NCBI GenBank assembly: GCA_965240325.2
Contig: OZ251245.1
Location: 434,001-498,000 of the forward strand
DNA length: 64,000 nt
Origin: Rebecca billardiae RCC1528
Taxonomy: Eukaryota > Protista > Haptophyta
Reading direction: 5' to 3'
Part shown: positions 1 to 64,000 of the stretch, in pieces
How the letters are laid out: every line of letters starts with the position of its first letter
Numbering within the stretch: the stretch's first letter is position 1
Notes under the pieces: generated by a model
Databases searched by the model: none
What the model saw: the letters and a program-made list of their open reading frames with translations, nothing else
What the model was told of the DNA's origin: nothing
Position numbers and translations under genes: made by a program

Positions 1-136
1 GATATAGACTATTCGATATATCGTCATCAGTGGCGCGGCCAATCGCGGCGCGGGCGTCGTCGAGCAGTAGGAATAGTACGCCGACTCGGCCTCGGGCTGC
101 TCGGCAGTGCTGCGCGACTGCTGCGGCCGTGCCTTG

Positions 137-1090
137 TCACTGACGCGAGGGTGGCCGCCCAAGCAGCCGGTCGATGACCGGGTCGATCCGACGTCGGATC
201 GCGCGGCGCATCGAGTCCTTCGCCGCGCGCCAGAGCATGCTGCCAATCAGCCCGCTCGCCTGCCGCATCGCCTGCCGCGCCGCCTCCTGCTGCTGCCGCA
301 TCGCCGCCTCCGTCTCCGGATCCATGGAGGCGCGCCGCGCGCCGCCGCCGCCGCCGCCGCCAAAGCCAAACGGCCCACTATCAAAGCCACTTTTACCAGC
401 GCCGAGCACCTGCTCGTGCACCTCGACGTGCGTCTTGCCGTCCGGCCCGACGGTGCGCGTGGTCGTGCGCACCACGCGCTCGCCCTTCTCGTTGGTGGTC
501 ATCTCCTGCATGACCGACTTGGCCGTGCCGCCGCCAAAGCCGCCGCCGTGCCCTCCAAAGCCCCTGGGCCCGGCGCCGAAGCCGCCGCGGCCGGAACGCT
601 GCTGTCGCTCCATCTCGCGCATGAGGTTGTCGATGTTCCCAAAGTGCGAGCCGAAGATCTCCTCGAACATCCGCCGAGCCTCCTCGTCGCTCGCGAAGCC
701 GCCGCCGCGGCCGAACGGGTGACCGCCCGAACCGCCGCGGCCGCCGCCGCCAAAGCCGCGCCCCTCGCCAAAGGGCGTGCGCGCGCCGCCGCCGCCGCCG
801 CCGCCTTCGGACAAGGTGCGGTACGCCTCGCTGATCTCCTTGAACTTCTCCGACGCCTTCTCGTCACCCGGGTTCCGGTCTGGGTGATACTTGAGCGCCA
901 GCTTGCGGTACGCCGACTTGAGCTCGTCCGCGCTCGCGCCGGGCTTGACGCCGAGCACAGCGTACGGCGAGCGCGTGGAGCTGAGCGCGCGGATCGGCGC
1001 GAGCAGGCGCGGGCGCTCGGCGCTCACGGCGTGCGCCCTCGGGGCCCGCAGCCGGAGCGCACCCGGCGCGCGTGAGAGGAAGCGCAGCAT
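137..1090 (-). CDS. J-domain (DnaJ/Hsp40, class B-like) protein, probably mitochondrion-targeted
   Basis: ATG at 1090 ([15 protein letters not shown]..., an Arg/Ala/Leu-rich presequence). J-domain SPYAVLGV...[17 protein letters not shown] with the HPD motif, then a G/F-rich region. No zinc finger. Confidence 0.9.
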
Positions 1091-1223
1091 ATGTTCGTGC
1101 GTCTGGCGGACGTCGCGGCCCGTGGCGTGCGCTGCTCTGGATCCAGGATGGCTGCCCGCGCTTTTTTGAAAGCGGGAGGGAAGTCGGCGGCGCTCTCGAC
1201 CGGCTTGGGCCTCCTCGGCTGCG
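1091..1223. promoter_or_regulatory. Very short divergent intergenic region (putative bidirectional promoter) between J-protein and calpain
   Basis: Head-to-head start codons 133 bp apart; function is inferred. Confidence 0.45.
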
Positions 1224-4200
1224 ATGGCGCCGAGCTGGGCGCCGTCGAGCAACGCGTACACGCCGAGCAAGGCGGCGCCGAGCGCGCTGCCCGGCACGCG
1301 GCGCGGGCCGCCGCCGACGGTGACGCGTCCCGACCTCTTCCCCAAGTCGGCCGACCAGGCGGACCTCCTGCGCACCACGAAGAAGGGCACGCTGTGGACG
1401 GACCCCGACTTCCCGCCGACCAACGCGTCGCTGTTCGGCAAGAGCGGCAAGGGCTCGAGCGGCATGGCGAAGGTGAGCGCGTGGCTCCGGCCAGATGAGT
1501 TCGCGCCGCTGCAGCCCGGCGAGACGCACCGCCTCGTGTACGGCGACGCCGCCGCGGGCGACGTCGTGCAGGGCGGGCTTGGGGATTGCTATCTGCTCGG
1601 CGCGCTCTCGACGGCGGCGGCGAGCCACGTGGACGGGTACTCGCGGCTGAAGCAGAACGTGCTCCCGTCGGACGGCGAGTCGTTCGCCGACCCGCCCGAG
1701 TGGCGCGAGCGCGGCTTCTTCACCTTCCGCTTCTACATCTTCGGCGAGTGGGTGCAGGTGAGCGTCGACACGCTGATTCCGTGCGGCGCGGACCGCCGCC
1801 CGGCGTTCGCGCGCTGCGTCGACCCGCGCGAGCTGTGGGTGCTGTACCTGGAGAAGGCGTACGCCAAGCTGCACGGCTCGTACGCGGCGATCGAGGGCGG
1901 CTCGCTCACCGCCGCGCTCGTCGACCTCACCGGCGGCTTTGCCGAGGAGATCGACCTTCGCTCGCCGAGCGCGCGCGCCGAGGTCGAATCTGGCCGGCTG
2001 TGGCAGCGGCTGCTGCGGTACCAGCGGCTGGGGTACCTGATGGGCTGCGCGGTGACGGTGCCGGGCGGCGAGACGCTCGAGCGCACGCCGGAGAACCTGA
2101 TGCAGAACCACGCGTACGGCATCCTGCTGCACTACGAGCAGCGCGCCACCAACGCCGCCGCCGACGAGGCGGCGCTCCGGCTCGTGAAGATCCGCAACCC
2201 GTGGGGCCAGGGCGAGTGGACGGGCGCGTGGGCGGACGAGGCGGCGGAGTGGCGGAGCGAGACGGGGCGGTACGCGATGCAGCAGCTCGACTACACGTTC
2301 GACGACGACGGCACCTTCTTCATGGAGTTCGCCGACTGCGCCGCGCACATCAACACCGTCTACGTGTGCAAGATCCTGCGAGACGCCGACTGGCACCGCG
2401 CCGAGCTGCACGACGAGTGGAGCACGGCGGCGGGCACGGCGGGCGGCTGCTTCAACTTCCCCACGTGGCGGGCGAACCCGCAGTGGGTGCTGCGCGTGAG
2501 CGAGCCGACGCACGCGCACTTCGTGCTGCTCCAGCCCGACTCGCGCGTCTCGCGCTCCGGCGGCGCCACGCAGTCGCACACCATCGGCATGTACATCATG
2601 CGCGGGCACGAGCGCTTCCTCCGGAGGGTGCTCGTGAATTCGGACGAGATCGATGGCGACGAGATCGTCGACTCGACGGACTTCGTGCTGCGGCGCGAGG
2701 TGTCGTGCAACACGCTGGACGAGGAGGGCGAGATGCCGCTCGTGCCGGGCGTGCCGTACGTGCTCGTGCCCTCGTCCTTCTACCCGCACAAGGATGGCAC
2801 GTTCAAGCTCATCATGTACACGCAGTCTGAGGTGGGCAGCCTGGAGCGCGTGCCGGCGCTGCTGCGGCAGCAGAAGCGCGGGCAGTGGATCGGCCGCTCG
2901 GCGGGCGGGCCGGAGGGCGGGCCCACGTGGAAGCTCAACCCGCAGTTCCTCATGCACGCGCGCGGCGCGTCCGACGACCGCCCTGCGCGGGTCTCCATCG
3001 TTCTCCACCGCCGAGACCCGGACTCCGAGGATCCGGAGGCGGGCGCCAAGGGGGTGAAGCGGAAGGGGCTGGCGGCGGCGGGCGGCGCGGGCGCGGGCTC
3101 CCCCGGCGGCGGGGGTGGCAGCATGTCGCGGCGCGGTGGCGGGAGCACGGGGCTCGCGGGCGCGGCGATGAGCTTTGTCGTCGCACACGCGGACCCGCAG
3201 CATGCGCACCTCGCCGACCGGCGCACGCTGCGCATCCCGAAGCGCGACGTGGTCGACCGCGCCGAGGCGTCGCTCAGCGCCGAGGTGGGCTCGGAGTTCG
3301 TGCTCAAGGAGGCATGCACCTTCGTGATCGTGCCGTCGACGGGGGAGCGCGGGCAGCAGGGCGAGTTCACACTTGACGTGTACTCAGACCAGCAGGTCGT
3401 GCTGGAGGACGTGAAGGAATGGACCGCCAAGACGATCCAGGGCGAGTGGCGCGGCCGCTCGGCGGGCGGCTGCCGCAACACGCAGGCGTGGGTCGCCAAC
3501 CCGATGTACTGGCTGAGCGCGCCCGAGCCCGGCGGCGGCGGCGGCGACCAGTGCGTGGTGCACGGCTTCATCTCGCAGCCGCCGCGTTCGCTCCGCGCCC
3601 CCGAGCCACACGACACGCCCGCGCACGCGCCCGCCGACGCCGAGTCCGGCCAGCCGCCCGGACTCGAGGGCATCGGCTTCTACGTCCTTCCGGACACGGA
3701 CGACCTCGGCACGACGCCGCCCGCCGTCAACTCGGGCTACTACACGGCCGAGGAGGTCGGCGCGGAGTTCAGCCTGAAAGCGGGTGCGCGCGGCGCGCCG
3801 CGCGCGGTCGGAGGGGCGCGAGGGCGCTCGGTCGAGTGCTCTGCGCCGCGCGGCGCGGAGCAGACCCGGCCGGCCGCGCTCACGGAGCCACCGCCCTCGG
3901 TCAATCGCGGCTGTCGCGCGCCGCGCGCGCGCGTGCTGCGCGCGCCCTCGGCCGACGCCCCGGCCGTGCCGTGCCGTCCGCACGCAGGCGCCAGGTACAT
4001 CCTCGTGCCCACGTCGTACCGCAAGGGCTTTGAGTCGGCGTTCAGCGTGCAGCTCTTCTCAGAGGAGCCGCTCGAGTGCAGGCGGCTCAAGCCCGCCGAG
4101 CACGGCAAGCTCGCCAACACGCTGTACGAAGAGTATGCGGCCGGCGTGCTGCAGAGGGTGCGCGCAGCCCAGCCGTGGCCGCCCGCCGCAGCCAGCGGCG

Positions 4201-4606
4201 CGGGCGCATGCGCATCCGCGCGGGGGGAGAGCGCCACCCGCCGCCGCGCGCGTGCGCGCCGCGCCGCCGACTGCGCGCCCATGCGCGCCCCGCGCGCCCA
4301 TCGCCCTCGGCCGCGCGCGCGGCGCAGGCGTGGGCGCGCTACCTGATCCGCCGCAGGCTTCGCGACCGCGAAGTGACCCGCGCCAAGGAGATCGCCGTCG
4401 CGTGGTTCTCCAAGCCGTACCGGCACTCGGAGGAGGGGTACAAGGACCTCAACTTTGCGATCAACGCGCTCGAGGCGGCGTTCATCCAGCTCACGGGCGA
4501 CCCGAGCGCGCACGGCCGCTTCTTCCCGCGCATGCGCGGAAGGATCAAGGAGCGCGGGCTCAAGATCGCGGACTACGACATGGTGCTGCCTGGGCCGCAG
4601 GAGTGA
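1224..4606 (+). CDS. Calpain-family cysteine protease (CysPc + repeated domain-III/C2-like modules + C-terminal IQ-like motif); exons 1224-3783, 3988-4157, 4328-4606
   Basis: WTDPDFPP; catalytic triad [23 protein letters not shown]; three domain-III starts (W..TAGGC..F..NPQW, W.GRSAGG...NPQF, W.GRSAGGC...NPMY). GT-AG introns 3784-3987 and 4158-4327 restore a continuous frame. Confidence 0.9.
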
Positions 4607-4872
4607 TGCCGACCGACCGGGGCAGTCCGTAGTACCAACGGTACGCGTACTACTAGTAGTACACGACCGAATGGCGGACGCGACTCGCGAGCCGCGGGCC
4701 AAGCCGCAAGCGCCAGCGGCGAGCGGCGCAGTCTTAGTCGTCACGTGCTACTGAGTAGTATTACTACTATAGCAGTATACTGTACAGTGAGCGCTAGTAC
4801 TGACCAGTGACCATGACGGATGTCGGATTGACGCGACGACGCCGGACAGTCTACTGACTATACTCACTATAT

Positions 4873-6590
4873 TAGGGGGGCCAAACCGCTCATTAAAAAA
4901 AGAAAATCAAAGCCGCGGCGCATTTTCGCTCCTCCCTCGGCCTTTTAGGGTGGCGCGGAGCCTTTTTCTCGGACCCCGCTCGAAAATCGAGCTCCGACGC
5001 GTTCGGGCGCTCAGAGCTCGGTTCCGCTCGAGCACGAGCGGCCGGAGGCAGTGGACCGCCGCGCGCTCGCGTCCCATGAGACGCCGATATGGTCTCGGGA
5101 GCGCGCGCGCGTGACGCTGGTGGGCGCTTCTGACCCTTGTCTTTGCGCCACCAGCGGCTCACCACCCGGTTCTTGGCCACCTCGCGCCGTGCGCGGCGCG
5201 CGTCGGCCGGCTTGAATTGGTGCGCTGCGTACGCCCGTCACGCTACCGCTCCTTGTGGCTCAAGATCAACTCGCCCCGGGGAGATCGATGCTCGCCCCGA
5301 GTGTTCATGTGTATCCGTGGATGCCCAGCTCGCCTAACCTGCCCTGCTGCGCCGGAATCGCCGTCAGCAGACCTGCGCGAGCTCGCGCGCAACACCTCCG
5401 CGGAGCCCGCAACTGTCATGTTCCGCTCGTAGGGCCCGTGTTTGCACCTGCCGTGGCACTGGCGATGGTCAGCACGTTGGGTATGGGTCATGCGTGCCCC
5501 CAGATGGCGTCGGGGCGCCTCCCATTCGCCTCTCAGGACGTTGCGGACGTGCTCGCAGGCAGCGGTTGGCTCATTCGACAGGCCTCCGACGTGCACTCGA
5601 CCGTGCCTACAAGCGCGCCCCTGTGACGCGCATGCCTGCAGAAGCAGACGCAGATGGGCCTCCATGCACGTGGTGCGCCCAAGACCGGCGGGAGCGTCAG
5701 AGATCGTCTCAATCTTGACACCTTGCACACGCCGGCGCTTGCCATTGGGCTCCGCGCAGCCAGCCAGGAGCGCCGAACAGCGCCGGATCAGCCTCTGTAG
5801 GCCGAATATCCGCCCCAACGCCCAGAAATAGCGCGGAACAGGGTAGGGCGTACATATATGGACCGATCCCATCCGGCCTGGTTTGGTGCAGAGACGCCAG
5901 CCACCACCTGGAGCAGGCGTTTGCTGCCGAATCGCATGCTCGGCACTGTGCCGCACTGCGATGACGACAGATTTGACCTGCCTCGTAGGTCTCGGCCATG
6001 GAGCGGTGACGGTTGGCTCGAGTGACTTTAAACCTTGATTATGACCGAGAGTACTCCCGGGCTGAGGACATGGGGCCGGTGCTTTGGGTCTACTATGTCT
6101 GCAATACGCCGTACGCGTGGCCGTATACACAGTCTGAAAACGTATCTCGCGGCTCGAGATCAGACGAGACTGTATTCATCAGCATGGCGTCTATATACAC
6201 GGTGGGTATGTAACGACCAGTGGCTTCCGGGAAACTACGTGTTTGACAGCCTGCCAGTACACAGCTTATATCGCATGTTGGGACCTGCTGCTGCTGGGGA
6301 CTCAGAACGATCTCGCCGAGATGCTCTATCAAAGTGAAGTCGACATGGTCTATATGTCACATATAAGACAGCCGTTACATGCCGTTTCCAATAAGTTCAG
6401 GCTCATTCTAATAAGTAAATATGCTAGCCGTTACGCCCTATATTCAGGGTATGTGCACCTGCTTTTTTTACTTGGCTGGCCCAGACCCCTCCAGAGGGCA
6501 TATGATCCAGCCCCAATTCAGCGCTAAACACTCGCTAGGACCAGCGCTCGTAGCCGTCAGTCACGTCACAGTGCCACTTTGGCCCCCCTG
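4873..6590. mobile_element. Non-autonomous TIR DNA transposon (hAT/Ac-like termini), about 1.7 kb
   Basis: Left end TAGGGGGGCCAAA (4873-4885), right end TTTGGCCCCCCTG (6578-6590). ACTATAT is duplicated on both sides (4866-4872, 6591-6597). The interior is lower in GC and has no recognisable transposase. Confidence 0.7.
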
Positions 6591-7256
6591 ACTATATACT
6601 ACGCATCAGTGTTTTATATATAGTCTACTACTACAGACTACTACGACTACTAGTAGCGCAGCAGTACTTATTACTCGTCAGTACTACTCTATTGTCTCTA
6701 TTATCTAAGACTACTGCCAGTACTGACTCTAACTCGTAGTCAGATGCGGATCGACGGATGGCCCGCCGCCGGGCTCGGGCCTCGGCGTGACGCTGACCGC
6801 GCTTAGAACGCACTCGGCACTGCGCTTATACTGATGACGCGACTACATTTATACACATGCAGCAGGCAGTTATACAGCCCGGTGCGGTGGGCACTCGCCG
6901 TGTGGCCGCCGCCGCGGTCCGGCCGCCGGCGGGCGTCGTCTGTAGTCTGAGTCTCGTCCGAGTGTGAGTCATTGTCTACTGAGTCACGTCATCGTCCGTC
7001 GGCGTCACTCCGTGACCGTCAGTCGGGCCATAAGCTAGACTGTAGTAGGAGTCACTCACACGACACTCAGTACTCACTACACAGTACACACTAGTCACTA
7101 CACTGACTGTACTGTCTGTACACAGCCACAGGCTGACACAGGGCCAGGCTGAGCCTGACGGTGAGGCAGGCGAGAGTGACGCCCGCCCGAGGCCCCGCCC
7201 GGCGCCCATGAATTTGTCACCGTTTGTGCCGCGCTTCCGGCGGCCTCCGCCGCGCA

Positions 7257-9707
7257 ATGGAGGCGGCCCGCGAGGCGCTTCCGATCGCGGCGTTCCGCCG
7301 GCCGATCGTGGAGCGGCTGCGCGCGGACGAGCGCGTGCTGCTCGTGCTTGGCGAGACGGGCTCGGGCAAGACGACGCAGCTCGCCCAGTACCTGCTCGAC
7401 GACGGCCTCGTGCCGCCGGGCATGATGGTGGCCGTGACGCAGCCGCGCCGCATCGCCGCGATCACCGCCGCGCGCCGCGTGGCCGAGGAGCGCGGCTCGG
7501 CGGTGGGCGACGAGGTGGCGCACACGGTGCGCTTCGACGACACCTGCTCCGCGCGCACGCGCATCCGCTTCATCACCGACGGCTGCCTCCTCCGCGAGGC
7601 GCTCGACGCGCGCGCGCTCGGACGGTACGCTTGCATCGTGCTCGACGAGGCGCACGAGCGCTCGCTGAGCACGGACGTGCTGTTCGGCCTGCTCCGCCGG
7701 CTGCTGCGCTCGGGCGCGCGGCCCGACCTCCGCCTCGTCGTCGCCTCCGCCACGCTCGACGCCTCCAAGTTCGCCGCCTTCTTCGGCGCGCCGCCGGACG
7801 CGGTCGTGCGCGCGCCCGGCCGCACTCACGCTGTGAGCGTCTTCTATGCGGCGGCGGCGGCGGGCGGCGGCGGGGCGGAGGCGGGGCTGCGCGGCGGCGG
7901 CGGCGGTGCCGGCGGCGCCGAGCCCTCGCGCTACGTCGAGGAGAGCGTCGAGCTCGCGCTGCGGCTGCACGCGCAGTGGCCGGTCGGGCCGAACCACGAT
8001 TTATTAATCTTCCTCACGGGCGCGGATGAAATTGCGCTCGCGTGCGCCGCCCTGGAGGAGCTGGCTCGCGGCGGCGCGGCGGGGGAGAAGGCGCTGCGCG
8101 CCGTGGCGCTGCACGCCGCGCTGCCCTCCGACGCGCACGCCCGCGCCTTCGCGCCCTCCTCCGCCGCGGTGCGCAAGGTCATCGTCGCGACCAACATCGC
8201 CGAGACGAGCGTGACACTCGACGGCGTGCGCGCTGTGATCGACTGCGGCCTCGCAAAGGTGCGCCGGTACGACGCGCGGCGCGGGATGGACGTGCTGGGC
8301 GTCGAGCCGATCTCGAAGGCGTCGGCGCGGCAGCGCGCGGGCCGCGCCGGCCGCACGCGCGCGGGCGAGTGCTACCGCCTCTACACCGAGCGCGAGTACG
8401 CCGAGAACTTTCCGGAAGCTTCCGACCCGGAGATCCGGCGCACGTCGCTCAGCGCCATCTCCCTGTCTCTCAAGGCGATGGGCGAGGCGGACCTGCTCGG
8501 CTTCGACTTCGTGGACCCGCCGCCGCGGCGCGCGCTGCTCGGCGCGCTGCGCGGGCTGCACGCCATCGGCGCCCTCGACGACGCCGGCGCGCCCACGCCG
8601 CTCGGCGCCCGGATCGCGCGGCTGCCCGTCGACCCCAGACTTGGCGCGGCGCTCGACGCGGCGGCGGCGCTCGGCTGTCTCGAGCAGATGGCGACGGTGG
8701 CGGCCATGCTGAGCGGGGAGGAGCCGTTCGTGCGCCGCGCGCCCGGCGCGGGCGCCGGCGTGCGCGGCACGCCGGGCGCGCACGACGCGCCGGAGCTCAC
8801 GCCGCTCGCGCGCGCGCGCGCGCGCATGCTCGCCGAGGCGGCGGCGGCGGCCGCCGCCGGCGACGCGGGCGGCGCGGCCGCGGCAGGCGGCGTGCAGTGC
8901 GCAGACCAGCTGCTGCTGCTGCGGCTGTACGAGCGCTGGGCGGCGCTGGGCGGCGCGCGCGGCGCGCAGGACGCGTGGGCGCGCGAGTGGGGCGTGCACG
9001 CGCGCGCCATGCGCGCCGCGCGCGACGTGCGCGCACAGCTGCTCGAGCTCGCGCGCCGCGCCGGCCTGCGCGCCGACCGACCGGCCGCGGCCGCGGCGCC
9101 GCCGTGGCAGCCGGCGGCGAGCGCGCCCGCGGCGGCCGCCGAGGCGGAGCCGCTCGAGCGCCGGCTGCGCCGCGCGCTGTGCGCGGGGTACTTTGCGAAC
9201 GCGGCGCGCCGCGTCGGCACGGCCGGCATGTGCGTCGCGCTCGCCTCCGAGGGCGGCGGCGCCGCGGGCGGCGGCGGCGGCGCGGGCGGCGACGCGGGCG
9301 CGCGCGGCGGCGGCGCGCTCGTGCATGCGCCCCCGGACTCTGAGCCGGTTTTGTCCGGTAGCCTCTGCTTCGTGTACCACGAGCTGGTGTGGACGGGCTC
9401 GGCGGTGATGCGGTACGTGTGCCGCGTCGAGGAGCGCTGGCTCGAGGCACCGCTCGCGCGCCTCGCCGCGCCCGTGGACGCGCTCGTGCTCGCCGGCGCG
9501 CGCCGCGCGGAGCGTGCGGCGGCGGACGTGCGCGCGCCAGCTGCCGGCGTCAAGCGGCGCGCGGCCGGCGCGGACGGGGTTGGTGGTGCAGAGCGCGAGC
9601 GCGGCTCGGGGGCCGACGCGGGTGGCGATGGTGCGCAGCGGCGCAACGCGGACGACCGCGTCGCGGCAGCGCGCGCGCGCTTCTTGCAGCGGGCCGCGGC
9701 GCGGTGA
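7257..9707 (+). CDS. DHX40: DEAH-box RNA helicase, DHX40-like
   Basis: GETGSGKTTQ, TQPRRIAA, DEAH, SAT, TNIAETSVT, QRAGRAGR and an HA2 region. The C-terminal RRNADDRVAAARARFLQR resembles the DHX40 tail as recalled. Intronless; ATG at 7257. Confidence 0.85.
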   Translation: MEAAREALPIAAFRRPIVERLRADERVLLVLGETGSGKTTQLAQYLLDDGLVPPGMMVAVTQPRRIAAITAARRVAEERGSAVGDEVAHTVRFDDTCSARTRIRFITDGCLLREALDARALGRYACIVLDEAHERSLSTDVLFGLLRRLLRSGARPDLRLVVASATLDASKFAAFFGAPPDAVVRAPGRTHAVSVFYAAAAAGGGGAEAGLRGGGGGAGGAEPSRYVEESVELALRLHAQWPVGPNHDLLIFLTGADEIALACAALEELARGGAAGEKALRAVALHAALPSDAHARAFAPSSAAVRKVIVATNIAETSVTLDGVRAVIDCGLAKVRRYDARRGMDVLGVEPISKASARQRAGRAGRTRAGECYRLYTEREYAENFPEASDPEIRRTSLSAISLSLKAMGEADLLGFDFVDPPPRRALLGALRGLHAIGALDDAGAPTPLGARIARLPVDPRLGAALDAAAALGCLEQMATVAAMLSGEEPFVRRAPGAGAGVRGTPGAHDAPELTPLARARARMLAEAAAAAAAGDAGGAAAAGGVQCADQLLLLRLYERWAALGGARGAQDAWAREWGVHARAMRAARDVRAQLLELARRAGLRADRPAAAAAPPWQPAASAPAAAAEAEPLERRLRRALCAGYFANAARRVGTAGMCVALASEGGGAAGGGGGAGGDAGARGGGALVHAPPDSEPVLSGSLCFVYHELVWTGSAVMRYVCRVEERWLEAPLARLAAPVDALVLAGARRAERAAADVRAPAAGVKRRAAGADGVGGAERERGSGADAGGDGAQRRNADDRVAAARARFLQRAAAR

Positions 9708-10112
9708 CACTTGCGGCAGCACGCCACCCCATTTCGAGTGATGAGGGCGAGGCTCAGCCGGACCGGGAGGTGAGGGCAAACGCCAAACGGCCGCGGCGCA
9801 TCAGGACGTTTCAGCTTGCTGCGCTATTTTCGGCGCCTGATTGAAAGCCGTTCATCGGCGCTGGAGAACCCGAAAGCGAAGCTTGCTCATTGCGTCATTG
9901 GTCGGCCGTACATAGCAGTGAGTATATCATTACCCACATGTATGATAAACCCTCGTCGCGCCGCGCGCGACTCACAAGTGCTTTTTTTGCGCCGAACCGC
10001 TTCCCGAACGACGGGCGCACTAGCAGCGCGGAATTCGACACAGCGCCGCTGGGCGCCGGCCTCGTCGGGCTTGCCGTGTGCTGCGGACCGGTTCGCCGCG
10101 GCGTCGAGCGCG

Positions 10113-12191
10113 ATGGGGCGGCGCAAGATCATCATCGAGAAGATCACCAACGAGCGCCACCGCCAGGTCACCTTCATGAAGCGCAAGAATGGGCTGATCA
10201 AGAAGGCGACCGAATTGAGCGTGCTGTGCGACTGCGACGTCGGGCTGATCATCTTCTCGAACAACCGGAAGCTGTACCTCTACTCGTCGAAGGACATCAA
10301 CGAGCTGCTCGTGCAGTACACCGAGTACACGGGCATGCCCGAGGTGCGCACCAACGAGGACTACTTCCGCGAGGCGATGAAGAAGTCGAAGAAGGACGAC
10401 GAGGACGATGACGACGACGACGACGACGACGACGAGCCGGGCAAGGGCGGGCCCGCGGGGCCGGCGGACGCGGGGCTGGGCGTGCCGCCTCATCCCGCGC
10501 AGCAGCACTCGCCGTACGGCGTGCCGCCCGCGCAGGGCGGCTATGGCGTGCCGCCGTACGCGCCGCCGCCCGGGCAGCAGCCGCCGACGCCCGGCCACGG
10601 GCAGGGCCACCCGCAGGGGCAGCCGGTGTACGCGCCCGTGGGGTACGGGCGGCACGGCTACGCACCCGGGCTGCCCTCGCCGCACGCCCACCGCCCGCCC
10701 ATCGCGCAGGGCCACCCGGGCGTCGCGCACGGGTACGCGCAGCCGGCGGGCGGGCCTTACTCTGCGTCGCCCGTGCTACCGCCTCACCTGCCTCATCACT
10801 TTGCCCACGCCGAGCCGGCGCACTACGCGGAGCACGGCGGCGTGGGCGGCGCGGGCGAGACGCCGCCCCTCTCCGGCGGCTCCGCGCACACGCGCTCCGG
10901 CTCGGGCAAGAACAAGAAGGGCCTGTCGATCAACGTGCCGCAGACGGCACCCGGCGCGACGCCGTCGCCATCGGCAGGCAGCGGCGGTGTGCGGGCCACG
11001 CCGCTCAGTGACCCGGGGGGCCAGATGGCGGACGGCGGCGAGGCGGGGATGCAGTACCTGCCGCCGGCGGAGTCGATGCCGCCGCCCTCGAGGCTGCCCG
11101 CCGCCAGCCGGGCAGCCGCGGCAGCCGCCCACCCGCAGTACGCGCCGGCCATGCCGCTGCAGGCCCAGGTGGCGGGTGGCGTCGCAGCCATGGGCCAGCC
11201 TGTGATGGGCTCTCACAACGTACGGGCGGCGCGAGGGCGCGCGCGCGGAGGGGCGAGGGCTCGCGCCGCGCCGGGGCTGCCGCCCGCTGATGTCAAACCA
11301 CGCACCACTGGCGCGATGGACCGTGACGAGCGCACACCTTAGTCGGATTCGCTCTGAGGGCGGCGGGCCGGGCGGCGAGCGAGGCCGCGGGGTTGGCGGT
11401 GGCGGGGGCGCGGCGCGGCGCGCGACTGCTCACACGCACCCCCCCCCCGCGCGCGCGCGCACGCGCGTCCCCGCCGGCGTGCGCGCGCGTGCGTGCCGCG
11501 CGCGCGGCCCCGCCTCCGCGCGCCGCACGCGCAGGAGCAGCCGCCCGTCACGCCGCTCGCGCAGTTCCTGCTGCAGGGCGGCGACACTTCGAATATGCTC
11601 AACCAGCAAGCCATGGCTGCCGCGGCGTATTGGGCGCACCACGGGGGCGGCGCGCACCCGCCCGCGGCTGGGACGCCGGTGGCGGGGACGCCGGTGGGCG
11701 GCGGCGCGCACGCGGCGTACGGCGTGCCGCACTCCTCGGCAATACCGATGCCCCCGGGCGCGCCGCAGCACGCGCAGCACCTTGCGCGTGGAGGCGCGCA
11801 CGCACCCGGGGGCCCGCAGCCGTCAACGCCCACAATGGCTATGGTGCTCACGCCGTCCGGAGCGTTTTCGCAGCCGGGCTCGGCGCTCTCGCCGCTGCCG
11901 CCAAAGCTGCCAGAGACGCCGATGTCGGCGTTCTACGCCGCGGGGCCGGGGGCAGCAGGGTGCGCGCGCCGCCGCCCGCGCTCCGCGCGCCGCGGCGCGC
12001 GCATGCTCGCACGCTGACGCGCAATGCGTGCGCGCGCGCGCGCGCGCCGCGTGCGTGCGGCGCGCAGGGCGCCAATGCCGGGCGGCGCCGAGGGCGGCGG
12101 CGCGGGCGGTGGCGGCGGCGGCGAGCACAATGGCGCAGCGCGTGGGGGCGAGCGCGAGCAGGGGGAAGCGAAGCGTAGGCGAGGGACGTGA
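10113..12191 (+). CDS. MEF2: MEF2-type MADS-box transcription factor; exons 10113-11219, 11535-11959, 12068-12191
   Basis: MGRRKIIIEKITNERHRQVTFMKRKNGLIKKATELSVLCDC plus MEF2 subdomain (LLVQYTEY...RTNED), poly-Asp tract, Pro/Gly/His/Gln-rich region and a basic C-terminal KRRR after splicing. The GT-AG introns are frame-consistent. Confidence 0.88.
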
Positions 12192-13225
12192 GAGGAGCCG
12201 CGCCGCGGCACCAGCCGCACCGTAAGCTCTGCGCGTGGAGCCACACGCCAGCGCGGCGCGCATGGGCGCTGCCGCGCGGCTGAGCGCTGAGCGAGCGCGC
12301 GCCGGCGGTCGACGAGGGCCAAGCGCGGCCCCCGCGCTGGCTGGCTGCCCGCCAGCGGGCGGGCGGGATATTGCGCTGCGGAGCCGGTCGCCTACTGCGG
12401 CTCGCCGACGAGCCGTCGTGACGGTGTGCCGGTGTGGGAGCGGCCATTGCCATTGGCCGAGCACTGCCACTGGCACTTGGCAGCCTACTCGGCCTAGCTG
12501 TGAGAGCGCCAGAGGGGGACCTCCTGACTGGTCGTGTCCCGGTGGGCGTGGGACGACGCCGCGTCGGCACCGGCGGTCGGGCGCCACTGGCACTGACCAC
12601 TCCGGCCGGGCCGGGCCGGCGCGGTGACTGTGACCCACTGGCACTGGCCACTGACCCGTGAGGAGTCTTGGCAAATCGCCCCGCACGTGTCCGGTAGTTA
12701 CAAAAGGGCCGTGTAGTTATGCCGCCTGCCGATTCGGGATTCTGTCGATTCCCCACTTTGATGAATATGTCGTCGAGGTTTTTCACGTTCATCGGGAGAA
12801 AACGAGGGAAATATGAGCAAAGCGCATGGGGTTCTGACTTCGATATTCGGATTGTCTGAGACGCCTAAACTCTGAAGTCGAGTCCTGCTCTATCATAGAG
12901 CTGCCCCCTTCGTGGAAGGGGATCAAACCTGTAGCGACACGAAAAGACCTTCAGCCTGATTCGCCATAATCAATGTCCCGAAATAGCGCACTGCTCCTAT
13001 TGGCACGTACGGTTGGCCGTGGACCCTTGGGGGACCCTCATTCCTACTGCGCGAATGAGCAAAAAATAAGGAGCTCGCGCTGTGGGCGGGTAGCTTTAGC
13101 AGGCCTTTAGCCCACACCCAGCACGACAGCGACGAAAGCTAAGCCGCACTTCCGCTCCAGCCCACGCGCGCCGAAGAGGCGCCCTCACGATCGGCCGCGC
13201 GCGCGACCGACTCCTGCCTGCACAC

Positions 13226-16200
13226 ATGGACGAAGACACCTCCCCCGCCCAGAACGCCGTGACCTACGACGACATCGACCATCTCGTGCAGAAGTGCGCG
13301 CGCGCGCGCAGAGCACGCGCGCGCGCGCGAGCATGCGCGGCGCGCGCATGGCGCCGGGGCGCGCGCGCGTCGGGCGGCAGCTCGCGTGGCGCGCGCGCGC
13401 GCGCGCGCGGCCGGCTCACGGGCCCTTCCCCGCATCCCGCGCGCCCACGCCGCGCCCGCCGCCGCCGTGCGCGCAGCCTCGGATGGTCGGTGCACGACCT
13501 GGACGACATCGACGCCGACGGCGCGCTCCGCGAGGCGATGCGCGGGCAGCAGATGGGCGGCGGCGCGGGGCCGGCGTCGCCGATGGCGTTCGTGGCGCAG
13601 GTGAACGCGCCGCTCGCCGCGCACTCGCGCCAGGTCTCGCTCAACGTGCCCGACCACCACGGCGCCGCGCAGGCGCAGATGATGCCGCCGCCGCCCGCGG
13701 GCGTGTCCGCGGCCGCGCCTCACCACGAGCACTTCTCGCAGCCGGCGCAGCCGCGCGCGCGCACGACGGATGACCTGACGCCGCGCGGGAGCACGCTCGA
13801 GCTCCCCGCCTCGGCGGCGATGCGCCGCTCCAGCGAGCCCGACGGCTCCGCGCGCGCGTCGCAGGCGGCGCTGCGCCGCACGCTCGAAGCGTTCCACCCG
13901 TTTGGCGGCGGCGGCGGCGGCGGCGTCTCGGCGGCGCAGCCGCCCGCGTCGCTGCGGCTGCCGGCGTACACGCCGGCGGGCGTTGCGCCGGGCGGGTACC
14001 CGTGCGCGAGCCCGCACGCCCGCCTCTCGCTCCCGCCCACGCCCGGCTCCTCCTCGTGCACGCCCTCGTCCGAGGGCTCAGAACCGCCGCTCGGGGCTGG
14101 GTACGCGCACCCGCCGCCGCCGCCGCCGGGCGCGTCGGCGGTGGCGGCGCCGTCGTCGCTGGGCAACTTCTTCTGGGAGCGGTGCACCGCGACGAACGAC
14201 CGCGTCCACCGCACCGCCGCCGACGGCATCACCGACCCCAACGCGCTCACCATCGCCGATATCTCGATGGTGCGTCCGTTCATGCAGTCGCAGTCGATGC
14301 TGCACTATTGGTTCCGCACTTGGAAGGTGCCCAGGATCACGATCTCGGTGGCGAACGCGCGCGGCGGCGGTGCGCGCGCGCGCGGCGTGGCGGGCGCGGC
14401 GCGCGCGCGGCGCGGGCGGGTGGCGGCAGCGCGGGGAGCCGCTCAGGCCGAGCGCCCGCGGCGCGCGCGCGCGCTGCCCGCGCCGCGCTCATCCGCTGCC
14501 CACCGGCCGCCCGCCGTCGCCCTCGCGCGCGTGCGCGGCCGCAGGCTCGGGCTGCACCGTGCTGCTCCAGGCCATCACCGTCAGCGCCCCCTCGGACACG
14601 ATCACCCCGGTCGAGCTGCGCGGCACCACGCGCGCGCCGCTCGTGGGCGGCCAGGCCACCTTCTCCGGCCTCATGTTTGGCACCACGTCCTACTCGCACT
14701 CGAACGCGCTGTTCCATCTGCTCGTGCAGGTGTGTGCGTGCGTGTGTGTGTGTGTGTGCACTCGAACGCGCTGTTCCATCTGCTCGTGCAGGTGTGTGCG
14801 TGCGTGTGTGTGTGTGTGTGCACTCGAACGCGCTGTTCCATCTGCTCGTGCAGGTGTGTGCGTGCGTGTGTGTGTGCGTGTGTGTGTGTGTGTGTGTGCG
14901 TGAGTGTGTGTGTGTGTGTGCGTGTGTGCGCGTGTGTGCGCGTGTGTGCGCGTGTGTGCGCGTGTACGCGCGGGAGAGGCGGGGCTAGCGCGCTGCACGG
15001 CGCGCGCACGGCCGCCGCTCACCGCCCCACGCGCCCACACGCGCCCTCTCGCCCTCTCGCGCCCTGCCGCCGCGTGCCGCGCCGCGCGCCGCGCAGGTCG
15101 AGTGCAACGGCGAGGTGCTCGACGCGCGGATCTCGACGGGGATCCACGTCTTCTCCAAGAACAAGGCGCGCTCCTCCACCTCGGGCGGCTCCGCCGGCTC
15201 GGCGGGCGTGCGGCCGCGCACCGGCTCGCAGTGGCTAGAGACCAACCCGGGCGCGGCGTCGCTGTGCGCGCCCGGCAGCGGGCCGTGGTCGAGCTGCCCG
15301 TCGGAGTCAGCCGAGGGCTCGCGCGAGGGCTCGTTCGACAAGTCGCCGAAGCGGCGCGCCTCCGGCCCCTCCTCCTCCGTCAACTCGGGCGCCGCCGACG
15401 TCGACATGGCGAGCCTCGACGGCGCGGGCTCGGCCGATTACGCCGCCATCAGCAAGCGGCAGCGCTCGATGACGCCGCCGGGCGGAGGCGGCTCGGGCTC
15501 GCGCGTGCACACGCCGCCGGCGATCCAGGTGGAGGGCGCGGACGGCGCGGGCGCGCCGAGCGCGCTCCCGTCCGTCGGCGCGATCGCGCGCGCGCGCGCC
15601 GAGCTCGCCGGCTGCGTCCGCCCCGTCCTGTCCAACGGCGGCCTCACCGCCGAGACGGCGCCGAGATCGCGCCGCGGCTCCGACTCCGGCACCTCGCCGC
15701 TCGTGACGCGCGTCGGGCCGCGGATCGACGAGGGAACGGAGGCGGTGGAGGCGCGGCCGCCGCTGTACCTCCGCGCCGCGCCGGACGCGTCGCTCGAGCC
15801 GATCGCCGACCTCCCCGAGTGGCTGCTCGACGCGGACGAGTGCCACACGCTCAAGGACTCGAAGTACATTTGCATGGCGCTGCACCTCGCGCTGCCCGAC
15901 GGCGGCGGCGGCGGCGCGGGCGGCGGCGGCGGCGCGGGCGCGATGGCGGACGCGCTGCTCGAGGGGCTGATGGCCGACGGCGCCGCCGCCGGCCCGACCG
16001 CGTCCTCCGCGCAGCAGCACATCGCCAACCCGCTCAACGTCTCCGTGCGCTACGTCTCCACCAACCTCGACGCTCAGCTCGGAGACGGCGGCTCGCTCGC
16101 CGGCGCGGTCGGGCTGCCGATCAACGCGCTGTTCGAGCAGGCGGACGCGGCGGTGATCGCCGGCGCGCTGTCGAGGCTGTGGGCCGCGGTGGTGGCGGGG

Positions 16201-16923
16201 GACGGCTCGGGCGCCGAGCGGCACTCGTCGGGCGCGGTCGACCTCGGCGAGCGCGCGCTGCGCTCGGCCGCGCTGCCCGGCAACTACGCCGGGCTGCGTG
16301 TGCACCCAGTCCTGCTGTGCACGCCGCCGCCGGCGAGCGCGCAGGGCGACGACGCCTTCGACGGGTGGGAGGGCGAGCGCGCGCGGCCGCACGTCACGCT
16401 GCTGTGCAAGCTGCGCCCGGGGCCGGACGAGCCCGCCGCGCCGCCCGCGGCGCGCGGCGCGCGCTCCGTGCTCTCGGACTGCGGCGACGTGATCGCCCGG
16501 CTCGACGCGCAGCTCCGCGTGTGCTACATCTCGCCCAACTCGGAGGAGCTGACGGGCTACGCGCCACACGAGCTGCTCGGGCTCGAGCTGGGCGGGGGCG
16601 GCTGGCTGCTGCACCCGGACGACGCGCACCAGCTGCGCGCGCAGGCGCTCGAGCGCGCGCCCAACGCGGGCACGCCCTCCGCCAAGTCGCCCGGCCGGCG
16701 GCGCGCCCCCGTGCGCATGCGCGCGCTCGCGCGGATGGCGTGCAAGGGCGTCGACTCGCTCGCGTGGGTCGAGATGGTGCTCACGCACACCTACGCGGCG
16801 CCGCAGCCGAGCGACGCGCCGTTCGGCCCGGGCACGGCGCAGCCCGTGCTCGAGGCGGTGACCGTCTCGATGCGCGAGAAGGAGTGGCGCCCGTTCGACG
16901 ACGTGTGCGCCATGCGCCCATGA
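13226..16923 (+). CDS. Putative sensor transcription factor: Runt/p53-like beta-sandwich domain + C-terminal PAS domain(s); exons 13226-13293, 13477-14369, 14545-14729, 15097-16923
   Basis: Clear PAS motif DVIARLD...YISPNSEELTGYAPHELLG...LLHPDD...WVE, and a more divergent PAS-like stretch upstream (VRYVSTNL...GLPINALFEQAD). The spliced central domain resembles Runt by eye. Introns are GT-AG and frame-consistent. Confidence 0.7.
14696..14965 (+). repeat. 62-bp unit x3 containing the exon end, 5' splice site and (GT)n, followed by a GT/GC microsatellite
   Basis: GCACTCGAACGCGCTGTTCCATCTGCTCGTGCAG|GTGTGTGCGTGCG(TG)n starts at 14696, 14758 and 14820. Confidence 0.9.
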
Positions 16924-19215
16924 CACTTGCCGCCCGGCGCCCGCGGCCGTGCGCGTCAGGCTCGGCGAGCCCGCCGATACGAGCCCGGTGCCGCAGCGGC
17001 GAGACCCGGTTTTCAGTCTCAGCAGCCCCTGCATGAGCCTGCACGCGCTTGCATCTCGTCGGCCCTCTTACTAAGATGCGCGTGCGGCTGTATCAGGCCG
17101 TGTATATGAGCAGCGCTCCGCGAAACTGTGGCCTAGGCTCATTTAATGGCGGGCCGTACCGGTAGGTCCCCCCGGTCGACCACTGGGGACGCTCGGCCGA
17201 AAAAGGGTTCCTGGATGGCGCGGAGCGCGTGGGCGCCGCGCGCCAGATCCAACGCCGGCGTGGGCATCGCGCGAGGATTCCCGAGACGTGTTCTCGCCCG
17301 ATTCGCGATTGCTGCCCTCGTCGTCTCGCGTGTAGGTCGAACGGGGGCCAAAGTCGACGCGTTTGGAGGTACGCACGCGGCGCGTCGACACGATCGTGCG
17401 ACCTGGGGCGGTCCTCGCCTGACTTGCACGTCGAGCGCTCGCACGGGCCATAGTAGCAATCGCTGCGCACGACAACCACCTCGCGCGATCCACCGCCGCG
17501 CGTCAGGCTCGGTGCGGAAAGGCCCTCTTCACGAGGTGTCTCGCGGGCGGGAAGCGCCATCGGCATCGCACGCGACGCAAGATTTGGCGCGGCCTTCTGA
17601 ACTCGATCGCCGGAATCCGCGCACCGGACTGTCGCTCGCGGAGTGGCGGTCCCTCCTCAGCCGAAAGCCCACGTCCGGCGTGCATGGCGTCGAAGGTGAC
17701 CAGGGCGACGGAAGCGCAGCGCCAACGGCGTACGACGCGCAGCGGACGCACCTCCCGGGTCTGTCGCCGTGGTAGCAACCGCGTCTTCGCGAGTTGGCGA
17801 CCCTCGCCGCAGCGCGACACGGACAAGCCCGTGATGCCATCCGCAGAGAGATGCAACGTCGAGCGTGCAACATCGACGCGCCATCCTCGTCCATGGGGCA
17901 GGCGCTGCGGGACGAGGCGGACGTCGTCACGCCGGTGACAGATGCGCTGCGATTCGTGTGCCCGCGTGAGCAGCTCGTGCCCACTCTCGATCGCGAGTGG
18001 CACACGCTGTCGCTGTGCGCGCGCGCGCGCACAACCAACTGCTGCTCGTGCCGCCGAACACGCAGGAGCCAGACCTGTTGAAGAGGCGAAGAGCGACGAC
18101 CGCGTGAACGTCAACGCGCTCGTGCTCAGCGTGGCGGCCGTGTACGACGTCAACGCGACCTGCGCCGGGCCCATCATGCCCGGAGCGGACATCGGCAAGC
18201 ATCCTCGCGACGACCGCTCTCGGCTGTCGGCAGGAGGAAATGCACATCGGATCTACTCTGGCGGCTTCGTCGGGGGCGAGGCGCTCGATTACGCCATCGC
18301 GGTCGAGATGCGGCATATACAGCGCGTACCCGCGCTCGCGCGGAGCAACGGGCTACCCGCCCCGCCCCGTGTGCTGCACTTTCCCTCGTGGGTGCATGGG
18401 CCTTGCTGATGCGCACAGAGTACAGACGTGTACTCACGTCTCACGTGGGAGAACTTCAGGTGTCACTGGCCCTCGCCCTCGGACTGTCCGTCACCCACGG
18501 CCACGAGCAAATGTGGAAAGACGCGAACCCGCAGAGGAAACATTGCGACAGCACTGGCACGGCCCGCCGACCCCCCCCCGCCCGCCCGGGCGGGCGGCAG
18601 TCGTTAGTGTATGATACCGTATAGTCTTACTTTGCATGATTAGCGTCAGAGTAGTTATTATTAATTTATTTATATTCGTCGTCGTCGACGTCGTCAGGCC
18701 CGCCACGGGAAGTGCATGGGTACCAGGTCAAGGACGCCGTGAGCATGTTGGTGTCGGCAAGGGTGTCGCCTACTTGGTCGTCAGCAGCTGGTGGATCGGC
18801 GGACCTGACGATCCGGTCCGCGCGGGTGGCGCCAACTTGGTCAGCGGCTGGTCATGGCTGGTGGATGATGTTCACTGTCGTTATGTCGTAGCCTACTTCG
18901 GGTGGCAGCAGCTCAGGTGGATGATGCTGTGGTGGCCGTAGTTAGTAGCAGTAGCAGAGTAGTACGTTCTAGACGAGTAGTTATTATTGAACTCGCCGTT
19001 GCAGTCAGGACTGGTTCCGGTACTCTAAGTTAAGACTACTAGTTAACTTGTCGTGGGTGGCCAGATGGTCGTGTCGTCGTCATCTCGAATGCTGGGCCTG
19101 ATGAAGATAGTATATCTGCTAGTGATTGATATTCGTCTGGTGAACACAGCTTTAAACAATTTTAATTCGTGAGAAAGCTATAATAATGCAATTATTACTG
19201 CTAAAATATTAAGAT

Positions 19216-21491
19216 GCCTTGCGGCCTTGAGTCCCGGTGGGGCTGGTCGAACACAGCGCGTCTAGGACGCGACGGAGAAGCTTCCCACGGGGCCGGCAGA
19301 CCCGACGACGATGGGACGAGTTGGCCGTTCAGCGCTGAAGTGACGGTATCATCCGGTGGCGCGCCGCAGTCTGAGTCGCGCGTGCGATTAAGCCAGGCGC
19401 GCGGCAGCGCGGCACTTCTGCAAGGCCCACCTCGGCGCACGGCGAGGCGCGCGTCGATGCGGTCGTCGCTGCGCACAGCCGCTCGGGCACGACGGCACGG
19501 CAACGGCCCACCGGCTGTAGGCGCGGGGCGAGCGGCGCAGGCCGGCAGGGCACAACCGACTGCACGGCGTAGACTCCTCGGCTAAGCCGTCGCTGAGCAC
19601 GGCCCGTCGGGCACGACGTGGTACGAGCGGCTCGCGTCGGTGTGCATGTTGTGTTGTGCAGCTCGCGCCGGCGGGCACGCCGGTCCGCGATGGCGCCGCG
19701 AGCCGCGGGCGGCGCGGGTGACGGCTCGAAGGCCGCGCCTGTTGATGACGAGCCAGGGCCAGTAGTAGTAGTCACCGAGGGCACTAGTCGGCAGCGAGCG
19801 GGTGGCTTATGGTAGGCTTGTGGTACGAGCTTCTCCATGACGCTGTTCGTGCACGTCATCTGATGCGGTCGCGGCTGCTTGATCGCCGCCACGTGCCGCT
19901 GGATCTCCGCCAGATCGGCGCAGTTCCTCGCGACGCCGACGATGGCATCCGGCGCTGGGTTCGGCGGAGGCCCGCGGAGCTGTTCCTCGGTCGCGCACGT
20001 GTGTGCGAGCGCGAATGCCGGCAGCGTCAGCGGGGGCCTGGCGGCCTTGTCCCGGTGGGGCTGGTCGAACACAGCGCGTCTAGGACGCGACCGAGAAGCT
20101 TGCCAGGGCCGGCAGACCCGACGACGATGGGACGAATTGGTCGTTCAGCGCTGACTACCCGAGTACCCGTATACCGGTATCACCCGTATCATCCGGTGGC
20201 GCGCGCACGGCGCGCGCGCGGCGCAGCAGCGCGGCACCGCACCGCCACCGCGCTCTGCAAGGCCCATCGAGACGCCGGCGAGGCGCGCGTCGATGCAGTC
20301 GTCGCTGCGCACGAGACCCAGCTCCGACCCCCTTAAGCAGGAATACGGACAATGGACCCCGAAACGTTTTTTGATTAGGCACGCCTCGGGAATCGAGAAC
20401 GCATGTCGTTACCTTTTTGAGCGCGCATCATAGGGACGTCGTTGCGATTCCCACCTATTTGTTGACGCTTTTCTACGACCATCCGCCCCCAAGTCGAGGA
20501 ACCGCGACGCACGTCGCACGTGTGCTTTCGCCGCCGCTGCCGCGTGCGCTCGGCACACACGATTGAGTATGACGAACGAGCGCGCCGCTGCAGGAGGCGA
20601 AGGCCGCGCGCGACACGCAGAATGGCGCTCAACCGGCGTGGCTCGACGACGCTGCCGGCATTCGCGCTCGCACACACGTTGACGTGCGCGACCGAGGAAC
20701 AGCTCCGCGGGCCCGTCCGCCGAACCCAGCGCCGGATGCCATCGTCGGCGTCGCGAGGAACTGCGCCGATCTGGCGGAGATCCAGCGGCACGTGGCGGCG
20801 ATCAAGCAGCTGCGACCGCATCAGATGACGTGCACGAACAGCCTCATGGAGAAGCTCGTACCACAAGCCTACCATAAGCCACCCGCTCGCTGCCGCAGCC
20901 GACTAGTGCCCTCGGACTACTACTACTGGCCCTGGCTCGTCATCAACAGGCGCGGCCTTCGAGCCGTCACCCGCGCCGCCCGCGGCTCGCGGCGCCATCG
21001 CGGACCGGCGTGCCCGCCGGCGCGAGCTGCACAACACAACATGCACACCGACGCGAGCCGCTCGTACCACGTCGTGCCCGACGGGCCGTGCTCAGCGACG
21101 GCTTCAGCAGGAGTCTACGCCGTGCAGTCGGTTGTGCCCTGCCGGCCTGCGCCGCTCGCCCCGCGCCTACAGCCGGGCCACCCGCGGTGCGTGCCGTTGC
21201 CGTGCCGTCGTGCCCGAGCGGCCGTGCGCAGCGACGACCGCATCGACGCGCGCCTCGCCGTGCGCCTCGGTGGGCCTTGCAGAAGTGCCGCGCTATGCCG
21301 CGCCTCGGGCTTCAATCGCACGCGCGACTCAGACTGCGGCGCGCCACCGGATGATACCGTCACTTCAGCGCTGAACGGCCAACTCGTCCCATCGTCGTCG
21401 GGTCTGCCGGCCCTGGGAAGCTTCTCCGTCGCGTCCTAGACGCGCTGTGTTCGACCAGCCCCACCGGGACAAGGCCGCAAGGCCCCCGCTG
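19216..21491. repeat. Long inverted repeat (arms about 19216-20028 and 20648-21483) with an extra direct partial copy at about 20028-20312
   Basis: The roughly 820-bp arms are near-identical reverse complements. The head GTCCCGGTGGGGCTGGTCGAACACAGCGCGTCTAGG recurs at about 19231, about 20049 and (inverted) about 21470. Confidence 0.9.
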
Positions 21492-21713
21492 TTTTACCAT
21501 CTGTAGGCATACTGTAGTGTGCATGGAATCGCCATCGATCATCAGATTATTTGTTGCGTGATGTGTCCCAGACTACGGCCGAAGCAAATCAAGAAATAGA
21601 AGATAGGAGAAGGTAAAGTACTCAAGTGCTCACGGAGAGGATAATAAAGTGCTCACGCCTTCACGAGCTCGCCCCGCGCAGACGGAAATTGCGAGCGACC
21701 CCTGGAAGCAGAG

Positions 21714-24700
21714 ATGGAGGCTTCGGGACCGCCCGCCATGAAGCTCGATGACTCGCGCCAGGCGACGCGCTCCCCGTGGGCGGTGGCAGCCGTCACCATC
21801 GGCATGCTCCTCATCGCCACGGCGAGCAGCGCACCCCAGAAGATCAACACGACGGTGGCGGGCGGCGGCATCCTTGTATATGCTTCCGTCACGCTCGGTC
21901 TCCTTGCGGCCGCCTGGCCCGCCACCGGCTGCCGCACCCGAGCGCAGCGGCCGATTCGTTGCGCCAGCTGGTCCTACGGCCGGCTGGACGCGGCAGGCAC
22001 CGGCTGTGCACCAGCGCTGACGACTGCCACCATGCTCACGATGGCGCGCCTCGCCGCCGCCACTCCGGAAGAAAGCACTTCGATCAGCAGTTTCGCAGAA
22101 TGTATCTCCAACTCGGCAACATGCACTCAATTGTACGCGCGATCTGCCATTGCCGAGGGCCCTCCGTGTGCGCGCTGCTAGCATCGCAGCGGGCACCATG
22201 TCGTGTGTGCGGCCCCCACCCTCGTCTCTCCCCCCCCTCGCCCCCCGCGTGAGCTTCATCCAGTGGTGGCGGTGCTCCTCTATCCGACGTCACGGCTGAG
22301 GGTGCGGTGCTCGCGCGCGTGCACGATGCACAGGGACCTGGATGGCGGCACCATCATCCCGACCGAGATCGGCTCGGTGAGCAGCCTCACCTACATGTAC
22401 GCACGCGCATGCCCGCCAGCCGCCCATCGCTGTGGGCACTATGACATGCCCCCCCTTCCTGTGCGCGCCAGCTGCTGCACGATCTGACATCACTGCTGAG
22501 GGCGCGGTGCTCGCGCGCGTGCGCTACTGCCCGCGCGAGGCACAGGCGCGTGAAATGGACCTATCGCTCCCAAGGCAGTGGCACCATCCCGACCGAGGTG
22601 GGCTCGATGGGCAGCCTCGCCAAGATGTATGCGTGTGCGCCTGCCAGCCGCCCATCACTGCTGGCACCATGCCATCATGGGAGCCACCCCCGTGTGCGCG
22701 CCGGCGGCGGCGCGCCTTCTCGATCCGACGTCACTGCGGAGGGCGCGATGCTCGCACGCGTGCGCTGCCGCCCGCGCGACGCACAGGGAGCTGGAGTCCA
22801 ACAGTGTAACCGGCACCATCCCGACCGAGGTCGGCTCTATGGGCAGCCTCACCATGATGTACGCGCGCGCGCGCCGGCCAGCCGCCCATCCTCCATCGCT
22901 GCGGGCACCACCCATGCCATACGCGCCGCCCCCTTGTGCGCCCCAGTGGCGGCTCGCCTCCTCGATCCGACGTCAGTGCTGAGGGCGCGATGTTCGCGCG
23001 TGTGCGCTGCTGCCCGCGCGACGCACAGGAATCTGCATGAAAGCAGTTTAACCGGCACCATCCCGACAGAGTTCGGCTCGATGGGCAGCCTCACCTACTT
23101 GTATGCACGCACATGCCCGCCAGCCGCCCATCGCTGCTGGCACCATGCCATGCGCGCCGCCCCCTTGTGCGCGCCAGCGGCTGCGCGCCTCCTGGATCCG
23201 ACGCCACTGCTGAGGGCGCGATGCTCGCGCGTGTGCGCTGCTGCCCTCGCGATGCACAGGGACCTGTACCTTCTCAGGGCAAGCGGTACCATCCCAACCG
23301 AGGTCGGCTCTATGGGCAGCCTCACCTACATGTATGCACGCGCATGCCTGCGCGGGCACCATGCATGCCATGCGCGCCGCCCCGTTGTGCACGCCGGCGG
23401 CTGCGTGCCTACTCGATCCGACGTCACTGCTGAGGGCGCGATGCTCGCGCGCGTGCGCTGCTGCCCGCGCGACGCACAGGAAACTGATGGGCAGTTTTCA
23501 TACTTTTCACGGCACCATCCCGACCGAGGTCGGCTCGATGGGCAACCTCACCTACATGTATGCACGCGCATGCCCGCCAGCCGCCTCTCGCTGAGGGCAG
23601 CCGGGCACCATGCCATGCGTGCCGCCCCCTTGCCCCCTTGCGCGCGCCGGCGGCGGCGCGCCTCCTCGATCTGACCTCACTGCTGAGGGTGCGATGCTCG
23701 TGCGCATGCTGCTGCCCGTGCGACGCACAGGCTTCTGAGCAGAGCCAATTCGGGCGGCCCCATCCCGACCGAGATCGGCTCGATGGGCAGCCTCACCTAC
23801 ATGTACGCACGCGCATGCCCGCCAGCCGCCTCCGCTGCGGGTACCATGCCATGCGCGCCGCCACTTTGCCCCCTTGCGGCGCCGGCGGCGGAACGCCTCC
23901 TCGATCTGACGCCACTGCGGAGGGCGCGGTGCTTGCGCGCGTGCACTGCTGCCCGTGCAACGCACAGGCTCGTTTCGCCCTATTTAAGCGGCACCATCCC
24001 GACCGAGGTCGGCTCGATGGGCAGCCTCACCAAGATGTACGCGCGCGTGCGTCCGCCAGCCGCCCATCGCTGCGGGCACCATGCCATACGCGCCGCCCCC
24101 TTGCCCCCTTGCGCGCGCCAGCTGCTGCGCCCCTCCTCGATCCCACGTTGCGGCTGAGGGCGCCGTACTCGCGCGCGTGCGCTGCTGCCCGCGCGACGCA
24201 CAGGGACCTGGACCTGAACAGCCTAAGCGGCACCATCCCAACCGAGGTCGGCTCGATGGGCAGCCTCATCGCAATGTACGCGCGCGCGTGCTCGCCAGCC
24301 GCCTCTCGCTGCGGGCACCATGCTATGCGCGCCGCGCCCCCATGGGCATGTGCGCGCCAGCGGCGGCGCGCCTCGATCCGATGTCACCGCTGAGGGCGCC
24401 ATGTTGCGCAACGCACAGGGACGCTTCGTGGAGCGGTTTAAGCGGCGCCATCCCGACCGAGTTCGGCTCGATGAGCAGCCTCGCCAAGATGTACGCGAGC
24501 GTGCGCTAGCCAGCAGCCCATCGCTGAGGGCAACGCCCCCTTGAGCGCGCCAGCTGCTGCGCCCCTCCTCGATCCCACGTTGCGGCTGAGGGCGCCGTAC
24601 TCGCGCGCGTGCGCTGCTGCCCGCGCGACGCACAGGGACCTGGACCTGAACAGCCTAAGCGGCACCGTCCCGACCGAGGTGGGCTCTATGGGCAGCCTCG

Positions 24701-25210
24701 CCAGGATGTATGCGCGCGTGCGCCTGTCAGCTGCCCATCGCTGCTGGCACCACGCCAAGCGCGCCGCCCCCTTGTGTGCGCCAGCGGCGGCTCACCTGAC
24801 CTCCTCGATCCGACGTCACTGTGGATGGTGCGGTGCTCACGCATGTGCACTATGCCTGCGCGACGCTCAGGTTACTGAAATCAAACAGTCTAAGCGGCAC
24901 CATCCCGACCGAGGTCGGCTCTATGTCTGTGCTGCACGAAATGAATGTGGCCAACAACAAGATGTGGGGCGGTGTTCATGGCTTCCAAAACGTGCTTCCA
25001 TCGCATCTGCCTGAAGCACCGCCGCCGTCGCCACCTGCTCCCCCGCCGCTGCCCCCACCGCTGCAGGATTCTGGTCACCAACTTCAGCTCATGCAGATTA
25101 TTGCCTTGGCTGCTGGTGCATGCTGCTGCCTTGTGAGCACAATCGTGGCTGCAGTCTTCCTCCTGCCGCGCGTGATGGTAGTGGACAAGAAGGGCGGTTC
25201 CCTGCTGTGA
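21714..25210 (+). CDS. LRR receptor-like membrane protein, 13 exons, one LRR per exon: 21714-22132, 22334-22396, 22546-22626, 22787-22858, 23029-23100, 23260-23331, 23480-23557, 23731-23802, 23968-24036, 24204-24275, 24419-24490, 24636-24707, 24871-25210 (about 517 aa)
   Basis: Twelve repeats of a plant-type LRR (xLxxxxLSGTIPTEVGSMGSLxxM). All 11 internal exons are multiples of 3 and all introns are phase 2 GT-AG. Hydrophobic N-terminus, Cys-pair cap (CISNSATC), Pro-rich stalk, TM helix (IIALAAGACCCLVSTIVAAVFLL) and a short tail with no kinase. The start codon is uncertain. Confidence 0.85.
22133..24930 (+). repeat. Tandem array of 12 intron+exon units (about 215-250 bp period)
   Basis: Introns (143-201 nt) share GTA(C/T)GC..., CCAGCCGCCCATCGCTG, GGCACCATGCCATGCGCGCCGCCCC and CTCGATCCGACGTCACTGCTGAGGGCGCG...GCGACGCACAG. 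Confidence 0.95.
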
Positions 25211-27239
25211 GTGTCACTCGGCACAGTATCCCCTTACCGCAGGTTGCTTCTATACGAAGCAAAGATGGGTTCGCCCCCGCGGGTGCGTGCTCGGCGGGCA
25301 GGTGGACGCCGCGAGAGGGCGCGCGATGGCTGAGAGGCATCTTTGTGAGCATGTTCGTGGGCCACCCGAGCCTCATCGCCGCCGCCCTCCCCCTTCTCCG
25401 GTGCCACGGCGTCCAAACGGAGTGCCAAACAGTCGGTTCGAGCACGCCCAGAAGCAAAGTTTTGAGGGGTGCTCAGTTCGCCTCTGAGGTGCTCGTATCG
25501 CTGCGGTATGGTGCCGCACGCGGTACCGCATCAGGCGGGGTGAAGGACGTCACCCGCCGGTCGGCTCTCGGGCTGCCAGTCAGTGCCTGTGGTGCTCTGA
25601 CGCTGCTCTCCGAGCTCGAGATCCATCATGCGGCTTCCTGTGTGACGTCGGCAATGAGGAGGGTGTACTTGCGCACAGCGGGGCGCGCGCGTCGCGCATG
25701 TGATCGACACCGAAACAGACGAAGAAACATGACCGCCCATCCCGCCGAGCTCCTGGCTGACTTGCACTCGGCAATCACGCCGCGCGCGCGGCCTGCGGCT
25801 GCTGCGTGCGGCAAGCCGAGCCAAGCGTATCACGCGCAACTGGCAGGTGAGTGAGTTCACTAGCGCGACGAGTCAGGTGAACGCGCGCAGACCAGCGCGT
25901 GCAGTACGTACACCGCCTACAGCCATCTCGACCGATCGCCTACCTGCCTGAAGCAGCTGCAAGCGGCGTGCCGAGCCGGGTGTCGCGGGCACACAGTGCC
26001 AGCCTGGCGGGCACGACAGGCCCGTACGGCAGCTCGCGGCGCGCTGCCGCGGGATGCCATCGTGGAGGCATTGTAGCTGGAGGGACCAGTCTGGCGGCTG
26101 TCTACGGAGCAAAGTGAACTGCGGTAAGGGGATAGTGATTCCGGGCCCGACGCGACTACTATACAGTGACACCGCGTACGTATGGATGTACGCGGCTCTG
26201 GCTTCGGTTGGTCAACCCTGACTCTGCCAGAGACGGGCCCTCGTCTGCTAATTCTTTAGTCACGGCAATGAACTCATGCAATGATATGATGCTGATATGA
26301 AAAAATAACGGCGAAACACAGTGCAGGATTGGAATTTTCCGTGACGCTTCGGACGGTCCGCAGCTCGAGTCAGCGAATCCGGTCTCGGCCGGACAGTGGA
26401 ACTCGGGTGGAAGCCGCGACTTCGCGGCGGACGGAGCCTCAAACGAGCGGTGCCTCGGCTCGCGGCGCGATCTACTCGGCGAAGACCGACGAGGCTGCTC
26501 GCGGGCCCGACTATGCGTCGACGCGGGCTGGGGTCGTCTTCCGCGTGGCGCTGGGCAAGTTCCTCGCCGCCCTGACGGGTGCTCTCCTTTCGCCCTCACG
26601 GCGCGCGCGGTGCGTTTCGCGAGCTTCTTGCATGCACCGCCCGCGGTTGCGCCCGAGCCTGATGCTTCAGTCGACACGGCAGGTGGCTCGCGCAGGGTGG
26701 GATTGTGTGCGGGTGCCGCTGGCGGTGCGTCTCACCCTCCTGAAATTGTGTGGGAGGCTGTGACATTGCACGCGTACACCCCGCCACGCCCGCGGCCCGC
26801 CCGCGCAAACGCCGCGCCGCGCAGTTGTCTTTGACCTCGAGCGAGCCTGAGGCGTGGAGGCGACCGACGGCGGGGTGCGACTTGCCCACCGACCCGAGCC
26901 GCATCACCCAGCGCAGCCTCGCCCGCGACGACGCTTCGCCTGGCTGCCACTGCTCAGCCGCGTGCAAGGCGGGCTGGGCGACGTCCGTTTGCCGAGCGCG
27001 GCTGCAGCGCAGCACGCGAGAGGCTGGAGCGCCATGACGCGGATGGCGGAGCGGGCTTTGGGCTGGCTGGCATGAGCCGCCAGGCTGTACCGTCCGCGCA
27101 GATCGCGCTCGGCCCGGCCGCAGCCCTCCTGAGCGCGCGCCTCAGAGCTGAGACTGATCACGTGCACGCGCACAAGCCACACTGCCGTGGCTGTGTCGAG
27201 CAGCTGCGTGTGCTCGAGGCGCGGCGCTCGCACGGGCCA

Positions 27240-28000
27240 CGCGGGCGCAGCGGGTGCGCGTAGCTGGCGCACGCAGTGCCACGTCCTGCCGCGCCAGTTT
27301 GGCGGCCGTCCGCCCCCCCGAGCTCGAGTTCTGCGCGCTTTGCGACGGCGCGGCCGGCCGCGCCCATCTTCATGCTTGGGCACGCCAGCATGGCCGCCGC
27401 CGGGCCTGCTGCGCGCGCCGAAGCTGGAGGGCGGAGGAGGGCGCTGGGCTGCTCCTACGGCGTGCTGCAGCCCGGGCAGGCTTTTCCGCGGCGCGGCGAG
27501 GCCGTCGCGCCTGCTCGCCGCCGTCGAGTCGCCCGTGCTGAGTGACCGTCGGCCGCATGTGCTCGGCGGCACCGCAGGCAGGCGTCCCATACCAGTGTGC
27601 TCGAGCCGCTGCGCGCACCCAAGGCGAGCTGCTCGAGCGGGCTAGGTGGGCCCACGGAGTGCGCGCAGCTGGCGCACGCAGCCCCGCGTCATGGGGTGTC
27701 GGTTTGACGGTCGCCAGCCCCCGTGGGCTCGAGCTCTGTGCGCTTCACCACAGAGGTGCCGACGGCGCCCCGCGGCGCGCAACGGCGTGGCAGCATGGCC
27801 GCCGCCGGCGCCGCCGCACATGCCGCCGCTTACGGGCAGTCGAGAGCTTGGGGCAGCACCTACGGCATGCTGCAGCTCGGGCGGGCTCTGCCAGCCTGCT
27901 GTGGCGTGATCGCGCATTTTCCAGACCGTCGACTCGCCCGCGCTGCATATTTGTTTGCTGCGCGTGCTCGACGGCGCCGCTGCTGCCGCTACGGCCGCGC
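27240..28000 (+). repeat. Diverged tandem duplication, period about 405 bp
   Basis: Shared blocks AGCTGGCGCACGCAG, CAGCATGGCCGCCGCCGG (27387/27791) and CTACGGCRTGCTGCAGCYCGGGC (27455/27860). Confidence 0.55.
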
Positions 28001-29045
28001 GTTGCTGCGTCGCGAGCGAGCCCGATGCGAGCTGAACGGCGGCGTGCTCATCGCTGCTGGCGCAGATGGGCGCGTCATGGTGGCCACGCACGATGCTGAG
28101 TGCTCGCGCGTGCCAGACGAGGCGCGTGCTCGCGCTGTGGCTCAATGTCCGGCAGTGCGCGTGGCAGGCCGCAGCTGCTCGACAACAGAACCAGCGGGCA
28201 GTGATCGGGCTGCGCGCGCGCAGCTGATGGCGGCGAACGAGCGAGCCCGCACCGCCGCGCAAGGGCTGGGCGACTGGCGCCGAGGTGGCGCGCACGTCGT
28301 CCGCTGCCGTTGGCATCGCGGCGGACGCTTCAAGCTCGTTCGGCCGGCGTGTTTTCTCCGACGCCCACCTGCGAGCGCTGCCGGCACCGTGCTCGGGCGT
28401 CAGTATCGGTGGGCTCGAGCACGCGTGGTGAGGCGCTCGGAGCGGTCGACGGCCATGATCGGGCAGCGCACGGTGGGCGCAGGCCACGCGCACGCCAGCG
28501 CCCCGCGTGGCGTGGCTTCACGGGGCGCAGCCACCAGGAGACTGTGCTGCGACGAGCTCGGGCGCGCTCGGGCGCCGCTGCTCTGCATTTTCCCGAAAAA
28601 TCGGTTTTCGTGCCCTCGACCGGCGTTATGCCGCCGGGGTGGCCGCAGCTGCGCTCGGAGCAGCGCGCACGGGCACCGCCGTGTGCGCCCGCCCGCTTTC
28701 GCCGCCGCCGAGCTCGAGCACAGCGCTGCGCGGGGCTGCGTAATGCCAACGGCGCATGATTTTTTGCCCGCGCCGAGCGCGCGTCGGCGCGCGCAGCGCG
28801 CTCAGGTGTGGCCTGCTACCAAGGTCTGTGCCACGATTCGACGCGCCTATGGTGCGCCGAATTTAGGCGCACCGCTTCAGAATTGTCCGATGATTCGACT
28901 AGTGGTGCGGACAACTTAAAACGTCACCCTGAGCAGTTTTCCGGCACTGTGAAATTTATTGACGATGTATATATATATATTATAATGGGCAGGGTGAGTT
29001 TATTTATTATTGACGTTATGAGTCGTCACCACTCGTCGATCACAC

Positions 29046-30329
29046 TCACAACTCACAATCAGCATCAACGTCGTGCCACCGTGGCAGGTCGAAGATGTCG
29101 AGTGCATCCGCGGCTCTGCTGACTGACAGAGTGCCACTGGGACCGTCGTCACCAGCGTCACCATCAGAATAACTGCTCATCGTAGTCATGGCAAGGCCCC
29201 ATGCGGAGGCGCTCCACGTCGACGTGGGCCGCTCGGCACGCGCCGCCACCGCCGCTCTTTGCTTCATCCCACGCAGCGCGGCACTCGGGAACGTGTTCTC
29301 CTCCTCGCTATGCCGCAGCGCGACCACGGGCAGTGGCATGCGCTTGCCGCGCGCGTCGGCGAGCGCGCGCGCGGCGGTGCACGCCGCACCCACCACCGCG
29401 CTCGACGCCCGCGAGCCCGCTGGCCGCAAGTAGTACACGGCCGCGATGTCGGCGAGCGTGTATCCTACGTGCACCTCGTTGTACATGCTGCCGAACGGCA
29501 GCTGGGCGTCCGGGTACTCGCGCGCGGCCGCGCGGACAAAGGCGCGCTGCCGCCGCATCATGGCTTCCCAGTCCCTGTGGTGGCAGTTCGCATGCTTGGG
29601 CTTGACGAAGATGCGCGCGTATTCGCTCTCCCTGCTGCGCTGCTCGCTCAACGGCTCGGGCGCGGCGCTGCTCCTGGCGGCGCGGAGCGCGGCGCTTCTG
29701 TTGACGGCGCGGAGCGCGTCCAGCCGGGAGCGGGCATAGTCGGCGGGGCCGGTCCGGGCGCACCTCCGCGACGGCCAGTGGCCGCGGCCGTACGAATCGT
29801 TGGGGTACGCCGCGCGCCGCTGCTTCGATTTCAGCTCTTTGAAGACCCAGCCAAAGTGCATCGGCGACGGCTCGTGATTCGTGTACGCGCTCGTGGGTAG
29901 CGAGGAGTGCAGGAGGCAGCCGTGGACCCAACCGGGCCTGCGGTCGGCAAGAGCACGTACGCAGGCCCGCACGTACGCATGGAGGGCTGACGGCTCGTCG
30001 AACGCTGCCTCGTTGCCTGGCCGCGCGTGCAACGCCTCCTGCGAGCACCTGAACATGTGCACAACCACGCCATTGCGGCGCGTTGCGCTGAAGCGCCGGC
30101 GGAGTTTCGCGCGCGCGACTGCTGCCTGCGCAAAGCTCTGGGCACAATGAGCCGTGCTGTTTTCGCGCGCGCCGGCTGCTTGCACGATGCTCTGGGCACA
30201 GTGAGCCGTGCTGTTCTCCGCGCTGGTGGTGCTCACTGCCGGTGCACGGCCGATCACCAGCAGGACGAGCGCACTGCCGAGCACCACCACGAAGGTCAAG
30301 CCCGCCGCGCACGACGCGCGCTCGTGCAT
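29046..30329 (-). CDS. Signal-anchored/secreted protein with a putative ADP-ribosyltransferase-like domain
   Basis: 427-aa ORF with protein-like composition, an N-terminal hydrophobic helix, an internal duplication (ENSTAHCAQS x2) and motifs VVVHMF / GCLL / GWVF / AYP / YNEV / IAAVYY. The function is inferred. Confidence 0.7.
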   Translation of the reverse strand: MHERASCAAGLTFVVVLGSALVLLVIGRAPAVSTTSAENSTAHCAQSIVQAAGARENSTAHCAQSFAQAAVARAKLRRRFSATRRNGVVVHMFRCSQEALHARPGNEAAFDEPSALHAYVRACVRALADRRPGWVHGCLLHSSLPTSAYTNHEPSPMHFGWVFKELKSKQRRAAYPNDSYGRGHWPSRRCARTGPADYARSRLDALRAVNRSAALRAARSSAAPEPLSEQRSRESEYARIFVKPKHANCHHRDWEAMMRRQRAFVRAAAREYPDAQLPFGSMYNEVHVGYTLADIAAVYYLRPAGSRASSAVVGAACTAARALADARGKRMPLPVVALRHSEEENTFPSAALRGMKQRAAVAARAERPTSTWSASAWGLAMTTMSSYSDGDAGDDGPSGTLSVSRAADALDIFDLPRWHDVDADCEL

Positions 30330-31145
30330 CCCGCCGAGCGGCCGAGGCGGTAGTTTTCATGAGTCCGGTTCCGTACAGTTTGGGGCGATGGCCGACGCGA
30401 CGGGAGTGGTGGGTTTGGCAGTCCGCGGTGGTTATCGCGTTATGACTGCCGCGTCGCTGCTCCGCCGCCGTCCGTGCCCCTCCCCGCTAGGTGGGCGTAT
30501 ACCTGGCCGGACGCGGGTTCGGCGCTCGCAGCGGCATCGCCGGAGTGACCGGACGGTGACGAGATGTGAGTCGGAAGCAGCTCGCCTTTGCGGCGCGGGT
30601 ACCAAGCGGAAAGTGAGCGTACCTGCAGGCGGGCCGACCCTCGGCGTGACAGGCGCACCTTCGGGGCCGGTCAGGGCAGCCCACGTCGTGCAGCCGACCG
30701 CTTCCGCCGCGACTGCCCCCCGGCGCACCCTGCCCCGGCCGACGCCTGAGCACAGCGGCCCCGCCCGGGCCCGGGGCCCCCGGGCGGCAGGCCGCGGCGG
30801 CGCCGGCACACTCACGGACAGCCAGCGGCGCTCCTCCGCCTCCTTCGCTCCCCGTTCCTCGTTGTCCCCCCCTGGCGTGGTGCGCGTGCATCACGCTCGA
30901 ACTCTCACGATGCTGCTTCGGCGTCCTTCTGCGGCGGCATCCGACGGTCGTGCGCACTGCGAGGCGGAGCGCGAGGTGCTGGGCACTGCCGTCCGTCGTG
31001 CTCCCTCCTCCTCATGGCCCACTGCTTTACTCGAGGGGAACGCTCAGCGCCTTCTGCTTCTCTCATCCGCTCGTGCGCGACCACGCTTGTGCTGGGTGTC
31101 CTTCTGAGGCGTCCGGTGGCCGGGCGCACATCGGGGGGCGCACAT

Positions 31146-31958
31146 CGGGGTGGTAAGTGAGGTGCCGGTGCGCTGCCGTCCGTCGGGCGCGCTCCTCGCT
31201 CATCTCCACCTGCTTCGCTCGAGCGTGGGCGCGCTCGGCGCTGTCTGCCTCGCTCGCGCGCGAGCGCATTTTGGCGCTGGACGAGACTCGTGCGCATCCA
31301 TGCTGCTTCTGCGTCCATCGGCAGCGTCCGGCGGCTGGGCGCACGGCGGGGCGGCGCCAGCGGGCGTGTGTCGGGCACGCTCCACGCTCCTCACCAGCTG
31401 CTGCGCGCTCGCGGGGGCGCGCTCAACAACACGCTCCTCACCAGCTGCTGCGCGCTCGCGGGGGCGCGCTCAACAACACCTTCTGCCCTTCGTCCGAGCT
31501 GGAGCGCATGTCGGCGGCGCGGGCAGTGAGCGCACACATGCTGCTTCGGAACGTCGGGGTGGTAAGTGAGGTGCCGGTGCGCTGCCGTCCGTCGGGCGCG
31601 CTCCTCGCTCATCTCCACCTGCTTCGCTCGAGCGTGGGCGCGCTCGGCACTGTCTACCTCGCTCGCGCGCGAGCGCATTTTGGCGCTGGACGAGACTCGT
31701 GCGCATCCATGCTGCTTCTGCGTCCATCGGCAGCGTCCGGCGGCTGGGCGCACGGCGGGGCGGCGCCAGCGGGCGTGTGTCGGGCACGCTCCACGCTCCT
31801 CACCAGCTGCTGCGCGCTCGAGGGGGTGCGCTCAACAACACGCTCCTCACCAGCTGCTGCGCGCTCGCGGGGGCGCGCTCAACAACACCTTCTGCCCTTC
31901 GTCCGAGCTGGAGCGCATGTCGGCGGCGCGGGCAGTGAGCGCACACATGCTACTTCGG
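31146..31958 (+). repeat. 409-bp tandem duplication, each copy with an internal 47-bp duplication
   Basis: TCGGGGTGGTAAGTGAGGTGCCGGTGC starts at 31146 and 31555; CACGCTCCTCACCAGCTGCTGCGCGCTCG is doubled within each copy. Confidence 0.92.
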
Positions 31959-32279
31959 CGTCCCGTTCTCGGCCATCTGTTGGGCGGCCGGCGGGGCGGC
32001 GCGTGAGGTGTCGTTGCGCTGTCGTCCGTCGGGCACACTCGTCGCTCATCACCTTCTACTTCGCTTGAGCGGAACCGCGCGCTTCATCACCTTCGATCTG
32101 CCCCCCGCTCGAGCGAGCGCGCTTCTTCGGCGCGGGCCCCTCGGGGCGCAACAGCGGAGCCGCGCGCGCTCCGCGTGTTCGCGCTCGCCGCACGCCGCTG
32201 CCGCGCTGCAAGCACGCCGCCGCCACTCGCCGCCGCACGACTCACCCTTCTCTACAGCTCGCCGTCGCTCACTCGCGCG

Positions 32280-32357
32280 TCTATCTGTCTATCTATCTGT
32301 CTATCTATCTGTCTATCTGTCTATCTGTCTATCTGTCTATCTGTCTATCTGTCTATC
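32280..32357 (+). repeat. (TCTA/TCTG)n tetranucleotide microsatellite
   Basis: Direct reading. Confidence 0.95.
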
Positions 32358-32404
32358 CCTCGCGCGCGCGCCGATCATCATGCGCCGATCATCGTGTGCG
32401 CACC

Positions 32405-32895
32405 CTATCTTCTCCGCGCGTCACTTGCGCCTATCTCATCTCCGCGCGTTACTTGCGCCTACTATCTACTTCTCCGCGCGTTACTTGCGCCTGTCTCCGC
32501 GCGTCACTTGCGCCTATCTACTTCTCCGCGCGTTACTTGCGCCTACTATATCTACTTCCCCACGCGTTACTTGCGCCTGTCTCCGCGCGTTACTTGCGCC
32601 TATACCTCCTCCGCGCGTTACTTGCGCCTATACTATCTACTTCTCCGCGCGTTACTTGCGCCTGTCTCCGCGCGTTACTTGCGCCTACTATATCTTCTCC
32701 GCGCGTTTACTTGCGCCTATCTTCTCCGCGCGTTACTTGCGCCTGTCTCCGCGCGTTACTTGCGCCTACTATATCTTCTCCGCGCGTTACTTGCGCCTAT
32801 CTTCTCCGCGCGTTACTTGCGCCTATCTCCTCCGCGCGTTACTTGCGCCTATGCCCTCCGCGCCTATCGTCTCCGCGCGCATCTTATTCTCCGCG
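32405..32895 (+). repeat. Minisatellite with core TCTCCGCGCGTTACTTGCGCCT and short variable linkers (about 16 copies)
   Basis: Direct reading; period about 23-35 bp. Confidence 0.95.
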
Positions 32896-32924
32896 CGTCA
32901 CTCGCACCTGTCTTCTCATGCGCG

Positions 32925-33280
32925 CGCGCCGATCATCATCATGTGCGCGCGCCGATCATCACTTCGTGCTCAGCGTAACCATCGCATCATCATCCGGGTG
33001 CCGAGCGTGCCATCATCGCACACACCTTTCGGCGCGCTTACATGGGCGTACGTGGTGTCTGTGGCCGGGGCGTGGGGGACGACGTCGTCGGCGGGCTGGC
33101 GTTGATACCCGCGCGCGCCGATCATCATTCGTGCTCCGCGCAATAACCATCATCATCATTCGGGTGCCGAGTGCGCCATCCTCGCGCGCACCTTTCGGCG
33201 CGCTTACATGGGTGTACGTGGTGTCTGTGGCCGGGGTGTCGGGGACGACGTTGTCGGCGGGCCGGCGTTGATACCTGCGC
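32925..33280 (+). repeat. About 165-bp diverged tandem duplication, with a third partial copy near 33890-34045
   Basis: CACCTTTCGGCGCGCTTACATGGG...GTGGTGTCTGTGGCCGGGG...GACGACG...CGTTGATACC occurs twice, with related sequence downstream. Confidence 0.8.
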
Positions 33281-35328
33281 CGCGTGGCGGCTCTGGCGGA
33301 TGCAGCTCTCGCCGGTCGGCTGCCACTGCAGCGGGGCGCGCGCGCTGCTGGGCGTTTTCGGGCGCGAAAAGCGACGTGGCCCGCTGGCCACCTGCGGCGC
33401 TTTCACCTGGCCTTGGTCTTCCTCGCTCGTCACCTTCTGCGTCGCTCGAGCGCGGACGCGCTCATCATCGTCAATCACCTCCTGTCTATCGCTCGAACCG
33501 CTGCTTTCCGTTCCGTTCCGTTTCTACGCGCGTTCCTTTCCTCACGCCGAGCGTGCCTGGCCCTTCCCGCCACGCGCCACGCGTTCCTCTCCCATTCCTG
33601 TGCCATCTTCCTCACTCATCACCTCCTGCTTCGCTCGAGCGCTCGAACGTGGTCGCGTTCATCGTCAATCGCCTTGTGCCTCTCGCGCGAGCCGTTGCGG
33701 CGAATTCGTCACGCGCGCGCATGGTCATGCGCGCGCGCCGATCATCGCGTGACGATCATCATGCGCGCGCACCGACCAGCGCCGATCATCATGCGCGCGC
33801 GCCGTCATGCGCGCGCGCCGAGTATCATGCGCCGTTTATCATGCGCGCGCTCCGATCCGCCCGCGCGCGCACCGCTCATCGTGCGCGCGCACCGATCGTC
33901 ATTCGTGCGCCGCACGGCCATCACCATTCGCGCACCGTGCGCGTCACCTCGCACGCCCCTTTTCGGCGCGCTTTCACGGGCGCTCGTGCGGTCTGCAGGC
34001 GCGTGGTTGACGACGTTGTCGGCAAGCCGACGTCGATACCTGCGCCTCATGTCGGCTCGGGTGTGTTCCGCGACGGCTCGGGCGCATGCGCTCTCGCCGG
34101 CCGGCGGCGGCGGCGGCGGTGCGCGCGTGCTGCTGGGCGGTTTCGTCGGGCAAGTGGACGGCGTGGCCTGCGGGTCACCTGCAGCGCTTCGCCTGGCCTG
34201 TGCCGGCGCGCGACGACGGGCGGGTTACGCCAGTGGTCCTGTGGTCCGCCGGTCGCTGCGGGCTCTCGGCGACCTCTGGCAGGGGCTGAGCGCTGGGGGG
34301 GAGGGGGGGGGGGGCACCCAGTCCGCCGCTCCGCGGCCCCACACCGGCGGCGTGCGGCGTGGTGGTGGGCAGGGCGCTGCGCCTCTGGGGGTCGGGGCCG
34401 GGCCTGGCCTCGGCCGCGCCGGCCGACGCCGGCCACGCCGGCGTGGCGCCTGGCGCTGCGCCTCTTTGGGCGGGCGCTGCCTCGCCGCCCTGCCCCCCCC
34501 CGTGGCGACTGGCGGCCCCAGGCAACCCCTGCATCCGCCTATCGTAAACACCGGTTCGCCAGAAGGAGCGCGACGCGCGCGCGGTTATGGGGCGATGGCC
34601 GACGCGACGGGAGTGGTGGGTTTGGCAGTCCGCGGTGGTTATCGCGTTATGACTGCCGCGTCGCTGCTCCGCCGCCGTCCGTGCCCCTCCCCGCTAGGTG
34701 GGCGTATACCTGGCCGGACGCGGGTTCGGCGCTCGCAGCGGCATCGCCGGAGTGACCGGACGGTGACGAGATGTGAGTCGGAAGCAGCTCGCCTTTGCGG
34801 CGCGGGTACCAAGCGGAAAGTGAGCGTACCTGCAGGCGGGCCGACCCTCGGCGTGACAGGCGCACCTTCGGGGCCGGTCAGGGCAGCCCACGTCGTGCAG
34901 CCGACCGCTTCCGCCGCGACTGCCCCCCGGCGCACCCTGCCCCGGCCGACGCCTGAGCACAGCGGCCCCGCCCGGGCCCGGGGCCCCCGGGCGGCAGGCC
35001 GCGGCGGCGCCGGCACACTCACGGACAGCCAGCGGCGCTCCTCCGCCTCCCGCCCGCCCTCCCTGGCGTGGGATCGCCGCGCTGGGGTGGGTGCGGCTTG
35101 AGTCAGCGTCCACGGGGGGGGCGATGTGCTGCCGGGCGGGCGCTGCCTCGCCGCCCTGCCCCCCCCCGTGGCGACTGGCGGCCCCAGGCAACCCCTGCAT
35201 CCGCCTATCGTAAACACCGGTTCGCCAGAAGGAGCGCGACGCGCGCGCGGTATATATACTAAGAATAAGAGACGCACACAGCTCAGGCAGGCGAGACAGT
35301 ACACAACACGACTTGATGTTCATCTGTT

Positions 35329-37898
35329 CATCCAACCGGAGTGCACTCGAGCGAAAACGTGCGCGGCGAGGCCACTTTCACACGGGGTGGCGAGGCCACT
35401 TCGAGGGTGGCCTCGCCGCGGTGGCGAGGCCACCCTTCGTCGTCTTGCTACGGCAGAACTTTTAGAAACGAAAGTGCCGCCTCCGCGCGCCCCATCTTCG
35501 TGCACGGCGGCGAGGGGCGCGCGGGGGCGCCGGCTCGCGATCCGAAGGGCAGTAGCTCGCGACCTCGCGTGGGCTGCGGCAGCGGCGCTGTGGCATGCCA
35601 GTCGCCTTCCGCGCGTCTGTGTGCGATCGCGCGCTCCCGCTCGTCGCCACGCCGCGCGCGACCGTTCACGCCACGGCCTTCCACGCTGCTTGCAGACCCT
35701 TGCGAGCACACGGCCGCGGAGAGCCCAGAGCGCCCGCCGCGAGCGCGACGCACTGCTAGGATGTGATGTACTGATAGCCACGCTGACATGCGCTTGCGTT
35801 CCCCTGAGTGCAGCCCACATCCAGACCATTTCCTACCGCTGCACGAGAGTCCATGGTCTATCACACGACCATCGACCTGTGGACATTACTGCAGCTGCCC
35901 ATGATCATCGCACGTATCTCGTGGGCCAAAGCGTGCCTCGTAGGGCCAGTGCACTACCAGTACAACACATCCCAGCAGTGCGTCGCGCTCGCGGCGGGCG
36001 CTCTGGGCTCTCCGCGGCCGTGTGCTCGTAAGGGTCTGCAAGCAGCGTGGAAGGCCGTGGCGTGAACGGTCGCGCGCGGCGTGGCGACGAGCGGGAGCGC
36101 GCGATCGCACACAGACGCGCGGAAGGCGACTGGCATGCCACAGCGCCGCTGCCGCAGCCCACGCGAGGTCGCGAGCTACTGCCCTTCGGATCGCGAGCCG
36201 GCGCCCCCGCGCGCCCCTCGCCGCCGTGCACGAAGATGGGGCGCGCGGAGGCGGCATTTTCGTTTCTAAAAGTTCTGCCGTAGCAAGACGACGAAGGGTG
36301 GCCTCGCCACCGCGGCGAGGCCACCCTCGAAAGTGGCCTCGCCACCCCGTGTGAAAGTGGCCTCGCCGCGCACGTTTTCGCTCGAGTGCACTCAACCGGT
36401 CCAGACCTCGGGATTTGCCAGCCCAAACCCAAAACCCACCCCAGGCTTGCAAACCAAGCCCCCCAAAACCCCTCGCGCGGCGAAAGGCACCGTCCCTTAG
36501 GAGTCGATGCCTTCCGGGAGCTCTTTGAATACGCGTTGCGCGTGCGCGGGCACTCCCGGACAGCCGCCGCCAAGAAGGCCAGCCGCCGCCAGCCTGCGCG
36601 GCGCGCGCGCCCTGCTCGGTCGTCCGCCGCGGCGCGTGCGCGTCGAGGCGCATGACGGGCTTTGCCGTGCACGTCGTGCCCGTGCTCGCGGCTCATGCAC
36701 GCCTCACGACCGAGATGCATGTCTTGCGCGCCCTCCTTTGGCTCGCACTGCGGTCTCCTCGCCGACAGCCTTGTGATCACGCGCGCCGCCATTTCAACCG
36801 GTTGCTGGTCTGCCAGCTGTCGAGCGTGTGTGTGCGGTCTGATCGATGTCGGCATGGCTGCCGGCGAAGCAGTGATATTGAGTACACCCATGCCCATCTC
36901 GCAGAAGCGAAAAAGCCGACCTTTGAATGTCCCAGGGGCGCACGCGTGCCCATCACGCTCGTCGGACAGGCCTTCTCCAGAACTGCGCTTGCCATCCGGC
37001 AGGTCTCTGCGCGCGGAGAGGGCGGCGAGGGCGTCGGCGAGGCGGCACGATTGCTGCCTACGGGTCTTCTAGCCCCCACAAAGTGCCCGCGCACGGCTGT
37101 CACGCCCGCATGCGGCCTTGGGAGCGCTGCGCAGGCGGGCCCTCGCGTCGCCCAGTGCTCGCCATCCCGTTTTGGGGGGCTTGGTTTGCAAGCCCCAGGT
37201 GGGTTTCCGGGTGGAAATCTGGGCGCCGCGCTCCCGGACTCAGCTGAACGCCGCCGCCGCCGCCACCTCGCTCTCGCCTACCGCCGCCAGGGCGAGGCCG
37301 CGCGATGTCCAGTAGAGCTTCCGATGGGACGCAGCGGGGCGGTAGCGAGGCGGTGAACTACTGTAGCTTGCGCGTGGCGCAGCGCTTCGCGCCCTCGCAC
37401 CTCGAAGGTCAGCTTGAGGCCCGCGCGAGCACGAGCTTGCGAAGCCGCCGCATTCAGCCAGAGACATGGGCGCCTTGCCTGCCGAGGCAGCAGAGAGGCA
37501 CGCACGCGCGGGAAGCCGCTGGGCACCATGGCGCGCGCCTACGACCGTACTGTAACATGGCTCACACATTCCTGGGATGCGCGCCTCGGGTTGCTCTCAG
37601 CGCGCGCATACTTTGCGGGGATGACAGCACGGCTGAAGTGAGAGGCGGCGCACACGTCCGTGCGGGCTCAAGGCGCGGAGAAGATGGGCAGACGCGAGTC
37701 GCCCGGCGCAGGGCGGCGCAGAAAGGCTCTATGCATCTGCCCGACGGCGTGCGCCATCGCCGCGTGCACGTCTGCGACCACGGCGGCGCGGCAGCCGGCG
37801 GCGCCTCGCGGCGGATGGCTGTGGCGGCGCACGCGGCGCACACGGCGGGTTTTGAATTTCCGAGTTTCCCAAATCCTGAGGTCTGGACCGGTTGGATG
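35329..37898. mobile_element. TIR element (CATCCAACCGGTCCAGACCTCRGGATTTG termini, TGTT target duplication) whose left TIR is interrupted by a foldback insertion
   Basis: The right TIR 37870-37898 reverse-complements 35329-35339 joined to 36400-36417. TGTT flanks both ends (35325-35328, 37899-37902). An additional internal IR pair lies at 36432-36469 / 37169-37206. Confidence 0.7.
35340..36392. mobile_element. Foldback/MITE-like element with about 440-bp inverted arms and about 175-bp spacer
   Basis: Arms about 35340-35777 and 35953-36392 are near-perfect reverse complements. CAACCGG is duplicated at 35333-35339 and 36393-36399. Subterminal GGCGAGGCCAC repeats are present. Confidence 0.85.
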
Positions 37899-38417
37899 TG
37901 TTGTGCGTTCGTCATCATACCCGGTACCATACGGTCGAGTGACGATGAAATCGCTTGCACCTGCGCCGGAGCGCCACATCGCTGCGCGCGTGCCGCGCGC
38001 GCGCACACCGCTCTGTAGCTCGCGGCGTGTCCGCAGCCAAGGGTGGCCAGGCAAGGGCCGTAGGTCGGAGTCGCCGACTCCAGCGGCGTCCGGCGCCGGA
38101 GCCTCACCTCAAGAGTAATTTTGGAGCGGCGGAGCCGGGCGCGCGCGGGGCCGGCGCCGCCGCTGTGGCGGGCCGCCGCTCGGGGGCGAGTCGCCAGTCG
38201 GGGCGTGCACTGCGTGAGCTCGTGCGGCCGCTGCCGCGCACGCCGAACGATCTGGCGTGGCGGTCTCGCGGCTTATTGACAATGGCCTTGCGCGCCACAG
38301 AAATTCCGTCCGAGCATTGTCGGAAACTCATGCATCAGAAGTCGAGTACGGCAGACGACTGACTGCTAAGACGACGTGCAGGCTCATCTGCATGCGACGA
38401 CATGCTCCGACGGCTCG

Positions 38418-39641
38418 TCAGCCCAGCGCCGCCTTCGCAGCAAAGGCGCAGCCGACGACGGCAAACAGCCCTGCGGCGAAGCGCTCGACCGCCTCGTCGT
38501 CCAGCAGCCCGCGGCTTGCGATCAGCGGCGCGAGCTGCCCGCCGACGAGCACGCCGGGCACGGTGAAGCGCACGAGGTCCCACGGGACGGCCGCCGCGAA
38601 GTCGCCGCCCGTCGCGGCGGCGAGCGCAGCGAACTGGACGGCGGCGGCGGCGGCGGCGGTGACGACGACCGTCGCGACCGACGTGCCCGCCGCGAGCGGC
38701 AGCGGCATGCACTGCGTGCGCACGAGCTGTGGCAGGAGCACCTCGCCCACGCCCACGCCGAGCAGACCGGTCAGGAACGAGCCGCCCGCCGTCGCGCCCG
38801 CCGAGCCCGCCGAGCCGCGCGGCGCGGCGCGGAAGGACAGCACGCGGCCGTCAGGCAGCGCCTTTGTGCGCACCTCGCCCTCGCCATCGACGGCGCACTC
38901 GTCCGCGGCGAGCTCCGCGAGGGCCGCGGGCTTGGGCGCGAGCGAGAGAAAGGCGGCGAGGCCGAGCATCAGCGCCGCGTATACCTCGCGCAGCACGCCC
39001 GGCTCCGCCGCGACCGAGCCGGCGCACAGCGCGCCGCACAGCGCCGAGGGCACCGAGACCGCCGCAAACTGCCGCGTCGTGCGCCAGTCGACGAGCCCGC
39101 GGCGCGCGTACCCGCTCAGCCCCGAGGCGAAGCCGAAGACCTCGGTGAGGAGCGCGGAGGCAATCGCCGCCGCAGGCGACGCCAGCGGGAACTGCGGCCC
39201 CAGCGCCGGGAAGACGAGGAGGAAGATGGGCGAGAAGAGGGCGGCGCCGCCGATACCGGCGAGCTGGCAGCTGGTCGACACGCACGCCGCCACCGGCAGC
39301 ATGAACGCGTAGCGCAGCGGGTCGGCGAGCGCGGGGGCGTCGGCGAGCGCGGCGCTGCTCGCATCCGCCGCGAGGGCGGAGAGGTCCGCGGCGAGCGAGG
39401 GCGCGGCGGCGGCGGGCAGGTCGAGGAGCATCCGCGGCGTGGTGCGTTCGCGCAGCAGCTTAGCCCGGCGCCACGCGCCTTGGCTGGTCAGGGGCAGCGC
39501 GTGGCGAGCGGCGGCGCCCGCCAGCGGGCACCGACTGCCTGGCTGAGGGCACGCAGGCCGTCCGAACGCGCCGCGAGCATTGCTCGGCACGCCGCTGAAC
39601 GCGATTGCTGCGAGCAGCGCGGCGGCGGCGGCGGACGCCAT
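38418..39641 (-). CDS. TauE/SafE (sulfite exporter, TSUP) family membrane protein, probable plastid-targeted
   Basis: GIGGAALFSPIFLL and GLLGVGVGEVLLP repeat motifs, multiple TM helices, and a signal peptide followed by an Arg/Ala-rich transit-like region. Confidence 0.85.
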   Translation of the reverse strand: MASAAAAALLAAIAFSGVPSNARGAFGRPACPQPGSRCPLAGAAARHALPLTSQGAWRRAKLLRERTTPRMLLDLPAAAAPSLAADLSALAADASSAALADAPALADPLRYAFMLPVAACVSTSCQLAGIGGAALFSPIFLLVFPALGPQFPLASPAAAIASALLTEVFGFASGLSGYARRGLVDWRTTRQFAAVSVPSALCGALCAGSVAAEPGVLREVYAALMLGLAAFLSLAPKPAALAELAADECAVDGEGEVRTKALPDGRVLSFRAAPRGSAGSAGATAGGSFLTGLLGVGVGEVLLPQLVRTQCMPLPLAAGTSVATVVVTAAAAAAVQFAALAAATGGDFAAAVPWDLVRFTVPGVLVGGQLAPLIASRGLLDDEAVERFAAGLFAVVGCAFAAKAALG

Positions 39642-40043
39642 GGCACTGGTAGTAGTATCGAGTCGATGACACGGCGGGCGGCGAAGGCGTGAAGCTTCGA
39701 GCAGAATCCACCCGCCATCGTCAAAGCATCATCACCCAAATTGACCAAGGGCCCTTGCATTGACGGCAGAATGATCGCGCCTCCGGATGCGGCTCATCGC
39801 CGCCGTGCTGCAGTGCGCGATGAAATCGCTCGCAAGGGCGGTAGTACGTCTCGCTGCATATACGTCAAGGCGTCATCATCTAGTACAGTTTAGAAGGCAA
39901 TGTTACCAACGGCGGCGGAGGCGCATGCATGCTGCTGCCCCGCGCGACGGCAGGCTGCTGGCGGTCCACCACGCGCGCAAGGGCACCGGCACGGGCCGCG
40001 CGCGCGCAGCCCGCGCCGCCGCTCCACGGGAGCCTACGCCGCC

Positions 40044-41960
40044 CTACGCGGCGCCGGGCGCGATGGACTCCCACGGTGCCGTCGAGCGCACGCGCCCGTT
40101 GATGGCGAAGCCCTCGCCCACGCCGAAGCAGCGCAGCGACTCGGTGCGCCGGCGCAGGTCGTCGGCGCCGCCGCTCGCGCGCGCGTCCTCGTCCACGCTG
40201 CGCACGCGGATCAGCGAGAGCAGCATCAGCTTGAACTTGAGCGGCGAGACCGAGGTGGCGCGCACGACGCACTCCGCGCTCGGTCGGGAAATGTCCAGAA
40301 GTTTCCACTGCGGCTCCGAGAAGCGCACCGTCGGGTCGGTCGCGTTGATCAGCGCGACGGGCGCGCCGGGCGCGTCGTGCGGCGTGCACGCGCAGCCCGA
40401 GACGCAGCGCAGCTCGATCGCGCCGAAGTCCTTGTACGACTGCATGTAGGTCACGATCAGCCAGTCGGCACCGCGCGCGTCGAGAGCCCACTCGACCGCC
40501 GCGCCGCGCGCGTCCGCCTGCAGCGCGGGCAGCCGCGCGACCTTGGACTTGGTGATCTCCGTGCGCACGGCCCAGCCTGAGTTGGCGCGCGCGGTGGCGA
40601 GCATCTCGCTCACGTCCACGCAGATCCCGCCGTCGTCGTACGCGTGCACGCCCTCCTCGCCCTCGCCGCCGTCGCCGCCGCGCTGCGCGGCCGCGCCCAG
40701 CCCGCCGTTCACCTCGTACAGCGGCTCTGGCAGCGCGCGCGGCGGGAGCGGCGGTCTCGGCGGCCGCGGCGCGCCCGCGTGGCGCGCGGCGCGGAAGCGC
40801 GCGGCGACGCGCTCGGCGGTGGTGTCGAGCAGCGCGATCGTGTGCGCCGCGAGCCACGCGTGCCCGCCCTCGTTCGGGTGGTTCAGGTCCGCGTGCAGCG
40901 TGCCGGCCGCGCCCTTGGACGAGTCGGCGACGCCGTGCTCGCGGTCGTAGCACCAGGACTCGCCGGCGGCGCACCGCTCGGCAAAGGCGATGGTCATGGC
41001 GAGCGTGGGGATGGCGTAGTGCGCGCCGAGCTCGCGCAGGCCGTCCTGCGCCTTGCGCAGCACCGCGAGCCCGCCCGTCGGGTGGTACGTCTTCGGCAGC
41101 CACAGCAGCATCAGCACGGCGAGCGAGCGCCGCGCGAGCGCCGCGTGCATGATCCGCTCCTGCAGGCAGAGCATGCGGCCGCCGCCATTCACTGCCTGCT
41201 CGTGCAGCAGCAGGTCGACGCCGCCGAGCGCGCGGCCGAAGCAGGCGGCCATGAAGAGGAGCGGCTTGGACGAGATCACCGTGCGCACCTGCCCGGGGAA
41301 CGCGTGCTCGAACCACTGCACCACCAGGCAGCGCCACGAGTTGCGCGGGTAGCACTGGCGCGCGGCGACCGAGAGCTCGGCGGCGCTCGACTCGGCCGTC
41401 GTGCCGGGCTCGGAGGCGTCGAGGCCGACGGGGCGCGCGGGGCAGTCGTGCGCGTGCAGCCGGGCGCGCTCGCGCGTGCCGCAGTGCGCGTACACGTCGC
41501 CGCCGCGCTCCAGCCGCCCGTTGTACCCCTCGCACCCGCGCGCGACCGTCTCGGCCGGCAGCATCCACGGGTGCGCGAGCGCGGGCGCGGGCGTGGTCTC
41601 GCAGCTGTAGCACTCGGGCGCGGCGCCCGAGCCGCGCGTGACCGAGTCGCCGAGGAAGTACACCGTCACGCGCTCCCCGCGGAGCAGCTTGTCGAACACG
41701 CGCTCCAGCCGCAGCAGCGAGCGCGAGCCCTGGTGCGCGCTCAGCCACGCGCTCGGCTGCTCGCCGCGCACGGGAACGTGCGCGGTCAGGCCGGGCCGCC
41801 AGTGCAGGTCGCACCAGGTGGGCGGCTCGACGTCGACGGGCTCGGGCTCCGCCGCCACGCCCAGCGCCGCGAGCACCGCGCACCACGCCGCCGCGCCGAG
41901 CGCGCGCACTCGGCGCGATGGCCGTTGAGCAGCCATCGCCCGCGAGGCGGCGGCTGCCAT
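40044..41960 (-). CDS. Secreted SGNH/GDSL-type hydrolase-like protein
   Basis: FLGDSVTRG (block I), EQAVN (block III-like), DLNHPNEGGH (block V); hydrophobic leader; Cys-rich insert; ATG at 41960 or 41936. Confidence 0.8.
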   Translation of the reverse strand: MAAAASRAMAAQRPSRRVRALGAAAWCAVLAALGVAAEPEPVDVEPPTWCDLHWRPGLTAHVPVRGEQPSAWLSAHQGSRSLLRLERVFDKLLRGERVTVYFLGDSVTRGSGAAPECYSCETTPAPALAHPWMLPAETVARGCEGYNGRLERGGDVYAHCGTRERARLHAHDCPARPVGLDASEPGTTAESSAAELSVAARQCYPRNSWRCLVVQWFEHAFPGQVRTVISSKPLLFMAACFGRALGGVDLLLHEQAVNGGGRMLCLQERIMHAALARRSLAVLMLLWLPKTYHPTGGLAVLRKAQDGLRELGAHYAIPTLAMTIAFAERCAAGESWCYDREHGVADSSKGAAGTLHADLNHPNEGGHAWLAAHTIALLDTTAERVAARFRAARHAGAPRPPRPPLPPRALPEPLYEVNGGLGAAAQRGGDGGEGEEGVHAYDDGGICVDVSEMLATARANSGWAVRTEITKSKVARLPALQADARGAAVEWALDARGADWLIVTYMQSYKDFGAIELRCVSGCACTPHDAPGAPVALINATDPTVRFSEPQWKLLDISRPSAECVVRATSVSPLKFKLMLLSLIRVRSVDEDARASGGADDLRRRTESLRCFGVGEGFAINGRVRSTAPWESIAPGAA

Positions 41961-42162
41961 CTTTGCGCGTCCGTGCTGTGAGGGCGGGCGTTGCGGCAAT
42001 TGGTTGCGGGTTGCCTTGGCGCGGGGCGCACCCAGCCGACTCAAGGGCGTTCCCGGGATCCTGCCACACGCTCCGCGAGGGGTTTTGGCCCCCTGGGGGC
42101 CAAAACCCTCCCGGACTGGCGCTGCGCCAGTGGCGGCCGCCAACCCGGACTGCAGCGCACCA

Positions 42163-43063
42163 GCGCTTGGCGCGCGCGCGGCGCGGCGCGCTGCGGCCGT
42201 CGAGTTGCCGTGCGAAGGCGGCGCGTTGCTTGCGTGGCATCGGAACACGACCATGCTCCGCACTGCGCCCCGCAGCTCGCTCCTCGTCGACTTTGCCGCG
42301 CCTACGATCAGCGCGCATGCGAGCGTCGCGTCGGAATGAGCAGCCCGCGCCGGCCTCAGCCGTGAGCGCCCGCCTGGCGCGCGATGCGATCAACTCGGGG
42401 CACGAGCTGCGGCTGAGCGAGGAAGCATGTGCCTGCGCGCAAGCCGCGCCGCCTTGAGACACCGATCGTGAGCAGGGCATGCACCTTGCACGCAACGTTT
42501 CTTCTTGCCCTTGCGAATGTCGCGGTGCCCTTGAAAGGACTCCTCATCAGCGCAACTACTCAAGCATGGCATGACGGCAGCCACGCGCGCAGGCGATGCA
42601 TGGATGTACACGAGTCACTGCGCGCACACGCAACCCGAAGACTCCTATTCATCGCTTCAGGGCGCTCACGGTCTGTTGTTTCATCTCCACTGCATGCAAG
42701 GCTCGTGCAGGCTGATCGGCATTCGTTGACAGCCGTCTGAAGCTGCATCAACGCGCACGATCGATGTCTCAAGGCGGCGCGGCTTGCGCGCAGGCACATG
42801 CTTCCTCGCTCAGCCGCAGCTCGTGCCCCGAGTTGATCGCATCGCGCGCCAGGCGGGCGCTCACGGCTGAGGCCGGCGCGGGCTGCTCATTCCGACGCGA
42901 CGCTCGCATGCGCGCTGATCGTAGGCGCGGCAAAGTCGACGAGGAGCGAGCTGCGGGGCGCAGTGCGGAGCATGGTCGTGTTCCGATGCCACGCAAGCAA
43001 CGCGCCGCCTTCGCACGGCAACTCGACGGCCGCAGCGCGCCGCGCCGCGCGCGCGCCAAGCGC
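42163..43063. mobile_element. MITE/foldback-like element: about 310-bp inverted arms and about 280-bp spacer
   Basis: 42163-42473 reverse-complements 42755-43063. CCA flanks both ends (possible 3-bp TSD). It lies between two divergent genes. Confidence 0.8.
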
Positions 43064-43302
43064 CCATCGACGCCAGCGCGCCTTCGCGCCAAGCGCGTTT
43101 TCATTTTCCGCGCTTTGTTTCGCGCGTGAGTTTTTATTGGCGCATGACCTGTGCGGGGAACGCCCCTGGAGTCCACGTGCTTCGTCCAAGGGGGTTCCTT
43201 CGTCAGCGCGAATTCCGCTGCGGCTGAAGCACGGTGGCCGCCCGAGCGGACGGCGACGGCCGCTGGCCCCCCGCACTCATCCACGCTCCCGCCGTGCCCG
43301 CG

Positions 43303-44435
43303 ATGGACGAGGTGAACGAGGCGCTGCAGGCGCTGCGCGCAGAGGTCCTCGAGGTGCGCGAGGCGCAGGTCCAGGCCGACGCGCGCCTCGACCAGATCCA
43401 CGCGATGCTCGCGTCGCTGTGCGCGCACCAGGCGGCGGCGGCGGCGGCGGCGGCGACCGCCGGCGGCGCGCCGACGGCGGCGGCGACGGGCGGCGACGCG
43501 GCGGGCTCGCGCTCGATCGCGGCGACGGCCGTGGCGATGTCGCAGCCGCCGGTCTCGCGCGGGCCGTCGGTCTCCACCGCCGTGCAGGCCACCAACCACC
43601 CGCCCGCCGCCGCGTTTGGGTTTGTCTCTGCGGACCGCGGCGGGATGGTCGCCGCGGCCGCGGTGGGCGACAGCTCGATGGCGTCGCCGCTGGTGGGGTC
43701 GGACGACGAGGGTATGTCGGCGCTCTCGCGCCGGCCCAGCCTCCGCCCCGCCGAGGTGCGCTCCCTCCTCCGCGTGCACCTCATGTCTGACGACGCGCAC
43801 GAGACGCCGTCGGCGGCGTCGAGCGCCGCGCTGCGCCGGCTGCACGCGCAGCTGGAGGGCGGCGAGCTGCTGGGCAAGACGGTGGGCAACGGGGACTGGC
43901 GCGTGCTGCTCGCCAAGCTCGCCACCTCCTCCGCCGCCGAGCCCTTCCGCACCTCGACCACCCTCCTCCCGCCCAGCGGCGTCGGCATGAAGCTGTTTGG
44001 CTCGGCCTCGCAGGTGTGTGCCGGCCTGGTGCTCGACTCGGACGCGCTCGGGCTGCGCGACGAGAACTGCTTCGCGTGGCCGTCGGGGTACTACGCGAAG
44101 GTGGAGTTCAACCTGAACAAGGCGGGCGAGCTGCTCAACGGGCGCAAGGAGGCGCTCGTCACCCTCGACGCGCTGCGATCCTTCAACCAGGCGCTGGTCG
44201 CGGACGCGCACGCACGCACGCAGCCGGTGCCTTACAACGAGGTCTACGCGCCCATACACGTGCTCGCGGTGGTGGGCACGTTCGCGCGCACGCCGGCGTG
44301 CGAGCACGTGCTCTTCGCGCTCGGCGTGGCGCAGCAGGTCAGCGCGCTCAAGGCGCGCGCGCTCGCCAAGATGAGCCGCCGCGCGAGCGCAATGCCGGCC
44401 GATGCGGCGGCCGCCGCGGCCGCAGCCAACGACGA

Positions 44436-44471
<36 letters not shown>

Positions 44472-44893
44472 CGCTGACGGCGCGGAGCCGGCGGAGGCGT
44501 CGAGCGTCGCGCTCGCGCCGCCCGGCGTGCCCGAGCCCGAGATCCCCGTGCTCCTCATCACGCCCGAGTTCGGCGGGCGCGTGCTCTCCGCCGCCGCGCT
44601 CGCCCGCGTCGCCCGAGACTACCTGGCTGTGGGCGACACGACCAACACAGCCACGCGCTCCAGCCGGTACCCGATCGAGCTGCCGCCGGCGGTGAGCAAG
44701 GAGATGTCCGCGCGGGAGGAGGCGACGTTCTACGGCGCGTACGGCTGCACGCAGCGCGCGCTCAAGCGCCTCCTCGCGCGGATCGACGGCGAGGCGAAGG
44801 CGGCCGCGGCGCGCACCTCGATTGCAGAGGAATCGGCCGGCGGCGGCGCCGCCACGCCCGCCTTCGGCACGCCGGCGCTGGACGGATTGGGGG

Positions 44894-44924
<31 letters not shown>

Positions 44925-46374
44925 GGTGCCGCGCTGCTCGTCGGTCGGCTCGTTCGCCTCGGCGAAGGACGAGCCGGGCCGCGCGGGCGGCGCGGACGAC
45001 GCCGCCGCCGACCCGGCGGGCGGCGGCAGCGGCACTGACGAGCTGGACCAGGCGCTCGCGCTGCTGCGGCCGCTGGACAGCGCAGACGACGGGCTGGCGG
45101 TGGCGGCGCGCGCGGCGCTGCGCGCGGGGAACCCCGAGGCGCTGCGCACGGTGATTCGGTTCGCGCTCGAGCGGCTGGCGACCACGGCGGAGGGCAAGGC
45201 GGAGCTCCGCCTCTCGGGCGTCGGCTTCGCCATCCACGACACGCCGTTCAGCGTCGGCGGCGGGGGCCCGCTCTCAGCGCGCGCCGACGACGCGTCCGGG
45301 CGCCTCTCGGGCGTGGGGATCGACGAGCGGGAGCAGCGGGCGCCGCTGCTCGCGCCGCTGGGCGCGTACCACGCGACGCGCGCGCTGCTGATCGGCGTGA
45401 CCTCGCAGCGCCTGCAGGCCGTCTGCTTCACCGTCGCCGAGTGGCTGCGCAAGGCGCCCTCCTCCACGTTCAGAGTCGCCTCGTGGATGGAGGGGCGGAA
45501 GACTTGCCGCTTCTGCAACTCCGTGCACCTCAACCAGTCGCGGATCTCGGCGTACCTGGGCGACAAGGCGATCAACAACCGCTCGCTGTTCTACAACCAG
45601 CTGCTCGAGCTGGGGCACATCAGCACGCCGCGCCCCTTCTTCTCCAAGCTGTGCGAGATGGTGCGCGGCTCATCACGCGCACACGCGCACGCACACGCGC
45701 GCACGCGCCGAGCGCGCGCGCTCGCTGGGCCGATTGTGACAGGGCCGCGGCGCGCACACACACCGCGCGCCGGGCCGCGTCGTGACAAGGCGCCGTGCCG
45801 CCGCCTTGTCGAGGGGGCCGCCCTCGTGACAAGGCGCCGTGCCCGCCTTGCTCTGGGCAGGGACGGCAGAGCGCCCCCCCCCCCTCGCCCCTGGGCCAGC
45901 CGACTGACGCGCCGCGCCGCGCCGGCCCGCGTCCCGCGCCACGCGCGCCACGCGCGCCCGCGCCCGCTCGGTGTGCAGGTGGCCAAGATGAACACGCCTG
46001 TGTTCCGGCTCGAGCTGCTGCAATACGTGCTCGGCCTCGACTGCCGCTTCACCCTCGACGTGCTGCGCGAGGCCCTCTCCTTTGCGCTCGAGTGCGCGCA
46101 GCGGTACGAGCCCTTGCTCGCGCGCAAGGACGGCAGCCATTTTGAGCACGACCTCGGCTCGGGCGCAGAGTCGGACCGCGAGCACCCGCAGGGCGCGGAC
46201 GGCGACGGCGGCGCGGGGCGGCGCGACGACGTGCTCGGCGCGCTCAGCGGCGGCGGCGGCGGCGGCGGCGGCGGCCTCGCGCGCGCGCGCACAGACGGCG
46301 CCTCCTCCTCCGGCGCAGGCTGGATCCCAAAGGGAATGCTCGGCGTCGCCGGCCGGCGCAACACGCTCTCCTGA
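43303..46374 (+). CDS. Uncharacterised protein: N-terminal coiled coil, putative ADP-ribosyltransferase-like domain, helical C-terminal region; exons 43303-45660, 45979-46374
   Basis: Long ORF with strong GC3 bias; motifs LRVHLM / STTLL / GLVL / AWP / YNEV / VVGTF; in-frame 318-nt GT-AG intron. Confidence 0.7.
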
Positions 46375-47097
46375 TGAGATAGGCTACAGAGCAGACAGCA
46401 GTCGTCTCTTGCAGTGACGTCTGTCGTGGGCGCGCCGTGCCGACGAGCGCGAGGCGTCGAGGGCCGGGCCGCGAAGTGCGAGCGCGCTGCCCGACGCCCG
46501 GCCGACGCGGGCCGAGCGCTCGCGCGGCCGGTGTGCGGGCGCTCGCCGCACGGTGGTATGTCGTATAGTCGGCCGACATATATATATCATGCGCAACGCG
46601 ATGACGCGCCGACGGGCGCGCGGCGCCGCGCGCGCGTGCCGCGTTGGCGCGCGACGACGATCGTCATATATCATCATGCACGCGCATATGCATATCATCA
46701 GCGCGCGCATCATCAGCATCAGCGCGCGCATCATGCTGCTTATAATTTTAATATAATAGTATTATATATTTTGTTAGCAGCGGCAGTCGTATACAGCTAG
46801 CGCTCGCAGACTATATTATACGTCGCGCTGATGCTGCTTGATGATGATACGTCGTACATATATATATATATATGTACGACGATGACAGTAGTCGCGGCTG
46901 CGTGCGCGGCGGATCGAATTCGAAGGCGACGAAGCCCGCGCGCAGGCGCGCGCTCGCCGGAGATGCATGTGATGATGAGCAGGGCTACTCGTCGCGTCGC
47001 GTCTCAGCCGTCGCGTCGTCATCACAAAGTCACGACGAGGCGCGCGCAGCCACCCGGGGTCTCGCACGCCGCCCTCTCGCCGGCGCGCGCGCGCGCG

Positions 47098-48537
47098 TCA
47101 GTACCACGAGAGCGCCTTGTCCACAAAGTAGATTGCGCGCACCATCGCGTTGCCCTCGTCTGCGATCAGCGCAAACGGCCTGTCGTCGTGGTTGAGCTCG
47201 CTTGCGACGGCGGTCGGGCTGTTGAACATGGCGGCGGGGGCGACGCCGTCCTGGTACGCGGGCTCGCCGCCGCCGGCGAGCGTCTGCACCTTGCAGCGCA
47301 CGCCGGCGTGGCACAGCGCCACCTCCACGCGCCGCACCACGTTGTTCGCCGTGTCCGCCACGATCAGCGCTCGGCCACCCGGCCCGAGTGAGACGCCGCG
47401 CGGCGCGTGGAACTGCCCCGGGTTGTGTCGCCGCACGTCCGTGTCGTCATCGCCCGCGACGCCCGAGCCGGCGAAGGTGCGCGTCGCGCCGGTGGCGACG
47501 TCGACCGCGCGGATCACGTGGAACCCCGTGTCCGCCACGTACACCGTGCGGTCGTCGTCCGAGATCGCCACGCCCATCGGCTGCGAGAAGCGCGCCGCCG
47601 CGCCCGCGCCGTCGACGAGCGTCTCCGCGGGCCGCTCGGTGTACGTTCCGGCGAGCGTGCGCACGCGGCCGGAGGGCAGCTCGACGAGCCGGATCGCGTT
47701 GTTGTCGGTGTCCGCGACTGCGGCGAACGAGCCGTCAGACGACACCGCCACCCCGCTCGGCGCGGCGAACGCCGCCTCGTCCGGCTCGCCGTCCGTCAGG
47801 TCCCACTCGCCGCTGCCCGCCACCACGCTCACGTTGCCGCTCGGCAGGTGGAGCTGCTTGAGCGTGTTCGCGTCCATGTCGGTGAAGAGGACGGTGGAGG
47901 GCTGGTCGGGGCGGAACGCGACGCCGTGCGGCCGGCGGCCCACGCCGCGCGCGGCGGTGCTCACCGCGGTGCTGCGCAGGTCCACCACGCGGATGGCGGC
48001 GCTCCCCTCCTCCGTGAGCACCGCGTGCAACCGGTCGGGCGAGAGCGCGAGGCCGGTGAGCTTGCCGAAGCCCGCGCTGAGCCCGCTGGGCGAGTCGGCG
48101 GTGCCCAGCGCGCCGTTGCCGGCGACCGTGGACACGTTGATCGGGTACCCGCGCTTCCGAGGCGCCACCGCCTTGCAGCCCTTCCTCTGGCCGCACTGCA
48201 GCTTGCAGCAGCCGCACATGCAGTACGGCCGCTGCCAGCCGACCGGCTCGCGGTAGAAGTGGCCGCAGGCGCCCTTCGCGCAGCGCGCGTGCATGCAGCG
48301 TGCGCAGACGTTGCCCTTCTCGAGCGGCGCGGCGGGCACGGGCGGCGTGCTCCGAGTCAGCGCGTCGGCGCGCCCGGCACCGAGCGCCGAAGATGCGGCA
48401 GCGCCGAGCGCGACCACCGCGAGGGTCGTCGCGGCGACGGCGGCGACCGTGAGCGCGACGGCGCGCCAGCCATGGCGCGGAGTGCTACTGGCCACACCTG
48501 CGACGCTCTCGCCGCCCGCCGGCGGCTCGCTTGGCAT
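47098..48537 (-). CDS. Type II membrane NHL-repeat (beta-propeller) protein with a Cys-rich juxtamembrane module
   Basis: Repeats such as F..P.GVA.S.DG...VADT.NN.IR.V...G.V.TLAG, an N-terminal TM segment and a cluster of Cys residues before the propeller. Confidence 0.9.
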   Translation of the reverse strand: MPSEPPAGGESVAGVASSTPRHGWRAVALTVAAVAATTLAVVALGAAASSALGAGRADALTRSTPPVPAAPLEKGNVCARCMHARCAKGACGHFYREPVGWQRPYCMCGCCKLQCGQRKGCKAVAPRKRGYPINVSTVAGNGALGTADSPSGLSAGFGKLTGLALSPDRLHAVLTEEGSAAIRVVDLRSTAVSTAARGVGRRPHGVAFRPDQPSTVLFTDMDANTLKQLHLPSGNVSVVAGSGEWDLTDGEPDEAAFAAPSGVAVSSDGSFAAVADTDNNAIRLVELPSGRVRTLAGTYTERPAETLVDGAGAAARFSQPMGVAISDDDRTVYVADTGFHVIRAVDVATGATRTFAGSGVAGDDDTDVRRHNPGQFHAPRGVSLGPGGRALIVADTANNVVRRVEVALCHAGVRCKVQTLAGGGEPAYQDGVAPAAMFNSPTAVASELNHDDRPFALIADEGNAMVRAIYFVDKALSWY

Positions 48538-48939
48538 CAGCCCGGCGGCGCGCGCGCGTGCCCCGGACAGCTCGAAAAGCGAGCGAGTCGCTGTGCTGCT
48601 CGAAGTCGAGACGCGCGAGGTGCGCAGCGGGCTGGTGCACTGGTCAGCACGGCCAACGGCCCACCTCGGCGGTTAGAGGTGATTCTGCTTATTAATTTTA
48701 TGCGCTTGGCTGCTTATTTATTCATTTGCTCATTTATTATTGTCGTCGCGCGTAACGTTCGACGCGAAAACTACGATCGATGAAAGCAGCGCGCGCAGCG
48801 GCGGCGAAAGTGAAAACTCGGGCGCGCGCCACATCCAGCCTGGTGCCGCGCTGCCATACATGTGCGCCGTGCGTCCAGCGCCGACCGGTCGCAAGGCGAC
48901 GACAACCCGCTAGGCTCCACGCGCAGCCTAGCCCTAGCC

Positions 48940-50133
48940 CTAGGCATACGCACCCGGCGGAGGTGCTGCTGCAGCTGATCGTCGCGGCAGCGCTGCCGAG
49001 CCCAACGCCGCTCGTGTTGGCGCGGCCGTGACGGTGACTGCAGGATGCGCTCCAGTGGGCGCTCCCGGCATCGGTCTGGCTTGCCTGGGCGGGCTCGGCG
49101 GCGGCGGCGACGCCGGCGGCGCGAGCGGCGCCTCTGGCGCGCTGCGCGCGAACATGGTGCGGCCGTTCCGCCCGGCGCGTCTGGGCGTGTACTCCTCGCC
49201 CACCTCCTCCTCAAACTCGAGCTCGTCCAGCTCGTCCGTGTGCTCCTTGTACGAGGGGAGCATCCGCGGGTCGTCCGGGTTGAGCGCGCGCCTCAGCCGC
49301 ACGACGCACGGATGGCAGATGATCCAGAAGCAGCAGCAGAGCACGAGCACCACCAGCAGGAGAATCAGCAGCCGGAGCAGGAAGGACATGAGCGTCTCCT
49401 CACCCTCCTCCTCCTCCCCGCCCTCGTGCGTGTGCTGGCCGTTGGATGCCGCGGCATGGCCGCCGCCGGGCCCGCGCGCCGCCTCAGCGCCGGCCCCTTC
49501 GCCCTCGTCCCGTGTGCCGCCAGACCCGTCGTTGCGATGGTCCCCCGAGTTGCCGCCATTCCCATTGTCGCGCCCGTGGCCGTGGCCGTGGCCGTGGCCG
49601 CCCTTGCTCCCGTCGCCGTCGGTGCTCCCGCCGCCGTGAGTGCCGGCGCCGCCATCGGTGCCGGCGCCACCGTCGGTGGTGTTTCCGCCGTCGCCACTGC
49701 CTTTGCCGCCGGTGCTGTTCTGCCCGTCCGACCCACCGCTCGGGCTGAGCGGCGGGCTGTGTGGCGGGCTGTGTGGCGGGCTGTGTGGCGGGCTGCTCGG
49801 CGGGCGAGCCGGCGAGGGCACGGGCGGGCTGCTCGGCGACGTCACCACCCCCGGCGGCGGCGGCAGTGCTGGAGGCAGCGGCGGCGGCGACAGCGGCGCC
49901 GACGGCGGTGGCAGCGGCGGGCTCGGCCGCGGCGAGGGCGAGGGCGGTGGCGGAGGCCTGGGCGCACTCGCGTGCAGCCCGCCACTCCCCGGGGACGGCG
50001 GCGAGCGAGGCGCAGGCGGCGGCGTGAGGAGCGGAGGCGGGGGCAGGCCAGGCGGATACGGCGGCGGCGGCGACGGCGGCGGCATAGGCGCCGGCGCGCG
50101 CGGACTCGGCCCGCCGCTGGCATGCGCCGGAGG

Positions 50134-50174
<41 letters not shown>

Positions 50175-50663
50175 GCCGCGCCCACGGTGGCGGCGACAGG
50201 TCGCTTTCGCTGGGCAGCTCCAGGCGACCGACAACATGCATCCACTTCCGCTCCATGTGCCCGTGCCGATCCTGCGCGGCGCGCGCGGCGGGAGCCAGGG
50301 GTCGGGGCGACTGTCACGCCGCGCGCAGCCGGAGGCAGATCGGACGGAGCGCCGCGCGCGAGCGCGCGCTCGGCGCACCTGCAGGTAGCAGGTGAACGTT
50401 TCGCGGTCGAATGTGAACGCCTTGCACTCGGGCTCCGCGTGGCACCGGTTGCAGCACTCCGCCGCGTTCGCTGCCGTCGGGCTGGAGAGCCACGGGACGG
50501 GCGTGTGCACGCCTGGCGCGCGGTCCGCGCGGCCGCCCGAGATGTAGCACATCAGGCCCGCGCGCGTGTGCAGCTCGCGGTACGGCTGCCACTCGGCTCT
50601 GCTCACCGCGGCGAGCGCGAGCAGCAAGGCACCGCGCAGGTGCGCGTGCGCGCGGCGCTGCAT
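48940..50663 (-). CDS. Type I membrane protein: signal peptide, PAN/Apple domain, Pro/Ser-rich (extensin-like) stalk, Gly/His-rich linker, TM; exons 50379-50663, 48940-50271
   Basis: ANAAECCNRCHAEPECKAFTF...CYL; SPn repeats; TM followed by CCCFWIIC; 107-nt GT-AG intron restores the frame. Confidence 0.85.
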
Positions 50664-50992
50664 GCCAGCGCCGCGCTGCTCTCGGGGCCTGCCCAGGCTG
50701 GCGAGCGGCCTGCTTGCAGCAACCTCCCGCTTGAATTCGCGGGATCACTGGCCAGTCCGGTAATTGCAGCCGTTGCTCTCGTCAGTCCGGGGCGCGCATT
50801 TTTGCTTCTCTAGGGGCGCGCCTGCCCGGGCGATGGCGCCTCGGCGCAGCAAACGGCTCGGAGCACAAGCATCACCGCTCATGCGCGTCCGCCATCTCCC
50901 CGCCCGCGCCAGCCGTACGCGTCCCTGCAAGCGCGCACGGCTTCGCGCGCCTGCCATCACTCCCCCACGGCGCGCTCTGCGGCGCGCCGCGC

Positions 50993-53030
50993 TCAGCGCA
51001 CAAACGCCCACTGCGACACGCGCTCGATCGCGTAGCACGAGGCCGCGGTCACGAGCGCGGTGGAGACGAGGCTCTCGCGCAGCGCGGGCGGGAGCTCGAC
51101 GAGCTCGAGCATCTCGTTCAGCGGCGCCAGCCAGCCGCTCGCCATCCCCACCCCGCCGCCCGCCATCAGCGTGAGCAGCGCAAACAGCGGCCGGTTCGAG
51201 CGCAGCGACTCCATGAACGGGTGCCCCGTGTAGTTCACGGCGAACGTCGTCGCCTGCCGGGCGGCGGCGGCGCGCGGGCAGCGCGCGGCGCAGCGTGAGC
51301 ACGCGCGCGGGGCCCACACCCCTCTCCCGCGCGCCCCCGCTCCCCGCGCGCGCCCTCCCCCGCGCCCACCTGCGCGAGCAGCAGCACGAGGTAGACCACG
51401 CTGTTGAGCACGCCCGGCTCAAACTTGCCCTCGGGGTCGCGCTCGCGGCCGGCTGGCTCGTGCGCGCTCGCCTGCGCGGGCGGGGAGGGCAGGGGGCGGC
51501 GTGTGTGTGTGTGTGTGCATGTGTGTACGTGTGTACGTGTGTAAGTGCGCGTGTGCGTGTGCGTGCGTGTGCGCGAGTGTGGCGGGGGGCGGCGCGGCGC
51601 GGCGCGCACCTCCGCCACCAGTGAGACGAGCGCCAGCAGGTGGCAGCCAAACTGGCCCGCCACCGACACGGCCACGTACGGCGACAGCACCGAGGTGGGC
51701 GGCTGGCGGGGGGAGAGGGTGGGCAGCGGCTTGGCGCGCGAGATGAAGAGGAAGGCGACGGCGTTGAGCATCGCGGCCACCGTCACCTGCGTGTCCCCGT
51801 TCTTGATCCCGTCGTGGTACAGCACAGAGAGGCCGTAGCTGCGCACACACGCGCACACACGCGCACACACGCACACACGCGCACACGCGCACACGCGCAC
51901 ACGCGCATGCGCGCATGCGCACACACGCCACAGGGCGCCGCGCGCGCGCGCGGGAGGCGGTGCGGGGCGCGTGGGCGCACAGCGGGAGCGGAGCGCGCGG
52001 CGCTCGCGCGGCGGGCGCGTGGCGCGCACGCGGAGAGCAGGCAGTTGAGCGCGAGGATCTTGAACATCTGGATGGTCGTCACCAGCGTCGCGCGCCCCTG
52101 CATGAGCACCTGCAGCGCGGCGGAGATGGAGGCGGAGCGCGAGGTGAAGGGCGAGGCGAACGAGGCGTCGCCCGGCCGCACCATCTGCACCTCCGCGTCG
52201 AGGTACGGCTGGGGCGGCTGCTGCGGCGGCGGCTGCGCGCCGAGGCCCGCGCCGCCCGCCCGCTGCGCCGCCGCGCCCGCGGCCGACCCGCCGCCCGCCG
52301 CCGCGTCCGCCGCCGCCGTCTCCTGGATGAGTGCGGCCAGCTCGCCGCCCGCGCCGCCCGCGCCGCCCGCGCCGAGCGCGAGGGTGTCCGTGTGCGTGCC
52401 GTGCGCGTCCACGTTGACGGGCGGGTTGATCACGGCGATGCCGATCGCCGCCTCCTTGAGCGCGCCCACGTCGTTGGTGCCGTCGCCGAGCATCGCTGTC
52501 GTCGCGCCCGTCGCGTTCAGCGCCGCGAGCACCGCGGCCTTCTGCTCGGGCGAGACGCGCGCGAACACGCGCACGCGCGAGAGCACGGCGCCCGCCTGCG
52601 CGGCGCTGCGCCCGTCGAGGAGGGCGGGGAGGAGGCGGCCGGGGACGCAGAGGTCCCACGCGCGCGCGAGCTCGGCGACCGCGCGCGCGCCCTCCTCCGA
52701 GCGCGGGTCCGTGAGTAGAGCCGACGGCGACGTCGCCGCCGCCGCCGCCTCGGCCGCCTCCGCCTCGGCCGCGGCCAAGCGCTCGCCCGAGCGGCGGCGC
52801 GCGCGCGCGCCCGCCCCCTTCTTGCCGCCCGCCTTGCCGCCCTTCGGGCCCTTCGCGGCGGAGGCGGCGGCGGACGCGTCGGCCGCGGCCTGCTCCTCCG
52901 CCGCCGCCGCCGCGCGCCGCAGCTGCGCCAGGTACTGCGCGCGCTCGGCCGCGGAGTGCATCGGCCGCCAGTGCAGGCCGCGCGGCGGCGGCGGCGGCGG
53001 CGCGGCGGCCGCGTCGGCCGCGCCCGCCTC

Positions 53031-53063
<33 letters not shown>

Positions 53064-55044
53064 GCCCCCCGCGTCGGTCGGCGGCGGCGCGGGCTGCCCG
53101 GCTGCCTGCACCGCCGCCTCCGCCTCCGCCCCGCCCCCTCCGAGCGCCAGCTCGCTCAGCTCCAGCAGCGGCTTGGTCGCGAGGCCGGCGTCCACCGCCG
53201 CCTGGCACGCGGTGTAGGGCGTGTCGCCCGTGATCATCACGAGCTCGTGGCGCGAGCGCCGCAGGTGCGCGAGGACCGAGGCGGTGTCGGGCTTGAGCGG
53301 GCACGCGAGCACGAGCAGCCCCCGGAACGTCAGCCCCGACTCCGCCGCGTCCCGCCCTGCCAGCTTCGCCTCGGCCGCGCTCACGCCGGGCAGCGCCTTG
53401 TCGCCGAGGGCGAGCACGCGCGCGCCGCGCCGCGCAAACCACGCGAAGAGGTCGTCGTACCACTCGGGCTTGGCGGCGAAGCGCGAGGCCATCGCCTCGG
53501 GCGCGCCCTTCGCGAGCACGCGCAGCTGCGAGTGCGAGCGCCGCTCCGCGCGCTCGCCGCCCGCGTCCGCCCACTCGACGGTGGCGAGCACAGACATGCG
53601 GCGCAGCGCCGAGCGGAACGGGAAGCGGTGGTGGATGCGCACGGACGCGGGGGGCTGCGCGGCGAGCGCGTGGCGGTGCGCGCGGTGCACGCCGGCGTTG
53701 ACGAGCACGTCGGGCCGGCTGAACGCCCACCCCACCGACGAGAGCGCCGCGCGCTCCATCGGGTCCCCCAGCAGCCGCGTGCCGACGCACACGATCCCGT
53801 GGCACGCCGCCAGGCACACCGCCACGTCCAGCTCGAGGTCGGAGGGGCGGAGCAGCGCGGGGCGCAGGGAGGCGGCGGCGGCGGCGGCGCCGGCGCCGTC
53901 GGGCGGCGCGGCCTCGGCGCGCTGCGCCGCCGCCGCCGCCGGCCCGGGCGAGACGCCGAGCACGGTGAGCCTGTCCGTGGTGAGTGTGCCCGTCTTGTCG
54001 AAGCAGAGCACCTTCGCCTTGCCCGCCATCGGGATGCGGAAGGGCTCGGTGCAGTACACGCCGGCGAGGTGGAGGGCGAGGAGGGAGGTGTTCACCGCGA
54101 GCGAGAGCTCCATCGGCAGCTCGGGCGGCACCACCGACGTGAGGATCATCGTGCAGTGCAGCAGCAGCCGGTGGCGGTCGCGCGACTCGTCCGCCCAGCC
54201 GGTCGCGAGCACGTGCCCGGCCGCGGCGAGCGCGCACGCGAGCAGGCACAGGATGTAGACGAGGACCTCGGTGTTGTTGGCGGAGACGGGCTCGCGCGAG
54301 AAGAGGATGGTGCGGAGCAGCTTGCCCTGCGTCGTCGCGAACCCCGTGCGCAGCACGTACCCCACCGCGCCGCCGTCGGGCGGCTGCAGCGCGCGCGGCT
54401 GCGCGCCCGCCGAGTGCTGCACGACCGACGTGCCGGCGCACAGCACGTGCGTGCGGTCGCGCGCGAGGCAGAGCGGCTCGGAGGCGCGCTCGGGCGGGGG
54501 CGCCTCCTTGAGCTGCGGCACGGACTCGCCGGTGAGCATCGCCTCGTTCGCCACCGCCGAGCCGTGCACGAGCAGCACGTCCGCGACGAGCGGCGCGTCG
54601 TCCGACGGCCCGCGGCACACCGAGACCAAATCTCCCGGCACGAGATCGGCCGAGGAGAGCGGCTGCCACCGGCCGGCGCGGTGGCAGAGGACGGGCGCGG
54701 GGCGCGGCGCGAGCAGCCGCAGGTCGGCGAGCGTGCGCATCCGCGAGCTCACCACCGTCCCCTCGAACAGCGCGAGCATCGCCAGCGTGAACAGCGAGTA
54801 GTACCAGTAGTCGTCGAGCGACCAGAGCCCCACGCAGAAGAGCTGGAACACAAAGAAGGGCGCGAGCAGCTGCTGGGCGTAGAGCGCCCAGAAGGAGGGC
54901 TCGGGGATGGAGAAGGCGTTCGGGCCGAACGCCGCCTGCCGGCGCACCGCCTCCTCCTCCGACTCCACGCCGCCCCACGCGCCGTACGAGCCCAGCGGCT
55001 CGTCGATCGGGTAGCGCGAGCGCTCGAACCGCGCACCGCACCGC

Positions 55045-55081
<37 letters not shown>

Positions 55082-55562
55082 CCGAGGGCGGCGGCGGCGG
55101 CGGCGGCGGCGGCACGTGCACGTACTTGCGGCGCTGCCAGTAGAAGTGCGCGACGCCCTCGCCCGCCGCGTCGCCCGGATCGGCGCCCTCGGCCGCCGAG
55201 CTCATGCGCAGCAGCCGGCAGAGCGTGCGCCGCCCGCCCGCGCCCGGCGCCACGACCTTCACCGCGGTCGCGCGGCGCACGTCGCGCACGGCGCGGAAGT
55301 GCAGCGCGACGCGCAGCTCGACGGACCAGTACGTCGCGAGCACCGACAGCCCGTGCAGCCCGACGAGCACCGGGAACACGTACGGCATCACCTCGTACGC
55401 GTGCGGCGCGCTAACGAGCGCCCACAGCGCGAGCGCGTACGCGCACGCGAACGGGAGGACGTCGGGGCGCAGCGCGGCGGCGCGCGGGGCGAGGAGGGTG
55501 ATCGAGCGCGGCTCCTCCTCGTCCGACGCGCTCGCGGACGCGCCCGCCGTTGGCGTCGCCAT
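50993..55562 (-). CDS. ATP13A1: P5A-type ATPase (Spf1/ATP13A1); exons 52030-55562, 51610-51838, 51370-51471, 50993-51253
   Basis: TGES, PPELPMELSLAVN (P5A signature), DKTGTLT, KGAPE, MITGD, GDGTNDVGALK, GDASFASPFTS, VNYTGHPFMESL; three frame-consistent introns. Confidence 0.95.
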
Positions 55563-56037
55563 GGCGCACGCAGAAGCTCGCGACGCGCGACGCGACGAGG
55601 GCGGGCTGCGCGGCAGCCACTGTCCGGGACGGCACGCACGCCGCGGCGGCGCGTGCGAGGCTTTTTATTGCGCCGATCCTTTTCTGAATGAAGCGTCGCC
55701 GCGATTTTCAGCAGCTGGACCGGCACGATGACGATGGCTGCCAAGCATAAAGCATCCGAACAGTGGGTGAGTGGGTGCGTACGTGCCATACCCCATGCGG
55801 CCGAGTACGGGCACGAGGCAGCCGCCGTGAAACGCTCAGCTCGCTGAGTATCCGTCGGCCTCCACTCTCGGGTCCAACTCACGTGGCGGCGCCGCCCGGT
55901 CAGCACCGGTCTCCGACTCGGGACAGGGCGCAGGCGCGGCGCGGCCGCTCGCGGCACCGGTACTGTCGTCTGGCCGAGGCCGAGGCAGGCGACCGAGCTC
56001 AGACGGACGTGCCGGCGCCGTGACGAGCCAACGCGTG

Positions 56038-58412
56038 TCACCTACCCTCCGCGTCGTCACCCTCCTCCTCTCCCTCGTCGCCCTCCGCCGCGCCCGCGTC
56101 GGCGGGCACCGCCGCCGCGCCGCTCGCGCGCGGCTCCTCTGCGCGCGAGTGCTCCAGCCACGCGGACGCGTCGAGCGCGGCGCCCAGCTCGGGCAGCGCG
56201 TAGTACCGGACGAGGTGCGAGGCGGAGATCCGCTGGCCGCCCGCGCTGCTCGCGTTCTGCGGCTGCGCGTGCGCGCTCAGCCACCTCCACGCGCCCTTTG
56301 CGTCGTGCGAGCACGGCAGCGAGCCCTGCGACCAGCGCACCGCGCCCTCGTGCGTGCACGCGAGGGGGGCGCCCCTTCTGCCGCCCTTCTTCTTCGGCTT
56401 GGGCTCGGCGCCGGCGGCGGCGCCGGTCCACGTGCCGTCCGCGCGCGCGGCCGACGCGTACAGCTCCGCGCTGATGTCCGCGGCGCGCGCGAAGAGCTTG
56501 CGGTTCAGCGCCTGGCGGGCGGCGCGCGCGGGCGGCGGGTCGCGGCTCGCGCGCGCGCTCGCGCGTTGAGCTCCCGACGCTGCGCGGAGCAACCGCGGCG
56601 GGTGCGCGGCGGGTGGCGCGGCGCGGCGCGCGGCGGGGTGGCTCGCGCGCGCGCGCACCGTGAGCTCGCCCTCGCCGAAGCCGAAGCTCGCCTCGAGCTC
56701 GGACGAGTTGGCCGCCCAGTGCGCGGCGCGCGCGCTCACCATGTCGCGCGCCGTGCGCGGGTTGAGCGTGGCCGAGGCGAGGGAGGTGGTCTGGAGGACC
56801 CAGTCCTGCCGCCCCAGCACCTCGGTGTTGTGCGCGCCGAGCATGCCCTCGGCGAGGGCGAGGACGGAGGAGTTGAAGTAGCCGACGGTGAGCAGCGACA
56901 GCCCCGCGGAGAAGCAGTCCTCCTCGCGCACGCGCCGCAGCTCGCCGCGCAGCCTGCAGCGGCAGGCGGACCGGACGCCGGCGCGGCGCGGCGCGCGAGG
57001 CGCGGCGGCGCGGCGGCGCGGCGGCGCGGCGGCGCGGCGGCGCGGCGGCGCGGCGGCGCGGCGGCGCGGTGTGCGATCGGTGTTTGAGCCAGCTGCGCTC
57101 GCTGCGGCGGGGGGTGGGCGGCGTGGGCGGCGCTCGCGCGCGGGCGCGCGCGCACCGGTTGTGCAGCGCGCTCGTCCAGTGCAGCTTCTGCCGCGAGCAC
57201 ACGAACAGCGCGAACGACGTGCTTGAGGCGGCCGCCTGCGCGCCCACACCTGTGCGCATCAGCGGCAGCCGGGCCTGCACCTGCGCCAGGTAGTCGGCGT
57301 GGAGGGCGTCGTCCGAGTCGAGCCGGGTGGAGATGTAGCGGTCGAGACGCTCGAGGCCGGCGAGCTGCTCGCCCACCGCGTCGGCGACGTACCGGAGCTG
57401 GGCTGCGCGCGGGGCGGGGGCAGCACGCGCCGAGCGCGCCGAGCGCTGAGCGCACTCGCACGCGCCGAGCGCGCGCGCGCGCGCCAAGGCCGAGGCCGAG
57501 CGCGCGGCGGCGCACCCGAGACGGAGCGCAGGTGCACGAGCTCGCGCGTGAAGAGGAGGTAGATCCAGCCGTGCGACGCCGTCGCCGCGACCAGCTGCCG
57601 CTGCGCGCGCGCCGGCAGCTCGGGGTCGGCGTAGACGAGCCACACGAAGCGCGCGTCCCGCTGCCGCTTCACGGACGGCGCGGTAAGGCTGCTGAACAGC
57701 CGCACGCGCGCGTCCACGTGCGCGGGCTGCGCGCGCGGGCGCGCGGGCGCGCGGCGGGGGAGGAGGGGGCGGGTGCGCGCGCGCGCGCGCAGAACGCCGC
57801 TCGGCGACGCCGCCCTGCCGCGCGGCGCAGCGCGCGCGCCCGCGCGCGCGCGCAGGCGCGCACGTCGGCAGACTGGCCAAGTAGCACGCGAGTAATCAGC
57901 ACGTGTACCGCGGACACGCCGCCGAGCTCGAAGGCGTACTCGCGGAGCGGGCGGCGCGGCACCTCGATCAGCTCGCCCGCGCCCGCGCCGCCCGCCGCCG
58001 CCGCCGCCTCCGCCGCCTCGATCCCGTTGTACGCCGCCTCGGCCGCGGCGCGCTCCGACCGGAGCACGTCAAACGAGCCCTCGCGCAGCCGCGCGAGCTG
58101 GAGGTTCTCCTTGTGCGCGGCGCGCGCGCGCTTGAGCGCGTCCTCGTCGATCTCGACCACCTCGTGCCACAGCCCCAGCGCCGCCGCCTTCGCCATCGGG
58201 TGCGACGCCTCGCCCGCGCCGAGCGCCGCGTCCGCCGCGTCGGCCGTGCCGGCCGGCGACTCGACGCGCCGCCGCCGCCGCCGTGTGCGCGCGACAATCT
58301 CCTCGAGCCAGGGCACCTGCAGGTGCGCGCTGCAGATCTGCAGCAGCGCCACCGCGAAGTTCACGCCGAGCACCGCATACAGGCAGGTCCGAAGGCCCCT
58401 CGGCCGGGGCAT
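56038..58412 (-). CDS. Type II membrane putative glycosyltransferase (putative rhamnosyltransferase-like, GT-A); exons 57864-58412, 57516-57726, 57156-57402, 56659-56953, 56038-56511
   Basis: N-terminal TM; HVLITR; RVRLF...PSVKRQ...FVWLVYADPELP; TRLDSDDALHADY (DxDD); four frame-consistent GT-AG introns. Confidence 0.75.
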
Positions 58413-58871
58413 CGTCGGGGCGCGTTGTCAACGGCCCTGATGCTCGGTCGGCTGTCGAGCGGCCATCGCCGGCCAGGGCGATTTTATTCCGGCTTCCGCC
58501 TGCCTGTTCAAGTTTTTGTTGTTGTTGATCGTCAGCTGATGATGCCATCAATTTCCCGCGCCGCGCGGTCGCCGCGGCAGCCTGGCAAGTCAGATGGCAA
58601 CGTCACTCGCCGACGCGCACTGCAGCACTTGAGTTGAAACGGTTAGACTCTAGCCTCAGATGTGATCGAGTATGTATATACATGTGTGTGTGTGTGTGAT
58701 TATAGTAGTAGTGGTAGTCATCGTCGTCAGATAAGCTAAGACGACGTCGGACTCTGATGGATGCGCGGCAGACTAGAATCATGTCGCCTGGCAACGATGT
58801 CAATAATGCGCCGCATGCGCCGTGCGCGCGCGTCGTCGCGGCGTGATCGGCGCGACGGACGCGCCGCGATG

Positions 58872-59810
58872 TCATCGAGACGAGTCCGCACGCCTGCGCT
58901 CGCGCAGCCATAGCACGACGTTGAACGTGCACAGGAGCCCTTGGCACCCGATGACCACGATGCTCTCCAGACGAGGTGCCTGCGGCCGCGGGTTCGCACA
59001 CGCGCCAAGCATGTCAGGTTCGCTCGTCACGCAGGCCGGCGCGTGCGCGGGTGCGAGCGCGCACATGCATGACTGTGCACATGCCCACGAACAGCAGCGG
59101 GTGGAAGACGAGACGGACGCCGACGAAGCAGACGTCGTGCGCGAACGAGACCGCCCGCAGCAACGCCTTAGGCTTGCGCGCGTCCTCGCGCAGCTGCCGT
59201 CGCACCACAAGCGCGAGGGTCTGCAGCTCAGCGCCGCCTGCGCGCGCGCAGGGACATGCGCGCGCGCTCGCTGTCGGCGCCCGTGGCATGCGGCCGGGGA
59301 CGGCGCGGCGGCGTGGCGTGGCGCGCGCGAGCGCGCGCGCACACCTGCGATCGCCGTGAACTCCGCCAGGTCGTGGTGGTGCAGCGGCACGAGCGCGAAG
59401 ATGAGCGTGACAACGTGATGCGTGAGGATGATCCGGCGCGTGCGCACGGCCGTCGCATGCGTGAGGAGGTACGCGCCGTCCCAGAGGACGTACGCGCACA
59501 AGGCGAGCGCGACGGTGTACGCATCCACTGCGCACAGCCACGAGCCCACCAGGGCGACGCACAGCGGCGTGAGCAGCACCGTGTTGATGCGGTCGTGCCT
59601 GCGCTCGGCTGCGCTCACCTCGTCCGCATCCGCCGTGCGCGTGGCGGGCACGAGCGGCACGAGGAGCAGCACGCCGAGCAGCGCGGTGAGGAGCGGCGCG
59701 AACGACGGCGGCGTCACGTCCCTGCACGTTCGCACCGTCGGAAACGTGAGCATGCGCCCCAGCGTCATGCACTCGTGCGCGCACTGCATTTCATCGCGGC
59801 CGCCAGCCAT
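58872..59810 (-). CDS. TLC (TRAM/LAG1/CLN8)-domain membrane protein; exons 59345-59810, 59065-59237, 58872-58979
   Basis: AYVLWD, IILTHHVVT (HH motif), AELQT, FVGVRLV, FN..W; multiple TM helices. Confidence 0.75.
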   Translation of the reverse strand: MAGGRDEMQCAHECMTLGRMLTFPTVRTCRDVTPPSFAPLLTALLGVLLLVPLVPATRTADADEVSAAERRHDRINTVLLTPLCVALVGSWLCAVDAYTVALALCAYVLWDGAYLLTHATAVRTRRIILTHHVVTLIFALVPLHHHDLAEFTAIAGVRARSRAPRHAAAPSPAACHGRRQRARAHVPARAQAALSCRPSRLWCDGSCARTRASLRRCCGRSRSRTTSASSASVSSSTRCCSWACAQSCMCALAPAHAPACVTSEPDMLGACANPRPQAPRLESIVVIGCQGLLCTFNVVLWLRERRRADSSR

Positions 59811-60051
59811 CGTCAGTCCATTATCGCTGTGCAGGCGAGTCCGTCATTCGCGCGTGGTCCGGACAAGGGGGTTCAATCCCGGAACAGAAACGATGGCGGC
59901 ACCGGTCTGGCGGAGGGTCTGGCGCAGGTGCCGCCAAAGCTGAAAGCCGGAGCGGCCTCCCAGCCAGCGGAGCCAAAGTTGCGGCAAGGCTGGTGAGCAA
60001 GCAAGGCCTCTCTTGATTGCCACCGACCGGATGCCGCCCGAACGATCGACG

Positions 60052-61252
60052 ATGCTTCGCGTGCTGGTCGCCGCGTGCCTGCTGGCCACCGTCGCGGCGC
60101 ACGGCGTCAGCGTCCGCGTGGCGCCCGCCGCCACGCTGGGCAAAGCCCCCTACGCGCGCTCGCGCCTCCTCGCGCACGGGGACCGCAAGCCGCGCGCGGC
60201 CGACGCGCGCGCGACTGCGCCGAGGCCAACCGTGGCGCGGCTGGCGCGCATCGCCGTCCCGCTGCTCGCCTTGTCCCCGGTCCTCCTGCACAGCGCGCCG
60301 GCGCTCGCATTGGGAGGGATCAGCTCGATCAGCGCCGCCGTCGAGCCCGCCACGGGCTCGCTGCTCGACTCGGCCTTCTTCCAAGCGCTGTCGCTCATCT
60401 TTGTGCGCGCGGCGTGCGCCGTGCGGTGCACCGGAGGCGTGCTGGCGTGCCGACCGCCCTGCGACGCACCCCACGCCGCGCGCGCACGCCGCCGCAGGTC
60501 TCCGAGCTGGGCGACAAGACGTTCTTCATCGCGACGATCCTGGCGGCGCGCACCAGCCGGCTGCTCACGTTCATCGGCGCGTCGGGCGCGCTGGCGTTCA
60601 TGACGGTGATCTCGGTGGCGATCGGGCAGATCTTCCACGCGGTGCCCTCGGGCGTGACCGGCGGGATCCCGATCGACGACATCGTCGCCGTCCTCTCCTT
60701 CACCTACTTTGGCGTCAAGTCGCTGCGCGACGCGGCGTCGAGCAGCGGCGAGGGCATGGAGGAGGAGCGCGAGGAGGCGGAGGACGAGCTGGAGAAGACG
60801 GGCGTGAGGCAGGGCAGGCTGGCGCTCGTCGGCGAGGCGTTCGCGCTCACCGCCGCCGCCGAGCTCGGCGACCGCTCGCAGCTCACCACCATCGCGCTCT
60901 CGGCCGCGCAGAACCCGCTGTTTGTGTGCGCGGGCGCGATCGTCGCGCACTGCATCGCGACCGGCGGCGCGGTGCTCAGCGGCAACTTCATCTCCAAGTA
61001 CCTCTCGGAGAAGGTCATCGGGTGCGCCGCGCCGCGCCGCGCGCGGCGGCGCGCCACGGGCTGGGCGTGCGCCGCGGCCCCTCAGCCCCCGCGCGCGCGG
61101 GCGGAGGGTGCGCGCCATCCGCGCCATCCTGAACGGGCGCGCGCGCGCGGGTGCCGCTGTGCAGGTACATCGGCGGCTCGCTCTTCCTGGTGTTCGCCGC
61201 GACGACGCTGTACGGTCTCGTGCCCCAGATCGCCGGTCTGGCGGGGCTCTGA
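60052..61252 (+). CDS. GDT1: GDT1/UPF0016 Ca2+/Mn2+ transporter, probable plastid-targeted (PAM71/CMT1-like); exons 60052-60402, 60498-61021, 61165-61252
   Basis: Two family motifs ELGDKT and ELGDRSQ, an acidic central loop, and a signal peptide plus transit-like leader. Confidence 0.9.
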
Positions 61253-62222
61253 TGCCGCGGCGCCGCCATGTCGACCTCTCGGCAGCGACGGCATCGACGC
61301 CGCAGACGCCACCTCCCGGTCGGCTCGCCTGCGATCGCGGCATCACGAACAGACGCCGCGCATTCGTGGCGGCGTGGATCGCGCGTGCGCGCGCAGCGAG
61401 CCAACGACGTCTCCACCGTCGCCTTCGTGCCTCCGGGCAACCACACGAATGGCAACCGCCGCGCTGCTCTGCATTCGTGTATTTCTCGCGCGCGCGGCGA
61501 GTGACCGTCGCAGCGGGGGCGCCGGCATGCTTTTGATGACACGAGCGCACGGCTTGGATTCCGATTCCGGATGTCCACGTCGTCGACTCCCGACTCGTGA
61601 GTTCGCGAGGCGTCACGCTTCTCGAATTCTCGCCCGCAGTCCCGCACTCAAATTGAGCTCACGCAACGGTCGCAAGCCAGGAGATCTCTCATCATCAGGC
61701 TACCAGCTCGCGCCGAAAACATTACTTTTGCGCAGCTTCGCCGCGAATCTCTGGTGTCTCCGTCCGCGGTGTTCATCGATGATCAATAGTATCGATCGTG
61801 CTCTCTGAAAAGGAACTCGCCAAAGGTCGCCGCGCTGTCCGACAAACTGCAGACAATCAAGGGCGGAAGGTTCGGACCTGGACGCTGTCATTGTAGGGCT
61901 GCCGGGACGATTATTAGATCCGAGCAGAATCTCCAAAAGTGGGTGAAACACTTTGCTCTTTGGCCGGGGAATCAAGCCGTAATATGTGCAACGCGCGCAG
62001 TTTTATCGGCCTTTGGCCGTCTTCTTGGGTAGGGATTCCCCTAGGTTGAGTAAATGCGCAATCTCTTTGTGGACGAAGCGCTGACGGGTACACTGCCGCC
62101 GCCGCCCATGGATGACGGTTCGTTCGGCAAGTTGGTTGGTTCGGCTTCACAAGCGGCACGGAGCACCGCCGCGGAGTGCGGGAGCGCTTGTGGCACGGGG
62201 CGTGTGCCGCCAACGGCGCGCC

Positions 62223-63904
62223 ATGTTCGCCTCGCACGACGTGATCACAACGCGCAACCTGTCCGCGCGACTCCTGGATGACATCATATGGGTTGCATTC
62301 ATCGCCACAGCCGACATCCGCCGGTGTGCCTGGCCGCTCATCCGCGCGATGCTCTTCAGGCACGAGGCGGGTGATGACGGCGCTAATGACGACGAGCGCG
62401 CTGAGGCGGAGGACGACGGGTTCTTCAGCCTGACGCACGACGAGGAGGGGATCACGCTCATCATGGACTCCGCATGCCGGGCCGCCTTCGACGAGTTCTG
62501 CGACGGCAACACCATCACATACGCCCCGTGCACGTGGCGCGCGTTCCAGATTCACCTGGGCACGAGCGCGACGCCAGGGTGCGCAGCTCGCGCGCGGGAG
62601 AGGGCGCGCGTGCGCCGGGCCGCGCCGATGTCGTGCCCGCGGCCCCGCGGGCACACCAAGCCCTGCGGCCACGCGCCGCGCGCCCGCGAACTGACCCCGA
62701 CCCCGCCCGGTGCGCGTGCGCCCGTGTGCACTGTGTTGCCTCGCGTGCACCGCCACGCGCGCGCAGCGTGGTGTGCATGCTCTCGTCGCTACTCGCCGAC
62801 GCGCACGTGTCGATCCTGAACGTGTCCACGTACGACTCGGACTTCATCCTCGTGCAGGAGGCCGACGTCACGCGCGCGGCGGACATGATCCGTGAGTCGC
62901 TCGAGAGCGGGCTCGCTCGCATGGGCGCGCGCCCGCTGCTGTCGCCAACGGTGCCCACCGACGACAGCGCCCTGAGCGAGCGCGAGACGATCTCGCTGGA
63001 CGATGCGGACGGGGGTGAGACGAGCGGCACTCACGTGGGCTCGAGCGGTGCCGACAGCGTCGACACTCTGGGGGACTCGCGGCCGGCGTCGGCCGCGGAG
63101 CGCGCACCGCTCCGTCAGCGCGAGGGAGGGGCGGCATGGGCGGCGCACGGGGCTGCGCCGAGCAGCGCCGCAGGGGGTACGGCGGCCGAGGCTGGGGCTG
63201 AGGCCGCGTCGGGGGCGAAGCAGCCGAGCGTCGCCTTCGCGGGCTGCAAGCCCTCCGCCTTCGACGCCAAGCGGCGCGAGCTCTACCTGAAAGGTGCGCA
63301 CCCGCAGCGCCCGCATGCGCACCGCGGCCGCGCGGACGCGTCCCGCGGGGCGTGGCGCGTGCCCCGCTGCACGTCCACTCAGCCGCGTGCCCTACCGCCG
63401 CCCCCTCCTTGCCCCCGCCTCTCCGTGCGCGCAGTGCTCGAGCCCACGCTCACCGTCACGCGGCTCAGCGAGCGCGCGCTGCACGACGTGAGCTCGGCGC
63501 TGCTGCGGCTGCTGCTCGTGCGCACGTCCGAGCGCGACCACTTCTGGTCGTACGCGTGCGTGACGGACGGCCCGGGGGACGTGAGCCTGGTGATGGACGA
63601 GGGGGCGGCGGAGCTCTTCGCCGACGGCGCGATCACCGGCACCTGCGGCGCGTGGCGCGCCGTGCGCCTCTGCGGCCACCGCTTCGGCTTCGACGAGACG
63701 GGCGTCGTCTCGACGATGCTCTCGTCCGTGTACGCGCGCAACATCCCGACCATGTGCCTCTCGACGTTCGCCACGTCGATCACGATCGTGGAGGATGCGT
63801 CGCTGGAGGAGGCGCTGGATAGCTTCCGCGCGATCGTGCCGCGTGTCGTGTGGGCGGGCGCGGAGGACGCTGAGCGCGCCGCACAGGCGCTGAGCATACG
63901 CTGA
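62223..63904 (+). CDS. CASTOR/GATS-like tandem ACT-domain protein; exons 62223-62578, 62767-63293, 63435-63904
   Basis: FFSLT..EEGITLIMD, WRAFQI, GVV..LSSLLADAHVSILNVSTYDSDFILV; second half FWSY...DVSLVMD, WRAVRL...FGFDETGVV...LSTF. Confidence 0.82.
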
Positions 63905-64000
63905 GCGCGCGGCGTGCTGGCAGCGAGCTGGGACGCGGCGCCCGCCCCCAGCTAGCTTCACGTCGGCGGCGTGAGCGCCCGAGCCACTCCCAACTCGCCA

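Follow-up and report, generated by a model that had tools for sequence, protein, structure and literature searches.

A 13-exon gene lies on the plus strand at positions 21714–25210 of the window, the 64-kb stretch of DNA that was analyzed as a whole. Splice-site scanning combined with translation exactly reproduced the earlier gene model, and the gene is apparently intact, with a membrane-anchored LRR protein as its product. Exon 1 (21714–22132, 419 nt, ending in phase 2) carries the start codon, two hydrophobic segments and a Cys pair. It starts at the first ATG downstream of a lower-GC, promoter-like stretch, and its frame is open, with a frame-0 GC3 of 0.73–0.87 in the initial 360 nt that falls to 0.53 in the final 57 nt. 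Exon 1 is followed by an array of 12 intron-plus-exon units of ~231 nt each (22133–24870), and the last exon (24871–25210) comprises the twelfth LRR (24871–24942), a cap-like stretch without Cys, a Pro-rich stalk, a membrane helix, a basic tail and the stop codon.

The 12 introns, all on the plus strand (22133–22333, 22397–22545, 22627–22786, 22859–23028, 23101–23259, 23332–23479, 23558–23730, 23803–23967, 24037–24203, 24276–24418, 24491–24635, and 24708–24870), are 143–201 nt long and mutually homologous. Every one of them is a GT-AG intron in phase 2 with an extended splice consensus, beginning with GTAYGC and finishing with (G/T)C(A/T)CAG. Between them lie 11 internal exons, each encoding one LRR: 22334–22396, 22546–22626, 22787–22858, 23029–23100, 23260–23331, 23480–23557, 23731–23802, 23968–24036, 24204–24275, 24419–24490, and 24636–24707 (63, 81, 72, 72, 72, 78, 72, 69, 72, 72, and 72 nt, respectively). 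All exon lengths are multiples of three even though four exons carry indels (chance about 0.012), and no in-frame stop occurs in the 517 codons, the AT-richer variable patches included (chance about 0.02). Furthermore, every exon finishes with AT or TT and the next one opens with G, so that a Met or Leu codon is formed at any junction. A gene on the minus strand was rejected, given that the GT-AG pattern is absent there. Splicing to an AG immediately 5′ of the scaffold portion of the exon was rejected as well, this AG being present in some units only and its use disrupting both the frame and the repeat. Thus, the earlier description of 11 phase 2-2 internal exons with one LRR each, separated by 12 homologous introns, was confirmed; the architecture is indeed cassette-like, and the loss, duplication or exchange of any internal exon would leave the reading frame intact.

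The translated product is 517 aa long and consists of 12 plant-type LRRs, a proline stalk and a C-terminal membrane helix, with no kinase. Hydropathy analysis delineated two N-terminal hydrophobic segments (residues 22–40, 21777–21833, and residues 48–70, 21855–21923), the second of which is followed by an Arg-rich stretch; the Cys pair (C130 and C137, 22101–22124) precedes the first repeat. Toward the C-terminus, the Pro-rich stalk (25010–25063) is followed by a hydrophobic helix (residues 481–499, extending by eye to 503; 25097–25165; hydropathy peak 2.42) and a basic, kinase-less tail of 14 residues. The Cys cap, Pro stalk, membrane helix and lack of a kinase reported in the earlier note were all recovered in this form, the cap being represented by the Cys pair. 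Exon 1 produced no Pfam match, and an ORF search for its database homologs found none; nor did the two non-LRR exons contain a kinase or any other Pfam domain. No kinase partner is encoded adjacent to the gene, the ORFs within about 5 kb being devoid of Pfam domains. A calpain gene is present in the neighborhood. The LRR domain may be exposed on the cell surface, where its ligands would vary and could include microbes, viruses, and partners in mating or cell contact, and the “immune-like” role is putative; the two N-terminal hydrophobic segments together with the Arg-rich stretch leave a topology with a cytosolic LRR domain possible.

In the translation, the LRR period is 24 residues, with exactly 24 residues (72 nt) in 8 of the 12 units and 21, 27, 26, and 23 residues in the others. 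The repeats conform to the consensus of the plant-specific (PS) class, LxxLxLxxNxL(S/T)GxIPxxLGxLxxL, in which little or no variation is seen at the G, I, P, G, and L residues. About half of the units have a degenerate LxLxxN half, and the canonical Asn at position 9 is missing in six of the 12 repeats; given these six repeats and the four of non-canonical length, the solenoid may be partly irregular. A profile of the exons compared with the PDB matched only the ectodomains of plant LRR receptor kinases (ERL2, E = 1.4e-13). Judging by the consensus and the profile comparison, the repeats are of the plant-type, PS class. The Pfam LRR model gave no match above the gathering score when single exons and read-through ORFs were scanned. 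When the last exon was used as a phmmer query, thousands of generic LRR proteins with a GTIPTE-type motif were retrieved, aligned to the LRR part only, and the five matches that were inspected appeared to be of bacterial type. A read-through ORF of 374 aa that includes three repeats in frame gave two weak database matches and no self match, and exact look-ups of two ORFs from the region yielded no database match. A metagenome scan with the exon 26-mer found no matches. A protein-based metagenome scan identified six loci with a GC content of 42%, all contiguous, intron-less LRR genes with a similar GSIPTEVGSM motif; these loci are uninformative on the exon structure of the gene described here.

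The array is periodic at the nucleotide level, with a 231-nt period, 11.1 copies and 73% matches identified by Tandem Repeats Finder, and the units align across both the intron and the exon. Introns 2–12 are 76–94% identical to one another over their full length, whereas intron 1 is 67–73% identical to the others, mainly via its 3′ part. A 26-mer from the exon and one from the intron each occur 9–11 times in the array, compared with zero occurrences expected in shuffles, and neither is found elsewhere in the 64-kb window. These alignments indicate that the units share an origin and that the array was built by repeated copying of a 231-base intron-plus-exon unit. Introner-like mobile introns were considered and rejected, the intron consensus being confined to the array within the window, and the introns showed no remnant of a transposon. 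Unequal recombination between the homologous phase-2 introns would have enlarged the LRR domain repeatedly, with one 231-nt unit, and hence one 24-residue repeat, gained or lost at each event and the frame kept.

The earlier note had also proposed intron-mediated recombination between the units, and this proposal is borne out by a 122-nt identical tract common to the non-adjacent units 9 and 11. The first copy (24113–24234) extends from the 3′ part of intron 9 into exon 10, of which it takes up the initial 31 nt with the variable patch; the second copy (24545–24666) likewise extends from the 3′ part of intron 11 through the initial 31 nt of exon 12. No other exact repeat in the array is as long, the next being 44 nt, and the tract contains a run of 81 concordant polymorphic sites (permutation p ≤ 0.0005, which passes the Bonferroni correction for 55 pairs). 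The flanks of the two copies differ, with a deletion in intron 11 and unlike downstream exon bases. The tract shows a recent intragenic gene conversion that carried the variable patch along, and conversion still transfers segments between units.

Divergence is distributed unevenly along the unit. The pairwise difference is 0.18 in the introns, where it stays at or below 0.26 in all 95 sliding windows of 24 columns, and 0.13 in the scaffold block (0.04 at second and 0.19 at third codon positions), compared with 0.48–0.53 in codons 5–12 and about 0.5 in codons 2–3; the Jukes-Cantor ratio of the variable patch to the intron is 3.6. The GxIPxxxGxxxxL scaffold is under purifying selection, as its second positions are nearly invariant and its third positions are about as diverged as the introns. 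Repeat positions 2–3 and 5–12 form the predicted concave beta-strand face, which binds ligands in solved plant LRR receptors, and most likely constitute a rapidly evolving binding surface. The earlier reading of the gene as a diversifying recognition system is in keeping with this concentration of variation on the face predicted to bind ligands, which is about 3.6 times as diverged as the introns. Selection would keep the structural half of each repeat nearly invariant and would favor, or preserve, differences on the concave face. Accounts that combine germline recombination with diversifying selection are compatible with the data, and it appears rather more probable than otherwise that the gene encodes a germline LRR receptor-like protein that grew by unit duplication and possesses a rapidly evolving binding surface.

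A possible but distinctly less probable explanation is concerted evolution, whereby the units are old, conversion and unequal crossing-over homogenize the introns and the scaffold, selection removes the events that overwrite the patches, and the patches retain their older divergence. Within the patch, divergence is about the same at all codon positions (0.53, 0.48, and 0.42 for positions 1, 2, and 3, respectively; range for the third position 0.42–0.45), as expected of old sequence. This high third-position divergence is not predicted by amino acid selection alone, and turnover of small indels, or old patches that persist while conversion homogenizes their flanks, fit it better. Conversion is demonstrably active in the array, the central units are somewhat more alike than those at the edges, and intron identity declines weakly with the distance between units (rho −0.23, p 0.10). 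However, the one clear conversion tract takes in a variable patch, so the patches are not mechanically shielded, and beyond the pair of units 9 and 11, only marginal mosaic signals were detected. Moreover, the match between scaffold third positions and introns would also be predicted by a single age shared by all units.

Growth by duplication under selection is likewise to be weighed against neutrality, under which the array would be a functionless recent expansion or a decaying gene, and the patches would reflect relaxed constraint or a mutation hot spot. The GC3 of the gene (0.79) is below that of neighboring housekeeping-type ORFs (0.94–0.97) and drops to 0.65 in the variable patches, several repeats are degenerate, and the N-terminal exon lacks database homologs, all of which could be expected of such a gene. 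Neutral sequence, however, should diverge to the same extent as the introns, and not to the 0.5 observed in the patches; the indels have disrupted neither the frame nor any of the 24 splice sites, and no stops have arisen; and the near invariance of scaffold second positions implies purifying selection. We therefore regard neutrality or decay as very improbable.

Combinatorial alternative splicing, through which one gene would give rise to many isoforms with different numbers and sets of repeats and thus to a receptor repertoire, as proposed for the brown-algal ROCO genes, is quite unlikely to be the main explanation. The phase 2-2 exons and the Met/Leu junctions make the architecture fully permissive, and precedents exist: up to nine LRR-exon splice variants in Ectocarpus ROCO genes (PMC11378527) and, in Medicago, a SERK transcript that omits the exon for its first LRR, exon 3 of SERK3 alone encoding that repeat and being skippable (PMC3061892). 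Permissive exon phase, however, arises incidentally when a gene grows by duplicating such units and is therefore no evidence of regulated skipping, and the near-identical, strong splice sites of all 12 introns favor constitutive use, which would yield the single 517-aa product. The introns contain no pairing elements supported by covariation: RNAalifold returned a covariation term of +0.18, with most pairs invariant, on 11 related sequences that provide little power, so that a conserved intron RNA structure finds no support. Alternative splicing of this gene is pure conjecture.

As a germline-encoded, duplication-grown gene, the locus illustrates, in a clean and compact form, the growth and diversification of an LRR binding domain, in which homologous same-phase introns would serve as recombination substrates and each exon combines a nearly frozen scaffold at one end with a hypervariable patch at the other. 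A bolder and rather unlikely proposal is that the gene belongs to a repertoire of surface recognition receptors directed against viruses or bacteria in a GC-rich marine alga, with diversity generated on short timescales by copy-number and patch exchange between homologous introns across strains and/or by in-frame exon skipping. This would be a membrane-anchored system evolved independently of its brown-algal ROCO counterpart. Should the family turn out to be large and polymorphic among strains, it would be a candidate for a poorly understood layer of recognition in alga–virus or alga–bacteria interactions.

Among known systems, the variable lymphocyte receptors (VLRs) of agnathans combine an LRR solenoid with a variable concave face, a stalk and a membrane anchor; their germline gene is incomplete and is filled in somatically with segments from libraries of flanking cassettes. 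The gene described here resembles VLRs in the variability of its concave-face residues, its stalk and its membrane anchor, but its germline copy is complete and no flanking cassettes are present in the 64 kb. No orphan, intronic or antisense LRR cassettes and no further intron copies were found in the window, which argues against VLR-like cassette assembly. Nor does anything in the introns support docking or selector RNA elements of the Dscam type, judging from the same RNAalifold analysis. Novelty had been overstated as well: arrays with one LRR per exon and a uniform intron phase have already been described for brown algae, Tetrahymena, plant SERKs and vertebrate gonadotropin receptors (PMC3341825, PMC11378527, PMC6564038, PMC3061892).

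With plant RLPs and LRR-RLKs (SERK, the ERECTA family, FLS2, and BRI1), the gene shares the repeat class LxxLxLxxNxLSGxIPxxxGxxxxL and, with the kinase-less RLPs in particular, the succession of an LRR domain, a membrane helix and a short tail. Unlike plant LRR receptors, its product has no kinase, no recognizable plant-type N- or C-terminal caps, with one Cys pair only, and two hydrophobic segments at the N-terminus. No orthology to these receptors is detectable, the similarity being at the level of the repeat only and common also to bacterial and protist LRR proteins.

Tetrahymena LRR arrays consist of 90-bp exons in tandem, intragenic exon-plus-intron units with an extreme phase-2 bias (PMC6564038). 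The array described here is similar in its tandem exon-plus-intron units, recognizable at the nucleotide level, in its phase-2 bias and in the junction codon split between exons. The Tetrahymena arrays, which form large, fast-evolving families, differ in exon size (90 bp versus about 72 bp), LRR class, association with the REP retrotransposon and AT-rich genomic background (PMC6564038).

A close parallel in exon design is offered by the brown-algal ROCO LRR genes, in which one 24-residue LRR is encoded per 72-nt exon with phase-2 introns (PMC3341825, PMC11378527), and exon duplication and shuffling as well as concave-face variation have been described (Zambounis et al. 2012, PMC3341825; Teng et al. 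2024, PMC11378527). The gene described here shares with them one LRR per 72-nt phase-2 exon, the plant-type GxIPxxL motif, concave-face variation and evidence of exon duplication and shuffling, but in place of the ROC-COR GTPase, it encodes a stalk, a membrane helix and a tail. Its introns, unlike those of Ectocarpus ROCO genes, are short and mutually homologous. Ectocarpus ROCO introns contain extra inactivated or antisense LRR exons, whereas six-frame signature and DNA pattern scans of the 64 kb recovered only the 12 repeats on the expressed strand and no intronic, antisense or inactivated LRR exons. The position of the intron within the repeat differs as well: the type I exon of Ectocarpus starts at the G of GxxP (GxxPxxLxxxxxLxxLxLxxNxLx), and in the gene described here, the exon opens at position 5 of the repeat (xLxLxxN) and closes two residues past the scaffold Leu. 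Given this difference in intron position, the one-LRR-per-exon layout probably arose independently of the Ectocarpus ROCO genes, so that this gene adds a likely independent origin of the architecture. What is new here, in comparison with these systems, is the rate contrast on the concave face, the 122-nt conversion tract and an intron position different from that of the Ectocarpus ROCO genes.

We identified 12 donor-acceptor pairs at window positions 21714-25210 (+) by scanning for the donor (A/T)T|GTAYGC and the acceptor C(A/T)CAG|G; read from the ATG at 21714, the joined exons form a 517-codon open frame ending at 25210. The 24 splice sites are all canonical, with an extended consensus in common, and the introns are uniformly in phase 2. 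The 11 internal exons measure 63, 81, 72, 72, 72, 78, 72, 69, 72, 72 and 72 nt, in full agreement with the earlier note. The last two exon bases are AT, or TT in exons 1 and 5, and the next exon always opens with G, so every exon-exon junction, even a non-native one, would encode Met or Leu at repeat position 4, the hydrophobic position where the junction codon falls. Relative to 72 nt, indels are present in four exons, and each of these lengths is still divisible by three (a chance of about 1 in 81). The variable patches, the first 15-33 nt of each LRR exon, contain no stop in 89 codons (chance about 0.02) despite their AT-richness and common out-of-frame TAA triplets, and the GC3 of the conserved exon halves (0.95) resembles that of neighbouring long ORFs (0.94-0.97). 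The sequence evidence for a real coding gene is strong, and we infer that its introns are spliced.

The window as a whole has a GC content of about 70%. Directly upstream of the start codon, positions 21480-21710 are clearly lower in GC, with an intergenic- or promoter-like look, which favours 21714 as the first ATG. The high GC content lets long stop-free ORFs run across several introns (22550-23674 (+), 374 aa; 23560-24393 (+), 277 aa); with lengths divisible by three, introns 5 (159 nt) and 8 (165 nt) would preserve the frame if retained. ORF-based gene callers would mis-annotate the locus. The ten longest ORFs flanking the gene (17000-21700 and 25200-30400) gave no Pfam match, and thus reveal neither an adjacent kinase nor any other obvious partner in signalling; many of them may be artefacts of GC richness. 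Elsewhere in the window, an uninterrupted 1040-aa ORF at 1224-4346 (+) encodes a calpain (Peptidase_C2, E=2.5e-71, plus Calpain_III), with an identical protein on a 4.85-kb Logan contig (run ERR14847151); another contig carries a cluster-mate at ≥90% identity. A 1259-aa ORF at 51783-55562 (-) carries P5A-type ATPase domains (E1-E2_ATPase, Hydrolase and the P5A-ATPase 2TM hairpin); its exact sequence was absent from the protein collection looked up.

Tandem Repeats Finder resolved the LRR gene into 11.1 copies of a 231-nt period, each unit comprising one intron and the following LRR exon. A conserved exon 26-mer occurs 11 times and an intron 26-mer nine times, all inside the gene, with no occurrence in shuffled sequence. 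The proposed mutual homology of the introns holds: introns 2-12 share homology from end to end (76-94% identity), and intron 1 matches them at 67-73%, chiefly via its 3' part. Tandem duplication of a one-repeat unit accounts for such homology, and the array probably grew by recombination between these phase-2 introns. Intron identity declines weakly with unit distance (rho -0.23, p 0.10).

The non-adjacent units 9 and 11 are identical over 122 nt (24113-24234 and 24545-24666), a tract made up of the last 91 nt of the intron plus the opening 31 nt of the exon, the whole variable patch included. Both flanks differ between the units. The run of 81 concordant sites is significant in a Sawyer-type permutation of polymorphic sites (p<=0.0005) and survives correction for 55 pairs; other pairs gave only marginal exchange signals. 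The identical tract offers direct evidence of germline exchange of repeat 'cassettes' mediated by the homologous introns, in keeping with the intron-mediated recombination that had been proposed. With moderate confidence, we regard this as a germline-evolving LRR receptor-like gene that expanded, and is still being reshaped, by recombination between its homologous phase-2 introns, with selection for diversity acting on the predicted binding face.

When all 12 units were aligned, pairwise divergence along the unit proved very uneven. The introns differ by 0.18, with none of 95 sliding 24-column windows above 0.26, and the scaffold block GxIPxxxGxxxxL by 0.13 (0.04 at codon position 2, 0.19 at position 3). 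Codons 5-12 differ by 0.48-0.53 and codons 2-3 by about 0.5; after Jukes-Cantor correction, patch divergence is 3.6-fold that of the introns. In plant LRR receptors of known structure, positions 2, 3, 5, 7 and 8 of LxxLxLxxN are solvent-exposed residues on the concave face. The same positions are the exposed concave-face residues in Ectocarpus (PMC3341825). Set against these positions, the pattern reads as a scaffold under purifying selection and a predicted binding face selected for difference. Within the patch, third codon positions too are highly diverged (0.42-0.45), and this, together with the variation in patch length, complicates a simple positive-selection reading and points to indel turnover or to the main rival explanation, namely, that older patches are preserved while gene conversion homogenises the remaining sequence. 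The patches (within 22334-24942) are also out of compositional step with the genome, with a GC of 0.54 and a GC3 of 0.65, compared to a GC3 of 0.95 in the remainder of these exons and a GC of 0.73 in the introns. The Leu position 11 of the repeat always uses an NTA codon (TTA, CTA or GTA), rare in so GC-rich a genome. Both features could stem from rapid turnover or from purine/AT-rich exon-definition signals.

Near its N-terminus, the predicted product has two hydrophobic segments, at residues 22-40 and 48-70, with an Arg-rich stretch behind the second. A Cys pair (residues 130 and 137) immediately precedes 12 LRRs, after which come a Cys-free cap-like stretch, a Pro-rich stalk, a strongly hydrophobic helix (residues 481-499, by eye to 503) with three consecutive Cys, and a basic tail of 14 residues. 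The stalk and helix described earlier are thus present, and Pfam found no kinase or other domain in the two non-LRR exons. A cell-surface topology is plausible given the stalk, helix, tail and Cys pair, but the double hydrophobic N-terminus leaves it unsettled. Among solved structures, the profile of the 12 exon translations matched only plant LRR receptor-kinase ectodomains, with ERL2 as the best match (E=1.4e-13), followed by RGFR/At4g26540, ERL1, FLS2, PSKR1, PEPR1, SERKs and BRI1, which places the repeats in the plant-specific LRR class. LRR proteins of bacterial or protist appearance also carry this motif widely, so that the match denotes class membership, not orthology. JGI metagenome contigs L002-L007 (42% GC) carry contiguous intron-less LRR genes with the same GSIPTEVGSM-type motif and repeats spaced at 72 nt (e.g. 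L006:2637-3700); this repeat sequence type thus occurs outside the one-exon-per-repeat structure as well.

A six-frame scan of both strands of the 64 kb for the G-x-(I/V/L)-P signature revealed no other LRR segments. The architecture would permit in-frame alternative splicing, a permissiveness that comes as a by-product of array growth through unit duplication, and the near-identical strong splice sites favour constitutive splicing. The introns showed no covariation-supported structure in a low-power test (RNAalifold covariation term +0.18), and nothing suggests docking-and-selector-type exon choice. We consider a splice-combinatorial or strain-hypervariable repertoire improbable.

The one-LRR-per-exon phase-2 architecture is already known from other lineages. 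In Ectocarpus and other brown-algal ROCO genes, each LRR occupies a 72-bp phase-2 exon, with exon shuffling, positive selection on the concave face and LRR-exon splice variants (PMC3341825, PMC11378527). The present gene shares this architecture but lacks the GTPase and hence is not a ROCO; the Ectocarpus type I exon has its intron at another point of the repeat, which suggests an independent origin. Unlike Ectocarpus ROCO loci, the 64-kb window contains no orphan, antisense or inactivated LRR exons, and unlike VLR loci, it contains no flanking cassette libraries, the gene being complete in the germline sequence. The observation in the earlier note stands, and its interpretation holds in part. 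Phase-2 LRR exons are also found in vertebrate gonadotropin receptors (stated in PMC11378527), and in Medicago a transcript of SERK3, which is a PS-LRR receptor kinase of plants, omits exon 3, the exon for the first LRR (PMC3061892). In Tetrahymena, LRR genes number in the thousands; their 90-bp exons are arranged in tandem, >98% of the introns are phase 2, and exon-plus-intron units are repeated within genes (PMC6564038).

Follow-up and report, generated by a model that had tools for sequence, protein, structure and literature searches.

Brown algae of the genera Ectocarpus and Saccharina possess ROCO and LRR-kinase genes with so-called shuffling exons, in which each phase-2 exon of 72 nt encodes one LRR of 24 residues and is amplified in tandem together with its intron (Zambounis et al. 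2012, PMC3341825; Teng et al. 2024, PMC11378527). These exons begin at the glycine of the GxxP motif, and four sites under positive selection lie on the repeats' concave face (PMC3341825; PMC11378527). The WD40, ANK and TPR repeats of fungal NLRs form near-identical tandem copies which evolve in concert and are under diversifying selection at few binding-surface positions (Paoletti et al. 2007, PMC1805685; Dyrka et al. 2014, PMC4986451). In these cytosolic NACHT/NB-ARC proteins LRRs were not found; the repeats are contained in one exon, and RIP was proposed as a mutator (PMC1805685; PMC4986451). To belong to the class of high internal conservation, the repeats of a STAND NTPase must share at least 85% amino acid identity across a length of at least 100 aa (PMC1805685; PMC4986451). 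Plant extracellular LRR receptors and RLPs (PGIP, FLS2, EFR, Cf/RLP class) show the consensus xxLxLxxNxLt/sGxIPxxLxxLxxL and carry Cys-rich caps at both the N- and the C-terminus (Helft et al. 2011, PMC3138743). A design of tandem repeats with hypervariable residues on one face has already been published for brown-algal ROCO genes and for fungal NLR repeats.

The VLRs of lamprey and hagfish display their diversity on the concave face of an LRR scaffold and arise when flanking donor cassettes are joined somatically into a germline gene that is incomplete. Diversity-generating retroelements consist of a template repeat and a reverse transcriptase and introduce adenine-specific changes. Plant genes are not known to place each repeat in an exon of its own with homogenised introns in between.

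Gene Model and Repeat Array

The locus at positions 21714-25210 (plus strand) is predicted from its sequence to be a gene of 13 exons for a membrane-anchored LRR protein in a eukaryote with very GC-rich DNA (Table 1). It is part of a window of 64 kb, which is the whole stretch of DNA analyzed. Twelve matches to the repeat core were found, all on the plus strand, and neither minus-strand nor additional copies were detected in the 64-kb window. They correspond to twelve plant-type LRRs of 24 residues, one per phase-2 exon. The eleven short exons are all in phase 2; seven are exactly 72 nt long and the others range from 63 to 81 nt. All eleven array introns follow the pattern GTAYGC...CAG in phase 2 with lengths of 143-173 nt. 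Altogether, twelve conserved GT...AG pairs are present, every one in phase 2. The array exons are SGTIPTEVGSMGSL-type exons. The array intron motif also matches the first intron at 22278-22306. Since the 3' end of this intron is homologous to the array introns, the repeated unit begins within the first intron.

Table 1: Features of the predicted gene (positions in the window).
Feature	Positions	Strand	Length (nt)	Variable block	Remarks
Exon 1	21714..22132	+			139 codons + 2 nt, starts at ATG; ORF, tentative 5' model
First intron	22133..22333	+			3' ~80 nt homologous to array introns (alignment)
Tandem array	22355..24925	+			Period ~231 bp, 11.1 copies (Tandem Repeats Finder)
LRR exon 1	22334..22396	+	63	22334-22349 DLDGG	3 codons below norm
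LRR exon 2	22546..22626	+	81	22546-22579 RVKWTYRSQGS	3 codons above norm, scaffold L/N absent
LRR exon 3	22787..22858	+	72	22787-22811 ELESNSVT	Canonical
LRR exon 4	23029..23100	+	72	23029-23053 NLHESSLT	Canonical except N9 to S
LRR exon 5	23260..23331	+	72	23260-23284 DLYLLRAS	N9 and L11 substituted
LRR exon 6	23480..23557	+	78	23480-23510 KLMGSFHTFH	2 codons above norm
LRR exon 7	23731..23802	+	72	23731-23755 LLSRANSG	N9 and L11 substituted
LRR exon 8	23968..24036	+	69	23968-23989 LVSPYLS	1 codon below norm
LRR exon 9	24204..24275	+	72	24204-24228 DLDLNSLS	Canonical
LRR exon 10	24419..24490	+	72	24419-24443 DASWSGLS	L6 and N9 substituted
LRR exon 11	24636..24707	+	72	24636-24660 DLDLNSLS	Same as exon 9 block
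Last exon	24871..25210	+			LRR 12, partial repeat, Pro-rich stalk, one TM helix, basic tail, stop (translation)
LRR 12 variable block	24871-24895	+		24871-24895 LLKSNSLS	In last exon

Exon 1 (GC3 = 0.78) ends in phase 2 with the donor TT/GTACGC. Its hydropathy profile shows two hydrophobic windows (aa 22-41 and aa 47-71), which makes the N-terminal signal ambiguous. The C-terminal end has a predicted TM helix (hydropathy window aa 70-106 of the last exon) followed by a basic tail of 14 residues. The TGA stop codon at 25208-25210 is in frame with the array, the stalk and the TM helix. The unique last exon has a GC3 of 0.64. A pair of Cys residues is encoded in exon 1 directly upstream of LRR 1, and no Cys occurs from LRR 12 to the TM helix. 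A GTGAGT overlaps the stop codon; an extension of the gene beyond it was rejected, as the downstream DNA contains no coding-like ORF. Pfam scans of the single exons, including exon 1 and the last exon, revealed no domain, which is expected for pieces of 23-139 aa.

The alignment of the units gave the consensus xLxxxxLSGTIPTEVGSMGSLTx with a mean column identity of 63% between repeats at the amino acid level. A profile of the exon translations compared with the PDB matched only plant extracellular LRR ectodomains, namely ERL2 (1.4e-13) as well as FLS2, BRI1 and SERKs, and did so in the register xLxxNxLSGxIP (dLsxNsLsGtIPtEvG). The repeats conform to the 24-residue pattern LxxLxLxxNxL(S/T)GxIPxxLGxLxx of the plant-specific LRR class. 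A metagenome scan with the degenerate pattern GTIPTE(V/I/F)GSMGSL yielded 0 loci.

Distribution of the Variation

A preliminary description of the locus had listed twelve variable peptides at the exon 5' ends, and the sequence reads exactly as listed. It had also described the coding block as more variable than the adjoining intron DNA, with which the alignment agrees: the exon 5' block averages a pairwise DNA identity of 0.46 and the introns average 0.82, compared to 0.91-0.92 in the constant block and 0.68 in the last 8 nt of the exons. Diversity per column amounts to 0.476 in the 24-nt variable block versus a maximum of 0.228 in any contiguous intron window of 25 columns. In none of 200,000 draws was a set of 15 random intron columns as diverse as the concave-face codons (0.575). 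Across the 97 variable codons the coding frame contains no stop, versus 13 in the next frame, and shuffled segments were free of stops in just 1.2% of the trials (P ~0.012). All 4 exon length variants are multiples of three, versus 3 of 21 intron gap patterns. The exon lengths and frame counts therefore bear out the statements that length changes are 3n and that the blocks are stop-free.

The proposed mapping of the variable residues to the LRR beta-strand/turn holds, as judged from the register of the PDB match, and the diversity maxima lie at positions 3, 5, 7 and 8 on the concave face. The variable face is indeed encoded at the exon 5' ends. It is not encoded solely there, as LRR positions 2-3 are specified at the exon 3' end by its final two complete codons; the intron interrupts the codon of LRR position 4, so that the exons begin at x5. 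Likewise, the concave peak is real, but the term "confined to the ligand-binding face" was too strong. The scaffold positions L6, N9 and L11 are located within the variable block, and roughly half the units carry substitutions there; the complete L6/N9/L11 scaffold remains in only 5 of 12 repeats, and 7 of the 12 units show loss of scaffold Leu/Asn or in-frame indels. CTG serves as the L6 codon in all but one of the 8 in-register units. Variation touches each of the three codon positions and each of the four bases. The variable block has a GC content of 0.52 and a GC3 of 0.66; GC3 is 0.90 in the constant part, and the introns have a GC content of 0.73.

Probable Selection on the Concave Face

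The yardsticks of divergence are concordant, with ~0.18-0.20 for the introns and a dS of 0.20-0.26 and dN of 0.06 for the constant part. For the codons interleaved with the concave-face codons in the canonical units, dS is 0.26 and dN 0.165, the former on a par with the synonymous divergence of the constant part (0.20-0.21) and with the introns (~0.2). The concave-face codons themselves are saturated: pN (0.62-0.69) equals the baseline of random pairs, and pS is 0.64-0.79. The local NG86 dN/dS in the variable block, the check named beforehand, is ~1 and equal to the random-codon baseline, and was therefore rejected as a test within the block. Because the concave codons are saturated, this value is uninformative and not a refutation.

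A fixed-sites codon model was used with an a priori, structural partition, in which LRR positions 2, 3, 5, 7 and 8 formed the concave-face set. The model assumes one synonymous rate across partitions and a star or single tree, though the units recombine, and recombination inflates site tests. With 23 codons from 8-12 units, omega at the concave codons (omega_x) was 6.4-8.7, which is above 1 (p <= 1.3e-7) and above omega of the scaffold codons (p <= 3e-4). The scaffold codons gave an omega of 1.6-2.5, showing no clear difference from 1 (p 0.03-0.19), and the constant part gave 0.19-0.34. The result for omega_x survived omission of unit 11 or of the out-of-register units. It was also significantly above 1 (p <= 4.6e-5) both when a FastTree topology was used and under F3x4 codon frequencies; in the F3x4 fits omega_x hit the upper bound and one null fit did not converge, and we relied on the equal-frequency fits. 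Thus, the excess divergence is codon-specific and not regional, and the constant part is under purifying selection.

Probable Exchange between the Units

Positions 24113-24234 and 24545-24666 (plus strand) are identical over 122 bp (column-permutation p < 0.0005). In units 9 and 11 this tract takes in the 3' half of an intron together with the variable block, and it records a conversion or duplication that happened recently. The units are mosaic in their relationships. No donor or template copies of the variable blocks were found in the 64-kb window. Substitutions in the introns follow an ordinary, CpG-biased spectrum. A structured RNA was rejected as the cause of intron conservation on the grounds that neither covariation nor an Rfam match was observed; consequently, the conservation of the introns requires no function. 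A dispersed introner is not indicated, as the intron motif is absent outside the array in the window.

Origin of the Variable Block

The locus is probably a germline gene for a membrane-anchored, receptor-like LRR protein, in which concerted evolution is combined with diversifying selection on the binding face. The recognition domain would have been enlarged by tandem duplication of a 231-bp module that consists of a 24-residue plant-type LRR exon and an intron. Through short-tract gene conversion, or through unequal exchange among the modules, the introns and the codons of the convex side (GTIPTEVGSMGSL) would stay alike, which amounts to concerted evolution. Replacements at LRR positions 2, 3, 5, 7 and 8 would become fixed several-fold above the local neutral rate through positive diversifying selection for novel binding surfaces. 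Roughly half of the modules would also have had their adjacent scaffold residues and repeat length remodelled, always in frame, and these scaffold sites seem to evolve near the neutral rate or slightly faster. We infer that the protein is expressed, that its LRRs face outward and that it recognizes a variable (biotic) ligand.

The scaffold loss and length changes in 7 of the 12 units could alternatively signal partial decay. Under a general relaxation of constraint, the beta-strand segments would drift neutrally and conversion would homogenise only the flanks, so that the block merely looks older. The altered scaffolds, a scaffold omega not clearly different from 1 and the local omega of ~1 in the block fit this explanation, which we regard as unlikely but worth serious consideration. 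A neutral block cannot outpace the neutral rate, yet omega_x is elevated with shared branch lengths. Moreover, contiguous conversion tracts cannot skip codons 5, 7 and 8 and still homogenise codons 6 and 9-12, and the sole clear recent tract does cross the variable block. The intact frame across the block, the in-frame length changes and the purifying selection on the constant part also argue against decay. A further alternative is a locally raised mutation rate: targeted mutagenesis, in the germline or somatically, would act on the exon 5' ends, and selection would filter only frame-breakers. Synonymous-type differences are indeed high within the concave codons too, and the block is AT-richer than its surroundings. 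The high pS, however, is the random-codon baseline and reflects saturation following multiple replacements, and the low GC3 is for the most part due to shared AGT and YTA codons that are probably ancestral, with a similar value in the last exon. The interleaved codons show a normal dS with a nearly uniform L6 codon, and neither an adenine-specific (DGR-like) nor a CpA (RIP-like) signature is visible in a block in which all bases and codon positions vary. Together with the ordinary intron spectrum and the lack of template or donor copies in the window, this makes raised mutation quite improbable. The preliminary description had offered diversifying selection or targeted mutagenesis; the former is sustained by omega_x and the normal interleaved dS, and nothing supports the latter, given the codon-specific excess and the lack of a donor in the window.

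We consider it highly improbable that the locus is a GC-rich satellite with exons and frame arising by chance. Long spurious ORFs do arise in GC-rich DNA, and the Pfam scans of single exons were blank. But the profile hit on plant LRR ectodomains reaches 1e-13 and falls in the right register, the dN/dS of the constant part is low, the conserved splice pairs are uniformly in phase 2 with the frame kept in exons only, and stalk, TM helix and stop continue the array in frame. It would likewise be very surprising if the gene served programmed diversification in a unicellular eukaryote, either by in-frame skipping of phase-2 exons or by block-focused somatic mutation or conversion, such that clonal cells carry different receptors. 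Since the LRR exons are symmetrical in phase 2, any one of them could be skipped in frame.

Comparison with Known Systems

As in brown algae, one LRR is encoded per 72-nt phase-2 exon in a tandem array. Positive selection on the concave face is a further common feature, here found at five a priori positions as opposed to four sites there and in a small sample of recombining units. Unlike the brown-algal proteins, the predicted protein has no ROC-COR GTPase or kinase, as exon 1 and the last exon contain no Pfam domain and no coding-like ORF follows downstream. Instead, it is a membrane-anchored LRR protein of the plant type (SGxIP) with a tail of just 14 residues. Moreover, scaffold residues and repeat length are variable here, no inverted or intronic relic LRRs occur in the window, and the exons start at x5 and not at the GxxP glycine. 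This different intron position points to an independent origin of the design.

Concerted evolution of tandem repeats with selection on few binding-surface positions is shared with fungal NLRs. The locus differs from them in its LRR fold, in having one repeat per exon and in the membrane anchor. The mean identity of its repeats (63% versus 85%) and the absence of an NTPase domain by Pfam separate it from the class of high internal conservation. Plant LRR receptors share the 24-residue consensus, the five variable beta-strand/turn residues per repeat and the predicted arrangement of LRRs, single TM helix and short tail, and the sole PDB matches belong to that class. In contrast to these receptors, a C-terminal Cys-rich cap is not apparent, and the host is not a plant. 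The P5A-ATPase ORF of the window matches a Logan contig best, at only 52%, and hits with a name, among them a glaucophyte transcriptome, animals, plants and Prymnesium, do not exceed ~45%. The LRR scaffold with diversity concentrated at the concave face resembles VLRs, but here the gene is already complete in the germline, and the 64-kb window contains no donor cassettes. Diversity-generating retroelements differ from the locus in that no template copy is present in the window and changes are not restricted to adenine.

If expressed, the gene would extend the set of recognition domains with one repeat per exon, concerted evolution and a hypervariable face, which so far come from brown algae (cytosolic ROCO and kinase proteins) and from fungal NLRs, by a receptor-like LRR protein that is extracellular and of the plant type. 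An independent origin would point to a general evolutionary route toward fast-changing receptors in protists. With neutral introns 0-150 bp from the selected codons, the locus is a clean test bed and may lend itself to population studies on how host and pathogen, or one cell and another, recognize each other in a lineage about which little is known.

Organization of the LRR gene

The window has a G+C content of 71% and carries, besides the LRR gene, several long intron-poor ORFs assigned by Pfam (see the table). For the P5A-type ATPase no relative above 52% identity was found in a collection of 5.8 billion proteins, and its named relatives, from many supergroups, reached at most about 45%. Thus, the host lineage is poorly sampled.

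Features of the LRR gene and other features of the window
Feature	Position	Strand	Basis or description
Calpain (C2 plus domain III)	1170-4343	+	Pfam, long intron-poor ORF
DEAD/DEAH helicase	7212-9704	+	Pfam, long intron-poor ORF
SRF/MADS-box factor	9774-11339	+	Pfam, long intron-poor ORF
Exon 1 of LRR gene (upstream ORF)	21714-22132	+	Two hydrophobic windows, cysteine pair
LRR array	22355-24925	+	Period ~231 bp, 11.1 copies (Tandem Repeats Finder)
Array introns	22397-24870	+	143-173 nt each
Identical tract, unit 9	24113-24234	+	122 bp
Identical tract, unit 11	24545-24666	+	122 bp
Last exon of LRR gene	24871-25210	+	LRR 12, proline-rich stalk, one strong hydrophobic helix, 14-residue basic tail, TGA stop
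Donor-like GTGAGT	25207-25212	+	Overlaps TGA stop
Direct repeat, copy 1	27196-27487		292 nt
Direct repeat, copy 2	27601-27892		292 nt
NHL-repeat protein	47101-48672	-	Pfam, long intron-poor ORF
P5A-type ATPase	51786-55664	-	Pfam, long intron-poor ORF

The 13-exon gene model joins the upstream ORF, the array and the last exon. A 26-nt core is present in 12 copies, all on the + strand, and is otherwise absent from the window. In each repeat unit a short exon precedes an intron; the short LRR exons, eleven in number, measure 63, 81, 72, 72, 72, 78, 72, 69, 72, 72 and 72 nt. Every array intron starts with GTAYGC, ends with CAG and lies in phase 2, splitting the same codon of the repeat after base 2, and the junction codon is always ATG or TTG. 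The consensus donor-like GTGAGT at the stop would close the last exon in phase 2 as well, as in the array exons. On the + strand, nothing resembling a coding ORF was found 3' of the stop up to 29.1 kb; therefore, the gene probably ends at the TGA. The two copies of the direct repeat located 3' of the gene share 71% identity at a spacing of 405 nt.

Apart from the splice sites, the best-kept intron element was GCTGAGGG, a candidate branch-point region. It is near-invariant in all eleven array introns, approximately 45-55 nt 5' of the acceptor (e.g. 23428-23435), and replaced by GGATGG in one. Inspection by eye also revealed CAG triplets in frame inside the exons. In units 3, 4, 9, 11 and 12 the N9-S10 codons AAC-AGY of the variable block (the exon 5' end) place one 18 nt into the exon (22787-24895); in units 5, 6 and 7 others were seen at +18, +15 and +12. 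They could act as cryptic alternative acceptors.

Repeat class and register

Single exons gave no match in Pfam, being too short. When the twelve exon translations were combined into a profile, it matched 51 PDB sequences. Without exception these were extracellular LRR ectodomains from plants, led by ERL2 (1.4e-13) and followed by RGFR, FLS2, PSKR, BRI1 and SERKs. The register against these matches was dLsxNsLsGtIPtEvG. Consequently, exon residues 1-8 correspond to LRR positions x5 L6 x7 x8 N9 x10 L11 S12. The constant part of the exon, GTIPTEVGSMGSL, comprises positions 13-24 and 1, on the convex side, and positions 2 and 3 are encoded by the two complete codons closest to the exon 3' end. 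In plant-type LRRs the consensus residues form the core, and five variable beta-strand/beta-turn residues line the concave face, the usual ligand site (PMC3138743). On the basis of the PDB-profile register and this structural knowledge, the variable sites would map to the concave face.

Diversity of the LRR exons

The preliminary description had listed twelve hypervariable peptides, free of stops and with in-frame indels, and these observations held. The peptides are the exact translations of the exon 5' ends. No stop occurred in 97 variable codons in the coding frame, compared to 13 in the next frame, and shuffled variable segments were free of stops in 1.2% of trials. All four exon length variants are multiples of three (unit 1, -3 codons; unit 2, +3; unit 6, +2; unit 8, -1), versus 3 of 21 intron gap patterns. 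The block is also less alike than the introns, as described, with a mean pairwise identity of 0.46 versus 0.82 (0.91-0.92 in the constant block and 0.68 over the 8 nt at the exon 3' end). Per-column diversity reached 0.476 in the 24-nt block and 0.228 in the most diverse 25-column intron stretch, and not one of 200,000 draws of 15 random intron columns attained the diversity of the concave-face codons. The hypervariability is confirmed as genuine and greatly exceeds what chance would give.

For the eight units in the 72-nt register, nucleotide differences per codon were averaged over all pairs of units. They amounted to 1.8-2.4 at LRR positions 3, 5, 7 and 8, 1.1-1.4 at positions 9-11, about 0.7 at positions 2, 6 and 12, and 0-0.86 at positions 13-24 and 1, the intron-derived neutral expectation being about 0.5. 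In the predicted register the peaks coincide exactly with the solvent-exposed concave positions. The earlier statement that variation is confined to the binding face was nevertheless too strong, since scaffold residues in the 5' block vary too: an L6/N9/L11-like scaffold is retained only in units 3, 4, 9, 11 and 12 and is substituted in units 5, 7 and 10. Likewise, variation was correctly placed at the exon 5' ends, but positions 2-3 of the variable face sit at the 3' end.

Selection, mutation and homogenisation

Selection, mutation and DIFFERENTIAL homogenisation were weighed against each other. The neutral yardsticks, three in all, agreed with one another: intron divergence (about 0.18-0.20), constant-part dS (0.20-0.26) and constant-part dN (0.06), the last indicating purifying selection on the constant part. 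For the variable block the plain Nei-Gojobori method gave a dN/dS of ~1. However, this ratio is uninformative because the concave codons are saturated (pS 0.64-0.79 and pN 0.62-0.69, versus 0.68 and 0.70 for random pairs from the same codon pool). The interleaved codons (positions 6 and 9-12) were compared in four non-redundant canonical units. Here dS was 0.26 and dN 0.165, and silent divergence equalled that of the flanks. Since these codons are spared, a regional process is ruled out. Both a hypermutable patch and an older block escaping conversion fail on the normal dS of codons lying between the affected ones. Excess divergence is tied to particular codons, pointing to selection on the residues that they encode.

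Selection was modelled with a GY94-type codon model of fixed sites, in which three partitions, preset on the basis of LRR structure, had their branch lengths in common. Under a star tree and equal codon frequencies, dN/dS was 0.19-0.34 at constant codons, 1.6-2.5 at scaffold codons (versus 1, p 0.03-0.19) and 6.4-8.7 at concave codons (versus 1, 2dlnL 28-36, p <= 1.3e-7; versus scaffold, p <= 3e-4). These ranges were stable for all units, without unit 11, and for the in-register units only. On a FastTree topology, again with equal codon frequencies, the value at concave codons was 7.3 (p 2.1e-8). Both F3x4 fits rejected a concave value of 1 (p <= 4.6e-5); in these fits the estimate stood at the upper limit allowed, and convergence failed for one null. 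Two caveats apply: recombination among the units inflates tests of this kind, and the alignment is tiny. The assumption of a single silent rate across partitions is backed by the interleaved-codon result.

Of the two interpretations offered previously, the likely one is diversifying selection acting at the concave face; nothing was found in favour of targeted mutagenesis. Within the window, no further copies of the variable blocks, no additional LRR cores and no cores in inverted orientation were found. Substitutions at the variable sites involve every base and every codon position, unlike the adenine mutagenesis of DGRs, and no RIP-like bias was seen in the intron substitution spectrum. Judged by the features tested, the locus is neither VLR-like nor DGR-like.

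The units also appear to exchange sequence, as in concerted evolution. The 122-bp tract identical in units 9 and 11 covers the intron 3' half and the entire variable block, in units that differ overall by 13%. Distance matrices of intron 5' half, intron 3' half, variable block and constant block were uncorrelated (Spearman -0.24 to 0.11). Thus, no single tree describes the units, which fits repeated short exchanges between them. The introns showed no compensatory covariation (covariation term +0.18) and no Rfam match. Relative to the consensus, 49 of 98 intron substitutions were C>T or G>A, and about half fell on ~50 CpG positions among ~150 consensus sites; this is ordinary CpG decay in a 73% GC intron. 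Consequently, intron conservation requires no function past splice signals. GC3 was 0.90 in the constant block, 0.66 in the variable blocks, 0.78 in exon 1, 0.64 in the last exon and 0.94 in the long housekeeping ORFs of the window. The high constant-block value may be the footprint of GC-biased conversion in the homogenised parts.

Comparison with known systems

The gene design is shared with brown-algal ROCO and LRR-kinase genes, in which each 72-nt phase-2 exon encodes one LRR, exons are amplified in tandem and also alternatively spliced, and concave-face residues are positively selected (PMC3341825; PMC11378527). The same evolutionary regime, concerted evolution combined with diversifying selection at binding-surface positions, governs the internally highly conserved repeats of fungal NLRs (PMC4986451), although the repeat identity of 63% lies below the fungal criterion of 85%. 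In contrast to both systems, the locus lacks a ROC-COR, kinase or NTPase domain and is predicted to combine plant-type extracellular LRRs with a membrane anchor; in-frame remodelling of scaffold residues and repeat length is also extensive here. The intron lies inside the position 4 codon and is placed differently in the brown-algal repeat, which argues for an independent origin. Relic LRRs, present in brown-algal arrays, are absent from the window. As far as can be judged from sequence, the locus appears to be a well-behaved case of a known fast-evolving receptor architecture, for which protein context and host would both be new.
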